From: Penicillus capitatus
Lineage: Eukaryota > Plantae > Chlorophyta
Length of the DNA: 64,000 nucleotides
NCBI GenBank assembly: GCA_965649825.1
Contig: OZ287704.1
Location: 976,301 to 1,040,300, forward strand
Direction: 5' to 3'
Shown here: piece after piece, positions 1 to 64,000 of the stretch
Position numbering within the stretch: position 1 is the first letter of the stretch
Layout of the letters: the number at the start of each line of letters is the position of its first letter
Position numbers and translations under genes: made by a program
Notes under the pieces: generated by a model
What the model saw: the letters and a program-made list of their open reading frames with translations, nothing else
Told to the model about the DNA's origin: nothing
Database searches by the model: none

Positions 1-1038
1 CTGGTCGCAACAGCTGCCGGATTCTGGATGGACAGAATCTGCTCGATAAAAGGCAGAAAATGCAGTAATATGGGTTGCGCTTGAGGGATAAGCGACGGAC
101 AGAAGGATGACAGAGACGGCAAAGCCAATAATCGAAAGGCGCCCAAAGCCGATATCCATCTCCCCTGTGCCACGCGTGCGACAAGATCCAACGTCGTTGT
201 CACCATTCGCTCCAACAGTGTTCCTTGTATGGAGCTGCAGAGTTTTGCATCAAGCGCCCTTTGCAATACTCGAGCGAGTATCGAGAGGATGGCCCTCCGC
301 ATGAGATGCTCTGCCAAGCTCAATCTCCTGCCGTCACTGCTCTCGAGAGATTGATTTCTCCCGTGGGTACACAGCACCGTCATCATGAACCATACGATGC
401 TTCCTCCGTCATTCGACTCTCTTGAGGCGGCATCTCCCGGAGGTCGCAGTAGACACGGGAAATCAATTAGACGATGTTCTAAGATCCGAAAACCCTTCTC
501 TACGGCCATTGCTATTAAATCCAAAAACCCGTCCCGGAAGCTTCTTCTGATTTCTTCCGCTGTCGGAACAACCCTAGTCACAACGGAAAGGCTATGAGCA
601 TCGGATGTTACGTTCGTTCTGGACGATGGAGATCAAGACATGACACACGACGGCGAAGCAAGAAATGTCATCGGATGATCCCACGTCGATGAAGAAGACG
701 ATTCTCGAAACGTGATTCCATGTGAAGCTCCCTCGATGAAAACCCTCTCCTCTGCTGCCAAATTCTTCATACCATTGTCGACGGAGTTCGTTCCGGAAAT
801 TGCGACGGAATAGCCGCGACCGATATGCATTCTACGTAGTGCTTTGCGTCTTTTTCTGCCTTCTGTCCGAAACGCATACCTGAATCTTTATGGCTGAGGC
901 ATTCTCCAACTGTAGCCTTCTTCGCGTTTCTCTCTCGCGTTTGAGACGCGCTAGTGTCTCTTCGCGTGATGCTTCTTTCCGACTGCGTCCGCCCAAATGG
1001 ACGGGTCGTTTCGATCGGTGGTCACCGGGAAACATCAT
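1..1038 (-). CDS. UPL6: HECT E3 ubiquitin ligase, UPL6/UBE3C family, 5' exons only (gene runs off the window start)
   Basis: First exon MFPGDHRSKRPVHLGGRSRKE...RERETRRRLQLENASAIKIQ matches the UPL6/UBE3C N-terminus (LGGRS motif plus IQ-like segment), followed by a GT donor. The HECT domain itself is not in the window. Confidence 0.75.
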
Positions 1039-1695
1039 GGTGGTTGTAATGAAGACGAAGCTCCGTGCGTTCGTGCTGTATTTTGCTTCTCATTTACAGA
1101 CTATGTACGTCATGCAGCGAATGACCAGCCAATGATTATTGCAAACACCAGAAGCAAAAAACAAAACGGATTACCTTCGAGGGCAACAGAACATTTGATC
1201 TTCTTGTTCTTTATCTCTCTTACGATTATCATTTCAGAGATCCATTTCTTAGGAATTCGCTCGAGATGAGTCTCGTCTTGTAGATAAGAGATCGATGGAT
1301 TCACCGGCAATCTCCTATACCGAAAGTTTCTTTACTGTTACTTCTCACTGGAGCAGCGAGACCATGTCGTTAAGCCTGTGAATAGATCTTAGTCTACTCT
1401 TTGGCATTCACGGAGACGATAACGTGTCTCCGATGTTCAATGTGCTCGTATGCAGATTCAGATGGAGGGACCGTGCTGCTAAGTTGAATGACAAGGACAC
1501 AGTGGAGCATCCCGAGGCATGCTGCTGTGCCTCCTCGGACAGGTCATTTTTTTCATCTAATCGTTTTCTACGTCCCATCACGATGAACATTAGAACGACG
1601 ACGCCATTTGAAAGCGAACATACACACGTTTTGTCGAGTCCGTTCTCCGTCTCTGTCACCGATTCGCACCGATCGTTCGTTACGTCAAATTCGCG

Positions 1696-4600
1696 ATGAC
1701 GTTCGGAAGTAGCGGAGGACGCGAGTACTTCTACGACAACGAAACGATGCATCTCTTGGAGGATTTGCGCGGTTTCTATGGTGGGCGCGATTATTCGCAC
1801 ACATGCACCAAAGCGCTGAGACTTTTCAGTCTCCATCTCCAGCCCGTCGTCGACGTTTTCCTCCAGAAGGACTTGGGCGACTCCCGAACTTTTGTCGTCA
1901 AAGCGAAACCGTGGACAGAGAAGGATTTCGTATCGTTGCTTCCAAAACACGTTCGTTCGTTTACGAATGGCGATTGGCGATTGGCCGAGTACTTTAAACG
2001 TCATGCGAGTCAGTTGGACATGCTCACGTGCCGACGAGGTGGACCCGGATCGACATTGGTCGAAGCACTGCAGTACATATCGGTGCGTCTTTTGCGCATC
2101 GAATAGGAATTGAAACGACGCGGTGTACTCATATAGGTCATCCGTTCCCTCGTCAAGGTTTTTCCCGAGAGAATCGAAGCCGACGAGGGAGAAGACGTTT
2201 CGAAAGAGGAGATGGAAGAAGCAGAACAGAATTTGCGCAGAGGCAAGGCGGCGATTCACGATGTCTATCAGGAGATAAAACATGAGATTCTGGATGAACT
2301 TGATGCAGACAGAAGAGGATACGAGCGAGAGTCATTTAGTAAGACACCAATCGCCATTGATAGTTGCCTCAAAGGCCGAGATTCTGTACAGGACGCGAAG
2401 ACAGTAGAGACAGCACTGGCTTTCGAGAGTCCATGCGAAGTGTGCCCATGCGCCATGGGTCAGGTGACAGAAATGATCCGAGAAACGATGGGTTCTCGAG
2501 GCAATTATCTGATCGTCACAGGGATGAAGGTAGACAGTACATCACAAACCTGGATGCAAATGAAAGGCAATTGGGATGTGTAGGATACGGCAGTGGCGAT
2601 TTCGGCGAAAGGCGAGGACATTGGAATGCCGATCATGAAGGATCAATGGCTCGCGGATACGAACAGCAGCAGCGAAGCAAGCGAGATCGACCCCTTCATC
2701 GTTCGAGAACAGACAGTCCAGGTGCGTCGTCTCTTGTTTCTGACCGGATCTATTCTGACGTTAGCATTGAGTGGCAGAGTATGGGGATAGAAGAGATAGA
2801 TTTAGCAGCGGGTGGGATGCTCAGTCGCCACCCGAAAGGGACAGGGGTCCATTCTACAGCACCCATCCCAGTGATGGACAACGATACCACTCAGGTCCGA
2901 TTGTTGCGATGTTTTGTACCTTACTGAGTGAGATGGTAGGATATTGTGGTGAGTCGGGTGCTGGCAACAGGGGATGGGGTTCAGCAGCCAAGGGTTCAGA
3001 AAGGTTCAATGATCATGGTCCAGTAGATAGCCATTCGCCGAGAAGAGATGTGTCTTATGATGGAGGGATGAGCAGTGGCATGCATTTGCCGAGACGTCCA
3101 CCACGCAGTGGGGCGCCACAAGGACCTTCTCGATCCGCATCTGGAGGTGTTTCTCGAGATAATATGACCGGATTGCGCGCGACGAGTCGTGGGGAGCTAG
3201 GACGCTCATTCAGCGACGCAGATCGTGCCCGTTACGAGAGATCGTCGACTTGGGAATCTCGTGAAGATGAGCAGTTTAGGCAGAGAGGATCTGCGCCGGG
3301 AAGAAAGCTCTCGGAGCGGAGGGGTTTTGGAAAACCGTATGGCAACAGACAGGCGCTGGACAGATCTGCATCTTCCGAACATCATGAGACACTTGGAGAG
3401 ATATCTCGTGGACATGGATGGGCCACAACTGCAGCCACTGCACAAGATAGAAAGGGATGGGGAACTGCATCAAGGAGTACAAGAAGACATGGACAGGGAG
3501 GTTCAGTGAAGCAGGAGCCGAGCGAGAATCCGTGGGGAGGCCCCGTGAAACAGAAAGCTCCAAACGAGAATCCATGGGGAAGTGCGGCAACGCAGGAGCA
3601 GCCTGCCCAGAACCCATGGGGAGGAAGAAGTGCGACCCAGCAGGAGCCGCCGGCCCAGAACCCGTGGGGAGGCAGTGCAGCCAAGCAGCAGCCAGTAGCC
3701 CGACAGGAGCAGCCGGCCCAGAACCAGTGGGGAGGCAGTGCGACCCACCAGGAGCAGCCGGTCCAGAACCCATGGGGAGGCAGTGCAACCAAGCAGGAGC
3801 CGCCGGCCCGACAGGAGCTGTCGGCCCAAAACCCGTGGGGAGGCAGTGCAACCAAGCAGGAGCAGCCGGCCCAGAACCCGTGGGGAGGCAGTGCAACCAA
3901 GCAGGAGCAGCCGGCCCAGAACCCGTGGGGAGGCAGCGCAGCCAAGCAGGAGCCAGCAGCCCGACAGGAGCAGCCGGCCCAGAACCCGTGGGGAGGCAGT
4001 GCAGCTACGCAGGAGTCGCCGGTTCAGAATCCATGGGGAGGCAGTACAACCACACAGGATCCGCCAACCCGACAGGAGCAGCCGGCCCAGAATCCATGGG
4101 GAGGCGGTGCGGCAACGCAGGAGCAGCCGGCCCAAAATGTGTGGGGCCAGACGATGAGTGAAACGGGCGGTGATCAGGAAATGAAGGACGAGCCGCCGCC
4201 AAAGGCAATGCACTTGCCTGTCGTTAAAGAAACAGATCTTGACACACAGCCGCAAGCTAGCGAAGGATCATCTGAAAACAATGCTCAGAGAACAGGCTTT
4301 CCTGGTGTGCCTATCACCGCAGAACAGTCTTTATGCAATCCATCTGTGGACGAGAATGAAGAGACAACCGTTACTCAAGACAATCCATGGGCACAGAAGA
4401 CACAAGGACAATCTGAGAATCGGGACAATCAATGGACACCGTCATTCTCACCTCAGACAGTGTTTGCGAATCCATGGTGTTCCAAGGTAGAGTCTCCTGC
4501 TGTGTCGACACAGGCGATGTCGATCAGCTCAAGCATGCCAGATATGGCAGAAGAAGTTCAGAAGGACCCTCAAACCCAAGTCAACGATCAGCAGCCGTGG

Positions 4601-5116
4601 GGATCAAGCAACACCTCTACAGTGACAGGAAACATGGCAGGCACTTCGAGCCCATCAGACAAGCAGCCAGTCAATCCATGGTGTCCATCGGCTCAGTCAT
4701 CAACCTTTGGCAGCCAGTTCGGCAGGGTGAGCAGTGCACCCACAAATCTCAACGGCGCCAATCCTTGGAATTCGCAACCGCAGCAAGACACGTCGACATG
4801 GAATACAGCGGATGCAATGCGGAGATCCGATCCACCCACAGAGATCAGCAACTTTAATTCCACGTTGCCGTTCCACAGGACAGAAGATGAAAAGCACATC
4901 AGTGCCTCGCCAGAGACGGAGTCGAAAGACAGTAGTAGTGTCGCTTTCGGTACCCGGAGGCTCAAACCGCCTCCAGGTTTTGAAGGATCAGTGAGAAGAA
5001 CGGCATCGATGCCACCATCCAGTATCGGCCACAGTTCTGCCGAAGAACAACAGAACAGTCTACCAAGATTGGACATCATACAAGACAACGACGATTCGCG
5101 CCCTCCCGGGATTTGA
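1696..5116 (+). CDS. Multi-exon protein: unassigned ~200-aa N-terminal domain, R/D/G/S-rich linker, reiterated WG/GW repeats, C-terminal PPPGF/PPGI motifs
   Basis: ORFs 1696-2106, 2212-2340, 2391-2750 and 2771-5116 join in frame through short GT-AG introns (about 2083-2136, 2340-2390, 2529-2582, 2896-2940). About 13 tandem (N/Q)PWG(G/S) motifs lie at 3520-4150, with further GW/WG motifs elsewhere. Confidence 0.75.
3520..4150 (+). repeat. Coding tandem repeat (about 45- and 63-nt units) encoding QNPWGGSATKQEQPA-like units
   Basis: Repeated cagaacccgtggggaggcagtgcaaccaagcaggagcagccggcc and variants are visible directly. Confidence 0.95.
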
Positions 5117-5206
5117 TTGATTGATGCGTCTGCTTTGATCGAAAAAAAGAAACTGACACCAGACCATACAATAACATCCTGCTTTTCCCAGGACGTGAAT
5201 GTACAG

Positions 5207-6265
5207 TTACGCAGACAAGGGCTTTTTGGAACACATTGGAGCGAATCTCTTTTTTGTCGGACATTGCTGGAAACAAGGCGTTTGCAGAATCGGATCTTCC
5301 GTTTCTGGCAACGGCTTTCTGCCAAAACAGAACCTGAATAAGAAAATCATGACTATATCCTTTTCTTTGCACAAGCGGGTTTACTGGCAGCTGAAGTCTT
5401 CATAGTTTGGTTCGAGGGCGACGTCGATTCCCATTTCTTCTTTGAAAAAATCCTGTGTCCAAGAGTGGATGTGAGCAGAGACGACGGATTGAGGATTTTG
5501 GACTTGGGTTGGCAGTTTACAGCTGTTGTGGCAAATCGAAGCGCATCCACTTTCTTCAAGGAAACGACATCTTTCCACAAGGACGCCTTGTCCATGTCCT
5601 ATCTAATGAAATGAAATATCTCTTCTTTTCTGTCCTTGTTTACGGTCCGTTGCACCTCTCCATTGTTCATTTCAATGTCATTCACTTCCATGGATCCCAT
5701 AAGCCACGTACAGGCCACACTTGTTGTCCAGGCATTAATTCTGGCAGAGATCTGAGGGAAAGGCTGCGAGATACACAACTGCAACAGAAACAGAGGTGCG
5801 TGCCATGATGTGACAGCAGAATAGTCGCACATTGACAGCTGCAGTGAACCAGACAGGAAAGAGGGAATGGAGCACTGCTGCCGCTTTCTCTCTTGTCTCG
5901 GCAGGTGTGTTCATGCGAGGATCGTTAAGGCGACGCGCTAAATCAATGATCCCTTCGAATCTAGACGTTAGATCCACAAAATAATAAACGGCCATCTGCG
6001 TGACTCACCCTTCCAGTGGTGAATCCTTTCCTCCGGCAGCTTCTACCAAGGCTTTTCTGAAGACTGTCATCAGTACACGATTCAGAGGCGATCTCTCAAA
6101 AACAGTGTGATCGGGCTTTGCTGTCTTAGGTCCTGCATCTATCAAGATATCATATTTCGGCGTCGCAGCGTGTCTCAGCCATCCCGATGCTCTCACACTG
6201 CCTGAGCACTTTTGGTGGTGGGCCGTTTGGTGATGTGTTCGGAAAGAGACCGCTCGATGATGCAT
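5207..6265 (-). CDS. D27: Beta-carotene isomerase D27-like protein (DUF4033), probably plastid-targeted
   Basis: Exons read ERCRFLEESGCASICHNSCKLPTQ, FFKEEMGIDVALEPNYEDFSCQFCFGRKP and TPCFQQCP, the Cys-rich D27 signature. TAA stop at 5207-5209; the N-terminus is transit-peptide-like. Confidence 0.85.
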
Positions 6266-6455
6266 GGCGCGAGCGGATCGAAGTCTGCGGCTTGGGTGAT
6301 GTGCAATGTGATGTGACCTTCGGTGAGACGTCGTGTCACTCGGGTCCTCTTCGTCTTCCAGCTCCCGATGAACTTCACAGACAAACCGTCTTTACAAGTT
6401 ACGTATTCTGAGCTGCATGTGTACGCATTACGCCCTTTTGCCGACGCTGAAGTAA

Positions 6456-8728
6456 ATGTGTGACATAAAGAGCAAAACTACTGAGTATGGCGAAGGAAGC
6501 TCCCCTTCGGCACCACCCATATCGGCCGCATTCGGAGGTCTGTCATCTCTGAGTACCACATGAACGCACGAACTTCTGCTTTTGGTAGAAACGGTGTACC
6601 CGTCATGCACTCCGTTGCCTCCAACGAACATGACACTATCAAGTACAGGAGAACGGTTGTCTTGATATCTGTCTCGAGAGTGATAAACAGGGGATAGTCA
6701 TTTGGTGAGAGATTTGTTGCGGAAAGCCGATGGAGATACTGTAAAAGTGGCGAGCTGGTTGGAAACTATGGGTGAAAGTGTGACGCCTGCTGAATTGCAG
6801 AGAGAACTGGAAATGTGTGATATGCATGCTCAAGGCGATGATATCGACACCATCGCCGCTCAGCTGGGAGCACCCGAAACGTACTTCTGTCCAGTTTCAT
6901 TTCATCTCTTTCGAGACCCTGTCCTTCTCCAAACTGGCCAAACGTAACCCTATATCGCATTGTGTAAGACGGCATATCAGCAAAGCGTGATGCAGATATG
7001 AGAGAAGTGTGATTCAACGTTGGTTATCCGAAGGCGGTTCCATCTGTCCCAATACTGGAATCGAGCTTCCAACTCCTGTCGTTCTTACACCGAACGTTGC
7101 TCTGCGCCATGCCATCGAAGAATGGGCGCAGAAATATGCAGAATGGATGCTGGTCTGTCCTCGTCTTGATCGACACCGTCGTTGCTGATGTGGTAGATGC
7201 AGGGACCCAATGGAAGAATATTGCCACTGCCTTCAGATAGGCACAACCGCAATCAGCCGCTGCTGTTCCAGCCAGCCATTACCGAAGGGGTCGAAGAAAT
7301 CCCGATAAGAATTCGAGAAGATGTCAACCACCACCGACGTGGTCGTGCACAGTATCGTCAACACCACATTGAAATGTGACGCACACACTCCACCATCGCA
7401 CTCTTCTCATGGTCGGTCTTCTGTAGGACTCAGTCTCAGTACGACCGCATTCGACGTTGTGTCTTCTTACTCTTTATGATCACCGTCGCGCATTTCGTTC
7501 TCTTTGTTATTACCCTGAATTCAGGGGACTGGAAGGTGAGGAGACAGAATCCCGATGACATGACAGGAGTGCAAACGTGGTTCTGTGATGCAGTTTGCCA
7601 AGATTGATGATAATCCGCTGATTGGATTTGAAGCCAATACGATTCGTCGAACAGGAGGAACGGATACCTATTTGATATCGGAAAGAAATGAATGGTGGAG
7701 AATGGCGACCTCTGCTCTGATGACGAGTGGCATCATTCATTTACAATGGGTGGTGTGTTGTCTCTGGACATGTGGACGATTTCTGGCGGCGCGCATGTCA
7801 TTCGTCTCACTCGGGCTGCTCTACGTGATCAGCTCCCTCTGCGGCGTCCTGCTTTCTGCCAATTTCTCTATCGTCTCTGAAGGAACGGGTGGATCTGCTG
7901 GCGCCTTCGGATTCATTGGTAAGGGAGCCGTGTCGATTGAAGCCGAAATGATGATCGTGATGTGACAGGAGCTGTTATGGTCGAAACGCTTGTTCATCGC
8001 AAGCACTACCGTCATCACTTCACTTCCATTTTCTTCCTGACCCTCATTGCCTCTGTCGGGATCCTGATGGGAACGACGCCGCTTGTGGATAACTGGACAA
8101 ATCTGGGCGGCTTTGTTGGCGGTTTCTCCATGGCCATGGCACTCAGATTGACGCATCGAGCTCTGCAAGGATCTGCTCCCTACATCGAAGGCTTCATGGT
8201 CGTCTTCCAAGTCTTCTGGTTTTTACTCGTCGGCTGTTTTGTCGTTGGCGGATGCATCGGCATCTTCCTCAACAAGGACAGTCGACAAGAGTGCAATTGG
8301 TGTCGGCAGCTCACTTGCGTCGACATGAATTGGTGGGATTGCGATGTCGCTGTCCTTCCTCCCGATGATTATCAGCTCAAATGCGAGTATGATATCAAAG
8401 GCAATCTGACAGCCACCATCCTCTGCCCATCGGTAACGCGCTCGCTCTCTTTTCACGCAGATTTCATTTTTGCGTACAGGGGAGAAATGAAACGGTACAG
8501 TTGGGAGATGCTTCGACAAAGGATCTCAACAGAAAACTCGATCAGGAATGTCAGAAGACGTGTGCCGATACCTCGACACATAACTCCAAGGACAAAAAGT
8601 CCCCCGTTTCAAGTCGCCCTCCTTCTATCCCGATCAACCGACCTCCGGACGCAAATCCAGTGAGATCCGAAGATGATGACGAAAACCAGCTGCGAGAAGG
8701 CAATACCATAATAGACACTCTAGAATAG
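6456..8728 (+). CDS. U-box domain fused to a rhomboid-family membrane domain lacking the catalytic His (predicted pseudoprotease)
   Basis: U-box: PETYFCPVSFHLFRDPVLLQTGQT|YERSVIQRWL...CPNTG...LTPNVALRHAIEEW. It continues in frame via GT-AG introns into rhomboid motifs DNPLIG, EWWR, GGSAGAFG, VDNWTNLGG and CNWCRQLTCV. Confidence 0.85.
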
Positions 8729-9484
8729 AGCAATGAGGTCCCATGATCCTACGGTTGAGGAGGATAGAGGTGTCCGACGTTCACTTGTTTGAACAAAGAT
8801 CGTGTTTCGGAAACATGTAAAACAGACAAGTAGATGGCACGTCATCTCAAGACGCATGCCCATGCTGTGGTCATCATTTGGACTCTGCCAACTCTATCAT
8901 GCTTCTGTAGACAGGCCAACTGCACGGCCGCTGCAGAAACGACATCACACATTGCGTTCCGAATGGTGTCTAGTCATTTTGCTGCTACTGCCGGAATGCA
9001 CTTCGCTGTGAACATCACACGCCATCGTTTATCACACTTATATCACACTTTTCATTTCTCACAGATCATACTGAGTTAGGAACATTTCTTAGGAGACGCA
9101 CATATTTTATAATGCTATCCAGTCCACATCGTTGCACAAGGCGACGCCGATCGACGATGTTGCAAGATCCGTCATTCTTCTGACGAACTTCTGTGGTGTT
9201 TCGCCGCAAGATGAGTCATCCCGCGTCGCTGTTATCCCACCGACTAAAACGAGGTATAGTGACGGGACGCGCAACGATCATTGTATGTTAGACCATCTGA
9301 CATTGTCTGCATTCCACGTCGCACGTGTATTGTTATTCCCATGCGTGACACAAAGAGAAACGAAGTGCATTCGCGTTCGCGTCGTGCCGTCCGTCCACAC
9401 GACAGGCAACACGACGCAAACGGCAACGGACATACGACGCTCGCGGCAACAGAAGAGTCCGGAGGACTCGGTGCGTTCGGTCGT

Positions 9485-12309
9485 ATGAGCATCGACGAAG
9501 ACGAGTTACTCAAATTGCTGAAAAACGAAGTGCCAGGCGAAGATTCGACCTCAGCTGCCGAGAATACCGATTCGCGATCGGTCGAAGACGATATGGCTCG
9601 CGAAAGCTCCGAGTGCTTTGCCGATTTGGAACGGGAACTCTCGGCTGCGCTGAACCGAAGTCAGGAAGAAGAGAATTCAGAACTGCGTCCTCTGACACCG
9701 GAAGATGTCAAAGATGTCTCGAGGACGACAACCCGAGAAGAGACCGTCTCTTCTGGCAGAACGGGAAAAGAATCATCGTCGGCAGATGAGAGCAGCGTGG
9801 AGGGAGAGACTTGTGAGGGCAAGAGAACCAAACGCAAGGCGGAAATGGGATCGAAATCGCCCATGAAGAAAACGAAGTATTATGAAACGAATAATACTGT
9901 ACGGAAGCCGGGATGGGCAGAAGACATGTTAAAAAATCGACCCTCTGTGATGATCTCACAGAAAAATCCAAATCCGTCGTCAACAAGAGCACAGCATCAG
10001 AAAGAACCATTTCATACGAAGAAGACCAGAATCGATCAGGCTTCGATGGAGCCTATTGTTGTTGGAAATGCCTATCACGGAGCACGGCGCAGTGCTCCTG
10101 TGTCCAGAAAGCCAATGATCGACGAGCGTTTTATGCCTCCGGGATGGTTGGACTGTCCAGGTCTCGAAGGCAAATGGGGTATCTTTCTATTCTCCAAGGT
10201 AGAGATGGCATGGATGGGCATTGTTCTCTATGAGAATGTGCATGCCTGTCCAGACGCCTCTGGGAGAGAGATGGAATCATCTGATACCACCCAGCAAGCG
10301 CTATACACCGCAGATGGTTTTGCAGACGGCGGCGAACCGAAGCCAACACGTAGGGCTCGTCTGGACTCTCTCCAGTCTTGCCTATCTGTGTTGTTATTTG
10401 TCAGATTGGTTTGGTCATTGATCTCACCAATTCTTCGCTCTACTACGATCCGTATGAATTCCAGAGGCACGGTGCTCAGTATCACAAGGTTGGATCGTCG
10501 TCCACCGTCTTCCCTTTGGCATGGATCTTGTGGAATGCAGATTCGTTGCCAGGGGCATGGCGCCACTCCAAGTCCGGAAGCTGTCAACGAGTTCTGGTGG
10601 ACGGTCTCCCAATTCGAACGGCGAAGAACGAATCGTTTCATACTGGTCCACTGCACACACGGCTTCAACAGAACAGGCATGTGTCATCTGTCGTGATGCA
10701 TGGTGTGAATAGCAGGGAGTGTTCAGGCTTCATGGTGGCACACTTTACCATGCGTTGGGCTGAGAAAGATACCATCAATGGCATCATCCGAACGTTTGCT
10801 GTACGTAGACCTCCTGGCATCTACAAGAACGAATACATCCAGGAGCTTCTAGAATACTATCACGAACCCAGGTACTCAGAACGCATTCCACGGACTCGTG
10901 GCCAGCGCATCTGGGCAGGAGTTCGAAACTCATCACTCCCTCCGTGCCCGAATGGAAAGGCCTTTCTCATGAGGAGAAAGAAGATGAAGATGCCACAAGG
11001 GAAACAAGCTCACGTTGCTCCGCCCTCCGCCCTCCTCTTTGAGTTTAAGAGGCTGTTGGTTTTGGTTAGGAATGATTGTGCACATGACATCCAGCGAAGC
11101 CATGACACCCGACGATCCAATTGGAGAACGCCTGTTGCCTCGAGAACAGGAGTGTCTGCAGTCTGAGATTCTGACTCTGATGCTGGGCTCTCAGAGGCAT
11201 TACAGTCGATTTCCAGGTGCTCAGCCAGTTTCCATGGATCGCAGTAACCTCGAGCTCCTCGCCAACAAACGGCATTGCCATTCTCAATCGATCTTGCTGT
11301 TGACAATGACTCTGAAGGTACTGGGTGACATACAAGGCAGATGGAACGCGTTACATGTTGTTGCTCATGAAGCATGGCGTGTACGTCATCAACAGAGGCT
11401 TTGAGTTTCAGCGTGTGGAAATGCGATTCCCTGCGGCTTTCAAAAACGATCATACCACCGTCAATCCTGGAATTCCACACCATATGACGCTATTGGATGG
11501 AGAGATGGTCATTGATCACGACCAGGAACGCGGCATCTATACGCGAAAATATCTGGTGTATGATCTGGTATTATATGAAGGTCAATCCTGGATGTCTGTG
11601 CCATGGAAGCAACGCTTTGCTCAGTTGCGCGAGATTGTCAATCTCCGCAATTCAGAAAAATCAATGATCGCAAAGAAACAATCGGCATTTGACTATCAGT
11701 ATCGCGATGAGCCCTTTGAGGTAGAGGCAAAGATGTTCTGGTGCATGGGTCAAGTCGAAGGAATCGTAAAAACCATACCAACGCTGAAGCATGAGTGTGA
11801 CGGGTTCATTTTCCAAGCCTATTGGGATAACTACAAAGTGGGCACACATGAGGAGCTTCTCAAATGGAAGTACGCCCACATGAACTCCGTCGATTTTCGC
11901 TACAGTTACGAAATCAATTCAGAGCGTGAGTCCCTCTACCGCCGCCATGCGCCGCCTTTGATTTCTGTGCCTTCCAGATGACGGGCAGGTTTTTCTGTTG
12001 AACAGGACAGAGGTATTGTGTGATGGGGTCAACGTGGATTTCCCGAATGAGGGGGATAAAGAGAGGTACAATGGAAAGATCATCGAGTGTGCCTATAATC
12101 AACAGACAAATCGATGGATCTTTCTGAGAGAAAGAGTGGACAAGAAGTCGCCAAATGCTTACAGTGTCTACGAGAAAGTGCTCAAAAGCATCAGGGACAA
12201 CATCACCCAGCAGGAGCTTGTGAATAGAATGCTAGATCTGTTTACCGAGTCTGCTATCTATGCTCAAGACAGAGAGAAATTGGCAAATTACAATCCTGTT
12301 AAAAATTAG
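9485..12309 (+). CDS. RNGTT: mRNA capping enzyme (RNA 5'-triphosphatase plus guanylyltransferase)
   Basis: Triphosphatase motifs PPGWLDCP, LVIDLTN and VHCTHGFNRTG. GTase motifs YKADGTRY, LLDGEM, DGFIF, LLKWK, KIIEC and RERVDK. TAG stop at 12307-12309. Confidence 0.95.
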
Positions 12310-12524
12310 AACGGCGGAGACGTTGATTTCTGAATCGTGCTTGCTTCAAGGTTGAGATTTTATTCGTGCATCCATCCATCGATCGATCGATCTTATCAAT
12401 TCATTGCTTTAGCAGAAAGGATCTAGTCTCTGTTTTATACTTTGCTCACTGACATTGAAAAAGATTCTGCTCAGTCATTCTTCTGCATAGCTAGATAGAG
12501 TTCTTGATGTCAGCTCGTGCGTAT

Positions 12525-14724
12525 TCATAAGATGACATGTTTAGACAGTACATAACGCACTGTGTGCATAATATGCTTCCGGACGAGCAACAAAATCGAT
12601 GCTATGAAGATACCTGCAGGAACAGTCGTCACCAGAAGACAATGCAACGAAGAGAGGCACTTAGGATGATGAGACCATCTCTTTTGAGCACCGATACTGC
12701 TTTCTGAGGTGAAACATCCCCGTTCACAAATCTCAGATATATGTGCTGCGGAATGAGCCTTGGAAGAAGACGATTGCCCAGAGCGTGGAGTCCCAGATGG
12801 ATGGTGCCAATCAGTGGCCACCACAGCCGAAAAAGAGGCAGCTGTAGGTCTTGACCGGGTATACTCTGAAGACACACATGTATGCGCACTTGTCTGTGAA
12901 GGGACACATCTTTGCTGTTGCACTTCTTGAAGTTCTTGTGTTTTCTGCACGTCGTGATAACGTAAAGTGTTAAACAGACGCACGGCTTCATCAATATCTC
13001 CTCTGCTTTGTTCTAGTGCTGTATTCAGTGCCTTGTTATCCAAGATAGCCACATTGCACCTGACAGAAAACACTCAGTCAGTTCCACGTCTCGGATCCAA
13101 TGGATCGCTTTTTACCCGATTCCCAATGCAGGGGTCACACTGTGACTGCTATCTCCCAGCAGAATTGTTCTGGGGCCAGCAAATGTTGATACCCGGGTGA
13201 TTGGGGCGACTCCGTTCAACGGAGCAGATTTCAGTTGCTTCACAATTTCCCTTTTCCAATCCTACAGAGGATACAAGATCCATTCACGTGCTGTCTGGCA
13301 TTTGAGACCGTTGGAAAATATGTAGGCAATGCTTCTTCTGCCCATTCTTCTTCGGCGCCCTCGATGTTTTCAAAGAGAGCTGCTGTGCCAACGATGATGC
13401 AATGGATGCCGTCCATTTGACTCCGGTAATAGGAGATGCGTGAGGGACTGCGTTTTCCTCTGAATTTCTCAGTTCGTGTCCGAGCCGTGGTCAGCCATCC
13501 AGGGTGCAATGATTCTAAGATATCACCTACCATTGACAGATGCCTCTCTCCCCATCGTATCACAAACCCAACGCACTTTTCTCGGGAGGGTATGGCAGTG
13601 ATCGAATGGACTTGTATGTTCGGGCGGCCACGATCTGTCGAACCTTGAATTCTGGATCAGCTTTCTGCAGCTCATCACGGACAACGGAATTTGATCCGTC
13701 TGCCGCAATGAGTAGATCGTAACGCTCGCTCACTTCCTTTCCTTCACCATTCACGAATTTCGCTGTCTGTGCGTCGAAATCCACGCCCTTGATTGAACAG
13801 ACCTCGTCAGACGGTCCATCCAGCACAGAGAACATGGAATACTTGACAGTCATGTCGAAAGAAAAACTGAACCCTTCCAGCATACTTGGTCTGGACACTT
13901 TTTAACAGACACGTGGCTATATCATGTCTCTCTCCCAGAAGGAGAAAATTGTCATTGTAGGCGTTTTGCACCATCATGTTCTCGGAACTGATCGTGTAGG
14001 TGCCTGTCCATCCATACCTTAAAGTCGCATGCTCTTTGAAACGAACAATCGTGGCACCTCGAAAACGCGTGATGCCATTGTAGTACTCGCCCAATTCGGA
14101 TGGAAGATCCATCTCTGCCTCTCTAAGGACGTCAATCGTAGGGGGCTTCAAGAGGATGAAGATGGAGCGATGGGCCTTTGGCGGAATAGCCACAGGGTCG
14201 CCTCTCTTCTCGAACACCTTCATTCGACTCCCCTTTCGTCTAACGACAGCACCCGAGAGATCACTGTACCTTGACATCGAATCCTTGTTGGGCAAGAAAA
14301 GCACTGGCTGTTGTGCCTGCCGGGCCTGCGCCGACAATGATCGCCGTTTTACCGCTGTAGGTTGGACCACTCAATTTAGAGGTGCTGCGGAATTACGCCC
14401 TCGTCAGAGATCCGAGTGTTCAGTTGGAGGAACGAACTCCTGGTCTCGAGCGAAGGTCTCGGAAGCCGATTTCTGTTGTCTTCCGACCGAGAGTTTCGTG
14501 AAGAGGCTAAGCGAAAAGACAAAGCGAAAATTGTAGGGACAGTCCAGTCGACGACGTTCTTCTCACCGCTGACTGCGCAAAGCGTCGTTCTTCTTACGAC
14601 GCCGAGACCATCTTCCTCTCCACGCCGTATTCCGATCGCAACGTTGGGCAGCGAGGGGCGATTTTCGCGATGTGGTGGTGGTGGTCACTCGCGTCATGTA
14701 AACGAGATCCATGTTCGATGACAT
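12525..14724 (-). CDS. FAD-dependent monooxygenase (kynurenine 3-monooxygenase/UbiH-like) with a likely transit peptide and C-terminal hydrophobic tail
   Basis: AIIVGAGPAG (GxGxxG) followed by VFEKR, then DLLIAADGSNSVVR (DG motif) and GDSSHSVTPALGIG|CN (GD motif). Confidence 0.85.
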
Positions 14725-14911
14725 GATGCCAGCAGACGAGCACAAGTATAAGGCGCGTGCCGTTTCCTCCAGTCGCGGGATCAGAAGAAGCGGTTTCTCG
14801 TGTAAAAAGTGGAAAATCTATTGTGTGAGAGAGTCTGTCAAAAAGAGTAACCGTCATCGAGGTCCCCATCCTCGCCATGTCAGCTGAAGGACGTCGATCT
14901 CATGACTGGAT

Positions 14912-17900
14912 TCAGTTGATGTTCAGCTTTTCGACTTTGGCCAAGAATGAATCCATCGCCGAAGCGGCGAACTGCACGATTTCTTCCTCTTCTCCACTCC
15001 ACTGCTTCGACACCACGACGTCCTGATTGGCAGATGGCGTTTGCCGTATGACGATGAAGAGGAAACGCACCCGTAACTGCTCTGTTAGATGTTGCGCTTG
15101 TTCGAGCATCCGAGCTGCCTGGTGAAGCTTGATCTGTGAGGTTCTCTTGTCTTGTGTCGCTTTCGCTGCTATCTCTGCACGTTCTTTCTCTGCTCGCACG
15201 AGACGAATCTTTAAGTTCGTGATTTCGACGTCGCGAGGATCGCCGGTCAAGAAACTCTCAAGCGCATCATGGCTCTCGTCCTTTTCCGCCTGACAAGATA
15301 TTGCTAAAGGAAGAAAGGAATGGATGCTTGCGGCTGTTTCTACCTTGCCAAGGGACTTGTCGCGAAGGAGCTGATCTTGAACCCGGTTTAGCCTTGCTTT
15401 TACCTCTACCGGTACAGGCCGGCAATCAAATCCACCTCATTTCAGACAATCCCATCAGTCAAGCGAAACGCTCCGAGGCCTCACTTACCGTTGCGCACAG
15501 GAGAGAGAGACGGAATACTGGATCTGCAAATACGATATCCCTGTTATTGAATAGCGCTCAGCAGGAGGCGCACCTGGTTGTCTGCAATTTGGTTGATACC
15601 CTTGTGCTTTGAGCGACAGGAGGTTTCGTTTCTCTGATTGAAGCAAACAGTTGTGTGTCCGCTGTACAGTAGCGTCGTAAATCTACTGGAGTACTCTTCC
15701 ATTTGACCATCTGCTGTTTCTGCGGGGACGCAAATATGAACAGGTGTTCGAGCAAAGAGGACGGCACACTTTGAGACTGCCCGTTCCTGGATGCCGCATT
15801 TTCTGTTCGTGGAGCTTCTTCCATTTCTCTCTGTCTGCTTCAAGAGAGCGAATCTTTGTTTGCATCTGAATGATTTCATATTCTTTGCCTCGAGCATACC
15901 GCAGAGCCGCGCTTCCTAAACTCCAAGCATGCAGACGGTGCGAAGACATTGGCCCTTACCGATCATATCGTGCGAAGAAACGCCAGAAGTCGAAGCGTAT
16001 AGCTTGAGTTCCTCTTTGAGTGCCTCTATTTCGCTTACATATCTGCTGAGCGTTTCTTCTTCCGTCTCATTGAAGGCTGCCTCTTTTCCCTGTCGCCTTT
16101 GGCCGTGCTGTTTCCATTCTTTTAGCTTGTCCTGGAAACGTCTTTCCTCCTGCTTCAGCAACAGATTCAAAGAACCATGCTGTTTCTGCCCCCGCGACAA
16201 CACGTCACATCAAAACCGGAAGACGGAAAGCGATACTTGCAGTGACAGCATCTCTTCTTGCAGAAGAAAGACACCGTCGACTCCTACTCGGAGTCGGTCG
16301 ATGACGGTTGCTTGATTGGGGGGACGGAGGCCAACAACGCGGTCCAGTTTTTCGGCGATCTTCTCCAGCTCTTCGTCCACAGACGTCTTCGCCTTTTCAT
16401 CCGCGAGCTTCAGTTTCTTTCTAAAGAAAATTTCTGCGAGATACATCAACTGCTTGGCCATATGTGCCTACCTTAAATGGCTGTTCTCTCCTCGGAGAAC
16501 GCGATCTTTCCTTCTCAATTCGTCCCTCTCCGATCTCAGTTCTCTCACGCGCATCACCACGTTAGACAGATCATCGCCCTCTTTGCTCTTGCTGGCATCA
16601 AGGAGTGTCCTTTCTGCCCCAGTCTTTTGCTGTTCTTGCTGTGAGGAATCGACAGACAGATGTGCAAACCGAGAGATCCGAGAAATAGATCTCAATGCGT
16701 CTTCTGGCGTCCACTTTTCTGTCTTTGACGGCCGATGCGTCCGCGTGCCCCGTTGAATGGCAGGCAGAGATGGCAGCATCTGGTCGCAGACATCTTGCAT
16801 AGGCTTTCCCGTTATCTCTTCCAATCTGTCCAACGCATGATCGAATCTCATCAAACCACAGCGAAGCAGACTTGTCTAGTAAACAGGCTTTGTCTCTCTC
16901 TAGTCCATGTATTCTGACAGTCACATCATCGGCATGTCGCAGTTGTTGCTCTAGCTTTTGCCGTTCCTCCTCCTTTGACTTTACCGTCTGCCGCAATTCC
17001 TCAGAGGAGCTATTGAGTGCAAGCACTTGTTCCTCGAGTTGCTTAAAACGATCTTCAAGCTGCTGTTTCTCATTCTTCAAATGCTGCAGCGACGTTTCCA
17101 ATGCATGCGACGCTTCTCTCGCTTCTTTCAAGTCCTTTGCTGTTTGATCTCTTATCGCATTCAAAGACACGATCTCCGACTCCAAAGCGTGGACTTTATC
17201 ACGGAGCGTCCGGTTCTCGGCCTCCTTTGCATTTGCTGCTGTCCCGTGGCCTGAGAGCTCTTCTTGAAGTGCAGCCAGTTGACTCTCTTGTCGGATCTCT
17301 TCATTCTTGAGCGACGAGATATGGTCCTGCAGGACGATGTGCTTCTTCTTTAACTCAGCGATCTCATTCTCGGACTGGATTTTTTCTTGTTGGAGCCTCT
17401 CGGCATCTTCTCTCAGCTTCTCTGCCTTAGACTCGTACACCCTCAAGCTTTCGATCGTCTTGGCTGCACGCTCGCACTCGGCCTTCAGGTTTTGCACCTC
17501 TGACTAGGAGGCGGTCATGATCCGATCAGCAAGGCGTCTTGCTCACCTTTAAGCATTCGTGTTGCGCTGTGTTCTCTTGCTCCCGCGACTGAGCAACTGC
17601 CAATTCTTGTCGAAGAGTCTGCAATTCCTTCTGCTGTTGTTCATCATGTGTCCCATATTCCGCTTTCTGAAACGCCATGTTATCTAGCATCGCCTGCTGT
17701 TCCTGTTTTTCACTCTCCAGCGTTTGGATTTTGGATTTTAAGTCCGAAACCTCATCCTCGAGGACTCCTAGGTTGTCAGCTTGCTCACGCCTTAGCTTCA
17801 TCCAGAGATCCAGTGTGCCAAGAGAGGCCTCGAACGATGAGACGTGATCTGATCCGCCCTCAGATGACTTCGAACACTCCTGCGAAAGTTCCCGAATTCG

Positions 17901-20800
17901 ATCATGTATCCGTTCGAGCTGATCTCTGAGTTCAGAATTCTGTTTCCTGTGCGTCATTTCTGTCCCGCTCAAGTGCAGCGCTATCGACTTGAGGATCTCT
18001 ATTTCCAGTCGGTTGGCGACAGCATCTCCTGTACAGGCACCCGTTTGGATGTCTGTTCTGCACCTTGTCCATCGCTGACACAAACGCAGCCACTTTGTTG
18101 CAGACGGATGCTTCATATCCAGACCGAGAAGAAACAGAAGCTTCGCATTTCTGGACAAACAGACTTCGTTAAGCTGTCCCAGAATTTCGTCCGTCTCCAT
18201 TGCTCTTGGACCATCGTATCGTGCTACGGGCGAAATGCTCCTTCGATGTCGTGCTTGCAACAGTGGTAGCTGAAAGTATAAGAACTGAAGAGTATCAAAC
18301 ACGAAATCCTCTTCTGGAGTGAATGTCTCAGAATAGACGGCACGCACAACATGCAACACCATATCTGCAGTTTCTGTGCCTGGGCGTCGAATCTCAACAC
18401 TGTGCAGACAAAAGTGGAAATCCTGAGCGACGTCCTCTGCACGTTCTGTCTCCTTCAAAAATCGCTGAACTTCTGCTACCGTCTTTACAGAAGAGCTTCC
18501 TAGATCCTTTGATAAAACACTGTCTGTGCAAGATCAAAGATGTAGAATGAGATATGCCTTAGTGGCGGCGGTGGCATTGGGAATATCGATGCCATTCGGT
18601 GTTGATCCTCCCATGAGCACCGCTTTCATGAGCAAGTACGATTCGGTATTCCGGTCGAGGACGGATTCGCAGAGAGCCTCCAACAGATTCTGCACCACAA
18701 TCTTGCACTTGTCAGACACAAAGGCAACCTCAGACACTGGTGCTTGTTACCGCACTTCTCGTGGCGTCGTCCGGCGCATTCGCCGACGCAATCAGAACAA
18801 AGCACGGTGTTTCTTTCTCTTCGGATTTTTGATCGTCGGCCTCGACGAGCATCTCGTTGAACTCTTTCTGTACAGAGAGCAATGCTGCATCGTCGTTTTG
18901 CAAAATTGCGTCAAAAGAAACGCCTTTCTCGAGGTCCTGTTTCTCTCTTAGTGTCAAAGCAGTATCTTCTAACGCATCGGTACTCGTCGGCTGCACAACT
19001 GAACCATCAATGCTCCATTGCGAAGAGGAGGCATCTGTGGTCTGGCCGATGAGTTTTAGCAACAGTTTGACATCGCCAATTGTTTCTCCTTCCTGAACCC
19101 TCTCTTCTATCTGCACGTACAAACTGCATGGCATCGAGAGAAGCGAACGAGAGCGTGTCACCCAACTGAAGACGCCGAAGGCTGTGGGACTTCCTTTTCC
19201 GTCAGCTTCGCGGCAGCAGGCGCCGCCTCTACATAAAACCCTGGTTGTCGCTTAAATGGGGAGGGCGAATGGAAACGACTCGCTACGGGTCGCAGCTGCG
19301 TCCCCGTTTGGAGAGCGGTCAGAGTGTCCTCTTTGTCCCCCAGTTCATCGTGTTCTGTGATTGCAGAGGAACTATGTCGCGACAGGTTCTTCCTAGCTTC
19401 TTTTCTTCGCCGATTGCGCAATTCGATAAAATAAATGTCAAGCGGATGCGCCTTATGCTCTTCCCCTGTCTCCACATTCCTACAACAACGAAATATTCCA
19501 CCCGTACCTCCATACGCCGCACAAATATACCGATAAAGCACGACGTTGTCTGCGCGGTCGACGACTTCAGTCCACTGTGGCGGAAGAGGGGCACTGACAG
19601 CCATTCGAGCCACTTCTAGTATAGACGGATCTTCGCTCTCTTCAATACCGAGGTATGTCGCCATGGCGTGAATCTAGACACTGTTCTTCGTAGAAGGCAG
19701 AGAAGCGAACAAACACACGTCGTCCATCGTGGGCGGCTGCTCTCTGTCCTTTTCCAGAAGTTCCTCATATCCTCCACGTTCCATAAATATCGCACCCTTG
19801 TAATAGTCGATTAGCGGATGGCGGAATCGCTTTTCTCCCGACACTGCATTCACATATTGACGCCGGTTTTGGTCAGTATCGTATGTAGATATCCAGTTCT
19901 TTGGCAACGACCCCTGTCGACACATATCGGCTGCCAACTTCATCAACAACGTGTCCTTTTCCTTTCACAACGACAAAACCACGATGCCACAAAATGTATG
20001 CGTCAAGACGGTTTGGCAAGTACAGGGTCTAGATTGAGCTCTGCGGCGGCGGCCAACTGTTCTGGATCGTAAGACTTATCGGCACGATGCGTTTTCGTTG
20101 ACATCTTGCTCGCCACCAACCATTCCTTTGCCTACTCTCGTGTATGCCAGAAAGCTAGAGCCACGCGTTGCTATCAACCGAGACACAGAAGAGGCGTCTT
20201 GAGGCCGAAGAGCGTCGATGGTCCGATACAGAGCGAAGCCAACCTCGAAATCCGCGACTCGAGGTCGATGTGCATTTCCCATTCGATTGTTCATCCGCCG
20301 CATTTTCGCCTTCCAATGGTGCGAGAAGTGCGTTACGCCCTCGATTTTCCGCAATGCACACCAAAGGTATGTGATGCCTCTCAGTAGGGAACACCTTCAT
20401 GCTTCACTCAGGAGTTCTTCGATATCATTTTTTCGGACGATGTGTCGACCAAGATCTTCCATAAGCTGAACTCCTCAGCGGAAGGAGCGACGGTGACGCC
20501 ATGGGAGAACAATACCAGAACGGTCGAGTTCTTCCGAATACTGCAGCTGCCTCGGCCCATCTCTGCCGTTTTGGGTGTGCTGCCGGAATACCGAAGAGTG
20601 CGGCGCTGGAACGGGTCATGTAGGCTGTAGTAAGATCCGAATCCGAGAAATACAATTTTTGGAACGAAAGGACGAAGCGGCATTCACCGTTTCTTCTTCT
20701 CCTGATCTACAAGTCCGTATACATCGTCATGGAAGAGTGGTTATCTACATTGCTGTTTGGCATACAGGTCGGTGTCGGCCCGAAACTTGCCAGCACAACC
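14912..20800 (-). CDS. Large coiled-coil protein with two tandem CEP164-type WW modules near the N-terminus (5' end uncertain; could be more than one gene)
   Basis: Modules ELNLDP|EKDTLLMKLAADMCRQGSLPKNW...YVNAVSGEKRFRHPLIDYY and YLGIEESEDPSILEVARMAVSAPLPPQW...NVETGEEHKAHPLDIYF resemble the CEP164 N-terminal WW module. Long heptad-rich exons follow at 14912-18460. Confidence 0.65.
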
Positions 20801-20945
20801 CAGCTGGCTGTACATCCAAAGAATGAAGGATCAGAAGTCTGTCGCCTCTCTCTCCTGTGATTTCTTTATCCTGTCCGTGGCTCTCTGTAGGTGTCCGTTT
20901 TGATAACGTGCTCAGCATCGGGGCCCTGGGGAATGGCAGGATTGA

Positions 20946-21490
20946 TTGAAGGGTACATGGCAGATGAAGCAACAACAGGTTGGTCAAACAACGCTCCATA
21001 AGTGTGACGATTGTGTGATGCATCTCGTAGGTATTGAAGCGTTCTTAACATTCTGCGAAACGCGAATAGCAGAGAAGAAATTGGATGACAGTATTGCATC
21101 GGAGTCTATTGCCGAGTCTGAAGATGTTCCATTCTACGACATACAGTACGAGTCCCTCAGCCAAGGCTCCTTTGCAGATCATGCCATCCTTGAACGTCGC
21201 GATAGCAATGGAATGCTGACGTCCGAAGCGCTCATCCTCTCACGCGTCAAGCAGCTCGAGGAAGATCACAGGATTTCAATACAGTACGATCCCTAGCATT
21301 CTGCTGTTCATGAGTGATGACGTGCATCTATGAACTCAGAAAAACGGAGGTGATCAAGAGGAAAATCGAGTTGCTGGAAATTTCTTTGGCGAAAAGTCAG
21401 CGAAACACACAGTTGGCATTGATGGGATGTTCCGTCTTGTCTTTTGCTCTGGTTGCCTCTCTCATTGCGCTGAAGATTCGAAACCTTTAA
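20946..21490 (+). CDS. Small protein with short coiled coil and C-terminal hydrophobic anchor (tail-anchored candidate)
   Basis: ORF 20946-21296 splices to ...KRKIELLEISLAKSQRNTQLALMGCSVLSFALVASLIALKIRNL*. Confidence 0.45.
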
Positions 21491-21760
21491 GTCTCAGTTG
21501 CATTTGTTTCACGATTCTGTCGTCTGTGAATGTTCTCGACGCACATGCTCTGTTTTATTTACCACGATCTTGAAAACAGTCCAGTCATCATTCAATTGGA
21601 TAAACTTATGTAGTTTAGAGTTTTCCCTTCTGCCCTTGTAATAAGTAACTCAAGTCTTGTTTATCTCATCTCAATTTATCGCAGCAAAGAATCAAAAAAG
21701 CCACATTATTGCTAGAGTGCGTGTGTTCTGTGGACACAGATTGCAAAGCTGCAAATCGTA

Positions 21761-24699
21761 TCATATGGAAATGATTCCGACGGATAATAAATCGAATTGA
21801 TCCACAGCGTGTGCCTGGATCCAAGCGTAGACTTGGCGATGTGTCGACTGCGATCCATCGACCATGACCCCGACCCTATCATCAAAAACATCTCCTTTCA
21901 GTATCTCCAACTGATATTCCCAGTCCGGCTTGCCGAAATTCAACGAGACCCTGGTATCGAAGATGAACTTCGGCACAAAAGGGTCGCGCACGATCCTCGC
22001 AAGACAATCATAAAAAAGCGCAGATGAAAAAGCAGCCCTAGGGCAGTAATGTATGTGCAAGTGAACTTCAAAAAGAATCAAAGAGCGCAAATCGTAGAGG
22101 GGTTCGATGAGTTCCAGAAGCCAAAGGACATCGTCAAAGCCGTTAATCTCCCAACTCAGAACCATCTTGCGAGTGGTTATCCCTTGACTGCGATCTCTTT
22201 GACCCATAGGCTTTCGTCTGAGCAGATAACTGCAAAGAGGAACCAATGGCAGTGAGGAGAAATTATCTCCGATCAAGAACAGAACAGGGTAAGACAGCAT
22301 AAGTAGAAGCTTCTCTTCCTGAAAAGCATTATTGAGTTTGTAGGGGCCTCTCAAAAAAGTGCGGAGGTCCACATGGATTCCTGATCTCCGTGATTCTGAC
22401 AGCAATGGGGAAGACACTGGGGCAACCAAGGTCTCATCAGTCACTTGCCTGGATCCCACACGCTGTTCCTCTCGTCGAAGCGAGTCACCCGTCGAGAGAC
22501 TCGCAGGAGTGATTTCAAAAATCACATTGAAATTGGATGAGGTAATGCGTCGGGGAACAACATGCTCGGTCGCTTCGGACGCCTCTCTTCGGGCTGCACT
22601 CCGAGCATGCGGGTCGTCTCCAATCATGCCAGCAATGCGCTATAGCAATGCATCTCGTCAAGGGGAGGGGGTATGGGGACATCATGCATTACCTGTGTCT
22701 GAGTGAGGTATACTAACCTTGTGTTGAGTCGAGTGAGTCGATCGGGAATGTGACAATGTGGTCGATTGGGCGAAATCTGATCCTCTGTCTGATGGAGGTC
22801 TCTCATATAACCGGTATCTCCAATTTCGACAGCGGCACTATCTCCGGAATCTCTTGCTGCTGGAGTCACTGACTTTTCATCCAGACTGAGCAAATGGTGT
22901 AAGAGTTCACGGCTCCATAGATCAATGGCACGAACAAGCACCATGAGTGAGTCCTCGGATGGATGCGAGAGCACGGGAAACGATCTCTGTTCGCTCATGT
23001 GTGTCGATGGAAAGCTCAAGGAAACGAAAGATAAAGCACCCAGACGACAGTCGACAGGTTTGGAGAGAATCAAAATGAGTCCCTTCTCGGGCAGGATCCG
23101 ATAATCCACGACATCGACCTCCGATACGGGATCCACCAACTTGAAAATTGCATAGTCCAGAAACAAGGCCAGAACTGGAAATCCTGCGTTACGTGCAGCG
23201 TGGATGAAAGGTTGCGGAGAATTCTGTTACCTAGCCAGAGCCAAAAGAGGCATGGGAGTCGAAAACAGCTACGCACGAAGGTTGTGGAGGAGTGTGTGGC
23301 TGTCAAGACGACAAAGATCGACAAGACCAACGCTTTGAACCACCCATTGCCGTAGAATAAGAGCCGCAATTTCTAGAAACACAGATCTCGATCGATCGAG
23401 ATCATCTTCGTGACGTCTGTTGTCTTACTGCCAGTCGAATGGATCTCAACGACCAATCGTATTTCTGAAGCACGGCAAAAATAGCAGTGATGGCAAAGAT
23501 CACGAAGAGCAGGAATCCAGATATAAAGACGTTGCTACGAAGAAGGGTTTGGATGGATGGCCGAGCTCGTCGATAAAACATGGATGAGTGATCGAGGAGG
23601 ACGTCACTCACAGAGAGACGTCCCATGTTCAATGTCTGACAGACGGAGTGCACGAGAACAACGAACAGCATGAGGACCAATACAATGCTGCGTGCGATTC
23701 GTAAATCTTCGACACTCACGTGCAGCGTCCTGGGGAGTTTTCTAGAAGCATATAAGATTTGGCTTGATTGGGAAGAGGGAGGGGTAAGGAGAGAGATACC
23801 TGTAGAGGAAAGGTGTGAGTCTGCACATGGTCAGTGTGAGAAAGGCGACGAGGACTTTAAAGAGATCTGATGTCGATCGACCGACAGTGTGTGTCCATCC
23901 GAGGACCTCCGCTAGTTCATCTTTCGTATGTCTCTCCATTCCGGCCACAAAGACAGTAACTGAAACAAAAAACAAGAAAGAGGCAGAAAGCAAACGCCCG
24001 GAATGATCGATGGTTTTGTCCCGTAGATAGCGACATCCGGCTTTGAAAAGGGAAAGCTCGGTTTTTGTAGGGAGCTTCGATTTGACGAGATGACAAACAA
24101 ACTGAGGATGATGCATGGCGATCTCCAACAGATGGGGGTAGCTCACGAGAGAGCCTTCGGCACCAATCTGCGCTAAGACGCGTTCCATGAGACATTCGAC
24201 AGTACGGTGCTCCATTTCACATCCACCCTCCACGAAGTTCTCCTGCAGACATGCGTCATCCACACGGCAGAGATGGAGTCTACGGGATTCTTACCCGGAA
24301 CATTGTCTTGATTTCGGGGATCGACAGATATCCTCTTGATGTAGCATCATAGCAATGAAAAATCATATAGAAACGAAACTGAAGATTATTGGTCTCGAAA
24401 GAGTAAACAAAATCCACCAAATCATCGACAGAGACAAATCCCGTGCATCGAATATCGATCAAAGCAAAAAGTCGCTCGGCAAATCGCAAACAACGCAATT
24501 GGAGCAAGTCCTTGACGTCGTGCACATCCAACAACTGCAGTCCGAGCCGATTCAAACGTCCGGTTAACAGATTCTGTGGCACAATGGTCAAAGAGCCTGT
24601 CAATTGAGAGCCGCGCCGTACTCTGATGTGGTCCGGAGTGGCATTGTGTTGCCAATAAGGAACGGAGAGATTCGGAGATGCTTCGCGTATCTGTTCCAT
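21761..24699 (-). CDS. RBOH: Respiratory burst oxidase (RBOH/NOX) homologue with EF-hands and degenerate heme/FAD/NADPH motifs (predicted pseudoenzyme)
   Basis: Domain order matches RBOH: EF-hands (FALIDIRCTGFVSVDDL; FHCYDATSRGYLSIPEI), ferric-reductase TM (LTLTMCR, VLVHSVC, ISGFLL, TATHS, WLWLGFP), FAD domain, then GPY, KMVLSW, FGKPDW and VGVMVDG. Exons join in frame with no premature stop found. Confidence 0.85.
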
Positions 24700-24819
24700 G
24701 TTTTTACAACGCGACTCTTCAAGGCAAACGGATCAAAGAATGTGCCTCTTCGGGGAAAGGCGTTCTGAGCACTACGTGAGGCAGGGAGTCGGTCCGAACG
24801 CTTTGGCTTATTGGAAGCG

Positions 24820-26690
24820 AGTATGTTACAAGGACACCCCGAAAATAGGCCGGTGCGTTTTGTTCTGCCGGCAAGCGACGGAGCTACGAAAGACGCGGAA
24901 TACACGGCATAAACGGTTATGCGCGGATAGTAAGTACATTGGAGATGTCACCCCAACAGCTCCTAGTGATTCTTTGCTGAAACCGCTGCATCCACGCAAA
25001 TGTCTTCGGCGACAACATTCACCGTTTCTTGTCAAAAGCGTCCATTGCTCAAACTGTGCAGAAGACGTCGGAATGGAAAGCGAATACGGCGTCTGGTATA
25101 CCAGAGACCATGTCTCTCAAGGCTGTCTCCTGAACAACCGAATCAGCAAGCGCATACCAATAAGAGCCACCGGACGGCTGTGAAAGCGACGCGTAACCTG
25201 GACGCCGCAAGAAGGACATTTCGAAGATTTCGTGAGTTTGCTCGCAGCAAAGATGCCAAACGAACGGAAAGCGAACTTCTGAGTTACAGTCAAGAGATGC
25301 AAAGACTGAGGTGCATTTACTGTTCCTGAGGACATGGAGATGTGTAACAAGGCGAATGGTGTCTCAGGGGCGACCTGCTGCGAGAGATCGAAGATTGGAA
25401 AGCCGATGGAAATATGCCTTCAGTGATCAGTCGCCATTTGCTTCCTGTGGCGTGGGAGGTGATCGATTCGTTCTACAAACATGCTCAGCGACTCTTTCAA
25501 AAATCGAAAGATGGATACGAGATCACAAACTCAGATGTCTGTTAACACTCCCGGCGACCTGCTCAGCGACGTGAGCGTGCTTGTTGTGTGTGTCACAGTA
25601 CCAAAAAGAACTGGAGATTTGTATGACGCCACGCGTTCGAGCGATCTTTGGACTGTGTGACGCTTCTCTGGAAGTGCTGAAATCTGTGGGCATTTCGGTA
25701 ATCGTGATCATGGGGATGCGGCAATTTGGTGCAGATATCTTCCAAAACTTCACATCTCCTATCTACGGTGGCGGCGTCTCAAATACCACTATGGCACTCG
25801 AGTGAGTGATCTGTGTCGTACAGGATGGCGAATCGATTGGCTACTGTGGACACTCCCCTATGTTTTCGGCACCTATTTCTTTTGGAATTCGGCTCTTTCC
25901 CGAACATGGGCACCTTTAAAGGTGCGAAGTATTCTCCCTTCTTTTCTGAAGTCGTGCGTTCCCTTTAGGGATTCAAGTTCTCCACGCGTTACCAGTGTTT
26001 TCATGGTTTCATCATGAAGAACCCAAGGTCCTACCACGATTCAGTTCTGCTCATCCGATCACTGCATTCAGCATGGCTGACCACTGTCTATCAAGGACTC
26101 GGATTCTATCTCTTTGAATCCCTTTATCCCTTCCTCTACGGTACGCCGTCAGCATCCTGACCATGTTCTCCAGTGATCTCGATCAACAGGAGCGGACTTT
26201 TATTCACTTGGCTTTTCCATGACGTCTCCGTTGCCGTCGATCGTGTGGCTGCCAGTCGAGTTACTCTTCTTTGGCTCCGTCTCAGGGATCTATCACATTG
26301 TCACAGGTCTGTCCTTTGGCCAGACACACGTGCCTTCTCGAACAATGATCTCGTTTGGAGATTGGTCGTTGATGGTGGAGGCAGAAGACGTTTTGAAAGA
26401 TCGAAGGCGGTTCTTTACCATGGATGCACGCATTGCTGCGCGAAATGTCTTGGAGTTCAACCTTCTCAATGATTCGCAAGTGATTCCATTCCTGCAGCCT
26501 CCGATGCGTGGCACATTGTTTGATTCAGATCAGTCGAGACCGAGCAACGGTGACATTTCTCTATTACTTCTTAAACGTTGGTTACTTGTCTGTCGAAGCC
26601 ATCTTTGTGCATTCCCTCTTTGCTTCGATGGGCACACTCGTTATTGGACATTACCTTACCTACAAGGGAATGCAGAAAAGCAGTTTTTGA
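24820..26690 (+). CDS. Multi-exon predicted membrane protein, unassigned (weak resemblance to CAAX-protease/CPBP segments)
   Basis: Basic transit-peptide-like ORF at 25000-25329 and several hydrophobic exons (WLLWTLPYVFGTYFFW; IVWLPVELLFFGSVSGIYH) separated by short GT-AG introns. Confidence 0.4.
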
Positions 26691-26909
26691 GACATCTACA
26701 GGTATCATTTGTTTCGCTACTAAAACACTTAACGAAACATGGCTCGAGTTGCTGGTTCAAAAACTGAATGGAATATTCCACGTAATGTGTAACACAAGCT
26801 ACAAACGGTTCGTCCGTTGCTGTTTACGTAATAGTAACTGCATAACAGCAAAAGCAGCATAGAAGCTGAACTGCAGCGGTCTTTCTCACTGAGAAACCGC
26901 TATATTCAC

Positions 26910-29900
26910 ATGCCAACGTTCTGTTGTCGACTATTCTGTAGCATGCATCTTTATCGATGCTATTATACTTTGCTCTGTCTGTTGCTATGGAGTCGTCTAA
27001 CCATCCTGACGTCATCGTCAGCCACCGAAGAAGGTACCTGTTCGAGTGAACTAGGTGCAGAGAACATCTCTGAGGGAGGGCAGCAGTACATCGTCCGCTT
27101 TCGCGAATACCGGAGGGCAGCACACTGGAGACGAGCACTGGAAGCTGTCTTAAGCGAAGATGGGTCGCAGTGGAAATGGGTCGAGCGACACAACGCAGCT
27201 GCCTCGTTTCCGACAGACTTCGGCGTCGTGCGATTCCAGACAGCCTCTGCAGAAACCGTGCAGGTAGATCTGAATCGACTTCTCAGTGGTCCTTGGTGGG
27301 ACGTCGGAGTCGTATAGGAACGCATACTCAAGCTGCCTTTTGTCAGAGACGTCCACCCAGACCGTCTGCTGCACCGGAGTCTGGCACACGTCGCGGAGGA
27401 AGAAGAGGGACATCGGGAGTGCAAGATTCAGAAGCCTCCAGGTCGATTCCGTACCCGTCCGACTTTCGGGATCGACAGCGAGGACGACGACTACACGTAT
27501 GGATCGGATTCCGAAGACCGGGCAGAGCTGAGGAGGAAGAGGATGCTCCTAAAAACCGGCCGCCGATCGGTGACGCGAATGCTGCACGCGGACGAGATCT
27601 GGAATCTGGGATACTCGGGCGAAAAGGTCAAGGTGGGCGTTTTCGACACCGGCATCCGAGCAAACCACCCCCACGTCAAGAACATCAAGGAACGCACGAA
27701 CTGGACCCACCAGAACACGCTGAGCGACGGATTGGGACATGGCTCGTTCGTGGCAGGCGTCATCGCCGGAATCTACGATGGATGTCTTGGATTCGCTCCG
27801 GACGTCGAGCTCTACACGTTCAAAGTGTTCACGGACGACCAGGTCTCCTACACGTCCTGGTTCATGGACGCCTTCAACTACGCCATCGTCTCGAAGATGC
27901 AGATCGTCAACCTGAGCATCGGCGGGCCGGACTTCCTCGATCAACCATTCGTCGAGAAGGCGAGATCGCTAGATGCAGTCGCAGTTCTCATGCCTTTTCA
28001 CTCCGCAGGTGCTTGAGGTCACATCGAGTGGGATCATCATGACGGCTGCCATCGGAAACGATGGACCTCTGTACGGGACGCTGAACAACCCGGCTGATCA
28101 GAACGATGTCATCGGAATCGGAGGTATCACCTTCGAGGATCGCATGGCGCGTTTCTCGTCGAGGGGGATGTCGACCTGGGAGCTGCCGATCGGCTACGGT
28201 CGCATCAAGCCGGATGTGCTGGCATACGCCCAGGACGTGAGCGGCTCGAGGATGCAGGACGGGTGCAAGAGCCTGTCGGGAACGAGCGTGGCGTCTCCCG
28301 TCGCCGCAGGGGCTGTGGCTCTGTTGGCCAGCACCGTTCCCGAAGGCGCTCGGTGGAGCCTGCTCAATCCGGCCTCGATGAAGCAGGCCCTGGTCGAGGG
28401 CGCCTCTCGGCTGGACGGCGAGACGGTCTACGTTCAGGGGGCCGGAAAGATCGACCTCGTCCGGTCCATGCAGATCCTGCAGAGCTACGAGCCCCGGGCC
28501 TCCCTCGTTCCCGGCAGCCTGGATCTGACCGACTGCCCGTACATGTGGCCCCTCTGCTCGCAGCCTCTCTATGCCGACGCCGTCCCGGTGATCGTCAACG
28601 CCACGATCCTGAACGGCATCAGCGTCACCGGCGTCCTAGAAGGGGTGCCGGAGTTCGCTCCCTCCAACAAGGCAGGAGAGCTCGTCTCCATGGACTTCGA
28701 GTACAGCGACGTCCTGTGGCCCTGGTCGGGCTACCTGGCCGTCTACGTCCGAGTCCAGTCCGCTGGACGATCCTACTCGGGCGTCGCCGAGGGAGAGATC
28801 CGCTTCACCGTCGTCGCTCCCCCGGTCGAGGGCGAGAGGGGGGAGAGGAAGTCCACTGTCCGAGTGCCGTTCAAGGCGAGGATCGTTCCGAAGCCTCCCC
28901 GAGAGAAGAGGGTGCTCTGGGACCAGTTCCACTCCGTCAAGTATCCGCCCGCCTACTTCCCGCGAGACAACCTCGACGTGCAGAGAGACATCTTGGACTG
29001 GCACGGAGACCACCCGCACACCAACTTCCACGACATGTTCGACCACCTGCGAGACAGGGGTTACTACCTGGAGGTCCTGGGTTCTCCCTACACCTGCTTC
29101 AACGCATCACAGGTCCTGCCTGCCGGACGGCGTCCGGCACACTGCTGACTCCATTCGCTGTAGTACGGGGCGCTGATGATCGTCGACTCCGAAGACGTCT
29201 TCTATCCGGAGGAGGTCGCAAAACTGGCTGCGGATGTGAGGGAAGAGGGACTCGGCGTCATCGTCTTCGCGGAGTGGTACAATGCCAAGACGGCCACGGA
29301 CTTCCGCTTCTTCGATGACAACACGCGCAGCTGGTGGACTCCCGCCACGGGAGGCGGCAACATCCCTGGCCTGAACGACCTGCTTGGCCAGTTTGGGATT
29401 GCCTTCGGGGACGCCGTCCTCAAAGGGACCCAGTCGATCGGCGGCCAGCGCGGGGTGAAGTACTCCTCTGGGGCCAACATTGCAAGGCTGCCTGCTGGCA
29501 GCTTTGCCCACCACTTCTCTCTGGAGGAAACGTCCAAGGAGACCAGCTCCTTCGGCGACTACTACACTCTGGGCCTGACCGCCCATGGGAACGGCAGACT
29601 GGCCGTCTACGGAGATTCCAACTGCCTGGACTCCAGTTACCAGTCGGATCACTGCTTCGAGCTGCTCGATGCGATGCTGGACTTTGTGAACGAGAACGAA
29701 GACAACAGCCTTCTGCAGAGTCTGACAGGCGAGGATCACATACTGAAGGCATCTCTGGACGCAGAGGATCTTCCGCAGCCGATCGAAGACGTCAACTTCA
29801 CAGAGTTCTCTTTTGTCATGAGCCATCCATTACAGTGCTACATGAACCATCCCATCATGGAGATCAACGACGCGCCAGTGAACCGGTCCGACATGGAAAT

Positions 29901-30140
29901 CAGCGATAGGTCAGAGGCAAAGAAGTAAGATCCTCTGAATTTGCTTGTACCAATTTTAATGCTCACTTAACTTGTAGGATGTCATCATACCACCAAGCGC
30001 CGGAAATTGCGATCTTGCATACATCCCGAAGCAATTCCACGCTTCAAGGAAACACGTGGTTGCGTAAACTGATCATATTTACGTGGAGTATGGTGTCAGT
30101 GATTCTTTCTATCTATGGCCTCTACAAATGTAGTCATTGA
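26910..30140 (+). CDS. SBT6.1: Site-1 protease (S1P / subtilase SBT6.1), copy A
   Basis: Signal peptide, QYIVRF inhibitor domain, catalytic VFDTG / LGHGSF / AIGNDGP / GTSVASP, and S1P-specific [11 protein letters not shown]...[11 protein letters not shown]. The last exon (about 29979-30140) encodes a TM segment [23 protein letters not shown]. Confidence 0.95.
26919..29871 (+). repeat. Left arm of a ~2.95-kb near-identical inverted repeat (partner 52167-55120)
   Basis: Identity with the reverse complement of the partner begins at ttctgttgtcgactattc and ends at atggagatcaacgac. Introns are shared too. Confidence 0.95.
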
Positions 30141-30506
30141 TAATCCCAGAGTAAGTTTAATAAGGACTGCACGAGATGGACACTGAAAATACGACGTTCA
30201 TAAAAACAACTTGGACACCTTCGTCAACTACTCTTCTCTTCCATTCATATCTGTTTGTTGTGCCTCGCTCTTCGTAGGATGCAACAGATGCAGTAACACG
30301 TTACGCGTTTAATGAAAGTATCGAAAGAGCATCAAACGTTAACACCAATATCTGCTCAGGAATAACGAAAGTCTCTCTCTTTTATTTGTCCAATCGATCT
30401 AACAACAGAAACGATCGGTGACCAATGATTGCTGGCATCGATGTTTCCCCTGAACCGTATACCAACGGTTTTTTATACGACGTGTGGCATTCGATTGCAG
30501 ACATTT

Positions 30507-31543
30507 TTACCTGTAATCCATCCGCCGTGTGTTCTTGGCCTTAATGTCACTCATTCTGCATTGCGTTTTTGATTCTGAAAAGACCCCATCCACGTCATGA
30601 GCAACCAAACACAAAACAGCCAAAATGCTCACTTTGCATCCATCTCTTCTTCCTGTCGCAGCAATGCATCTCTTTCTTTTCTCAAAGCTTCCAATCGACT
30701 CTTCCGCGATATATATACAAAAAGAAAAGTACGGAACTGGATGGGATAAACACCTGGAGCTGTGCGATTTCGGTCGGCGCTCGTCGTCTGAGATCATTCA
30801 AAGCTTGCGTATGGCCTCGTAACTGAGCCTCTTCTGTGGCCAAGCGACGTTGGCGTATTCCACTTTCGTTACGTAGACGTTTAACAAAGGCCTCTAGTCG
30901 ATTCCTCGATTCCTGTTCCTTCGCCAGACGTTCTTCCTCGTCGCGCACCAGTCGTTGTAGGCCCACAACTTCCGCCTTCATCCGAGACACCGTCTGCGAT
31001 TGTTTCTGGTCGAAGTACGTCTCGACGATCTGTGCAAACCGATCGATGTTGCGTCGTTCTTTGTCACAGAGCTTGTCAACGCCGTGTCGAATTTTCAGAA
31101 CCTCCGTATCGTGCGTCACACGACTGGAGAAATAAGTCCCCTGTAGAGAGAGGCACACTGAACGACGGTTCGTACTCAATATCCATCGGTGTAACATTTT
31201 CGGATGCGGCTTCCTGTTTCAGACGCTGTTCCAACAGAAGGCGTCGATTCAATAGGGTCCTCTCCATTTGACACAACCGTTCGATCTCTGCGGTTTTCTA
31301 AAAGAAGCTGATCATGCTTGAGACAGAGCCAACGAATGGTGACAGTTGTGTGCAGCTGATGACGATAACGCCGCTCGAGTTCTATCCGTTTGGCGCGTTC
31401 CTCGATCAAATCGTTATGCCGCGATTCCAACAACGACTATGCACACCACAGATTTAACCGTTGCTAAGGTAAAGAAAGAGATTTCGATGTCCGACCGTCA
31501 ATTGCGAGAGCTTTGCATTCCAATTCGTCTCTGACGCGTCCAT
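30507..31543 (-). CDS. Coiled-coil protein, unassigned
   Basis: E/R/K/L-rich exons (LESRHNDLIEERAKRIELERRY; VVGLQRLVRDEEERLAKEQESR) linked by short introns. Confidence 0.55.
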
Positions 31544-31907
31544 GAACAGCAACAGCAGCCAACCATTTCGTGGAGATGTCCTTTCCGAGGTGTAATAGAT
31601 AGATATTGCCGGAACGTCTTTTCATACTTCGCACGACTTTTTTTGATCCCGTTGGCGCAGATATATCTGCCTATGCGTATAGCTGGAAGTCACATCTTGC
31701 CCGTCCCTTGCGTGAAAGCTACGGCTTCCGATCGTCACGGAGACAAATCTGCCCAGACAGAAACATTGACTGACCATGCTGTACCGTAGTAACTCTACAG
31801 AACGATCCCGTTCATAACGTCACACTTTTAATCATTTAAAGGTAATCAGCGAAGCATCAAGATTCTTCCGTTCGGCATTGCGATCTCTTGTGGAACCCTG
31901 AGGTCAT

Positions 31908-33397
31908 TTATTTACCTTCTGAGATGGGGAAGTGTGGGTGATGACATACCGAAGGGCTGCTTCTCCGATCTCCATAGTGGAGATTAAATGGAATGCCGAG
32001 CATTTGAAGAAATCGCTCCGTCTGTGGATTTCTGATGTCCTGTACCGGCATCACCCTTCTCCGTTGACCTTCGGCTTCATCATGTCCCTTCGCTGTCGGT
32101 TCAAAATTCTCAGGAATAAACAAACTGTCCATCCCTTCCATGATCGTCTCCATTGCCTCTTCCTTTTCTCTCTTCACTAAAAGCGATCATCATCAAAAGG
32201 GAACACAAAAGCAGTATGACAGACAGGAAGGGCTGGAAACCAGGTTCAGCTGCGCCGGTCCAAAGCTCATCAGATGCATGGTGCTCTTGAGAATGCCCAG
32301 CCATTCTTTGTCGTAACTGAACTGCTTGGGTCCTGTGGCTGCAGGTATGTTCAGTATTTGCAGAAAATCGCGTCTTGGAAGGCATTTGTCGAGTGCCAGA
32401 AATCGTGTCTGCTTTCCATTTCCATGATCCACCAGGGCTGGATACTTGACATGCATGTGAGCCGAGAAATGATATGTCGGCTGCAGTGTATTCAACAGCT
32501 CTGTCGCGGCGGGACTGCCCAGCGTTCTCTCCTGGATCTATCCACCACTCTGTTAGCGCACATGGATCAACGGATTATCTGAACAGACTTCTGTTCGGAA
32601 ATAGGGTTTCCTTCGAATGAGCTCTCCTGTATTTCCCCAATCCGTAATGCAATCTGGCCAGTCATGTGTCAACAGAATGTCCACAGCTTCCTTAATCTAC
32701 AGCCAGACGTTGCCACCGGGATAGAGATCGGTAAAGCAAGCCTGTTTGAGTTTGAAGACATCGAAGACACGCGTGTGATATGTGCTGCGTTTAGTGCCTT
32801 CGTTGTAGGGCAGCCTCTCGTAGTATCCCATGTTGTAATGCCTCCGGTTGTAAATGCCGCTGATTCCGGCAATGCGCAAACCGCCAAAATGCACCACTCC
32901 TGAGTAACCAAGGAAATAGATATTGGGCGCCACCCATCCCCCATAGTAAAGTTCTCGTAGATGATTGATTGCCTCATGATTCCCGCCAACTAAAACCAGA
33001 TAACCCGTTTCGATGACGATCACAGAAGAATCCCATGTAACTGAAGAGTGTGGGATACGGTGCCGTTTTGGTTCCATTATAGTATTTATAGAAGTTCATG
33101 ATCTTCTTGTACTTGTTCGGCACAGACATGCACTCCAAATCATCCAAATTGCGCACGGCCTGGAATGCGTGCAGGATGTCTATGTCTGCAATGGATGTGA
33201 CGTGAGTGAACCTGAAAGTCTCCACAACAGATCAAGAGATGAATCTTCAATCCTTCTATCTCTTCCGTACGCTTCAATACGTCATAGATGGTATCAAGCT
33301 CTCCATGACAACACCCTTCCACCGCAATCTACTCCTATCCGTGTCAGCCAACGATCGATCAGAGACACAGTACGTTGAGACCATCCGAGAAATCCAT
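31908..33397 (-). CDS. DBR1: Lariat debranching enzyme
   Basis: [21 protein letters not shown]|[40 protein letters not shown] and [15 protein letters not shown]. Confidence 0.95.
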
Positions 33398-33444
33398 TTT
33401 CCTCGGGCGCCTTTTCTTTCGGCGGCTGGATGTGTCAGAGACAA

Positions 33445-34522
33445 TGCAATGGAGGGGCTGCAGTGACTGTCGTCTCGTGGACTGAATCAGTTGCGTCGCT
33501 CTGAGGGCAATTCGCATTAAGTACGACAGTTCTTGGTTAGGCGGCAGTCGACTTTGTATAGCGATACGGATGTCCAGTTCTCCGGCGCGTTCCGTTTGCG
33601 GTTCAACGGGAGGGCATTCGATAACGGATGATGCAACCAAAACGGAAGTCGTTCGTCTCCGACGTGAAAACGCGAAACTCTGCAAGAAGCTTGTATCGGT
33701 TCTTGGACTTTCTCACATTTTTCTCACACTTTGGCATAGGCTCTTCTGAAAGAGAAGACGGAAGGTACTGAGAAGTTGATGAAGCTTCATAAAGAACTGA
33801 AGGACAAATATCAGAAACTCCAAACTGAAGCCTCATCGCGCTCGGGGATTGAAATGCAGCAGAAATGGACAGAAGCACGAGAAATGGCACAGAAAGAAAT
33901 GGAGAAACGATGTGACCTGCAGAAGCAGTTGAGTGAAGTTCTGGAACGATGTCAAAGAGAACAGGAGACAAATCTAACACTTCTGAAACAGAGAGCCACA
34001 GATCAAGCATCCATCCTCGATCTCCAACGCCAAGTTCAACAATTGAAAGAGACGCTGTCCAAATTCGAATCCGCAGCAGATAGAGAACGTCGCCATGGAC
34101 AAACCTGGGCCTTATTCGAGAAAGAGCTGCAGAAGCTCGTGCAGAAAACAGGTGAACTGCTCTGGGTGTGCGATGTATCCTATAAGAGATCCGATGTAGA
34201 TGTGGCGATGCGGTCTGCTGTGTTGGGTGATCTAGAGGAAGGAGAGGAAATGCTATCAGTGAAGTCGTCTGATGTGTTAATGGCAGCAGATGTGGGGCGG
34301 TCGGACTGGATGGCAGCAACAAAACGTCCACGGAGCAGTTCAGACATCCGAATGAGTCTTGCCTGCACATCAGATTCCTCATGTTTTCCTCTTCAAAATC
34401 GAGAAACGCCATCGCCGCCGAAAAGAGGAAAGAAACAGTGTAATCGGATGAGAGAAGAGGAAGCAGATAAAGAAACTCCGACTGTTCAGCATTATTTTGT
34501 AGATAAAAAACAAAGAAGGTAA
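33445..34522 (+). CDS. Coiled-coil protein, unassigned (start uncertain)
   Basis: 248-aa heptad-rich ORF 33776-34522, plus upstream exons (TKTEVVRLRRENAKL). Confidence 0.55.
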
Positions 34523-34593
34523 ATCGAAGCAATTTCTAAGGGTAACGGAGATGTCCTCTGACTGTCAGGGGTTTATCGAATGCGAAGAAGCGC

Positions 34594-36368
34594 GTGGGAT
34601 TAGGTGAAAAGTACGATCGCTCGGTCGAGGAGGTGAAACAACTGATGGACGGGAAAGTGAGAGAAAATGCGACGAAAGGAAGTGATTGCTCAGCATTAGG
34701 TCTTAAAAGACAAGGAACTGATCCGCACTTCGTTGAAAACATCATCAAACTGCTTAACTCTATGGACAGCCCGTCGTCCTTGAGTGACCTTGTTCACAGT
34801 GTCTCCCATCAACTGAATCTCGAGAGCTGTTCCATCGATCCGTTAACAAGCAAGCTCTGCGAAGCCATCTCTGCCATTGCAGAAGAGAAGGGTTTCGTGG
34901 ATGCGACAGTGTCCGATGATGTCGCCTTCTTGCTTCCCTGGTGTCAGCCCTATTCCCAGAAACACAAAGCGTTCTGCACGATTCTCTCTTTTGCGATTTC
35001 TCTGGACGAAGTCATCCCATGTCAGGCAGAGAGCCGAAGATTTCTCGTTTGCTTGTGCAGGCAACTGCATGATATGCTCTCTGATCAACTCTCCCATAAA
35101 GATGCACTCAAAGCCGCTGCTGTGGCAGCAGCCATTGGATATTTATGCAGAGCAACACAGCAAAATCAGGTAACTCCCCTTATTCCAATGCTTGCCTAAA
35201 TGTACTCTGTTTGTACAGTTGTTCTCGGCAGCATTGATGGATGTGCTGTTGGCAGATGACGATGCTGTCGCGGTCGTGGTCTTGCATGGCCTGCTGTTCT
35301 CTTGGACAACCTTCTTTGATGCTTCGTGGGAGAAAAGACAGAGCGGATCGGTGAATAGGTTCCCAGTAGAGACGCTTTTCAGTGGCCTCGTTCAAGTTTG
35401 TACCTCCCGTCTAAACATTGGCGACAACCTGGCTCGATTCTGCAGCACTCGAATTGCAGCTCACGGTTGCCAACACGGCTGGTGGTCCGACCTTGATTCA
35501 AAACTCACCCCTGTCCATCTGAGATCAGGTTTGAATTAAAACCTACCTAATCCCTAATCTGTAAGTTCTAAGTAAGTTCGTGCATTTCCGCCATGATACG
35601 CTTTTATTTGATAAGTGAGTTGAAGTAAGAGAGAAACGTTTTCATCGACGATTTCTTTTTTAATACGGTTGGATCTCAGGTCTCGTGCAATTGTGCCCGA
35701 TAGCTTGAGATTGTTAAGTATCAACGTAGGTGCTGAGAGATATGACATATGACCTCAACATTGTCTCTCCTGTCTTTCTAGGTCAAACGACCGACGAATG
35801 TGCCACTGTCGTCCTCAAGAACATCCAAGAGACGGTACAGGAGAGCCAATCACCAGATAAAGAATCGTGGAGTCAAGTGGAATGCGCTTTGCGACTCACT
35901 GCCCGCTGGCAACCATTCTCTTGGACCAAGGAGGTCAACATTATCTCAGATCTATCGCCCAATCGGCACGGTTGGTCTTTGCTGCAGGTCGTGGAGCATT
36001 CTTTGCGTCCATGGATTGGAGAGGCATCTAGAGGGACGATATATGATTATGGCCGCCTTCTCGGCAGTTTCTTTGCCTATCTCCTTTCAAAGTGGCAGAA
36101 GGACGAGGAATTGTTCTGTCAGATTCTGTCATGGAGTTTGGACAGCGCAGAGGCGTTTGAGCATCGCATTGCTGGACAGCTCTTTGGTGGAACGCCGCAG
36201 CGATTCCTCAAAGAACTTTTCTCCCCCATCTGGCAAATGTACGTTAACCGCCGCCCATCTGCCAAGTCAGCATTCTTCCGCCAGCGTTTGGGGCACCTTT
36301 GTTCGAAATTCCATCTCCCGTGCGACTTTGGAGAGCCCGTGGACGTCACAAAGGGACCATTTCTATGA
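34594..36368 (+). CDS. Predicted alpha-helical protein, unassigned
   Basis: Three protein-like ORFs (34594-35199, 35192-35539, 35730-36368) on the same strand, linked by intron-like segments. No family recognised. Confidence 0.5.
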
Positions 36369-37005
36369 TGTGACGTCTCGCGTTATGACGTGGAGTCTTT
36401 CTAGCGACGTCGCTTTCTAAGTCTAGTGACTTGGCGCCACGCCACTCGAGAGTGCAATCGCAATCGGCGAGCGTTCACTTTGCGAGTCGTGTGTCGACAG
36501 AAACGCCAGAGCTTTGCTAAGAGTTCTTAAGCGCATGGTCCAGCTTGCAAAGCTCTTGTCCTCGACATCATCGTTATAAACAAGCGTCTACTCCTTCTCC
36601 CATTAACATTCCCTCCACCGAAGCTGTCTTTGCGTGTAAGCCCTGCCTCGGCGCGTCCCAGAACCGGCGACCGCGTCGCGTCTTTCGGATGCTTTGTCAA
36701 GTGTCTATGTGCGTTCGTTCGTTTGTTTACGTGTGTTTGTGCACTTCGTTGCGTCTATTATTACGAGACAGCAATCTCTTTTCCCGAAACCCTCAAGGCT
36801 ACGCACTCATCGACATCGTGTTCCTTTAGGCAATTGACGGACTTCGCGCTCTCTCCGTTCGGCGTCATTAGCAACCGCGACGATGGACTTGAATCAAGTG
36901 CGACATCGGTGCTCATGATATGGATAAGAAATCGACGGGTCGGTTGTCTAGGTTTCACAGAATGTCGTCGATGCAGCGTCGGTTGTTCAACTGAAGTCGC
37001 CAGCG

Positions 37006-38823
37006 GTGGGGAGTTTCAATAACTTAAGCGATTCAGGGTCTGGCCGCATCCTGGCAGGCGAGGCACACAGTGCTGGAGCGTGGGCATTGATGTCTATGGT
37101 CAACAGCGTGACAGTTGTCTCGCGATCAGAGCAGAACCTCGGCCATATGGAGATCTGCAACTTCAATCAACTCACACCCAAGGCACTGGATCTCGTCCGA
37201 GACATTGCATCTGGTTTCGAGAGCGGATTATCACCGGAACGTGGAGAAGAGGGATTCGGTGGCACGTATTTCGTTTCGAACAAACATCGACAAAAGGTTG
37301 CGATTTTTAAACCGTGCGATGAGGAGCCTTTGGCACCTTGCAACCCCAAAGGCTTTGTTGGTCGATCTTTGGGAGACCCGGGTCTGAAGCCGACGGTACG
37401 TGTTGGTGAAGCAGCTTTGAGAGAGGTGGCGGCTTACTTGTTGGATCGTCATCAGTTTGCCAAGGTGCCAACGACTCTGCTGATGCGTGCCAGTCATCCT
37501 GCTTTTAATTATGTACCTGGAGTAGATTCGTCTGGATCCTTGAACGTGTCGCTCTTCTCTGAAGGGGTGTCGTCACAGTTAGATGCTGCAAGACTGCCTA
37601 TGAAACTTGGCTCAGTTCAGGAATTTGTTACGCATCTCTGTGACACAACAGAGATGGGCACATCGAAGTTCACGACAGCCGATGTGCAACGTATCGCCAT
37701 TTTGGACATTCGTTTGTACAACACAGATCGCCACGCTGGCAACATTCTTGTACGAAAAGTCGATGCCAGTCACTCAGCAGAGCCCTTCAAAGAGACAGGC
37801 TTTGAGCTCATCCCGATCGACCATGGCTTTTGCCTTCCCGAAGCTTTGGAGCCTCCGTACTTTGAATGGCAACATTGGTCACAGGCACGATTGCCTCTGG
37901 GGCAGGAAGAGCTGGAATACATTGCCTCTATTGATATCGAAGCCGAGAAGGCGATGTTACGTAAAGAGTTGCCAGTGTTGCGCGAAGAGTCTCTCAGAAC
38001 GATGGAAGTGTCTACTACTCTTCTGAAGAAATGTGCAGCCGCTGGGCTGTCTCTTCATGAAATTGCTGAAATCATGACACGTCCATTGGTCGGAATGGAC
38101 GAAGAGAAATCCGACCTCGAAAAAATCTGTCTCGAAACGAAGGAAGAAGTCATGTCGGCTGCCGTGACTGGATTAGAAATAAGTTGGATATCATCATCAT
38201 CTGACTGCGAGTCCGATGAGTTAGAAAGCAACGAAACGACAACAGCCACTCCAACACGCATAGATGAACTGCTGTTTTGCATAGATGATTTGAAAGAGCT
38301 GGAATCGTCTATCATGATGAATGCCACCGGATCGAACGGACTGTCTACCGATGCAGCAACGGAAACAGTCGTGGCAATGGTTGAGCAGGGACTCGTCGAG
38401 GAGTGCTTACTGGAACAACTGTCCTTGGAGTGTGAGGGGCACCCAATTGCTGAGCCAATTGTGATCAACGTGGGATTAAGGAAAGGCCAAAGATCAATGT
38501 CAATGGCTCTCCCCTCTTCCACTGTCTGTTGCCGACTGCCTAAACGTGGTTATGGTCAACACACCCGACCTGAACATCGTCCTTCTTCTGGGAGTCCCAA
38601 GCAAGGAGAGACAAAAGTTACCTATCCACCTCTCGTTCACGGATCAGCTCCTGGAAGTTCTGATGACGTCTTTCGCTACATGAGCTCAGATCAGTGGAAG
38701 TGCTTCATGGAGGTGCTGTGTGATAAAATTGACGATGGAATAAAGCAGGGAAAATGGGTTTCACATGACATCAAGACCCGTTCCATGTCTATGAATTTGG
38801 GCATTTCCTGTCCCCGTTTCTGA
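37006..38823 (+). CDS. PI4KG: Type II phosphatidylinositol 4-kinase gamma (PI4K-gamma), no N-terminal UBL domain; true start may be ATG 37090
   Basis: GFGGTYF, IFKPCDEEP, EAALREVAAYLLD, KLGSVQEFV, LDIRLYNTDRHAGNIL and PIDHGFCLPE in one 605-aa ORF. Confidence 0.93.
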   Translation: MGSFNNLSDSGSGRILAGEAHSAGAWALMSMVNSVTVVSRSEQNLGHMEICNFNQLTPKALDLVRDIASGFESGLSPERGEEGFGGTYFVSNKHRQKVAIFKPCDEEPLAPCNPKGFVGRSLGDPGLKPTVRVGEAALREVAAYLLDRHQFAKVPTTLLMRASHPAFNYVPGVDSSGSLNVSLFSEGVSSQLDAARLPMKLGSVQEFVTHLCDTTEMGTSKFTTADVQRIAILDIRLYNTDRHAGNILVRKVDASHSAEPFKETGFELIPIDHGFCLPEALEPPYFEWQHWSQARLPLGQEELEYIASIDIEAEKAMLRKELPVLREESLRTMEVSTTLLKKCAAAGLSLHEIAEIMTRPLVGMDEEKSDLEKICLETKEEVMSAAVTGLEISWISSSSDCESDELESNETTTATPTRIDELLFCIDDLKELESSIMMNATGSNGLSTDAATETVVAMVEQGLVEECLLEQLSLECEGHPIAEPIVINVGLRKGQRSMSMALPSSTVCCRLPKRGYGQHTRPEHRPSSGSPKQGETKVTYPPLVHGSAPGSSDDVFRYMSSDQWKCFMEVLCDKIDDGIKQGKWVSHDIKTRSMSMNLGISCPRF

Positions 38824-39299
38824 CCTTTGGCGCTATAAAATGCCCCACCAACATCCCCTATCTCCTTATTGTTCATTTCAAGGGCATGACCATTTGGCCT
38901 TCATGTCCATAATCTCGGCCAGGTTGTGTGTTTGGTCTGTCTGTATGTGGGTAGCTGTCTGAGCAAGGCGTCGTCTGAAATCAATGAATTTCCGAAGGTG
39001 TATGTGTCCATGGAATGGAGAGCATTATGGTGCTGGGTCGTTCCCTGAAGAAATCCATTCGGAGGTGGTCGTTCATGGGAGCTGTTTAGGTCTTTTCTTC
39101 CGTACTAAAATCTGCGTTTCTCAGAACTGAACGTTCACGTGTCCGGTCAGTCCTTTGTCCTTTCGTTGATGGACTGCCACCAATTTTGTGTTGATTCGAA
39201 GAATCCAGCAAGTATTTTCGTTGAAGCTGGTGCAGCTATAGATGCGCCGCTGCAGTTACTACCGCCCCACATGACGTTTGCTCAAACCTCAAAAAAAGC

Positions 39300-40312
39300 G
39301 TGCCAAGTCTTGTCCCTGTACGTCCGATTCATTTGTGTGTGCATATTCGGCGAATGCTGCTGCAATTGAAGCTTTTAACGTCACCAAGAAACACGACGAT
39401 ACGAGTGACCTGAACTTCCGTTTGTGTAATGTTAATACGCCCCCTTTTAATCATACGCATCACGCCTTGATCTTCAATCGACGACGACGCACGGCACGTG
39501 ACGATTCGCTTTCCCCCCATCACGCCTCATGGCGATCGGAGAAGAAAAGATCACTGTGGACGACAATCATGCCAATGCCGCGAGCGGCATCTCATTGGGC
39601 AAACGCATCGGACTCCGATAGGCGCACAACCATCCCCCTTGAGAAGGAGGTCACGAATCGCTATGCGACACGTGAAATGTCGCACGAATGAACTCGGCGA
39701 TGGCTTTGCAGGCGATCGCTTTCGAAGAAATCGTCACAATGGATTTCCCTTCGAGGGTATTCCAACCGTTTGCCTCGTAAAGACGTCGATCACATGGTCG
39801 ACCATTTCGCCATACCTCTCTCGGTGGGAACAGAGAACGATGCACCATAGGCGTTCCTCTGCTCTGGATGTCGTTACCAAGTGACGGCCTATCTCGAATG
39901 CGATGTCAAGAGAGTCACGCATTCTATGTGCCATATGACATAGCGTCAGGAACAATCGAATGTGTTTAGGTCAAACGGGCTCTGTGGAATGGTGGAATGG
40001 TTCGTTCAAATAAACCGGAGTCGAGTCGGCACACGACGGGATTGCAAAAATAAGAGGACCTTGTAAAAAACCGCGGATGTCCTGTCGAATGAGCGTCCCG
40101 CTTCAGACCTTGATCTACGCGGGTCAGCGCATGGAAAACGATCAAACCCTAGCCCAGGTACCACGTTTCTCTGGTTCTGGGAATTTCGCGGGAAGAAACG
40201 AGGCAAAGATAGATCCGTTTTTAGGGCTGCAAATGCATGATCGCGGCAGAAACTGCTAAGCTGGATTCCAGGAAGCCTGACAAGGATTCCGCGTATTGGA
40301 AGTGACGCGCTT
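39300..40312 (+). CDS. Small multi-exon gene with a ubiquitin-like C-terminal segment (structure unresolved)
   Basis: VPLQTLIYAGQRMENDQTLAQ at about 40095-40157 resembles ubiquitin/NEDD8 QRLIFAGKQLEDGRTLSD and is followed by a GT donor. Confidence 0.35.
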
Positions 40313-40787
40313 CTTTCGGAGTTCCAAGACGTGGGACAACGCGGCACGAAGACCCATATTTCTATTACTAGTTTGTTTGTTCGTCTGTGAACTCTTTGAG
40401 AATACAGAACTTTTGAAGAAGCAATTCGTACGTTTTGAGAGGACGTGGCGTGCCGCGACGCGTACTGACATGAAGTTAACCGACATTCGTGGCTTTATTT
40501 CATGCAGATCTTCATACCGGTAATCGAGACACATAACGTCCATTTGGTCGTCTTTGCTATTTAAACTCAGTTCCGTTCTGCAAGACAACGCGCTTCTTGT
40601 CCGCTGTCTAAGTTGACCCTTTCTAGAGTGTGAGGAACGGAATTCTCTTCCGCAAGTGTTTCTGAATAAAACCGAATCTTCCAGACTTTGCTCAAAGCTC
40701 CTTTGTCTTCACTGACGCAGTACGCTTGCTTGTCTGGTTGTTTGTTCGTTGCAGGAGCGTCGGTGTTCTATGTAGACGTTTGATAGA

Positions 40788-41756
40788 ATGGCACCTGAAG
40801 CTGCTGCAGAGGGATACTATATGACACCGTGCTGCGGTGAGGCAGATATGTCTGGATATTCCAGAACGTCTTCGCCGGATCCAAACGTGTTCTACGACGG
40901 TCACGAAGATAAGCGCGCATACACCGACGGTCGCTGCGCAGGCTCGCAGTATCATTCATGGCCGACACCGGCAGGCTTTACAGCTTATCCGTCAAACGAC
41001 GCAAAGACATACGCACCGTCGCCTTACAGTATGCCGCCACATGGAGTTCCACCAATGCCAGTGCACATGCCATCTGTCCCCTACGGACACGGCGCCGCCG
41101 GACAAATGGTAGCACCACAACCGCCAATGTTTGGCGTGCAAGCTCCACGGACTCCAACACGCACTCGTGCAGACATTACTGATACGTCCTCATCAAATTG
41201 CACTCCGAGAGACCACTATTCGACGGCTATGGATCGACCATCTCCCGTGAAGAGACATGCCCGCAAGCATGATGCTGGACCTCGATTCCCAGTCGTCAAA
41301 ATTCCGGAGGGATTGAAGAAGCAAGGAGGACAACCATCACCAGCGACGTGGCTGAACATGAGAGGCTTCCCACTCAGAGCTGGCAAGCCTGACTGCAAGC
41401 ATTACACTACAAAGGGATGGTGCGCATATGGAACACTCTGCAAATTCAACCACCCGGATAACATGCCAGCGGCAACGATGCCCTATGGGATGGTGCCCTG
41501 CGTTCCTGGATCCCAACCGATGGTAATGAATGGACCCTGGATGGGACTTCACTACCAGTGGAACGGACCATGGAACCAGCATCATCATCAGTCATCGCCT
41601 GCCGTCCCGCATGCCTATCCCCCATACATGTGCCATCCCTGCCATTCCGGCCCTTGCAGTACAGAGTCTGGACATACTGCGATTTCGCATTCGGATGGAA
41701 GAGAGCATGAAAAGGTCACAGTCGACACGGAAACCAGTGCCATGATGTATCATTGA
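40788..41756 (+). CDS. CCCH-type zinc-finger protein (single C-x8-C-x5-C-x3-H finger) in a Pro/Met/Tyr-rich low-complexity context
   Basis: FPLRAGKPDCKHYTTKGWCAYGTLCKFNHP, the plant C3H RNA-binding finger type. Confidence 0.85.
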   Translation: MAPEAAAEGYYMTPCCGEADMSGYSRTSSPDPNVFYDGHEDKRAYTDGRCAGSQYHSWPTPAGFTAYPSNDAKTYAPSPYSMPPHGVPPMPVHMPSVPYGHGAAGQMVAPQPPMFGVQAPRTPTRTRADITDTSSSNCTPRDHYSTAMDRPSPVKRHARKHDAGPRFPVVKIPEGLKKQGGQPSPATWLNMRGFPLRAGKPDCKHYTTKGWCAYGTLCKFNHPDNMPAATMPYGMVPCVPGSQPMVMNGPWMGLHYQWNGPWNQHHHQSSPAVPHAYPPYMCHPCHSGPCSTESGHTAISHSDGREHEKVTVDTETSAMMYH

Positions 41757-42753
41757 AGGCGCGTCCGTCCAAACCAATCAAGTCTTTTTGAAAATTCATA
41801 GCTTTGATGCTTAAGGATTGTGTAACCCCGGAATAAAGGTAGCTGCTCCATGTGCAGCCATACACCGTTTCTCACATGGTGTGCTCTAAGTTTCTTCCCA
41901 TATGCCTAGAGCATTGGGATGGTCTCACTGACTTCTTGAGAAAAATACCATTTCGTTGCGCCTCATGTGTGTTTATTTTCTTCGGTCTCAGATCTACTGA
42001 ACAAACAAACCATAGTGCGCTGTCCTAAGCGATGCAGGTATCGGTTGTGTTTATACCTTTCGAGTCCGCATGTGTTGTGCGGTCCCATATACATCATTGT
42101 ATCATTGCTGCGTTGCAAGGATGGCCAAATGAATAAAGGGACACCTCTCTGTCCCACCTCTCAACAAACCATGTTTCATGCTCCTTTAAGTTGTCTCCAT
42201 CTCGTTTAATTCCCGCGGATGGTGGCTCTACATGCTTTGGACGAAGTGAAGCAATCAAGCAGGCGTCATTTCATTCTGGACCCACAAAATAGGAAGAGCG
42301 GAGTTTGGTTTATCCACTCAAGAATCTTTGGGAAGGAATTGATATGGAGTCGTACTTCAAGATCACGATTTAACAGTTTGCATAAAAAACGTTTCTCTTT
42401 GAGTGGGTACTGCTGAGATTCGAATAAATGGATGATGACTTCATCTGTCTCAGTATGTAAAAACGCACCATTCCTAACGGGCAATAACGCGTGGCTGACA
42501 TTCCACCTTACATGTGTTTAACAACACGGCATTGAAGGAACATGCTTTGAGTTTGTTTATCCGTTTGTTCTGTTTGCTTAAAAGCATGTACGTATGTGTG
42601 CATGCCTGCCTGCCTGCGGAGGCATGTACATGCAAACAAACATACATCAATAAACTATGCCATTCCCCCGAGCAACTCATCATCGATAACAACAACAACG
42701 ATATCGAAGATCGCTCGTTTGACCCTCGCTCTTCCAGCCAACGAAACGGTTCG

Positions 42754-45706
42754 TTAGACTAATGGATCATGCGACACGGGACGTTCCCGCAGACCGACAA
42801 TGTTGTTTGTTGCAACTGGTTCCACATCCTCCCCATGATCCACACCTTCGCCTCTCTTCTCTATTGCCTGGGGATGAATCGCATCTTCAAAGCTATACAT
42901 CTGAATCTGATCATCCACTGTCTGCCCAGCATTCCCTGCATCAAAGGATTGGGTACTGTAGTCAAATCGTGGCAAGTTTGGCGAAGAAGCAGATCTCCGT
43001 GTATCTATTGCAGGTTCGGTTGGCTGAATCGCCAGTGTGGTTCGTCCCAACGATGGATAGTCAATGCGATTGACGGGGTCCTGTTCGTCATCTGTATCCG
43101 GAATGTCTTGCTCCAGCTGCTGGGGCTTATAGACCACATTTACGCTGTCTAGGTTTCGCTCGGCAGATGTCGATGACAAGAAATACTTCTCTAGGTTTAT
43201 TCCCAGGAACAATTCAATCTGCGCCTGACGATCATTATCTTTGATGATGTTGTTGTATCGTCGCGTGATGGCAATGAAAGAATTCGACGCCCCACTAACG
43301 GTATTCTTCTTGAGCTGGCTGGACTGAGGCTCAAAGATCGTGATCTTGTCAGAATGCATGGCTTGCGATCCGGTGTAGAAGAAAGCATTGCGATCTCCGT
43401 TTTGCAGGAAGACATCGGCAATGCTCGAGAGCGCTTCTGGTAAAACCTTTCTGCGAATCTCATCCACTGTTGCTTCTAACATCGACCAGGCTTCTTTCGA
43501 CAGGATCTCTTCTTTGCAGACGACCCTGAAGGACTTCTTGCTTTCCAAAGAAGTTCTACCGCCTTCAACAGAAGGCTCCGTATCGTCCGGCGGCGGAGAC
43601 CATGTCGTTCTCTTATTCACATGATCGATGTAGTACGTGCATCCCGACACCTCGTCGATCCGAGCTTCCCAGCCAACAGGAAGCGCCTGGCGAAACTGCA
43701 CCTTTGGACGTCGGTGTGAGCGACCAGTCGGTGCGGGCCACGACGGCTTGACATTTTGGCTGGGACTCTGAGACGTGGCAGATCCGGGAAGCAATCCACC
43801 AAACAATCGTTCCCTCAATGTGGGCTTTGCCCGGGGAGGATCTTCCGCTATCTCATCATCCCTTGTCAACACTGCCAACTCGAGTCGGCGACATTGTTCC
43901 ACAAAGACCTGTACCACAGTACTGAAAACGGCGCCGTGGCAAAAGAAACGGACGCACTTGAACGCTAATAAAAAAACTTGCAATGTTGGTTCGATCCAAG
44001 GAATCTGCACAGTTGTACCGCGTGAGCCCTTGTTGCTGTGCACACCAGTGCATTGTGTGCTCTCCAAGCCACTTGGTCTTGGGTGCATCATCCTCTAGAA
44101 TGGCACACAGTTGTCGTAGACATCGCCGACAGGGACATTACTGGAAGGTTGCTTGGAGTAATATCCAGAAGCGAGGCCATGAGCTTGTAGCATTCCTCTC
44201 ATTGTTGTCCACAGGGCTTCAATCAGTCCATGCGTTCCTAGTTGCTTGTCCATTTCATGCCAGTCCAGAGCATAGTAATCGGCCTTCAGCTGGTGCATCT
44301 TTCTTATACTGGAAAGCGCCGTGTCAAAAGCAGCAGCAAGATTAGTTTCTGATCTATTTTTATCAGGGAGTCCTTTTCGCAAGAGACTCACGAAAACGAT
44401 CGGAAATCTGTCAGAAGTCTTCTCCTTTTCGGTCGTTTCCTTCAATTTCTCTTCGATTTCGGGCTTCGGCGAAAAACGCTTCTGCAGTCTTCGAATGTAT
44501 CTGTGAGATGGATTCGTGTATGACCACATCATCATCGAACAGAAAGAGATGCTCACCTCTTACAACCTGCAAACGTTTTTTGCTTTCTTATCACGATTTC
44601 TGCTTCGCCCAATCCGCTGTTCTTGAGATAGACTCCCCAACGGATCGGCACTGTTCCTCGTCTCCACGAGTATCGATTCCACAGTGCCTTTCCGGTATGT
44701 TTGTCTTCTGGTCTCCAGACAATCTGTTCGCATTCGATTTCGTTTCCTGGTTCGCAGAGATCGTTCAATCCACGGGCAATGTAACGGGTTCCGGGGTTCA
44801 GCCGCGATCGACGTGAGAGCAGAACCAAATTGAACGGATCGCCCATTCCATCCTCGAGCTCCCTCGATTCTGCTGTGCCTTGCATCAGAGGGGGACAGCA
44901 ATCATCCAGACAGACAGAACGAAAAGACTCTGTAAGCCATGCATTCCACGTAAACTGCCAAGAGGGTTCTGTGGTCGCATGCTGCGAAGGGAAGGGCCTT
45001 GTCACATCAGCATCTGCACAGTACCAATGCGCTCCGTTGACAGAGAATTCCACAATCTTATTGATATGACCCTCCAACATCTCAAAGTTCACGGTAGCTT
45101 CGTTCTGAACATCATTCGGCAGATCTGCCTAAAGAAAACAGTTCAAGCCCAATTGAGGATAGAGATGAGGATCGCACCTGACAAGGAATTCTGTGCCAAC
45201 GTGCAGCTGTCACTGTCTTGATGCGAACATCTCCAGGGAGAAGAGCCGAGACGCGAGCACGCTCGACCAACAGTAGCAGTCCTGTATTTCCTATCACTGT
45301 GTAACCCAACACAGCTTCACCCTTTCCTTCGACCTACATAACGATGCCTCCCTTCAGGCAGACGAGCAGAAGTGATAACAGACGCACTTGTGCTTGCCCC
45401 TGTCCTTTCAGATACTCTAAAGCCTCATCCTGTCGGTCAGCCTGTGAGCAGGAATGGACGCTGTTGACTTTAATGGCCAACCTTGTTTGGAAAGATGTCA
45501 AGTCCGGGTGTTTGAGTATATTGCAACGCCCCTGAGAGCGAGTCAAAACGCACGAGCACGACGTCCTTTCTAGAATCCACCATGTACCGTCTACTGTTGA
45601 ACACGCCAAGGGCTGACCTCTTGGTACGCGAGATGAGCAGAAAATGTTGCTGTGTTGCTTCGAGGCGGTAGAGCACAACAGCGTCATTCTGCGCCGTGGC
45701 ACTCAT
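42754..45706 (-). CDS. SAC9: SAC-domain phosphoinositide phosphatase with WW domain (SAC9 type)
   Basis: SRRSRLNPGTRYIARGLN, EIECEQIVW, RRGTVPIRWG, the SAC9-type catalytic RYNCADSLDRTN, and WW LPVGWEARIDEVSGCTYYIDHVNKRTTWSPP. Confidence 0.92.
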
Positions 45707-45799
45707 TGGACAGGACAGTGATGTCTTCTTGAAACACAGTAGAGAGAAGTAACGTGGAAACGCGCGTCACTTTAATGACGGATACGTTCTGCCCGCGCC

Positions 45800-47358
45800 A
45801 TGCTGCGTTGCTACGCGTGGCGCCAGCTATTGCACGGCAGAGGTGTACAGTATTGTCCGCGTGTCTGTACTAAGCGGACGCAAAGTACAAGACACAGAGG
45901 AAGACGGTGGAGAGACGCAGCTGATCTCGTTGGTGACATGGTAGTGAACGACAAGGTCGAAGTAAAAGTACAACCCATCTGTAAAAGTGCCTCTTTAGCA
46001 ACCCGATCTCTGTGTTAGGTAGCAGCTAAGGCTTCTGCCAGAGCTTCGGTCGTTGAAGATGTTCGAGATATTTTGGTAGAATTGGGCATTGGAGAACGCG
46101 ATGCCATCAAACGCATGGAGCAAGCAATGGACTATTGGCAGGCGAGGTGTCCAGAGAGAACAGCTCCTGCACTCTGTCCAGATCACGTCAGCTCGATTTT
46201 GACGTTTCTGGCCGATGCAGGCATCCCTGTTAGGTTCTGTCTTCTCGTAAAGAAGGCCTGCAGAGTACATTGTACAGGTTCCTTTCGACGATCATTCAGC
46301 GCTGCCCTGCATTGCTCATGGCCTCCATCAATGATGATCTTATTCCAATATTTGCTCTCTTCGATGAACTGCATATCCGTGGTGGGAAAGAACCAATGGA
46401 GTTGTGGTCTTGCTGATGATTGAGTCGTTGTTTCAGGGACATCCAGGACAAACATGTGCGTATCCGAGCCTACATTGCTGCTTGAGGGTCAGAAGGATGT
46501 CATACGACATGTTGTCATGAGTCTGCATCGATTGGGTATCCATAAGAGTCGAGTGCATCGGCTCATTGGCAAGTGTCCTCTGCTCCTGATGGAATCGATC
46601 GAATCCTTCAACGAAGCGCTGATTCGTCTCTCTTGCCTCTTTGCGTCGGAAGAGGACTTGATTCTCTATATCGACAGCTGCCCGCATCTCATCCTCGAAT
46701 CTGAACAGCGTTTTAATGTAAAGACGGTCCCTGTCACATCACATCATTATAGAAAAACGCTATGCATCTGTAGGAAGTGCATCGAGCGCTGAAGATGGTT
46801 CAGATGACGCAGGAAGAGGTGCTGCAGTGTGTGCAAAAAGAGCCTAGACTGCTCATTAAAGATCCAAAGAGATTTGAACGTATCTGCGAGTGGTTTATGA
46901 AATCGGGGCTGACGATTTTGGAGACCAAGTCCTTGCTCCAATACTGCCCTCAGTTTCTCATACGCAGGTGGGTACACGTTAGAACACATGTTATCGTCGT
47001 TTCATGACATCCATTCTGCTTTGATAGGTTGTCGATGCTCAAAGCGAAGAAGAAATTTCTCACCGTCGTGGCCAAGAGACCTTTTCGCGACATCCTATCC
47101 TATCCACACTACTTCCACTTTCCAATCGACCTCACGATCGGCCCCCGTTTCACTTTCCTCAAAGAACGGGCCAATGCAGCTCTGCATGAAGCCCCTCTTG
47201 ATTCTCTGATGCGAGCGTCCGATTCCGAATTCGCCAGAGAGATAGCAGAGGTCATCGAAGAAGAGTATGTCGTTTATCAGACTCAGTGGACACGCATGTA
47301 TGGTCACAAATTCGATTTTCGAGGTCGTCCGAGGCAACAGCAGAACACCGTTTCTTAA
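45800..47358 (+). CDS. mTERF family protein (organelle-targeted)
   Basis: Repeats of LxxLGI...IGKCPLLL, CPHLIL, EPRLL and CPQFL, with C-terminal YPHYFHFPIDLTIGPRFTFL...LMRASDSEF. Confidence 0.85.
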
Positions 47359-47532
47359 CATTTCAGAATGTTTTCAGTTACAGTCCATATCGTTTATTCC
47401 AGATGCTCAGAGTGACCCAAAACTGTTTCGTACTGCGATCGTAGGGATATATCATACAAACACACGGATAGCCGTCGGCATCGTCAAGAAAGGAGCACGT
47501 CGTCTGTCAGCCACCCATGCTTCGGGACATCT

Positions 47533-47856
47533 CTAAGCTCGCGCCGCTGTCTCTTCTTGAATATCATCTTTGTAGCTGCACGAACGCACGCGCGATGTCA
47601 GCGGGTACAGACGACAGACAGGGTTCGACGCTTACCTCCCCCAGACCGTCTTGCCGCCTGAGCCTCCCTTCTTGGGCGTCTCTTTGCGACTGCGTCCAGT
47701 ATCTGTCGCGTCGTTCGTCGGTGTTCGACGATGAGAGGAATAATGAAACGTACTGGAGCGTCGTTGAAGTTGTCCACTTTTCGCCTTGACCTGGCGCTCG
47801 TGACTCGCACTCTTCTGACCCACGCGGACATCATGCTGTTCAGAACCTGCAACCAT
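47533..47856 (-). CDS. Small basic protein with a PKKGGxGGKxxWG motif (PDCD4 N-terminus-like), no MA3 domains
   Basis: Reads ...GRSRKETPKKGGSGGKTVWG|SYKDDIQEETAARA* via a GTAAGC...TGCAG intron (about 47577-47636). Confidence 0.6.
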
Positions 47857-48675
47857 CGTTGCCAACGTCGTAGACACAAAGTCGATGTTAGGAAATAGGA
47901 TGTTGCGGAGGTGAACAGACGCCGTTTATATACCCGGTGGATGACGTGACGGGCGATGACGTAAAATGGACGAGACACGAGTGGAGGACACGGACCTGGT
48001 CCCAAACCCGAAACTGGCCGATGCCGGGGTTGTCCATGCGGACCACATTCGCAAGAGAAAGAGACGAAACAGTGGGCTGACGATTTCGTTTGACCCCTGT
48101 CAACTTAGGCAGAGAATTGATCGCCCATAAAGAATGCAGATCCAAAAACCTTGTATGTAGGAAATACGTCACAGGATTCCGAAAAAGAAAACAAGAACGA
48201 AAAGAACGTGTCAAAAAGTAAAACTCCTGACCTACGTGTCAACGGTGTACACGAAAGAGAACGGATGGATGTACAGGAAAGTGGCAGAGCTCGAGAAGAA
48301 AGCCAAACGCATCAAGCGAAAAGAGGTGCTGTCACTATCAGCCGTGTCCCTGTTGTTTTATGCGTTTCTCGCATAAGAGAGAGCAGAAACTAAAAGTGTC
48401 CTGCGGACTGGGAAAACATGACAGGTGGTCGACATCTTCCGATTCCGGTCTGATCTCGTGTTCCCCACCAGCAGATGAGGTTCTGTGTCGCAGAGATCGA
48501 GGACAAAGGGGTTCAGAAAACGGAAATCTACACGACAGCATCTTACAAAACTGTTGTCCATGTTCAGCCGATGTCGTTGGATGCTGCTGTTCATGAGTTC
48601 GATCGAATCCATATCGTTTGCGTAAGTGACGAGTGCACGGTGTTCGTAGTGTGAGCCACAAGGGAGAATGATATC

Positions 48676-50924
48676 CTACAGTGCTTCTACTAAGTGTCGA
48701 TAGTCCAGAAGTAACTCTGGTAGATCGGACAATCGCAGTGTTTCCATGGTGAAGTGCAGGAAACGCGTGTTTGGATGCATCTGCATGGCTGTTTGGTGTT
48801 CCCTCCATGACTTCAGAATATCGCGTTTGAGCAAGACCCTCTTGTAGTCTGCCAGCAGTAGCCAGATGTTTCCCAATTTAAACTCCTTTGGATTTGCGCA
48901 CATCAGCGTCTTTCTCGCAGCAATGATGATATCTTCGTGGTTTCGCTGAGAGAGATCTTGGGAGAATGGGATAGAGTGAGACTGAGCATAGGCAATGAGA
49001 GCTGAATCGATATAGTGATCGTCCGGTTGGCAAGAGAGCAACGGAATCTCCGTTCCGTCACGGTCGACGTCAAAGTAACTGTAGAGAGCATCCAGTCCAT
49101 TTCCCCCCTGTTCTGCTACATGAATCGTATCCCCTGAGCAATACATGCAATAGAAGAGAGTAGTACTTAAGAGAAAGATCACGCACCGTTTCCGTTGACG
49201 ACAGGTACCATCTCCATATCGGGCACAGATCCCGTTTGGGACATTGGGGTTGCCAGCGTATCGTTCTGTCTTGGCAACGGTGAGGGACGCGTGGATATTC
49301 TGGAAAGCAAGCTTCTAGTGGTGATCGACGGAATGTTGTTCCAGACAGTTCCGAACAACGCATGAGGCGTTGACACTTTAGCAGATTCTGTCACAGATCG
49401 CGTTTCTGGGCCATTGTCACGCACAAGGACATTCTTGTTCATCAGTTGCCAGGGCAGAGCAGATGATGCCAGAGAAGACGCAGAAGGCGAAGTGGATCGT
49501 GGCCTTATCTCTTCGATACCCTGCAGGAACATCTGTCTATTCAGAAGAGGAATGTGAAAAGGATAGGACCAGTTCCAACCACCAAGTGTCGCCAAAGATC
49601 TCCCGTCCTCTACCTCCAAAGATAAAGAGCCGGCCTGAACTCAGCGCCACCATCGTGGGACACACGCGCTCAGATGGAGATGCCTTGTCAACAGGCGTTT
49701 CGCATTTGACCCATCTAAAGAGGGAGAAGCCTTTTTCTCGACAGAGAAACTGTGCTGGGCGAACCTGGTCTTCACAAGATCGAAAATCCAGAGTTCTTTG
49801 CTGCACGTGTGCGACTGAGAAAAGATCATATATACTGGACTTGCCATATGTCCACCGAAACAGGCCAGCATCCGATCCTGTGTCGCTGTACAGACATCCA
49901 GCACAACATTGTCATCAAAAGAAGAGCAGAGTGTGCGGACGAACGTGCAAAGGAATGACCACTGCGGCCAAGGGGCCTGGGTTTTGCTTTGACGCAATGC
50001 CATTGCCATTGTCCCGTTCCCTCGATCTCTTTCAACTGCCAGAGATCATCAAAAAAGGAACCCACCGTCGTTTCCCCTCCATAAAGCCATACGGCACCAT
50101 TCGCCTGGGACAGTCACACAGCAACGTCAAATGTGGTATTGAAGCATCCAAGTGAAATGCGCACGACGGTTAGAGCATGATTCATCCGAGGGCCAGGTCC
50201 CGGCCCAATAGCCGCAATTTCTTCCCAATGATCTCTAAACAGTCAGAGTCGCTGATCCTGGCGACAATCCTTGACACAGCGACTGTACTGATGCACGTGC
50301 AGGATCCAGAGGTCGTTCATCGCCTTGGATGATTCATTTCTCCCACCAAATAACAGCACCCGTCCGTTTCCAATGTACACGATGCTGGTGAGAGATCGCG
50401 GGGATGGATGAACGTGTGACATCACTGCAGACTTTTTCCATGCCCAACTATCCTGAATGCAAACCTTCTCTCGATCCAATATCCCATTCCAAATCAAATC
50501 CGACCACACTGAGTGTCCATGCATCATTGAATGTCGTTCTCGATGCTGTGTTCGGAATCAATGCCTGTCCGCCGAAGAATAGGAAACCCTTGTTCACTGC
50601 TGTGGCCGAATGAAAGGCACGTGGCCCAGGGGACCCTTCCGAAGAGATCTGAGGCCGCACCCAGGCCTCCTGTTCGACATGAAACACGCAGACGTCATCG
50701 AGAAAGGATTCTTGTTCCGTCGGGAGCTTGGTGGCGCCGCCATGGAGAACGATGAGCTCTGTGCCCCAATCATCCCGTGTGTCCACAACGACGGCGATAT
50801 GGCCGTAACGCGGAGCAGGTGCATCGGCCTGATGGGCATCGATATGCGTCCAACGCATCTGAAGAAATGACGTCATTTCAGTCAGACACTATCTTGCAGG
50901 ACTCGACAGCCCTACTGTAGCCAT
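48676..50924 (-). CDS. Kelch-repeat protein with a small duplicated helical C-terminal motif
   Basis: Kelch blades PAPRYGH..LHGG, PGPRAFHSA..FFGG, PRSL..LFGG, PLGRSGHS and PSERV..IFGG. C-terminal KLGNIWLLLADYKRVL and RLSDLPELLLDYRHLV. Confidence 0.85.
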
Positions 50925-51612
50925 GAAGTCCGCTACGTCTATCAAGAAGGGACGTGTTCGATGGGACGAAGCGAATCTCAGCGAAAATGAACGCGTCAAG
51001 AAAGAGATCAACGCGACAGCGATAGAAGAACCCAAGACGCCTTATCACAGCCCATGTGCCTCGCAGACAGACCTAAGAGGTGGTCAGATAATGACGACAG
51101 GCAACGTGCTGATTCTGTCGTGATGCTACAGATTTGGAAGCGGAGTTGAATGATTATCAGGTACACACTATCGCGCCGATGCGCCATTAGATGTATGCGT
51201 GATGGATAGGCACAGCTGGATGAGGAATTAACGACGGCAGGATTAATAAACGGAGCTGCTGAACAGTAAGGAGAATGTGTGAGCAGGGTGATCTATGAGT
51301 TGTTTGTCTGTTAGCGAAGTGACTATGCAGAATGGCTCGAAGAGAGTGAGCTTCGACAACACAGCTGAAGGACATGACGCCGTATCTGTCTTCCTGTCAT
51401 TGCCAAACGCGATGTCCATCTGTTCGTTTGCAGGAAGAAAAACCTTCTTCCGAGTTTGAAGAGCACAGAAAACAACATTACTCCATGAAAGATGCCTTAC
51501 AAAAGCAAGCCTTCTGATCGTTGCCTCTCACGCTGGACATCTTATTGCCAGAGGGAAGAATCTGGCAGCACAGGAAGACAATGGACAACAAGAATCGGAA
51601 GCTTCATTGTGA
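50923..51612 (+). CDS. Protein phosphatase 1 inhibitor-2 (IPP-2)
   Basis: RVRWDEANL, IEEPKTPY and FEEHRKQHY are the three conserved I-2 motifs. The last intron is GC-AG (51505-51551). Confidence 0.85.
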
Positions 51613-51752
51613 AAAGTGAATGCTATCACGGGTAAAGAGGGTGACTGAAGATACACGTCTCATACGTGACTGTGGATATCTATCTGTGTAGTTTTGCTCA
51701 TCGTTTTGCGTGAAGAATCATAAGTATTTGTTTACACACTTTAAATGGCACC

Positions 51753-54700
51753 TCACGTCGCATTAGATGATACGGACGATGATGTTTGGCGGCGCCGGCG
51801 CGTTAATCTATAAAGACCGAACATTGCAAGAATACCCAGCAAAGCACTCCACTTGGACACAATGAGTGGAGGCGTCCAGTTCACAAAACCTACAACACCA
51901 TTGTATCAATCTTTTTGTTGACATGGCAGATTACCCTGAGGCACACCGAAGGTCAATACAGCAGATTTTTCACTGCTATATGGTGCTCTGCTCAAAAATA
52001 AAAAGCGTCGAAGACATTGTGTATGGTGAAGAAGGCATTACTTATTTGCTCCGAGGATGGATGATTGTTTGGCTGAAAATGGCTCCCCGAAGACATCCGT
52101 TACTTTTCTTCCAGAATCTAACAGGTCGTCTGAACCTTTGTCTTCCAGTTCTTTTACCTCCATTAGGTCGTTGATCTCCATGATGGGATGGTTCATGTAG
52201 CACTGTAAGGGATGGCTCAGGACAAAAGAGAACTCTGTGAAGTTGACGTCTTCGATCGGCTGCGGAAGATCCTCTGCCTCCAGAGATGCCTTCAGTATGT
52301 GATCCTCGCCTGTCAGACTCTGCAGAAGGCTGTTGTCTTCGTTCTCGTTCACAAAGTCCAGCATCGCATCGAGCAGCTCGAAGCAGTGATCCGACTGGTA
52401 ACTGGAGTCCAGGCAGTTGGAATCTCCGTAGACGGCCAGTCTGCCGTTCCCATGGGCGGTCAGGCCCAGAGTGTAGTAGTCGCCGAAGGAGCTGGTCTCC
52501 TTGGACGTTTCCTCCAGAGAGAAGTGGTGGGCAAAGCTGTCAGCAGGCAGCCTTACAATGTTGGCCCCAGAGGAGTACTTCACTCCGCGCTGGCCGCCGA
52601 TCGCCTGGGTCCCTTTGAGGACGGCGTCCCCGAAGGCAATCCCAAACTGGCCAAGCAGGTCGTTCAGGCCAGGGATGTTGCCGCCTCCCGTGGCGGGAGT
52701 CCACCAGCTGCGCGTGTTGTCATCGAAGAAGCGGAAGTCCGTGGCCGTCTTGGCATTGTACCACTCGGCGAAGACGATGACGCCGAGTCCCTCTTCCCTC
52801 ACATCCGCGGCCAGTTTTGCAACCTCCTCCGGATAGAAGACGTCTTCGGAGTCGACGATCATCAGCGCCCCGTACTACAGCGAATGGAGTCAGCAGTGTG
52901 CCGGACGGCGTCCGGCAGGCAGGACCTGTGATGCGTTGAAGCAGGTGTAGGGAGAACCCAGGACCTCCAGGTAGTAACCCCTGTCTCGCAGGTGGTCGAA
53001 CATGTCGTGGAAGTTGGTGTGCGGGTGGTCTCCGTGCCAGTCCAAGATGTCTCTCTGCACGTCGAGGTTGTCTCGCGGGAAGTAGGCGGGCGGATACTTG
53101 ACGGAGTGGAACTGGTCCCAGAGCACCCTCTTCTCTCGGGGAGGCTTCGGAACGATCCTCGCCTTGAACGGCACTCGGACAGTGGACTTCCTCTCCCCCC
53201 TCTCGCCCTCGACCGGGGGAGCGACGACGGTGAAGCGGATCTCTCCCTCGGCGACGCCCGAGTAGGATCGTCCAGCGGACTGGACTCGGACGTAGACGGC
53301 CAGGTATCCCGACCAGGGCCACAGGACGTCGCTGTACTCGAAGTCCATGGAGACGAGCTCTCCTGCCTTGTTGGAGGGAGCGAACTCCGGCGCCCCTTCC
53401 AGGACGCCGGTGACGCTGATGCCGTTCAGGATCGTGGCGTTGACGATCACCGGGACGGCGTCGGCATAGAGAGGCTGCGAGCAGAGGGGCCACATGTAGG
53501 GGCAGTCGGTCAGATCCAGGCTGCCTGGAACGAGGGAGGCCCGGGGCTCGTAGCTCTGCAGGATCTGCATGGACCGGACGAGGTCGATCTTTCCGGCCCC
53601 CTGAACGTAGACCGTCTCGCCGTCCAGCCGAGAGGCGCCCTCGACCAGGGCCTGCTTCATCGAGGCCGGATTGAGCAGGCTCCACCGAGCGCCTTCGGGA
53701 ACGGTGCTGGCCAACAGAGCCACAGCCCCTGCGGCGACGGGAGACGCCACGCTCGTTCCCGACAGGCTCTTGCACCCGTCCTGCATCCTCGAGCCGCTCA
53801 CGTCCTGGGCGTATGCCAGCACATCCGGCTTGATGCGACCGTAGCCGATCGGCAGCTCCCAGGTCGACATCCCCCTCGACGAGAAACGCGCCATGCGATC
53901 CTCGAAGGTGATACCTCCGATTCCGATGACATCGTTCTGATCAGCCGGGTTGTTCAGCGTCCCGTACAGAGGTCCATCGTTTCCGATGGCGGACACCATG
54001 ATGATCCCACTCGATGTGACCTCCAGCACCTGCGGAGAGAAGAGGCATTGAGAACTGCGACTGCCTCTAGCGATCTCGCCTTCTCGACGAATGGTTGATC
54101 GAGGAAGTCCGGCCCGCCGATGCTCAGATTGACGATCTGCATCTTCGAGACGATGGCGTAGTTGAAGGCGTCCATGAACCAGGACGTGTAGGAGACCTGG
54201 TCGTCCGTGAACACCTTGAACGTGTAGAGCTCGACGTCCGGAGCGAATCCAAGACATCCATCGTAGATTCCGGCGATGACGCCGGCCACGAACGAGCCAT
54301 GTCCCAATCCGTCGCTCAGCGTGTTCTGGTGGGTCCAGTTCGTGCGTTCCTTGATGTTCTTGACGTGGGGGTGGTTTGCTCGGATGCCGGTGTCGAAAAC
54401 GCCCACCTTGACCTTTTCGCCCGAGTGTCCCAGATTCCAGATCTCGTCCGCGTGCAGCATTCGCGTCACCGATCGGCGGCCGGTTTTTAAGAGGCTCCTC
54501 TTCCTCCTCAGCTCTGCCCGGTCTTCGGAATCCGATCCATACGTGTAGTCGTCGTCCTCGCTGTCGATCCCGAAAGTCGGACGGGTACGGAATCGACCTG
54601 GAGGCTTCTGAATCTTGCACTCCCGATGTCCCTCTTCTTCCTCCGCGACGTGTGCCAGACTCCGGTGCAGCAGACGGTCTGGGTGGACGTCTCTGACAAA

Positions 54701-55141
54701 AGGCAGCTTGAGTATGCGTTCCTATACGACTCCGACCTCCCACCAAGGTCCGCTGCGAAGTCGATTCAGATCTACCTGCACGGTTTCTGCAGAGGCTGTC
54801 TGGAATCGCACGACGCCGAAGTCTGTCGGAAACGAGGCAGCTGCGTTGTGTCGCTCGACCCATTTCCACTGCGACTCGTCGTCGCTTAAGACAGCTTCCA
54901 GTGCTCGTCTCCAGTGTGCTGCCCTCCGGTATTCGCGAAAGCGGACGATGTACTGCTGTCCTCCCTCAGAGATGTTCTCTGCACCTAGTTCACTCGAACA
55001 GGTACCTTCTTCGGTGGCTGACGATGACGTCAGGATGGTTAGACGACTCCATAGCAACAGACAGAGCAAAGTATAGAAGCATCGATAAAGATGCATGCTA
55101 CAGAATAGTCGACAACAGAATGGAACACGAAACGTTTCCAA
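51753..55141 (-). CDS. SBT6.1: Site-1 protease (S1P / SBT6.1), copy B
   Basis: Same catalytic motifs as copy A (VFDTG, LGHGSF, MVSAIGNDGP, GTSVASP). Different 3' exons end in SKWSALLGILAMFGLYRLTRRRRQTSSSVSSNAT*. Confidence 0.95.
52167..55120 (-). repeat. Right arm of the ~2.95-kb inverted repeat (partner 26919-29871)
   Basis: Reverse complement of the left arm with scattered substitutions and a 1-nt longer GC-AG intron (50 vs 49 nt). Confidence 0.95.
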
Positions 55142-55429
55142 AAATCAGGTCATGGACATTTGAATGTGCATATGGTCGTATCAAGCAAATCAGTCTATTT
55201 GTATGCTGTACGGTAGACATCCCGATCTTTAACAGACCGCTTCTGCCTGTACTTCCTTGCATGTAGACAAGCGGAAATTTGTTCTATACTCCTTAAGCTG
55301 ATGTTATACTCTGCTGCGCGTCGCTTCCGATCATCGAAGATTCCTCGGAAGAAGCCTCAATTCGTTTCATTTTATCTTGTTTTGTTCGCGTTCAGTTTTG
55401 CCTCTTTCTCTAACATTCCTTTTCGCCTA

Positions 55430-57430
55430 GCTTCCAATCCTTCGAACGCTCCTCATTTCATCTTCCTCCCGTATCGTTAAGAGGGCCGCCTTACCAGAAC
55501 ATCGATGGTCAGACTGAAGGCAGCTGTAATGTAAGCGGGTGTCAGATTCGTTTTTGGAAACAAGGTAGACCACAGAGCATGGACAAAGAGACTTAGGCCA
55601 AGCACAGAGAGAGATGTTTCCCACAAACGGATGACCCATGGAGCACGCAACTCCATTTGAGAGATATCCCTGTCCAATCACGCACTGACGCCTGTCACAT
55701 CAATCACGGCATTGCTTACCGAGTGCGACCGTGCCGTTGACAAAGGCGCTGATGAGAATGAAGATGAAGACGCCTGTCAGTGTGGCACCATCCAACAGAC
55801 TAGCCATGTAGATCTATACATCCACGCCGTCGCCGAGTCAAGAGGGCGGCTGTCGATGGAGGACGGTTAGGCCGACTTGCACAGGTAAGATAAAATTGCT
55901 GATAACGCCAATTGTTTGGACGAGCGCCGCTCCAAATTCTCGTTTCTTGAAGAAACAGCTCATCAGAATGGAATTTGCAGCAGGTGCCGTCAAGAAACCC
56001 TAGTCCACACATACATGCCTTCCCTTGACATTTGCTTGAACAGAGGCAGCTTCCATGACAGGACAGAAAGGGCAAGCAGATTTCCGTTTCTCAAGTGAAT
56101 AGCATTCGTTCGCAATTGCGGTAGCGAGAGGAAGAGGAAAGGGAATGTCGAGAGCTGAACGAGATCGTTCGTTGTTTTCGACCACCAATCCTTCTGATCG
56201 TCATCATCTACATCCTCATCGCTGTTCGAGTAGCGCGTCTTCTCACAGTTCTCTTCTGTACAAACATAGCTCTCCCTGTTCGACAGCGCTGCACTCTTCT
56301 GTCGACTCATCGATACCACAACACTGGACTGAAACAGTCGAACACGGCACTTTGCCGCTTCCAGACGCGAAGCGCGTTCTTTCGCGTAACAACTGCAGCT
56401 TTTGATACAGGTGTTGGAGAGCAGACAGGTATCGGTCATCTCTCCCCTACGTTGGTGTCGTCTTCGAGAGGGCCGCACAAGACGCTTTACTGCACAGCCG
56501 TATGGCGGCAGCCTGGGCGAGACACCTTTCAGCACGATCGGAACGTGGGAGACATACCCAAAGTAGATCTCGAAGTGATCGTGGCACATGAAGTGGATGA
56601 GCTTGACTCTGAGCAGCTGTCCTGCATGGCCTCCGTCGGTCGGAATCTTCAAGTCGTAGCCCTGAACCGTTACTCTGTAGCGAACGCGATCGAATGCGTC
56701 TCGCGTACTTGCACTTTGCGTCGCGGCGCTGTGGCTTCCCCTTTGACCACCCAGTTGTATGCCGCCTTCGAACGGCCTTCGTGTTCATTCGAGTTTAACT
56801 CTGGACACGTAGACGCATCCATACGTACAAACGCATGTGAGATCGGTCCTCTTTTTCTGCGAGAGGGCAATACCTGCTGGCTCGAGTCGTCGACGGGAGG
56901 CGCTTCGTGTCGATATGGGCCGCCTTGTCCGTTCGCGCTTGTGAGAACAGACGCTCGTCTCTTCGTCGAAGTCGTCCATCTTTAATGGCAAGTAACGTCA
57001 CCGTCAATGCGTTCCTTGAGTCTTCTCCTGCCCACGTGCAGCAATGTGACCCGTTACGCTTGTTTTGTCACAAATCGTCTTTGTCTACAATCACGCAAGA
57101 CGTGGCTCTGAGCAGCTGTGATGCATTAAAAACACTTTGGCTTCTACTTTCTAGAGAATTGTTAGCGCTGGGATAACTCGACAGCGGATGACATTGTGCT
57201 TCCCGACGGGCAACAGAGGGTTAGCGAGAAGGTCAGACATACACCGAAGGACGAAAGCGGAAAACAACGTTCTTTCTAAAAAGAGAAGGAAAACAACTGT
57301 TTGCAGAATAACCAATCGAAAGGTGAACAACTCCTCTAGATTCTTCGCATAGGTATGGTGAACATCGTCACCGAGTCGGAAATGGAATGCATACAATACT
57401 ATACTTGGAGAGGCATACCTGCTTTGCAAA
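55430..57430 (-). CDS. Multi-exon unassigned gene with a hydrophobic C-terminal part (structure unresolved)
   Basis: Protein-like segments (HFMCHDHFEIYFGYVSHVP; LSAILSYLCNLLDGATLTGVFIFILISAFVNG) between short intron-like intervals. Confidence 0.3.
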
Positions 57431-57549
57431 GTGTATTAGCTGGCAACAGTCAAGTTGCGAGTGAAGATTTTTCAGAGTCCCATCGAAACACACATCGATG
57501 CCCGCCAGATAGTGTAACTAGCAATTCCTGAAAGGCCTCCTGGGTGGGG

Positions 57550-59400
57550 ATATATTGAGCGACGCCGGACGGATTCCTTGTCATCGAATCGAACAGAAAT
57601 TGTGGTGGCCAATGCCTATGAGGCAACTGTCAGACAGACCATCCACGAGAACTCTTCTAATGACATGCCAATCGCTAGACACACAATTGTTAAGCACACG
57701 CGGTTCTGGCATGCACTGTCACGCATCCTCTGCCTTGCGGCGATCATCCACATCTTCTCAGCCATTGTCCAGGTAAGGCTGCTTCGAATTCTGTTACCAT
57801 CTGAGCATTCGAGATTTCCAGCCGTCACTCCAGCTATAGAGAAGGAACGGGATCTAAGAGAACAAACTTGCCGATCTCGATGACACCGAGATCAGACTTT
57901 CCTCACAGACAGTCTTGCTGGACAGAAGCCACTTCTGTGGGCTTGACCTGTCTCCTGTCCGTGCCGCGAAGAGGCATTCCGTGTGCTCTCAACTCGACTC
58001 CATGTCAAAGGCCGTTGCCTCCGGCGCCTGTGAAGACAATCTCCGTTCCACTGAGCCTTGGAGCGCTGCCTCAACGCCAAGTCGACGACTCGTGGCACGC
58101 GCCTCACAGTGTAACCCATGTGCATCTTGGCCCTTGTCGTACAGGATCGGGGGTGAATTTGCCAACGGTCTCTGGAATTCACGGTTGCGTATACTGAATC
58201 TGTACGCGTCCCCCGCTTCAACGACGTCTGCTGAAGGTGCGAACCGACCCACTTACTCACTTCAGCAGGTTGCATTCTCGTCTTCAAGACTAACACACAC
58301 CATTCCGTCGTCACATTTCTCAGTCTCTCAGTGCATGAGCTTCTCCAGACGGCCCTGACAGAACTGGTTGGCCGTCTTTGGGTTACGATGGGAACTGCTC
58401 GACGACTGCTCTCGATGCACCTTCCCCTTTTCTTCAGTACATCCAAAAAGCACAGGTACCTATGGCTTGTGAAACTACTGTCTTGCCTTCTTAGGGATGG
58501 CGATGTCCTCATCCCTATTGAGAGGAATGGCATTGCTTCAGCTACACCACATCCGGCAGGGGGGGTACAATGATCCCGTCACAGAGTGTCTATTTCACAT
58601 GAGACGGTGGCACACTTGACGCCGTCTCGAACTGTATAGCAGCCAGGTCTTTAGATGCAATGCAGTGCTTGTATTGCTCACACTGAGGAGACTGGCACAT
58701 CGAGACGATCCCTCTTCGTGTAAACATTGCCTTTGGTTGCATTGCGAAGAGCTGTCTACCTTTTCACTGACGGGAGAGCATCAATGGTATAGAATGACGT
58801 TCTGAACTCGCATGTACTGCAAACAATCACACATGTAACACAAATGTTCGTGTTATCCTCCAACACTCGCTCCAGTCTCTCACTGTCCTCTCTTCCTTTT
58901 CCAGGGATTCGGGAAATTGCTACGATGTGAGAGTGGTCTCTTCACCGCGTATTAACATTATAACGATCTAACGCGTGCACTCCGACGCTACTTTGACATC
59001 AGAGCTCCTCTGAATCTTAAAACGTGTTCACAGCATCTGAGTTCGGCCATACAAAATATCCATAAATGTAAATCCGGTTATCTCGGCTGCTGCAACGATA
59101 CTGGCAGGTAGGTCCTCTGCCGTATAACCAGCCACCACTCCAGATCTCCACCTCAGAAAGCATGAGAAGATGATTGTATCATCGAACACTCTCATGCACA
59201 TATCACTCGTCCTCTGCGCTGTTCCCGACCTAAACTGTCTCTGAGCATAACTCTAGCAAATCAACTGCTCCAGAACACATCTGCTTTGCTAACCTGAAAA
59301 ACACAAACGACTCAGATCTTTCGAGATCTCACTCTAATGCAGCGATTTCCAGGATTCTCTCACTTTTTACGCACTAGCGAACTGTCCTCGGCCAGAAGAG
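57550..59400 (+). CDS. Multi-exon unassigned helical protein (structure unresolved)
   Basis: Leu-rich exon-like segments (HELLQTALTELVGRLW...YLWLVKLLSCLLRDG) flanked by GT-AG signals. Confidence 0.3.
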
Positions 59401-59506
59401 CGTATCTGCTAACATCCAAAATGCCAGAGTCGCACCGGCCTGTCCGCAGCCCGACCGTCACTCTCCGAGCCCGTCACCCTGCGCAATACAACTGGACGAG
59501 CGAACA

Positions 59507-61329
59507 ATGTCGGTTGACAGCTTTCTTTCGCTGAGGGCCGCGCATGCGCCGCCACTCCGAGTGCCCATGCAGGACGACGACGGCTGCAGCTCGACTGCAG
59601 ACGATGCTTCGGGGCTTCTGCGAGCGTCCAGCTCGATGGAGAAGGATGCCGACAGAAAGGAATCTGTGCCGCTGCTCTCCGGTGAACGACTTCTCCGGTT
59701 ACTCGACCCCAACAGCCACCCACCCCCAGAGGCCAGAGACCTCTCACGTCCGTGTCTTCTGACCGTTAGTCGGCAACCGAGGCGGCAAAAGGACGTTCCC
59801 TTGAGGCGTCTGAGCTTCTATCGGTTTTCTGCGCGCGTTTCTACTCAACATGGACTGCGAGACCGCCACACCATGCGCAAACGACAGCAAGTACTCTTTC
59901 CCCGGAAAGAGGTAAGTGTTCTCCGTCATCAGACGCTGCCGCCGAGACGCATTACGGCTTCTGCGTCACGGGCCGACTTTTCCCGCGCTATCGCGTTCAG
60001 GGAGAGCCTTTTCGCTCTGCGAACGCCGGAAGCCGCAGAAGCGCTAGTGGCTATCCGGTCGCTCAGTATGCGGCTCTTCCTGAACGCGATAGCGCATTGT
60101 TTCTGTCCATCCCTGCCGTCGCCCCCCCCCCTACAGACACCCTGCAGTGCATCTAACCCCTTGTGTGCCTGCAGTTTTGCGGAAATGACCTTGGGGGAGG
60201 TCATGGGGAAACACCCCCCAGAGGGGTTCAGGGGGCTGCCGGACGAGGAGAGGCGAGAGTTGTTCTGGGTCTTGAAGGCCCAGTCAACGGAGGAGATGGC
60301 ACCCAGGGACGAGCCATCTGGCTGGTTTGGCCCACCGCCTGGCCAAACCAGCCAGGAAGCTACAATGAGAGCGCGCCCACGTCGTATTTCCGCAGAGGAA
60401 CGACGTCGGCGCCTCTCTTCACGCCAGTCAGCTGGCAACGGCGTCCCGGAGGTAAGCCTAGATTCCACACACGACGCGACTCTTCATGTTCCTTCTGTTT
60501 TCCAGGACAATCCTCCATCGCTATCTGTGCCGCAGCCGCCATGCCTACCGCCGCAGACATCCGAGCATCAGGCTCCGCGGCCATGCCCACCGCCGCAGAC
60601 ATCCGCGCAACAGGCGCCGCCGCTGTTCCCGTCGCGGCCTTGCATGTATTCGTCGCCCTCGCCCTACCCAGTCTGGCCCGACGAGCTCTTGCCAGCGGCG
60701 CAGGCCTACGCGCAAGAGGCGCAGCCGCTTTTTCCCCGCGGCCATGCATGTTCTCATCGCCCTCGCCGCTGCCAGTCTGGCCGGATCATCTTCTGCCGGC
60801 GGCGCAGGCCTACGCGCATCTGGCGCAGCCGCCTTTTCCCCCGCGGCCATGCATCTTCTCCTCGCCCTCGCCGCTGCCAGTCTGGCCGGATCATCTTCTG
60901 CCGGCGGCGCAGGCATACGCGCATCTGGCGCAGCCGCTGTTCCCGTCGCGGCCTTACATCTTCTCCTCGCCCTCGCCGCTGCCAGTCTGGCCGGATCATC
61001 TTCTGCCGGCGGCGCAGGCCTACGCGCAAGAGGCGCAGCCGCTGTTCCCGTCGCGGCCATGCATGTTTTCATCCCCCTCGCCGCAGCCAGTCTGGCCAGA
61101 TCATCTTCTGCCGGCGGCGCAGGCATACGCGCATCAGGCGCAGCCGCTTTTTCCTCCGCGGCCATGCATGTTTTCATCCCCCTCGCCGCAGCCAGTCTGG
61201 CCAGATCATCTCTTGCCGGCGGCGCAGGCATACGCGCATCAGGCGCAGCCGCTTTTTCCTCCGCGGCCATGCATGTTCTCATCGCCCTCGCCCTACCCAG
61301 TCTGGCCGGAAGAGCCCTCTTTCTGTTGA
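59507..61329 (+). CDS. Unassigned GC-rich gene ending in a 35-aa Pro-rich tandem repeat; apparent 1-nt frameshift at about 60735
   Basis: The repeat peptide PLFPSRPCMFSSPSPLPVWPDHLLPAAQAYAHLAQ is read in the 59507 frame for copy 1 and in the 60163 frame for later copies. Confidence 0.5.
60614..61318 (+). repeat. 105-bp tandem repeat, about 6.7 copies, preceded by two 42-bp units (about 60539-60613)
   Basis: Unit starts at 60614, 60719, 60823, 60928, 61033, 61138 and 61243. One interval is 104 bp. Confidence 0.95.
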
Positions 61330-61764
61330 GTTTTTTTTTCGTGGGGATGAAAAAAGTTTAAAAGAAATAAAAAGTTTTCTTTTGTTTTTCTGGGCGCGGT
61401 GTCTTGACTACTGCTGCTCTGCTGTTTTCTTTTTTGTGACTTTTGGAGCGTCTCTACATTCGTTTTCGTCATCGTGCACGGGACTGCATTGCCTATTCCT
61501 AATGTGTGCACGTTTATTGCGATCTGGATGTTACGAGGGACCAGACCTAGCAACTAACGTTCTGTTTTGTTTTTGTTGTTTCAGCTGCTGCATAGCTGTT
61601 GTTTTGTGCTGGCGACATTTATAGATGGGAGATCGACTCTTATGTTTGTGCATTTCAGTAATAATTGCGGTCGGACATGTTTTTGAGCTGCGGCGGCTCA
61701 TATGGCGGCGGCACATGCTTTTACTGTGTGGCGGGGAGTACATTTGAGTGGTCATTTCTGTTTT

Positions 61765-62051
61765 GTCCGGATCTGTGGAGGTGGATGTCGAGGTGTCCGG
61801 ATCTGTGGAGGTGGATGTCGAGGTGTCCGGATCTGTGGAGGTGGATGTCGAGGTGTCCGGATCTGTGGAGGTGGATGTCGAGGTGTCCGGATCTGTGGAG
61901 GTGGATGTCGAGGTGTCCGGATCTGTGGAGGTGGATGTCGAGGTGTCCGGATCTGTGGAGGTGGATGTCGAGGTGTCCGGATCTGTGGAGGTGGATGTCG
62001 AGGTGTCCGGATCTGTGGAGGTGGATGTCGAGGTGTCCGGATCTGTGGAGG
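61765..62051. repeat. Perfect 30-bp minisatellite (gtccggatctgtggaggtggatgtcgaggt), 9 full copies plus 17 bp
   Basis: Identical units are visible directly. On the minus strand it could encode (DPDTSTSTST)n. Confidence 0.97.
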
Positions 62052-62243
62052 CTTTGTGGTATACAAAATGTGAGGTAGTGCTCCGTTTGCTGGAAGGACC
62101 TGGGATGAGTGATGAATCTGTCTCTACGACAGTGGCTGGGAGCAATACAGTATTCAGTTGATGGCACGGTAAATGACATCATGCTGAATCGATGTCTGGA
62201 GTAGAAGCTAATGAAGTGCCTTCTCTGCAGGGTGGTGGATGCA

Positions 62244-64000
62244 TCAATGAGCTTTTTTCTGGAATACGAAATTGACAAACCGGATTCGCTTACCAAGGCA
62301 TTCCGAAAACGAAGGAGATTTTGCAGCCCCTGAAGAATGAGGCGAGAATCGGCCAGCCAGAAATCATGTGAAACATCAAGGTACAGTTATCCTGTTATGA
62401 CAATGGAATGTTTAGATCTATAATCAGATGCAAGAGGGGATTGGATCCTGTTGATACATTCCGAAGAGATGATATCCAGGAAGGAATGATCGGCGATTCA
62501 AGATCGTCATCCGACATCCTAAAGAGAATTCTGGACATACAGCCCAGGACACTAAAAACAATGACCATTCCAGAAATGCAACAAGACTGAAGACATCTCC
62601 ATTGAAGGACACAGTTTGGTTTTCGCGCACGACAGATACGTATTCACACATTCCTTTCTGCAAAGCTTGTGGACATTTATCTTACACGATGTTCCCCGTC
62701 CATCTGGGAATCTGAGGTTCCCAAAGAGGTCCTTTCATTTTAACATTTCGTGCTGAGTGGTGCTCTGTTCTGCAGAAAACTTCATTGTCCGAGAAAGATG
62801 ACATGACGCGAAGAGCATGCAGAACACACCACAGTTTCCATCCTGCATAAGCTCGGTTGAATCAGCTGGAAGGTCTACATGCGCTCGGTTGAATCAGCTT
62901 CTGCAATTCGAGTTCGTCTGACCAAGGAGCCCCTTCGATGCGTACGTCAGCGCATAGCATGCTGCACTCACCAACACATTTCTCAAGGTAATCTGCAGAT
63001 ACTTCATGCTCCTTCCTTACACTTGATTCGACAGGCATTCAAAGAGGCAATTTCGAAGGAAGTGGTAGCAGTTGCTTGGATACACGACGGAGACTGTTTG
63101 ATTGAGAGAAGATACTTTGGATGTAGTCTCTTCTACAAGGCTTTTATTACCGTCTCATACGAGGTGATGGATGAGACACAAAGGCATCGATCGCAACGAT
63201 GGTAGACATCATTGATGGATGAGACTGGAAATCCTGCATCTCGTAATGCTATGGCATCGAGTGTTCTCTGGTGTCTGGACTGGCAGAAAGGAGAAGAAGG
63301 CTTAGAACACAGACAACGACTGACGATGCCACTCTGGATTGAAGAGAGAGAGATCAATCCTGCATCGCCTAGGTTCATGCATTCGGACAACGATGGTGAT
63401 TCAACCAGAGGCCGTTGATCGCATCCCAACAGACCGGATACATCAGGGAGAGAACTGGAGTGAATTCTTACCAGCAGTTCACAAGATGACCTGGATCAGA
63501 TTCCGAGGCATGAGGGCTCTGAACTCTAAAGGATCGCAGACATTCACAAGCATCCCTGACTGCAAGATCATCATCAGGACGAAAAAGACTCGTTGATAGC
63601 AGAGTCAACTGTTTTTCGAGTTGGTCAGTCTGACAGTGGGCTGAAAGCTGCGTGGGGTCGAGAGACTTGCCTGACCCCGAGAAAAACTGCCTATTCTCAT
63701 TCCAGGTATGTTCACTCTCACCTTTGCCTTGAGGTAGACTGCATCTCGCAGAATCAAAGCTGCGCTGAAGAGGGACGCACACAGCATGACGTCGGTTGAT
63801 GTGGGGACCAGTTGTCATCTGAATTGCTTCCGTGCCTTTCCAGAGCATCCTCGAGAAGGGACAGATTCTCTCTAGAGGAGATCAACCACTCTGAAAGAAA
63901 TGAGAGGAATCTACTCTGACGGAGGAGGTGATGATTTGGAAGCGATGCTGAATCGGATGAGCGATCGAGACAATTCCTGCAGCCAGTTCTCCCAGTCAAG
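62244..64000 (-). CDS. 3' exons of an unassigned Leu-rich multi-exon gene continuing beyond the window
   Basis: Exon-like segments (RFLSFLSEWLISSRENLSLLEDAL; LILQGLQNLLRFRNAL|KKAH*) with GT-AG introns; probable stop at 62244-62246. Confidence 0.35.

Follow-up and report, generated by a model that had tools for sequence, protein, structure and literature searches.

A tryptophan-motif protein of siphonous green algae as a possible analogue of GW182 scaffolds

Background

Animal GW182 proteins link Argonaute to mRNA repression by means of two types of short motif, W-motifs and PPGΦ motifs. The W-motifs bind both the Trp pockets of the Argonaute PIWI domain and the CCR4-NOT complex. GW182 has been reported to be animal-specific, and no GW182/TNRC6 orthologues are said to exist in plants and green algae, which leaves this effector slot open in green algae. 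Argonaute-mediated translational repression in plants and green algae is described as poorly understood; RNAi triggered by dsRNA works in Bryopsis, and one Argonaute has been reported from Ulva compressa. The sequences of GW182 W-motifs change fast while their composition stays the same. The PPGΦ consensus has been described together with the RPPPGL motif of TNRC6, which binds the GYF domains of GIGYF, and with the Phe-type motifs of TTP and ZNF598, which recruit GIGYF-4EHP repressors in animals (PMC10187677).

Results and discussion

The W-motif gene was found at positions 1696-5116 on the forward strand of the window, i.e. the whole analyzed stretch of 64,000 nucleotides. It runs exactly from ATG to TGA in six exons and encodes 1052 aa with no internal stop (Table 1). 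All five introns are of the GT..AG type, and they were kept, together with every exon length, in the sister-species loci L001 and L003. Intron lengths in the window and the sister species were 54/59, 53/49, 54/51, 56/52 and 45/45 nucleotides, and the intron at 2339-2391 was shown by the sister-species alignment. The dN/dS of the gene was 0.25-0.43; the gene is real and under purifying selection. The protein consists of an N-domain of about 196 aa followed by a low-complexity tail of 856 aa containing 26 Trp (3.0%), with ILVMFYC making up only about 11% of the tail. The initial annotation had described a set of Trp motifs in this region and placed them in a disordered tail. Every listed motif was recovered, all in one reading frame on the forward strand, and the six-exon gene spans exactly the region that had been named. 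The tail is of low complexity, and that of the Caulerpa homologue is predicted to be disordered in its AF2 model.

Table 1. Features of the W-motif gene and its product, with positions in the window
Feature	Position	Strand	Basis or remark
Exons	1696-2082, 2137-2338, 2392-2529, 2584-2721, 2778-2894, 2940-5116	+	alignment with orthologous loci
Orphan N-domain, aa 1-196	1696-2338 (exons 1-2, intron 2083-2136)	+	predicted all-helical (AF2, low confidence)
R/D/S/G-rich low-complexity region, aa 197-516	2392-3505 (exons 3-6 with introns)	+	sequence
Conserved block LPRRPPRSGAPQGPSRSASGG	3086-3148	+	in R/D/S/G-rich region
Tandem array, 13 Trp motifs, 15- or 21-aa units, aa 517-731	3506-4150	+	consensus QEQPAQNPWGGSA(T/A)K
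Trp-free linker	4151-4384	+	conserved in sister species, dN/dS 0.26
Conserved block KAMHLPVVKETDLDT in linker	4202-4246	+	sister-species conservation
Dispersed Trp motifs	4385-4810	+	DNPWAQ W811, DNQWT W826, ANPWC W840, QQPWG W881, VNPWC W908, ANPWN W937, STWN W948
KPPPGFE, PPGΦ motif, ligand type of Smy2/GIGYF-class GYF domains	4964-4984	+	motif match
RRTASMP	4994-5014	+	regex R[ST]x[ST]xP (14-3-3 mode-1-type), kept in sister species
C-terminal RPPGI, second PPGΦ, final residues of the protein	5099-5113	+	identical in window, L002, L001 and L003

The layout resembles that of GW182/TNRC6 in several respects: a long scaffold, predicted to be disordered, with many Trp in Gly/Ser/Asn-rich contexts at least 10 aa apart, dispersed W-motifs toward the C-terminus, PPGΦ motifs in the C-terminal region (RPPPGL in TNRC6, KPPPGF and RPPGI in the algal protein) and a rapid turnover of W-motifs at conserved composition. 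Unlike GW182, to which it has no sequence homology, the algal protein carries an orphan N-domain that is predicted to be helical. No UBA or RRM domain was found in the window protein (Pfam, E up to 1), and PAM2 was absent from every family member by both a strict and a loose regex. With the plant WG/GW platforms (NRPE1 CTD, SPT5L/KTF1, SUO and the candidates of Karlowski et al. 2010), the algal protein shares Trp repeats that are recognizable by composition only and hypervariable between close species, and it passes the plant-derived dos matrix. It differs from them in having no Pol V, Spt5, BAH or other catalytic or chromatin domain, in a core of NPWG instead of plain WG/GW, and in the presence of PPGΦ. 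The algal PPPGF is of the same Phe-type flavour as the motifs of TTP and ZNF598, whose zinc fingers bind RNA or ribosomes, whereas no recognizable RNA-binding domain was seen in the algal protein.

The site-1 protease encoded in the window gave its best matches to Caulerpa lentillifera (72%), Bryopsis (69%) and Ostreobium (68%), which bears out the green-algal origin assumed initially and supports a bryopsidalean (siphonous) green alga as the host. A search with the full-length W-motif protein returned only three near relatives, none of them named. The relatives amount to a handful among billions of proteins, and a common architecture was present in all with complete sequence. Homologues of the N-domain were limited to Caulerpa lentillifera g2933.t1 (EukProt EP00210_P003071, uncharacterized) and a few metagenome or SRA contigs; in one of these, L005, the N-domain and the R/D-rich region are present and the contig ends before the Trp region. 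An HMMER search with the N-domain against 1.84 billion representatives matched only algal or metagenome relatives. One hit from this search, P0130, is a bacterial repeat protein and was taken as spurious. A profile search with the N-domain alignment gave no further members, and a single-protein scan of JGI metagenomes gave no relative.

The search for chlorophyte orthologues, which had been proposed at the outset, yielded the Caulerpa protein, and no member of the family turned up in the proteomes of Bryopsis and Ostreobium. The protein therefore cannot be a general requirement for RNAi in Bryopsidales. As far as found, the family seems confined to bryopsidalean green algae. The N-domain of the Caulerpa protein is 30% identical over aa 5-192 (HMMER), with a pairwise BLASTP E of 2e-19, and the similarity indicates that it is a true homologue. 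It also has an S/R-rich tail, with 11 Trp (3.1%) and two C-terminal PPGF motifs. It differs in its length of 560 aa, half that of the window protein, in its classical SGWG/GGWG motifs and in having neither NPW nor a long tandem array. Since the Caulerpa motifs are SGWG/GGWG and not NPW, what the family has in common is Trp placed among small residues, a context also seen in AGO hooks.

The AF2 models of the N-domain were helical with low pLDDT values of 43 and 48, and Foldseek searches with these low-confidence models gave no match at E 0.001 or better. Pfam searches of the two protein halves (E up to 1) found no domain, and those of six N-domain sequences (E up to 10) found nothing, with no ENTH, ANTH or VHS signal among them. 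Sequence and profile searches of the PDB with the N-domain likewise returned noise only, the profile search again without ENTH, ANTH or VHS. Two Pfam matches, JetA (E 0.075) and DUF7145 (E 0.097), were dismissed as noise. The initial annotation had stated that the protein lacks Pol V and Spt5 domains, and this held for the whole protein, in which no Pfam domain was found anywhere. It had also named assignment to a known family as an outcome that would speak against an Argonaute adaptor; no such assignment, whether nucleoporin, endocytic or other, came out of the sequence, profile and motif searches.

A small N-domain, predicted to be helical, followed by a long tail gives the protein a superficial likeness to endocytic or trafficking adaptors of the epsin/AP180 type, in which DPW/NPF-like arrays would bind adaptor appendage or EH domains. 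DP[FW] is the appendage-binding motif of adaptors; [DN]PW resembles it, and the relative L004 has five DPW. The window protein, the sister species and Caulerpa, however, have no DP[FW] at all, and the Caulerpa member has GW/WG only. Counts of NPF, FxDxF, WxxF and clathrin-box motifs were zero in all members, none of which gave an ENTH, ANTH or VHS signal, and an adaptor function is considered very improbable. The motif counts also ruled out PAM2, NPF, clathrin-box and FG readings, with 3-6 FG dipeptides and no GLFG per family protein as regards FG nucleoporins.

The proximal part of the tail (aa 197-516) contains the Trp motifs HW256, SGWD W301 (2813-2815), RGWG W340, STWE W432, HGWA W488 and KGWG W501, and all six Trp were kept in the sister species. 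The LPRRPPRS of this region was also found in L004, and a related block in Caulerpa. In the tandem array the Trp lie at aa 526-729 (codons 3533 to 4142), 14-21 aa apart with spacers of Q/E/P/A/S/T, and form 11 NPWG(G/S), one NQWGG and one NVWGQ. Tandem Repeats Finder reported periods of 45, 63 and 108 nt at 3592-4146, with as much as 94% nucleotide identity between units. Array length was found to vary: the near-identical strain L002 has one unit (21 aa) more than the window, two haplotypes or strains of the sister species differ by 75 aa in repeat length, and only three NPWG copies are present at the array site of the sister species. Such recent and variable copies could be explained by a neutral coding minisatellite, in which case the N-domain and the conserved single-copy blocks would carry whatever function the protein has. 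Against this, the core differs between units at synonymous and almost no non-synonymous positions. All 13 units carry N(-2), W and G(+1), and 11 of them carry P(-1). The codons vary, with Asn encoded by AAT (5) or AAC (8) and Pro by CCG (6) or CCA (5). The N-P-W-G core of the array is constrained at the protein level.

The amplified unit differs by lineage: NPWGG in the window, NPWAQTKQ.. in L001 and L003 and KGWNDSYGNDR in L004. In the sister species the expansion took place at the DNPWAQ site, with 11-16 copies, depending on haplotype, of NPWAQTKQ(A/S)P(S/P)EN(Q/R)(E/D). The Trp density of the tail was 3.0-3.4% in all four members of the family, and total Trp numbers were 28, 29, 34 and 28 in the window protein and its three closest relatives. 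Repeat turnover is thus fast and lineage-specific at constant Trp density. Three independent expansions, each of a Trp-containing unit, speak against neutrality, and a purely neutral array is regarded as distinctly unlikely.

Constant Trp density despite full turnover of the repeat sequence would also be expected of a sticker-and-spacer condensate scaffold, in which Trp and the Arg-rich region drive homotypic phase separation and valence, not a partner, is selected. The regular 15-aa spacing, the polar spacers and the R-rich segment upstream would suit such a scaffold. The substitution pattern points elsewhere. In the tail regions alignable with the sister species, Trp was the best kept residue (14/15, vs 66% overall); the one lost Trp was replaced by Leu, and Phe or Tyr was found at none of the 15 positions. 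Together with the protein-level constraint on the flanking N, P and G and the separate conserved PPPGF ligand motif, which argues for specific docking, this makes selection on valence without a partner improbable.

Potential binding of Argonaute was assessed with the WG/GW-seeded dos score of Karlowski et al. 2010, re-implemented from their Table 1 and Methods with a threshold of 6.99 half-bits. The published method combines dos with ics (2.14 or less), and the scores given here represent the dos half only. The two array domains of the window protein scored 43.2 and 44.9 half-bits and so passed, on the dos half, the AGO-hook predictor check suggested in the initial annotation. For shuffled versions of the window protein, the maximum dos averaged 16.3 (sd 5.2, highest 34.9). 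No other window reading frame of 100 aa or more, 206 in all, exceeded 12.2. High dos values were also obtained for L002 (82.6), Caulerpa (58.2 and 41.3) and L004 (47.0 and 44.0). The WG/GW domains of the sister species scored only 18-20 and its expanded NPWAQ repeat has no WG/GW, which weakens the case for Argonaute.

PPPGF was found near the C-terminus in 4/4 complete family members. In place of RPPGI, Caulerpa has a second PPGF (YPPGFG). About 0.1 PPGΦ per protein would be expected by chance from the composition, and two were found in the window protein. The RRTASMP sequence beside PPPGF may represent a possible phospho-switch.

On these grounds the protein is tentatively proposed, at a probability somewhat short of even, to be a lineage-specific W-motif/PPGΦ scaffold of the GW182 type, an analogue and not a homologue, that would couple Argonaute to repression and decay. 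The binding partners, i.e. Argonaute, CCR4-NOT and GYF proteins, and the pathway are all inferred from sequence motifs and precedent. The tail would be multivalent through its short linear motifs, in which about 26 Trp in small polar contexts ([ND]PW[GA], GW, WG), at least 11 aa apart, insert into Trp pockets of partner proteins. Candidate pockets with the best precedents would be Argonaute PIWI and the CAF40/CNOT9-NOT1 module of CCR4-NOT. The C-terminal PPPGF and PPGI may recruit a GYF-domain repressor of the Smy2/GIGYF type, and the R/D/S-rich proximal region and the N-domain could serve in RNA contact, targeting or regulation. Argonaute loaded with small RNA would in this way be coupled to translational repression and mRNA decay, and condensates are possible because of the high valence.

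A scaffold of this kind is favoured by the retention of Trp, by the NPWG core kept through synonymous change and by PPPGF in every complete member, as well as by the amplification of Trp units in three lineages at constant density, the high dos and the predicted disorder of the tail. The presence of an Argonaute in the host is supported indirectly by the RNAi of Bryopsis and the reported Argonaute of Ulva compressa. The scaffold proposal is weakened in general because Trp-rich disordered regions can be found in proteins that have nothing to do with silencing, and because the Bryopsis and Ostreobium proteomes yielded no family member. As to Argonaute in particular, AGO hooks are not known for the strong preference for Asn-Pro ahead of Trp seen here. 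The strict N-P-W-G is also more restricted than a generic GW hook, and its Trp-pocket partner may thus be a protein other than Argonaute.

Such a partner could be CCR4-NOT alone or a reader of N-P-W-G, and the scaffold would then act in mRNA metabolism without small RNAs. This would fit the narrow core of the array, the predominance of [ND]PW in three members, the RNA-associated appearance of the R/D/S-rich region and the occurrence of PPPGF also in the AGO-independent repressors TTP and ZNF598 (PMC10187677). However, the Caulerpa member, with GW/WG only and no NPW, implies that N-P is not required across the family, and AGO-hook composition scores are high throughout the family. A scaffold acting apart from Argonaute is therefore held to be unlikely.

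Conclusion

A further-reaching proposal is that siphonous green algae independently evolved an effector of the GW182 type, in which Argonaute, bound by the NPWG/GW array, would be bridged to CCR4-NOT and, through PPPGF, to a GYF repressor. This is put forward as a doubtful possibility. If true, these algae would have made up by convergence for the GW182 that the green lineage is missing, with a valence tuned by rapid repeat expansion. Both effector motif types of GW182, the W-motifs and PPGΦ, are found here in a protein of unrelated backbone from an RNAi-competent algal order. Should the motifs bind Argonaute, CCR4-NOT and GYF proteins, a miRISC effector would clearly have evolved by convergence, and pull-down and knock-down experiments would have a defined candidate. 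Whatever the function may be, selection in this family has acted on the number of motifs and not on their sequence.

Gene structure and selective constraint

The model of the W-rich gene was built from a locus alignment of the window with a near-identical strain locus (L002, 99% nucleotide identity) and with two loci of a sister species, L001 and L003, which are haplotypes or strains from a single sample. The resulting six-exon gene encodes a protein of 1052 aa with no internal stops. Its ATG and stop codon coincide exactly with the ends, 1696 and 5116, proposed in the initial annotation. The tandem NPWGG-type motifs, flanking GW motifs and isolated Trp motifs described there were likewise present, in a plus-strand ORF of 781 aa (2771-5116). 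Indels that were not a multiple of three were confined, in the window/L001-L003 alignment, to five short segments bounded by GT and AG, with donors of the GT(G/A/C)(C/A)G type and YAG acceptors. All five splice-site pairs and the exon lengths of 387, 202, 138, 138 and 117 nt are kept in the sister species, and its introns differ in length (45-59 nt). Prokaryote-style gene calls on related metagenome contigs run through these introns or break at them.

Nucleotide identity to the sister species was 84-85% in the flanks (1-1095 and 4379-9000) and 75% in the 5' half of the gene (1342-3349). The gene thus changes faster than the surrounding DNA, yet dN/dS stayed below 0.45. By the Nei-Gojobori method the N-domain gave 0.27, the proximal tail 0.25, the linker 0.26 and the distal tail 0.43. 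Judged from its sequence, the W-rich gene is an expressed-type coding gene under selective constraint.

The window, eukaryotic nuclear DNA, has a GC content of about 50%. The best named matches of its site-1-protease (MBTPS1) gene were Caulerpa lentillifera (72%), Bryopsis sp. (69%) and Ostreobium quekettii (68%), with other chlorophytes and land plants ranking below the Bryopsidales. This places the source among the bryopsidalean (siphonous) green algae, in agreement with the green-algal origin assumed earlier. An inverted duplication in the window contains, in each copy, parts of a site-1-protease (MBTPS1/SBT6.1) gene: subtilase, third Ig-like and fourth GATase-like.

Features of the W-rich gene, its product and the window
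Feature	Position	Strand	Remarks
W-rich gene exons	1696-2082, 2137-2338, 2392-2529, 2584-2721, 2778-2894, 2940-5116	+	alignment with L001-L003
W-rich gene introns	2083-2136, 2339-2391, 2530-2583, 2722-2777, 2895-2939	+	45-56 nt each
R/D/S/G-rich stretch	first in tail		six single Trp motifs and block LPRRPPRSGAPQGPSRSASGG
13-unit Trp array	second in tail, aa 517-731
Trp-free linker	after array		block KAMHLPVVKETDLDT
Seven dispersed Trp motifs	after linker
KPPPGFE, RRTASMP, C-terminal RPPGI	tail end, in that order
RRTASMP	4994-5014, aa 1013-1019	+	directly after PPPGF; regex R[ST]x[ST]xP, 14-3-3 mode-1-type; kept in sister species
Rhomboid protease	7962-8660
mRNA capping enzyme catalytic domain	11325-11978
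Inverted duplication	26919-29871 and 52167-55120		98.6% identity over 2954 bp; GC ~0.60 vs ~0.49 in surroundings
PI3/PI4-kinase	37006-38820
CCCH zinc-finger protein	40788-41753
WW-domain protein	42757-44091	-
705-aa ORF	59507-61624		translation Arg/Cys/Pro-rich
105-nt tandem repeat	60594-61310		6.8 copies, 89% matches; within 705-aa ORF
Perfect 30-nt repeat	61764-62051		9.6 copies; just downstream of the 705-aa ORF

Tryptophan motifs of the tail

The N-domain (aa 1-196) was predicted to be all-helical. Two AF2 models were helical at low confidence (pLDDT 43-48) and fold searches from them gave no match; Pfam and PDB-sequence matches were also absent. The remaining 856 residues form a low-complexity tail with about 11% ILVMFYC and 3.0% Trp. 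Its array contains 13 in-frame Trp codons (3533 to 4142) at a spacing of 14-21 residues, in the motifs NPWG(G/S) (11/13), NQWGG (1/13) and NVWGQ (1/13); Tandem Repeats Finder gave periods of 45, 63 and 108 nt over 3592-4146.

Within the array core, N(-2), W and G(+1) were invariant and P(-1) was kept in 11 of 13 units, with spacer residues free to vary. Core codons differed synonymously (Asn AAT 5, AAC 8; Pro CCG 6, CCA 5). Trp was the best-kept residue in alignable tail segments, 14/15 compared to 66% overall. The amplified unit is NPWGG (13 copies) in the window, NPWAQTKQ.. (11 to 16 copies) in the two sister-species sequences, where the window has a single DNPWAQ, and KGWND.. in the more distant locus L004, where the window has a single SGWD. 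Copy number is polymorphic, the window and L002 differing by 21 aa and L001 and L003 by 75 aa. This polymorphism, together with the high identity of the units, would fit a neutral coding minisatellite, but three independent expansions, each of a Trp unit, and core variation that is synonymous only make that unlikely. The evidence points to the Trp motifs as the feature under selection in the tail.

Total Trp was 28, 29, 34 and 28 in the window protein and its three closest relatives, and tail Trp density was 3.0, 3.4, 3.1 and 3.1% in four members. Such constant density and the regular spacing could also suggest a sticker-and-spacer condensate scaffold. This is quite unlikely, as Trp is never swapped for Phe or Tyr, the motif flanks are under constraint and PPPGF is kept. 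AGO-hook regions and the W-motif regions of GW182 have been described as showing this combination of constant valence, free sequence and quick turnover.

Relatives and distribution

A full-length query against 5.8 billion clustered proteins matched strain and sister-species copies only. When the N-domain was searched exhaustively with HMMER against 1.84 billion representatives, four further true relatives emerged. One of them is Caulerpa lentillifera g2933.t1 (P0127, 560 aa, annotated independently). The Bryopsis and Ostreobium proteomes, which are within the searched collections (their MBTPS1 proteins were found there), yielded no member. N-domain residues 5-192 of the Caulerpa protein align at 30% identity (HMMER; pairwise BLASTP E = 2e-19). 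Its S/R-rich tail, predicted to be disordered (AF2 model), has 11 Trp, nearly all in SGWG, GGWG or NGWG, and GPPPGFG and YPPGFG at the end. P0129, encoded on the SRA-derived contig L004 with synteny kept, has about five tandem KGWNDSYGNDR units 3' of the N-domain exon; the next exon (691 aa) carries LPRRPPRS, many [ND]PW[GA] motifs and RFPPPGFES close to its end. In another locus, L005, the N-domain is followed by an R/D/G/Y-rich exon, after which the contig stops. In L001-L004 the opposite strand upstream of the W-rich gene carries a gene that ends in a HECT E3 ligase domain, with head-to-head order conserved even in the distant L004; the homologous flank in the window is 1 to ~1100.

A single-protein scan of the JGI metagenomes turned up no relative. 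The distribution is narrow; the family may be restricted to some of the Bryopsidales, or its gene may lack annotation in Bryopsis and Ostreobium. The orphan N-domain, Trp-rich tail and PPPGF define a small lineage-restricted family, for which the analysis documents the gene, its motifs and the constraint on them, as well as the architecture.

Argonaute-hook score and PPGΦ motif

Scoring of the spliced protein as an AGO hook, suggested in the initial annotation, gave dos scores above the published threshold. The dos scoring and domain extension were re-implemented from Table 1 of Karlowski et al. 2010, with a dec of 8.6 and a threshold of 6.99 half-bits, and all figures are the dos component alone of the two published filters (dos, ics). 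Two domains scored 43.2 and 44.9 in the window protein, merged to 82.6 in L002; Caulerpa gave 58.2 and 41.3, and L004 47.0 and 44.0. Shuffled window protein reached a mean of 16.3 and a maximum of 34.9, and the top score among 206 other window reading frames (100 aa or longer) was 12.2. Sister-species scores were just 18-20 because the large array there is NPWAQ, which is unseeded by WG/GW. The strict N-P-W-G core would favour a W-motif scaffold for a pocket protein other than AGO, an unlikely reading that the NPW-free Caulerpa member weakens. An epsin-like endocytic adaptor was considered and rejected as unlikely: ENTH/ANTH signal, NPF, FxDxF, WxxF and clathrin-box were absent and DPW occurred in L004 only.

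PPPGF was found 30-50 residues from the C-terminus in 4/4 complete members. Window and sister-species sequences terminate in RPPGI; a second PPGF is present in Caulerpa. Simple arithmetic from the window protein composition puts the chance expectation at about 0.1 PPG[FILMV] per 1050 residues. Smy2/GIGYF-class GYF domains have PPGΦ as their consensus ligand; TNRC6A and TNRC6C bind GIGYF1/2 via RPPPGL, TTP and ZNF598 use Phe-type motifs, and motif mutation lowers TNRC6-mediated translational repression (PMC10187677). At the level of sequence motifs, PPGΦ is a second parallel with GW182, beyond those drawn in the initial annotation. The adjacent RRTASMP could be a phospho-switch acting on this putative GYF ligand.

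A candidate GW182 analogue

Trp pockets in Argonaute PIWI and in CAF40/CNOT9-NOT1 are established for animal proteins. We tentatively regard the W-rich protein, at somewhat less than an even chance, as a multivalent docking scaffold with Trp-pocket and GYF-domain partners, all of which we infer. On this reading, the Trp side chains would dock in pockets of Argonaute PIWI and/or CAF40/CNOT9-NOT1, PPPGF would bring in a repressor with a GYF domain, and the combination would amount to a GW182 analogue on an unrelated backbone. The PPGΦ motif and W-rich composition are all that is shared with GW182/TNRC6, whereas sequence homology, UBA, RRM and PAM2, each tested, were absent. The protein is thus a works-like candidate outside that family. 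It is neither NRPE1 nor SPT5L and belongs to no Pfam family, which bears out the earlier view that it is not a known plant AGO hook. By kind it would belong with the W-motif/AGO-hook scaffolds, with a candidate function.

RNAi triggered by dsRNA is functional in Bryopsis (PMC12961179), one Argonaute and four Dicers are reported from Ulva compressa, and GW182 orthologues are stated to be absent from green algae. The finding bears on translational repression by green-lineage Argonautes.

Follow-up and report, generated by a model that had tools for sequence, protein, structure and literature searches.

A gene in Penicillus capitatus encodes a single protein in which a PUB-type U-box continues in frame into a 6+1-TM rhomboid that is predicted to be proteolytically dead. 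The protein belongs to a conserved family of green algae, for which we found no prior description and which is a variant of the pairing of an E3 ligase with a rhomboid pseudoprotease. The family probably tags membrane proteins for disposal.

Gene structure and protein layout

The window analyzed here is a stretch of 64,000 nucleotides from Penicillus capitatus contig OZ287704.1, and the gene lies on its plus strand. The protein contains an N-terminal helical segment, a U-box, a linker, a rhomboid with seven hydrophobic membrane helices according to hydropathy, and a Cys-rich tail. Structural features were taken from the predicted model of P0001, a relative with 61% identity. The positions of the gene and its parts in the window are as follows.

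6456-8728, plus strand: whole gene, nine exons, eight GT-AG introns of 47-58 nt, 621-aa product
6456-6537, 6589-6642, 6691-6943, 6996-7152, 7203-7375, plus strand: exons 1-5
7427-7535, 7594-7918, 7969-8432, 8480-8728, plus strand: exons 6-9
6693-6770, plus strand: N-terminal helical segment DSHLVRDLLRKADGDTVKVASWLETM (aa 47-72), conserved family-wide, no Pfam match
6870-7134, plus strand: U-box (aa 106-176), Pfam PF04564, split by intron 3 (6944-6995)
7150-7439, plus strand: linker (aa 182-244), predicted cytosolic, no Pfam or PDB match
7455-7523, plus strand: TM1 (aa 250-272), hydropathy peak 2.7, a long helix in the P0001 model
7687-8144, plus strand: rhomboid core according to Pfam PF01694 (aa 308-443), compared column by column with 154 relatives
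7696-7701, plus strand: WR motif (aa 311-312)
7738-7740 and 7750-7752, plus strand: H325 and V329
7888-7899, plus strand: GGSA in TM4, with S377 at 7894-7896
8085-8111, plus strand: VDNWTNLGG in TM6 (aa 424-432), with N429 at 8100-8102
8109-8123, plus strand: GxxxG in TM6 (G432-x3-G436)
8202-8276, plus strand: TM7 (aa 463-487), hydropathy peak 2.48, the additional C-terminal helix that eukaryotic rhomboids of the 6+1-TM type have
8292-8563, plus strand: Cys-rich tail (aa 493-567), predicted luminal or exoplasmic, split by intron 8 (8433-8479)

The spliced coding sequence of 1,866 nt is open, its translation can be aligned over the full length with 12 relatives, and each intron contains stops or shifts the frame. 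An in-frame TAA precedes the ATG at 6456, the TAG stop ends at 8728, and the product of this ATG (…GSSPSAPPI…) can be aligned with the N-termini of the relatives. The two N-terminal introns, 6538-6588 and 6643-6690, were added by homology to relatives (…SLSRDSNLVRDLL). A start at an ATG near 6487 followed by a 160-nt intron was out of frame, and was replaced by this homology-guided model with two introns of 48-51 nt. Three junctions had been proposed in the earlier note, EWML/GPNGR (7152/7203), HIE-AT/G-TQSQ (7375/7427) and WK/FAKIDDNP (7535/7594); all three are canonical GT-AG junctions, with introns of 50, 51 and 58 nt. A search of the window against Rfam matched no RNA family.

In the P0001 model the N-terminal segment forms helices (pLDDT 60-69), and a helix at 459-495 corresponds to TM7. 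The sequence RIRR stands directly before TM1, which fits a signal anchor with the N-terminus inside. The tail contains eight conserved cysteines, of which four (C523, C537, C563 and C567) never vary in the family alignment and the other four (C493, C496, C501 and C509) are conserved in at least 90% of members. It also carries an NLT sequon at 8403-8411, and NxT or NxS is retained in some relatives. The tail HMM matches most rhomboid-only relatives as well.

The linker is the least conserved part of the protein. Alignments show that the relatives share a conserved D-x-ALAIRLQEEE helix in the linker, and that the window version is degenerate and broken by a proline (EEIPIRIRED, 7287-7328). We take the helix of the relatives to resemble the consensus of an inverted UIM, and it is possibly a ubiquitin-binding motif. 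Nothing relevant was found when the N-terminal, linker and tail segments were searched with Pfam at E<=10 for motifs of the UIM, MIU or UBA type, and a profile of the linker helix matched nothing in the PDB.

The fusion is one gene across green algae

The low conservation of the linker, together with the missing helix motif in the window protein, could be read as a sign that two adjacent genes, one for a U-box and one for a rhomboid, were joined only by the splicing model, or that the gene is a decaying pseudogene. We consider this extremely improbable. The eight introns are canonical and uniform in size, the coding sequence is open, and the exons of the linker can be aligned to those relatives. 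In four other organisms, L001 (43-1896), L003 (538-2247), L004 and L005, the segments follow one another as they do here, from U-box through linker and rhomboid to tail, within a single uninterrupted ORF, and a single gene has been called by seven independent annotations, those of Bryopsis, Coccomyxa, Ostreobium, Botryococcus, Apatococcus, Elliptochloris and Auxenochlorella. Because relatives carry both domains in an uninterrupted ORF, the fusion is not an artefact of the gene model. The earlier note had named two separate transcripts as a refuting outcome, and the ORFs and annotations of the relatives speak indirectly against it.

The architecture of U-box plus rhomboid was found in about 36 clusters at 50% identity, and the named members are all green algae (Caulerpa, Ostreobium, Bryopsis, Coccomyxa, Botryococcus, Auxenochlorella, Tetraselmis and Pyramimonas). 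Examples are XP_005648970.1 from Coccomyxa, CAD7695299.1 from Ostreobium and BSKO_07438 from Bryopsis. The window protein shows the order of the family, namely N-terminal helical segment, U-box, linker, 6+1-TM rhomboid and Cys-rich tail, and the five segment HMMs match it in that order. In end-to-end alignments it is 52-60% identical to P0001-P0005 and 32-39% identical to other relatives. Its identity is 59-60% to Logan contigs and 53% to Caulerpa lentillifera, and it falls to 39% for Bryopsis and Ostreobium. These identities point to a siphonous green alga (Bryopsidales), probably nearer Caulerpa. In a neighbor-joining tree the window protein is nested within the group of Caulerpa and P0001-3.

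The earlier note had allowed that the architecture might prove common and already described. It is indeed common in Chlorophyta, where its database entries carry automatic names; in the literature that our search returned, a U-box-rhomboid fusion was neither described nor characterized. Family members have been in databases under such names since the genome of Coccomyxa C-169.

The U-box core is intact

The U-box scores 56.9 bits with Pfam PF04564 (cut-off 21.4; E=2.3e-15) and covers profile positions 1-70 of 73. With the 6+1-TM rhomboid found in the same reading frame, this bears out the proposal that a complete U-box runs in frame into a rhomboid. The sequence matches in the PDB are the U-boxes of GmPUB13 and OsPUB12/CIE1 (E 1e-16 to 1e-14, 44-48% identity), and the U-box is close to those of PUB ligases solved as complexes, 7xed with an E2 and 7c96 with an effector. 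Compared with 7c96_B and 7xed_C, the core of the U-box is present (CP-hydrophobic, DPV, GxTYER, W, CPxT, LxPN, W). The core positions are invariant in the family, and most of the invariant columns of the whole family fall within the U-box. Judged from these residues, the U-box core appears intact and the protein would be expected to have E3 activity. The PUB ligases GmPUB13 and OsPUB12/CIE1 share this type of U-box and the same core residues. However, PUBs combine the U-box with soluble ARM repeats, a kinase or other domains (P0013-P0015), and no characterized PUB is an integral membrane rhomboid.

The rhomboid has lost catalytic residues

The rhomboid scores 70.7 bits with Pfam PF01694 (cut-off 22.6; E=1.9e-19) and covers profile positions 2-140 of 143. 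Its fold was assessed on the P0001 model (mean pLDDT 61) rather than on the window protein. In Foldseek the top PDB matches of this model were iRhom1/2 (E 4.5e-6), followed by GlpG at TM-scores of 0.72-0.75.

For comparison we aligned 154 relatives, 36 bearing a U-box and 118 rhomboid-only, to the same HMM. As the earlier note had read, the catalytic histidine of TM6 is replaced by Asn429 in the window protein; the same column holds His in 98 of the 118 rhomboid-only relatives. No alternative alignment restores this histidine, since the next one (in LRLTH) comes 18 residues later at the far end of the helix. Re-reading of the sequence also agrees that the HxxxN segment of TM2 has lost its Asn: H325 is retained, and the oxyanion Asn is V329. 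Of the rhomboid-only relatives 104 of 118 have this Asn, but of the fused members only 4 of 36. GGSA in TM4 had been taken as a further departure from the active motif. The reading is correct, but GGSA is not a sign of inactivity: it differs from GxSG only at the fourth position, the catalytic serine of active rhomboids is kept (G375-G-S377-A), and P0020, a fused relative with an intact dyad, has the same GxSA variant (GSSA with CHLGG). As GGSA is uninformative, the case for inactivity consists of the TM6 His-to-Asn change and the lost oxyanion Asn. These changes indicate that the rhomboid half is proteolytically dead, as far as residues can tell. The WR motif and the TM6 GxxxG are both present in the window protein.

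Dyad loss and selection across the family

Both Ser and His are kept in only 2 of the 36 U-box-bearing members versus 98 of the 118 rhomboid-only relatives (Fisher p=9e-18, with shared ancestry ignored). The two are P0020 (Tetraselmis-like) and P0034 (Pyramimonas parkeae). The losses differ between lineages. His is replaced by Asn in the group of the window protein, Caulerpa and Bryopsis, and by Ala in the Ostreobium group. In trebouxiophytes Ser is replaced by Ala, Pro or Thr (GPAA, GAPA, GATA), with His kept or lost. Such lineage-specific losses would fit relaxed selection on catalysis only. In the comparison of P0001 with P0003 (dS 0.6-1.5), omega is lowest in the U-box (0.02) and reaches 0.05 in the tail and 0.08 in the rhomboid, values which indicate that the apparently dead rhomboid is under strong purifying selection. 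WR is kept in 35 of the 36 fused members and GxxxG in only 22.

The retained residues could speak for a remaining protease function, in which Ser377 would work with a non-canonical base and the U-box would ubiquitinate the cleavage products, in a manner comparable to RHBDL4, an active ERAD rhomboid in which cleavage is coupled to recognition of ubiquitin. The window protein does keep Ser377, His325 of TM2, WR and GxxxG, and P0020 and P0034 keep the full dyad, so the ancestral fusion may have been active. Nevertheless, all of the Bryopsidales group have Asn or Ala in place of the TM6 His, the oxyanion Asn has gone as well, other members lack the serine itself (GPAA, GAPA, GATA) and are conserved overall, and we know of no rhomboid that works without its TM6 His, either GlpG or those of eukaryotes. 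We therefore regard proteolysis by the window protein as highly unlikely. RHBDL4/RHBDD1 of the ER likewise ties a rhomboid fold directly to the ubiquitin system for degradation of membrane proteins, but it is proteolytically active and recognizes ubiquitin with a UIM at its C-terminus, whereas here the catalytic His is absent and a putative U-box writer stands at the N-terminus.

Comparison with known rhomboid pseudoproteases

The closest parallels in composition are complexes of separate proteins. In the fungal Dsc complex (Tul1, Dsc2, Dsc3 and Ubx3) an E3 domain is combined with a dead rhomboid, as is predicted here, and the rhomboid of Dsc senses transmembrane domains of clients (PMC11513148). 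Dsc2 is the pseudoprotease subunit with this sensing role in the Tul1 RING ligase complex, which acts in post-ER quality control of membrane proteins (PMC11513148). The ligase and the pseudoprotease of Dsc are separate polypeptides, whereas here the U-box is fused N-terminally to the rhomboid. In addition, the RING of Tul1 is at the C-terminus of a 7-TM protein, and Dsc2 has a UBA domain and is Derlin/UBAC2-like rather than of the secretase type. WR and GxxxG are also retained in another group of pseudoproteases, the Derlins (Der1, Dfm1 and Derlin-1/2/3). Derlins bind membrane clients, thin the bilayer, and pass clients to an E3 (Hrd1, Doa10 or gp78) and Cdc48; retrotranslocation by Derlin/Dfm1 needs WR and GxxxG, and substrate binding needs WR (PMC8641752). 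Derlins have six TMs, have lost all catalytic residues, match Pfam DER1, carry SHP boxes and have no E3 domain, in contrast to the window protein with its PF01694 match, seventh TM and Cys-rich tail on the predicted luminal side. Pfam at E<=0.01 found neither DER1 nor UBA in the window protein, which thus does not group with Derlins, Dsc2 or UBAC2.

By origin the rhomboid is nearer to iRhom1/2, which are also 6+1-TM proteins of secretase-type origin with catalysis lost and are the best PDB matches by both sequence and fold. Like an iRhom, the dead rhomboid could therefore be a dedicated partner that escorts or regulates one client, for instance a sheddase, a receptor or a transporter, through the secretory pathway, with the U-box mainly controlling turnover of the complex or of the protein itself rather than serving general quality control. 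The complexes of iRhom1/2 with ADAM17, which give the best matches in structure and in PDB sequence, point in this direction, as does the derivation of the family, like that of iRhoms, from secretase-type rhomboids, to which the Cys-rich tail is common; the conserved tail could be a specific binding surface. We nonetheless consider such a role unlikely. Typical of iRhoms are a large, Cys-rich iRhom homology domain that separates TM1 from TM2, the GPxG motif and a long N-terminus with regulatory function, and they have no ligase domain. In the window protein the L1 loop is about 40-47 residues and has no Cys, so there is no iRhom homology domain; the long regulatory N-terminal domain is absent, and the Pro of GPxG is missing, with TM4 reading GGSA. 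Furthermore, the fused E3 domain is very strongly constrained (omega 0.02), pointing to ubiquitination as a core activity.

Proposed function

On balance we favor, with some reserve, a membrane-embedded E3 whose pseudo-rhomboid recognizes transmembrane segments of clients, by analogy a single-chain counterpart of Dsc2-Tul1 or Derlin-Hrd1. The earlier note had proposed a substrate recognizer and ligase in one chain, and this inference is now better grounded because of the family-wide loss of the dyad and the purifying selection. In such a protein the N-terminal third, including the U-box, would be on the cytosolic side and recruit a charged E2, and the linker of about 65 residues would tether the U-box to the seven-helix (6+1) fold. 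Proteolysis would have been lost through the TM6 His-to-Asn and TM2 Asn-to-Val changes, with WR in the loop and GxxxG in TM6 retained, and the tail after TM7 would be rich in disulfides and face the luminal or exoplasmic side. By analogy with Dsc2, Derlin/Dfm1 and iRhoms, the dead rhomboid would bind transmembrane segments of clients at its lateral gate and may thin the bilayer locally. The U-box would then ubiquitinate cytosolic lysines of the client, leading to proteasomal extraction or vacuolar sorting. Since GxxxG is kept in only 22 of the 36 fused members, a Derlin-like mechanism may not be general in the family. The U-box could equally serve self-regulation instead of tagging of clients.

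As to the origin of the family, we tentatively raise the possibility, itself rather doubtful, that the family goes back to a chlorophyte in which a U-box became fused to a secretase-type rhomboid protease that was still active, with the dyad left intact in P0020 and P0034, and that several independent losses of catalysis followed under continued selection on the fold, the U-box and the tail. In that case the members would be self-contained machines for degradation of membrane proteins in a single polypeptide, what the ligase needs from the rhomboid fold would be recognition of clients and not cleavage, and rhomboid-assisted ubiquitination and extraction could be reconstituted with the family as a minimal system.

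Significance

Rhomboid pseudoproteases such as Derlins, Dsc2, UBAC2 and iRhoms are thought to be the membrane-embedded "eyes" of degradation and trafficking machines. To our knowledge, ligase and pseudoprotease are different subunits of a larger complex in every studied case, and the division of labor is for this reason hard to dissect. A conserved natural fusion of a ligase with a predicted pseudo-rhomboid is independent evolutionary evidence for the partnership of ligase and rhomboid. It also provides a one-gene system to probe how transmembrane clients are selected, whether membrane thinning is sufficient for extraction, and what the putative luminal tail contributes. Because the family includes members with an intact dyad, ligases coupled to a protease and to a pseudoprotease can be compared side by side. 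For algal biology, the family represents a probable and unstudied component of membrane proteostasis, found in named green algae from Pyramimonas to trebouxiophytes and siphonous seaweeds.

Gene structure and domains of the U-box-rhomboid protein

The gene at 6456-8728 on the forward strand lies in DNA of eukaryotic nuclear character, with a GC content of ~50% and very short introns. Nine exons were assembled into an open coding sequence of 1,866 nt, encoding 621 residues, and all eight introns (47-58 nt) are GT-AG. The earlier note had correctly placed the start (ATG at 6456, with an in-frame TAA ahead of it), the stop (a TAG whose last base is 8728) and the junctions 7152/7203, 7375/7427 and 7535/7594, which flank canonical GT-AG introns. 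Aligning relatives revealed two small N-terminal introns, 6538-6588 and 6643-6690, and splicing them out restores a conserved …TLSRDSHLVRDLL… segment.

Exons of the assembled model
6456-6537, 6589-6642, 6691-6943 (+): exons 1-3
6996-7152, 7203-7375, 7427-7535 (+): exons 4-6
7594-7918, 7969-8432, 8480-8728 (+): exons 7-9

Pfam places a U-box at residues 106-176 (PF04564, E=2.3e-15) and a Rhomboid domain at residues 308-443 (PF01694, E=1.9e-19). In a PDB sequence search, the U-box aligns residue for residue with solved plant PUB U-boxes (E 1e-16 to 1e-14), among them GmPUB13 (7c96) and OsPUB12/CIE1 (7xed, complexed with OsUBC8). Hydropathy locates TM1 at residues 250-272, with a basic RIRR just N-terminal of it, together with the helices of the rhomboid core and a pronounced seventh helix at residues 463-487. 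The C-terminal tail has 137 residues, including eight cysteines. Seven helices and a cytosolic N-terminus, as the U-box requires, predict a lumenal or external tail; this agrees with the conserved cysteine pattern, the NLT/NET sequons in the tail, and the NxT/NxS retained at the first sequon in some aligned relatives.

Among the catalytic columns, the serine is retained, the TM6 histidine is replaced by Asn, and the oxyanion Asn is replaced by Val. On re-reading, TM6 is VDNWT-N429-LGG (Asn codon 8100-8102) and TM2 is H325-x3-V329, as the earlier note had reported in calling Asn for His and an HxxxN segment without its Asn. Its GGSA in TM4 (G375-G-S377-A, 7888-7899) was right in sequence and position, but the serine, S377, is still present there. 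The window reads GGSAG where its closest relatives read GASGG. The WR motif (residues 311-312) and the TM6 GxxxG (432-436) are intact.

In the linker between the U-box and TM1, the related proteins P0001-P0012 and P0016 carry an acidic helix, xxxDxDxALAIRLQExE, with D, A and Q invariant. This helix (D-x-ALAIRLQEEE) is lost in the window protein, whose equivalent segment (7287-7328) reads EEIPIRIRED, with Pro at the invariant Ala. The relatives' helix looks similar to the consensus of the MIU (inverted UIM), a ubiquitin-binding motif; neither Pfam nor a PDB search supported an MIU.

The fusion is very probably encoded by one gene

A word-index search with the spliced protein returned 12 proteins, all with both Pfam domains and aligned over most of the query (coverage 66-99%, identity 32-62%). 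Three of the closest relatives lie on ~2-kb Logan contigs (L001, L004 and L005) that hold little beyond one uninterrupted ORF of 608-617 codons; since the window's introns have no counterparts in them, they most likely represent assembled transcripts. The 4,077-nt contig L003, which holds a fourth relative, is genomic and carries further genes on the other strand. Two small in-frame introns lie close to its 5' end, and its ORF 538-2247 runs continuously through U-box, linker, rhomboid and tail. Single genes are also found in independent annotations of Bryopsis sp. KO-2023, Botryococcus braunii, Apatococcus, Elliptochloris, Coccomyxa subellipsoidea C-169 (XP_005648970.1 / I0Z1A7), Ostreobium quekettii (CAD7695299.1) and Auxenochlorella protothecoides (XP_011401143.1), and in EukProt or MMETSP entries for Caulerpa lentillifera, Tetraselmis astigmatica, Pyramimonas parkeae and P. 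obovata. These continuous ORFs and one-gene annotations make a two-gene artefact very unlikely, and they agree with the earlier note in setting both domains in one frame.

We note for L003 1-540 (Logan SRR2835676) that the called start of P0005 is too far downstream. The conserved N-terminus, MDEPKKLDSSNEGIIPSAPP… and …SHLSRDVYLVRDLL, precedes it in frame, split by a short stop-containing stretch, and an odd insert within P0005, TQNYCFQIFDFCLD, looks like a retained in-frame intron.

Other features of the window
9281-10696 (+): next long downstream ORF, ending …FILVHCTHGFNRTGMCHLS, a Cys-phosphatase P-loop (HCxxGxxR)
26919-29871 and 52167-55120: arms of an inverted repeat
37006-38823 (+): PI3/PI4-kinase domain ORF
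40788-41756 (+): CCCH zinc-finger ORF
42754-44091 (-): WW-domain ORF

The P-loop is similar to the triphosphatase domain of mRNA-capping enzymes. The ORF as listed has no Pfam match, probably because the motif lies at an exon end. The repeat arms (~2.95 kb, 98-99% identical, ~22.3 kb apart) sit in locally GC-rich stretches (~0.60) and each holds a site-1-protease (MBTPS1/S1P-like subtilase) coding region, the two ORF products being 99% identical; the repeat may stem from a recent inverted duplication or from faulty assembly. Within the window, the kinase, CCCH and WW-domain genes have no evident functional link to the U-box-rhomboid gene, and no neighbourhood is conserved at the Bryopsis locus L002, which is flanked by a sugar transporter and an acid phosphatase.

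The catalytic site is broken in most of the fused family

A profile from 13 members, run exhaustively with HMMER against 1.84 billion cluster representatives, gave 450 matches at E<=1e-30. Five segment HMMs from our own alignment were scanned over the best 150 of these 450 and the earlier matches. In this set, ~36 clusters (50% identity) have U-box and rhomboid together, most with the linker and Cys-rich tail too; the other scanned matches are rhomboid-only proteins, and the tail is common to many. Catalytic columns were read after aligning all rhomboid domains to one HMM.

Motif retention (U-box-bearing; rhomboid-only)
Ser and His both kept: 2/36; 98/118
TM2 oxyanion Asn kept: 4/36; 104/118
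WR motif kept: 35/36; 86/118

The Ser and His contrast gives a Fisher p=9e-18, which is descriptive and not a true probability, as members share ancestry. The broken site differs between lineages of the fused family.

Catalytic residues by lineage
Ser kept, His to Asn: window protein, P0001-P0006, Caulerpa, Bryopsis
Ser kept, His to Ala: Ostreobium group
Ser to Thr/Ala/Pro, His kept or lost: Botryococcus (GATA), Apatococcus (GPAA), Elliptochloris and Coccomyxa (GAPA)

Residual protease activity in the window protein is very improbable, as the His and oxyanion Asn are gone and even the Ser is lost in some relatives. Only two of the 36 fused proteins have both Ser and His: P0020 (Logan, Tetraselmis-like clade; HxxxN, GSSA, CHLGG) and P0034 (Pyramimonas parkeae, MMETSP0058; AGSA, AHIGG). 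Both could be fusions of a working protease to a ligase, and may show what the ancestral state was like.

On the neighbour-joining tree of rhomboid domains, a rough distance tree rather than a test of support, the active rhomboid-only proteins group in one clade and the remainder is U-box-bearing, a split that would agree with one origin for the fusion. A clade of short rhomboids (274-419 aa; P0039, P0040, P0043, P0044, P0070, P0090 and P0113) with no detectable U-box adjoins the Bryopsidales fusion group. These proteins, too, have Asn for the TM6 His (e.g. VDNSGNTAG), and may be either a dead paralogue line without a U-box or gene models that are truncated.

Selection and predicted fold

Nei-Gojobori comparison of the P0001 and P0003 coding sequences (overall dS 0.83, unsaturated) gave omega values of 0.08 (rhomboid region), 0.02 (U-box), 0.05 (Cys-rich tail), 0.13 (linker) and 0.17 (extreme C-terminus); estimates from the remaining close pairs agree. 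Selection on the pseudo-rhomboid is therefore strongly purifying. That the gene is an artefact or a pseudogene is barely credible.

The fold was modelled on P0001, which is 59-61% identical to the window protein and shares the TM6 Asn, with a 13-sequence alignment. Mean pLDDT is 61, with 70-90 across most membrane helices and the U-box. The top Foldseek matches in the PDB are iRhom1 and iRhom2 in ADAM17 complexes (E 4.5e-6 to 4.7e-5), followed by PUB U-boxes (target TM-scores 0.65-0.83); E. coli GlpG scores mostly ~0.7, with a maximum of 0.75. The PDB sequence search agrees.

Relation to known rhomboid systems

By profile, motifs and fold (the last from the P0001 model), the window protein belongs to the U-box and rhomboid superfamilies. 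Two of the features that define active rhomboid proteases are missing from it. It is not an iRhom, because it has no iRhom homology domain and its L1 loop is a Cys-free stretch of ~40 residues; an iRhom-like role, exercised with a dedicated partner, seems doubtful. Nor is it a Derlin, Dsc2 or UBAC2, because it matches Pfam Rhomboid rather than DER1, has seven TMs, and contains no SHP box or UBA.

The architecture is not new as a database object: it has been public since the Coccomyxa C-169 genome, under automatic names such as 'U-box-domain-containing protein' and 'RHOMBOID-like protein'. The earlier note had asked whether it is common and already described. It is common within green algae, but the full-text literature searched, mostly outside subscription journals, so that an earlier mention is possible, contains no description of it; a 2025 rhomboid superfamily review, a plant proteolysis review and a ubiquitin-network paper do not mention it.

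The best-supported reading, which we consider probable, is a membrane-embedded E3 with the dead rhomboid as its client-binding module. The dead fold would bind membrane clients, and the U-box would sit on the cytosolic side, on the same chain as the WR- and GxxxG-bearing rhomboid. Two experimentally studied precedents support this reading. In yeast, the Tul1 RING ligase complex at the Golgi has Dsc2, a rhomboid pseudoprotease, as its sensor of short transmembrane domains (PMC11513148). Dfm1 and Derlin-1 bind membrane substrates through an L1 loop with a WR motif and use TM2 to thin the bilayer at the TM2-TM5 gate (PMC8641752). Dsc2-Tul1 appears the likeliest functional match, and the window protein may be the equivalent of that pair on a single chain, with a U-box replacing the RING. 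The fusion is no surprise in principle; it cleanly confirms, from evolution, that ligases and rhomboid pseudoproteases are linked, and is potentially a minimal experimental system.

What the first reader, a model, noticed from the sequence alone, without database searches (positions are those of the whole stretch)
21761..24699. Intact RBOH/NOX that has lost the inner heme and FAD/NADPH motifs but kept the outer-heme histidines
Seen, aligned by eye to RBOH/NOX2. TM3: FHK…(13 aa)…H reads ARS…H, so the H101 equivalent is Arg (23690-23692) and the H115 equivalent is kept (23648-23650). TM5: FWYSHH…H reads GWFKAL…H, so the H209 equivalent is Ala (23331-23333) and the H222 equivalent is kept (23292-23294). 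FAD motif HPFSITS reads RSFPVLS; GPYG reads GPYK; NADPH motif GxGIGATP reads GDNFSSLP; FYCG reads MVDG; the terminal Phe is absent. Established: H101/H209 ligate the cytosol-side heme and H115/H222 the outer heme. The loss is coherent and the reading frame and EF-hands are intact. Inference: a repurposed Ca2+-responsive single-heme pseudo-oxidase (regulatory subunit, or heme/O2/redox sensor) rather than random decay.
Basis: partly seen in the sequence, partly recalled or inferred. Interest (0 to 1): 0.82.

Follow-up and report, generated by a model that had tools for sequence, protein, structure and literature searches.

The report
Conserved single-haem pseudo-NADPH-oxidase in algae
A siphonous green alga carries an intact, strongly selected relative of NADPH oxidase that has lost every motif needed to take electrons from NADPH but keeps the two histidines of the outer haem, so it is an old, repurposed 'dead' oxidase and not a decaying gene.

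Summary
The minus-strand gene at 24699-21761 has 7 exons and 6 short introns and encodes an 874-aa protein with the EF-hand / six-helix / dehydrogenase layout of NOX5, DUOX and RBOH. In a 52-sequence alignment almost every canonical relative aligned at each site has four haem histidines, HPF(T/S), GP(F/Y)G, GxGIGxTP, CG and a C-terminal Phe. This protein has Arg and Ala at the inner-haem positions, RSFP, GPYK, GDNFSSLP and DG, and keeps only the outer pair (H298, H398).

It is not a pseudogene. Intact orthologues occur in at least 8 Bryopsidales lineages, including Caulerpa lentillifera. dN/dS against a 91%-identical orthologue is 0.10. Exons carry no indels while introns do.

Within the membrane domain, only the outer-leaflet halves stay conserved (20/76 versus 7/76 invariant columns). 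Canonical NOX controls are symmetric.

The Arg at the first haem position matches the YedZ/STEAP single-haem signature. The nearest sequence and fold relatives are NOX/DUOX, so I read this as convergence.

Haem content, activity and expression remain untested.

The parts
21761..24699 (-). Whole gene from ATG to stop: 7 exons (24699-24622, 24573-24295, 24242-23800, 23741-23429, 23372-23231, 23183-22693, 22639-21761), product 874 aa
   Evidence: Splice model, revised. It is collinear with Caulerpa lentillifera g2883.t1 and with orthologous loci L002, L003, L005 and L007.
24574..24621 (-). Intron 1: 48 nt, GT-AG, in frame and stop-free in this window, so it mimics coding sequence
   Evidence: It contains a TAG in the L002 orthologue, is absent from the Caulerpa protein, and has an intron at the same place in L005 and L007.
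24243..24294 (-). Intron 2 (52 nt). The other introns are 23799-23742 (58), 23428-23373 (56), 23230-23184 (47) and 22692-22640 (53).
   Evidence: Introns are 82.7% identical to L002 with 20 gap positions, whereas exons are 93.9% identical with no gaps.
24111..24525 (-). EF-hand-like N-terminal domain (residues 43-163). The degenerate loops are DIRCTGFVSVDD (24456-24421) and DATSRGYLSIPE (24348-24313).
   Evidence: Pfam EF-hand_6 and EF-hand_7 score below their cut-offs. There are sequence matches to CBL2 and NOX5 EF domains. AF2 pLDDT is about 90. No PROSITE EF-loop match.
23134..24002 (-). Six-helix ferric-reductase-type membrane domain (residues 200-435)
   Evidence: Hydropathy; AF2 helices; profile alignment to DUOX1, NOX5 and NOX2; Foldseek top hits DUOX1, NOX5 and NOX2. 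Pfam Ferric_reduct is not detected even at E<=1.
23690..23692 (-). R284, replacing the inner-haem TM3 histidine (NOX2 H101)
   Evidence: Arg in all 7 lineages where TM3 is available. This is the same substitution that defines YedZ/STEAP (PMC3591440).
23648..23650 (-). H298, the retained outer-haem TM3 histidine (NOX2 H115). Q302 (23638-23636) replaces the non-coordinating H119.
23331..23333 (-). A385, replacing the inner-haem TM5 histidine (NOX2 H209). The position is variable in the clade (A, S, V or P). The adjacent K384 is K or R in all members.
23292..23294 (-). H398, the retained outer-haem TM5 histidine (NOX2 H222), within the clade-specific invariant motif HSxxTFxR
22864..23133 (-). FAD-lobe-like beta-barrel (residues 436-525). 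RSFP (22986-22975) stands in place of HPF(T/S).
   Evidence: Pfam FAD_binding_8 E=0.008, below its cut-off; alignment to NOX5 and DUOX1; motif columns.
22370..22863 (-). Insert predicted to be disordered (residues 526-672). It carries two near-invariant clade-specific motifs: PDRLTRLNTRLVYL (22746-22705) and NFNVIFEITPASLS (22534-22493).
   Evidence: pLDDT about 35; invariant columns in A2; no Pfam match; no protein outside the clade matches this stretch.
21764..22369 (-). NADPH-lobe-like Rossmann domain (residues 673-874). It has GPYK (22348-22337), GDNFSSLP (22270-22247) and DG (21859-21854), and no terminal Phe.
   Evidence: Matches the csNOX5 dehydrogenase domain (5o0x, E 1.6e-5; Foldseek TMt 0.80). 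Motif columns. It has the lowest dN/dS of any region, 0.027.

Best explanation
This is a functional, non-catalytic descendant of an EF-hand NADPH oxidase, a pseudo-oxidase that arose before the radiation of the siphonous green algae (Bryopsidales) and has been kept since.

Shown:
- It keeps the whole NOX architecture.
- Every element of the cytosolic electron-input chain is destroyed in all members: the NADPH loop, the CG motif, the FAD HPFT motif, the terminal aromatic residue and the inner-haem His pair.
- The outer-leaflet half of the membrane domain, with its two haem-ligating histidines, remains under constraint.
- The whole protein is under strong purifying selection.

Inferred:
- It binds one b-type haem at the extracytosolic site (my estimate about 0.55-0.6).
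- It cannot move electrons from NADPH to O2 on its own (about 0.9).
- It works through protein-protein contacts of its constrained pseudo-dehydrogenase lobe, pseudo-EF domain and conserved linker motifs. The most likely form is a partner or modulator of a canonical algal NOX, or a membrane signalling or sensing module (about 0.3 for the NOX-partner version specifically).
- Regulation by direct Ca2+ binding is unlikely.
For: Homology and fold:
- phmmer to human NOX5, E 2.7e-7.
- Clade profile to NOX5 (2e-11), DUOX1 (1.5e-10), NOX2 and the csNOX5 dehydrogenase domain.
- AF2 model with pLDDT 74.6 and pTM 0.69, and structured domains at about 90.
- Foldseek top hits DUOX1 (7e-23), NOX5 and NOX2.

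Motif loss:
- Shared by all clade members, against 40+ canonical relatives.

Selection:
- Against L002, exons are 93.9% identical with 0 indels over 2673 nt. Introns are 82.7% identical with 20 gap positions. Flanks are about 90% identical with indels.
- dN/dS is 0.096 (bootstrap 0.061-0.136) with dS 0.21. By region: NADPH-like lobe 0.027, membrane domain 0.085.
- Full-length intact ORFs with the same intron positions occur in L002, L003 and L007. L005 has fewer introns, and the Caulerpa protein is collinear.
- At least 8 lineages at 24-62% pairwise identity.
- The clade is monophyletic in 100 of 100 bootstraps.

Outer site kept:
- H298 and H398 are invariant.
- Invariant columns number 20/76 in the outer-leaflet halves against 7/76 in the inner halves (Fisher p=0.0099).
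- Four canonical NOX control groups are symmetric (p 0.5-1.0).

Precedent for the partner model:
- NOX5 oligomerises through its dehydrogenase domain, and inactive variants act as dominant negatives (PMC7394750).
Against: - No biochemical, spectroscopic or transcript evidence exists for any member. All related contigs I could reach are genomic and unspliced.
- Two invariant histidines among about 22% invariant columns is only moderate statistical support for haem binding.
- The residues that make the outer haem an O2-reducing site are not kept, so the purpose of a retained haem is unclear.
- The AF2 model rests on an alignment dominated by canonical NOX, so it is partly circular as evidence of fold.
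- I could not show that a canonical NOX coexists in the same organism. The only support is a statement that Rboh genes are present and expanded in Bryopsidales (PMC11441479).
- dN/dS comes from one close pair, which could be paralogues or homeologues. That would still indicate constraint.
Confidence: 0.6

Rival explanations
1. It is an active STEAP/MsrQ-like single-haem transmembrane electron conduit. The former inner-haem site, now lined by invariant R284 and K/R384, binds a flavin, quinone or other redox cofactor. Electrons come from another protein, not from the protein's own dead dehydrogenase domain. They reach an extracellular acceptor such as a metal ion or a partner enzyme, and not O2.
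For: - Arg at the first TM3 haem position with the outer pair retained is the signature of YedZ/STEAP (PMC3591440).
- In STEAP4 the lost inner-haem site became the flavin site (PMC6194020).
- R284 is invariant in 7 lineages.
- The canonical O2-site residues are replaced, as in metal reductases.
- The outer face is strongly conserved, with HSxxTFxR and NM motifs.
Against: - The inner-leaflet halves of the helices are the least conserved part of the membrane domain (7/76 invariant). That is not expected for a cofactor pocket.
- The TM5 position is A, S, V or P, not the STEAP Gln.
- No donor domain is present.
- No STEAP or MsrQ appears among PDB profile hits at E<=0.01 or in the Foldseek top 50.
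Confidence: 0.17
2. It is a haem-free scaffold. No cofactor is bound. The two histidines and the outer-face motifs are kept for folding, for binding a metal or ligand other than haem, or for contact with a luminal or extracellular partner.
For: - The loss of every other cofactor motif shows that redox function is dispensable.
- NOX5 can persist in cells in a haem-free form (PMC7394750).
- The O2-site residues are lost.
Against: - Both partners of one bis-His pair are invariant across about 30% identity, while both partners of the other pair are lost.
- The conservation asymmetry coincides with the outer-haem pocket on TM3-TM6.
- Unpaired polar histidines in a membrane core are usually replaced when they have no function.
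Confidence: 0.18
3. It is an ordinary decaying pseudogene of an RBOH/NOX gene.
For: Catalytic motifs are lost wholesale. Pfam domain scores fall below threshold.
Against: - dN/dS is 0.10, and there are no indels in 2.7 kb of exon while introns and flanks have them.
- There are intact ORFs, and splice sites remain canonical GT-AG or the tolerated GC-AG, in at least 5 full-length orthologues separated by up to about 65-70% protein divergence.
- New invariant motifs have been gained.
Confidence: 0.01
4. It is a still-active NADPH oxidase whose motifs only appear lost because of misalignment or a wrong gene model.
For: The protein is very divergent (about 17% identity to canonical NOX), so alignment error is conceivable. 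One in-frame intron was indeed mis-read at first.
Against: - Three independent alignments (phmmer, profile HMM, MAFFT) agree.
- The only invariant histidines in the membrane domain are H298 and H398.
- The motif regions lie inside exons, well away from splice junctions.
- No Gly-rich loop or HPF-like motif exists anywhere in the C-terminal half.
Confidence: 0.02

Closest known systems
EF-hand NADPH oxidases (human NOX5 and DUOX1, plant RBOH, unclassified chlorophyte NOX)
   Same: Same domain order: EF-hand domain, six-helix ferric-reductase domain, FAD-lobe barrel, NADPH-lobe Rossmann fold. They are the best sequence and fold matches. The outer-haem His pair, the TM4 (T/S)G motif, the GPY core and the HxxxxxxN spacing on TM3 are retained. 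In the tree the clade nests among algal and plant-type EF-hand NOX.
   Different: The inner-haem His pair is lost (R and A/S/V/P). The H119 equivalent is Q or E, and the R54 equivalent is mostly N. HPFT becomes (R/Q/K)xxP. GxGIGxTP is degenerate. CG becomes DG. There is no terminal Phe. The EF loops are non-canonical. Two new invariant linker motifs are present. The branch is very long, and Pfam Ferric_reduct is undetectable.
STEAP1-4 and bacterial YedZ/MsrQ (single-haem ferric-reductase-domain proteins)
   Same: Only the outer (H115/H222-type) His pair is present, and Arg occupies the position of the first TM3 haem histidine (PMC3591440). According to PMC6194020, STEAPs are so far the only described eukaryotic single-haem transmembrane electron carriers.
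   Different: It is not related to them beyond superfamily level, since its nearest relatives are NOX/DUOX. The TM5 position is not Gln. It has no F420-type oxidoreductase domain and instead carries a dead FNR-type dehydrogenase domain and an EF-hand domain. The resemblance is therefore convergent, and whether a flavin occupies the inner site is unknown.
Inactive NOX5 variants acting as dominant negatives
   Same: They are catalytically dead NOX polypeptides that still associate through the dehydrogenase domain and modulate active enzyme (PMC7394750). In the algal protein the pseudo-NADPH lobe is the most constrained part (omega 0.027).
   Different: Those are splice or point variants of an active gene within one species. 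This is a separate gene fixed and conserved across an algal order, and no interaction has been shown.

Membership tests
NADPH oxidase (NOX/RBOH), criteria of Massari et al. 2022 (PMC9421330) | Six transmembrane helices followed by an FNR-type dehydrogenase domain | tested here: met
   Hydropathy, AF2 helices and strands, Foldseek hits to DUOX1, NOX5, NOX2 and the csNOX5 dehydrogenase domain.
NADPH oxidase (NOX/RBOH), criteria of Massari et al. 2022 (PMC9421330) | Four iron-coordinating histidines for two haems | tested here: not met
   Only 2 of 4 are present: R284, H298, A385, H398. The same holds in all clade members.
NADPH oxidase (NOX/RBOH), criteria of Massari et al. 2022 (PMC9421330) | Extra non-coordinating His on TM3 at the O2 site (NOX2 H119) | tested here: not met
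   Gln302 in the window protein; Q or E across the clade.
NADPH oxidase (NOX/RBOH), criteria of Massari et al. 2022 (PMC9421330) | (T/S)G motif in TM4 | tested here: met
   S341-G342 in the window protein; TG in the other members.
NADPH oxidase (NOX/RBOH), criteria of Massari et al. 2022 (PMC9421330) | (V/I/L)xGP(F/Y)G strand motif | tested here: not met
   The sequence is LRGPYK. GPY is invariant, but the final Gly is K, S or R in the clade.
NADPH oxidase (NOX/RBOH), criteria of Massari et al. 2022 (PMC9421330) | FAD motif HPF(T/S); NADPH motifs GxGIGxTP and (F/Y)CGP; C-terminal aromatic residue | tested here: not met
   RSFP, GDNFSSLP, VDGS and a C-terminus ending ...GIISI. The Gly-loop positions vary among orthologues.
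NADPH oxidase (NOX/RBOH), criteria of Massari et al. 2022 (PMC9421330) | Pfam Ferric_reduct, FAD_binding_8 and NAD_binding_6 above gathering score | tested here: not met
   Ferric_reduct is absent at E<=1 in 6 of 6 members. FAD_binding_8 scores 16.7 bits against a cut-off of 22. NAD_binding_6 gives only weak matches in 3 of 6 members.
NADPH oxidase (NOX/RBOH), criteria of Massari et al. 2022 (PMC9421330) | NADPH-dependent superoxide or H2O2 production | not testable with these tools
   Needs expression and assay.
STEAP / YedZ(MsrQ) single-haem ferric-reductase domain (Zhang et al. 2013, PMC3591440) | First TM3 haem His replaced by a conserved Arg, with the outer His pair kept | tested here: met
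   R284 is invariant in 7 lineages, and H298 and H398 are invariant.
STEAP / YedZ(MsrQ) single-haem ferric-reductase domain (Zhang et al. 2013, PMC3591440) | TM5 inner His replaced by a conserved Gln (STEAP2-4) or retained (YedZ, STEAP1) | tested here: not met
   A, S, V or P at this position.
STEAP / YedZ(MsrQ) single-haem ferric-reductase domain (Zhang et al. 2013, PMC3591440) | Closest sequence and structure relatives are STEAP or MsrQ; N-terminal F420-type oxidoreductase domain or stand-alone ferric-reductase domain | tested here: not met
   PDB profile hits and Foldseek hits are NOX/DUOX, and no STEAP or MsrQ is listed. The architecture is EF domain + ferric-reductase domain + FNR-like domain.
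STEAP / YedZ(MsrQ) single-haem ferric-reductase domain (Zhang et al. 2013, PMC3591440) | Flavin bound at the former inner-haem site; one haem per subunit | not testable with these tools
   Needs purified protein or cofactor-aware structure work.
Ca2+-binding EF-hand domain | Canonical 12-residue loop with acidic or polar ligands at positions 1, 3, 5 and 12 (PROSITE PS00018); Pfam gathering score | tested here: not met
   0 PROSITE matches in 6 of 6 clade members, against 1-3 in 8 of 9 canonical relatives. Pfam EF-hand_7 scores 22.2 against a cut-off of 30, and EF-hand_6 scores 24.3 against 25. The helix-loop-helix fold is still predicted with pLDDT about 90 and matches CBL and NCS-1.
Unitary pseudogene | Frame disruptions or neutral evolution (dN/dS about 1, indels in former exons) | tested here: not met
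   The ORF is intact after splicing. dN/dS is 0.096, and there are 0 exon indels against 20 intron gap positions.

The most novel reading that the evidence does not exclude
A second, independent origin in eukaryotes of a single-haem transmembrane redox or sensor module. A di-haem NADPH oxidase would have been converted, inside the NOX lineage, into a STEAP-like one-haem protein. Its extracytosolic haem would then work in one of two ways. Either it is fed in trans through a re-purposed inner pocket (R284, K/R384). Or it acts as a ligand or redox sensor (O2, NO, H2O2, haem) that signals through the constrained pseudo-dehydrogenase lobe and the conserved linker motifs, possibly tied to the wound or ROS biology of giant single-celled (coenocytic) algae.
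Probability: 0.2. Interest if true: 0.85.

Novelty: new variant of a known kind. Interest (0 to 1): 0.62.

Why it matters
NOX enzymes are treated as an invariant machine. Four haem histidines plus the FAD and NADPH motifs are used to define the family (PMC9421330). I found no description of a conserved, selected NOX-derived pseudoenzyme in the searchable literature.

This clade is a natural dissection of the enzyme. Evolution removed the entire electron-input half and the O2-site residues, yet kept the outer-haem ligands, the outer face and the overall fold across an algal order whose two sampled branches now share only about 30-35% identity in this protein.

It gives three things:
1. A test case for what the outer haem and the NOX scaffold do when no electrons arrive from NADPH.
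2. A convergent replay of the di-haem to single-haem transition inferred for STEAP/YedZ, including the same His-to-Arg change.
3. A caution for genome surveys that count 'Rboh' copies in Bryopsidales as ROS producers.

It is also a candidate regulator of ROS signalling in giant coenocytic cells.

Tried and rejected
- The word-indexed homologue search returned only the Caulerpa protein, both with the single sequence and with the six-sequence profile. The exhaustive representative search was needed to find the other lineages, which appear as ORF fragments.
- The first gene model (890 aa) was rejected once the L002 orthologue showed a stop inside what is really a 48-nt in-frame intron.
- My first junction finder failed because tblastn matches ran through stop codons. 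I rewrote it.
I used A3 instead, which is dominated by canonical NOX, so the model is partly circular.
- Model coordinates are not exposed, so I could not measure His-His or Arg-pocket geometry.
- I tried to show a canonical NOX in the same organism. There is none in the window. The closest canonical relatives (P0008, P0014, P0021) come from other sequencing runs of unknown taxon.
- The sister group of the clade is unresolved because of the long branch (P0032 41%, P0008 25% bootstrap).
- No transcript-derived (spliced) contig of any clade member was found.
- The idea that the membrane domain is a true STEAP/MsrQ homologue was rejected.
- The conserved insert has no Pfam match.
Full report
**Observation**

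The region 21761-24699 holds a minus-strand eukaryotic gene broken into reading-frame blocks. Removing five short GT-AG introns gave an 890-aa product. Comparison with a closely related locus then exposed a sixth intron of 48 nt (24621-24574). It is in frame and stop-free here, carries a stop in the relative, and is missing from the Caulerpa protein. The final model has 7 exons and 874 aa.

The spacings of 14 and 13 residues are the canonical ones for the two bis-His pairs.

**What it is related to**

- Pfam sees only sub-threshold EF-hand and FAD_binding_8 matches, and no Ferric_reduct or NAD_binding_6 in the window protein.
- phmmer against PDB sequences finds human NOX5 (E 2.7e-7) and calcineurin-B-like EF proteins.
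- A profile of six orthologues finds NOX5 (2e-11), DUOX1 (1.5e-10), NOX2 and the csNOX5 dehydrogenase domain (1.6e-5). Its residue-level alignment to DUOX1 puts R284 on the inner TM3 histidine, H298 on the outer one, Q302 on the O2-site histidine, A385 on the first H of 'THH', and H398 on the outer TM5 histidine.
- An AlphaFold2 model (pLDDT 74.6, pTM 0.69, ordered domains about 90, residues 537-668 disordered) matches DUOX1, NOX5, NOX2, the csNOX5 dehydrogenase domain (TMt 0.80) and SpNOX by Foldseek. The input alignment is mostly canonical NOX, so I treat the model as support for the fold only.

**Motif test against 40+ canonical relatives**

I aligned the protein with 51 proteins from the exhaustive search. 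The comparison column by column:

| Site | Canonical sequences | This protein |
|---|---|---|
| TM3 | H-x13-H-x3-H | R, H, Q |
| TM5 | H(H)-x12-H | (K)A, H |
| FAD motif | EWHPF(T/S)xxS | QRSFPVLS |
| Strand motif | DGP(F/Y)G | RGPYK |
| NADPH loop | GxGIGxTP | GDNFSSLP |
| CG motif | (F/Y)CGP | VDGS |
| C-terminus | ...(K)E(N)F | ...GIISI |

Almost every canonical sequence aligned at a site shows the canonical motif; the rare exceptions are single divergent sequences.

Two further points come from the same alignment:
- The O2-site Arg of TM2 (NOX2 R54) is Arg here but Asn in the four more distant orthologues.
- The TM4 (T/S)G motif and the GPY core are kept.

**Not a pseudogene**

The window comes from an ENA metagenome assembly (ERZ25074695, a 290-kb contig). 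A second assembly (ERZ26696514, a 1.6-Mb contig; L002) carries the same gene at 90.8% nucleotide identity over 4.9 kb. Against L002:

| Region | Identity | Gaps |
|---|---|---|
| Introns | 82.7% | 20 gap positions |
| Flanks | about 90% | present |

Nei-Gojobori dN/dS is 0.096 (bootstrap 0.061-0.136) with dS 0.21. By region it is 0.15 for the EF region, 0.085 for the membrane domain, 0.17 for the FAD-like lobe, 0.11 for the insert and 0.027 for the NADPH-like lobe.

Full-length intact genes were reconstructed from three further loci: L003, L005 and L007. L003 and L007 share the window's intron positions; L005 has fewer introns. With Caulerpa lentillifera g2883.t1 and partial loci (L006, and L008/L009, the latter from a coral metagenome), there are at least 8 distinct lineages at 24-62% pairwise identity.

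The clade is monophyletic in 100 of 100 bootstraps. It sits on a very long branch among algal and plant-type EF-hand NOX, and its sister group is unresolved.

A neighbouring PI4-kinase gene places the organism in Bryopsidales. Its best named hits are EukProt models whose identifiers follow the Caulerpa lentillifera naming style (54%), then Bryopsis sp. KO-2023 (46%), then core chlorophytes. An Ostreobium-like endolith is plausible but not shown.

**What is kept**

Across the six full-length sequences, R284, H298 and H398 are invariant. They are also present in L006. The H209-equivalent position varies (A, S, V or P), and the preceding residue is always K or R.

I split each helix at its midpoint according to topology. 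The outer-leaflet halves have 20/76 invariant columns and the inner halves 7/76 (Fisher p=0.0099; Mann-Whitney p=0.005). The effect lies in TM3-TM6, the helices that cradle the haems. Four groups of five canonical NOX of comparable divergence are symmetric: 16/18, 17/14, 37/32 and 13/14, with p from 0.5 to 1.0. Constraint has therefore been relaxed specifically around the former inner-haem site and kept around the outer one.

New invariant motifs appear at the outer end of TM5 (HSxxTFxR). Two more lie in the disordered insert between the two dehydrogenase lobes (PDRLTRLNTRLVYL and NFNVIFEI(T/S)PAS). Neither matches anything outside the clade or in Pfam.

**EF-hands**

The domain is recognisably an EF-hand pair and is confidently folded in the model. 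However, no loop in any clade member satisfies the PROSITE pattern, while 8 of 9 canonical relatives have 1-3 matching loops.
- Loop 1 is DIRCTGFVSVDD here. Position 3 is R, Q or N, and position 12 is D, Q or A across the clade.
- Loop 2 is DATSRGYLSIPE. Position 3 is T, L, V or F, and position 5 is mostly Arg.

Direct Ca2+ regulation is therefore unlikely.

**Mechanism**

Shown: the protein cannot bind NADPH or FAD in the canonical way, and it lacks the inner haem. Electrons therefore cannot pass from NADPH to an outer haem within this polypeptide.

Inferred: one b-haem is still held by H298 and H398 (my estimate about 0.55-0.6). The canonical O2-reducing residues are gone, so superoxide production at that site is improbable even if electrons arrived.

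The most constrained part is the pseudo-NADPH lobe. In NOX5 the dehydrogenase domain mediates oligomerisation, and inactive variants act as dominant negatives (PMC7394750). That makes a partner or modulator role for a canonical NOX the most economical model. Bryopsidales are reported to have Rboh genes (PMC11441479), but I could not show co-occurrence in this organism.

**The STEAP parallel**

[quoted passage not shown] In STEAP4 the lost inner-haem site became the flavin site. STEAPs are described as the only eukaryotic single-haem transmembrane electron carriers (PMC6194020).

The algal clade has the same His-to-Arg change and the same retained pair, yet it descends from NOX. No STEAP or MsrQ appears among the sequence or fold matches. 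The resemblance is convergent.

An active, trans-fed STEAP-like conduit is the main rival (about 0.17). Against it stand the poor conservation of the inner halves of the helices and the variable TM5 position.

**Verdict**

I rate it a new variant of a known kind. I found no description of such a clade in the searchable literature. Haem stoichiometry, activity, partners and expression need bench work.

Noticed in passing
window 26919-29871 (+) and 55120-52167 (-): A 2.95-kb inverted segmental duplication at 98.6% identity (41 substitutions, 1 indel). It encodes a site-1-protease-like subtilase (Pfam Peptidase_S8, MBTPS1_3rd, MBTPS1_4th). Its GC content is about 0.60 against about 0.49 for the rest of the window. 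The left copy lacks one A (at 27989, against 54049 in the right copy). That breaks the 659-aa ORF seen in the right copy, so one copy may be a young pseudogene or an assembly error.
   Followed up: partly
window 24574-24621 (-): A 48-nt intron that is in frame and free of stops, so it reads through as 16 extra residues. It was only unmasked by a stop codon in the orthologue. Short in-frame introns of this kind could inflate ORF-based protein predictions throughout this genome.
   Followed up: yes
L002 intron 2; L007 introns 2 and 4: Orthologous introns use GC-AG donors (GCAAGA, GCAAAA, GCAAAC) where the window has GT-AG. L005 (Caulerpa-like) lacks the two 3' introns altogether.
   Followed up: partly
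window 22705-22746 and 22493-22534 (-): Two near-invariant motifs (PDRLTRLNTRLVYL and NFNVIFEITPASLS) sit in a segment predicted to be disordered. They have no match outside the clade. RLNT fits a basophilic kinase site (hydrophobic-x-R-x-x-T). Their function is unknown.
   Followed up: partly
window 21764-22369 (-): The NADPH-like lobe, although stripped of its nucleotide-binding motifs, has the lowest dN/dS in the gene (0.027). No explanation I considered fully accounts for this.
   Followed up: partly
window 2771-5116 (+), 59507-61624 (+), 61531-62145 (-): Long low-complexity tandem-repeat ORFs: QNPWGGSA(T/A)(K/Q)QE repeats, a Pro/Arg-rich repeat of about 105 nt, and TDPDTSTSTS repeats. They may be repeat-protein genes or simple satellite sequence that happens to stay open.
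   Followed up: no
window 7962-8663, 9281-11981, 37006-38823, 40788-41756, 42754-44091: Neighbouring genes are ordinary eukaryotic housekeeping types: rhomboid, mRNA capping enzyme, PI4-kinase type II/gamma, a CCCH zinc-finger protein and a WW-domain protein. There is no redox-related neighbour and no second NOX in the 64 kb.
   Followed up: partly
protein searches: The annotated proteome of Bryopsis sp. KO-2023 is in the database, since it gave a PI4K hit. It produced no full-length member of the pseudo-NOX clade. The gene may be lost or unannotated in that lineage.
   Followed up: no
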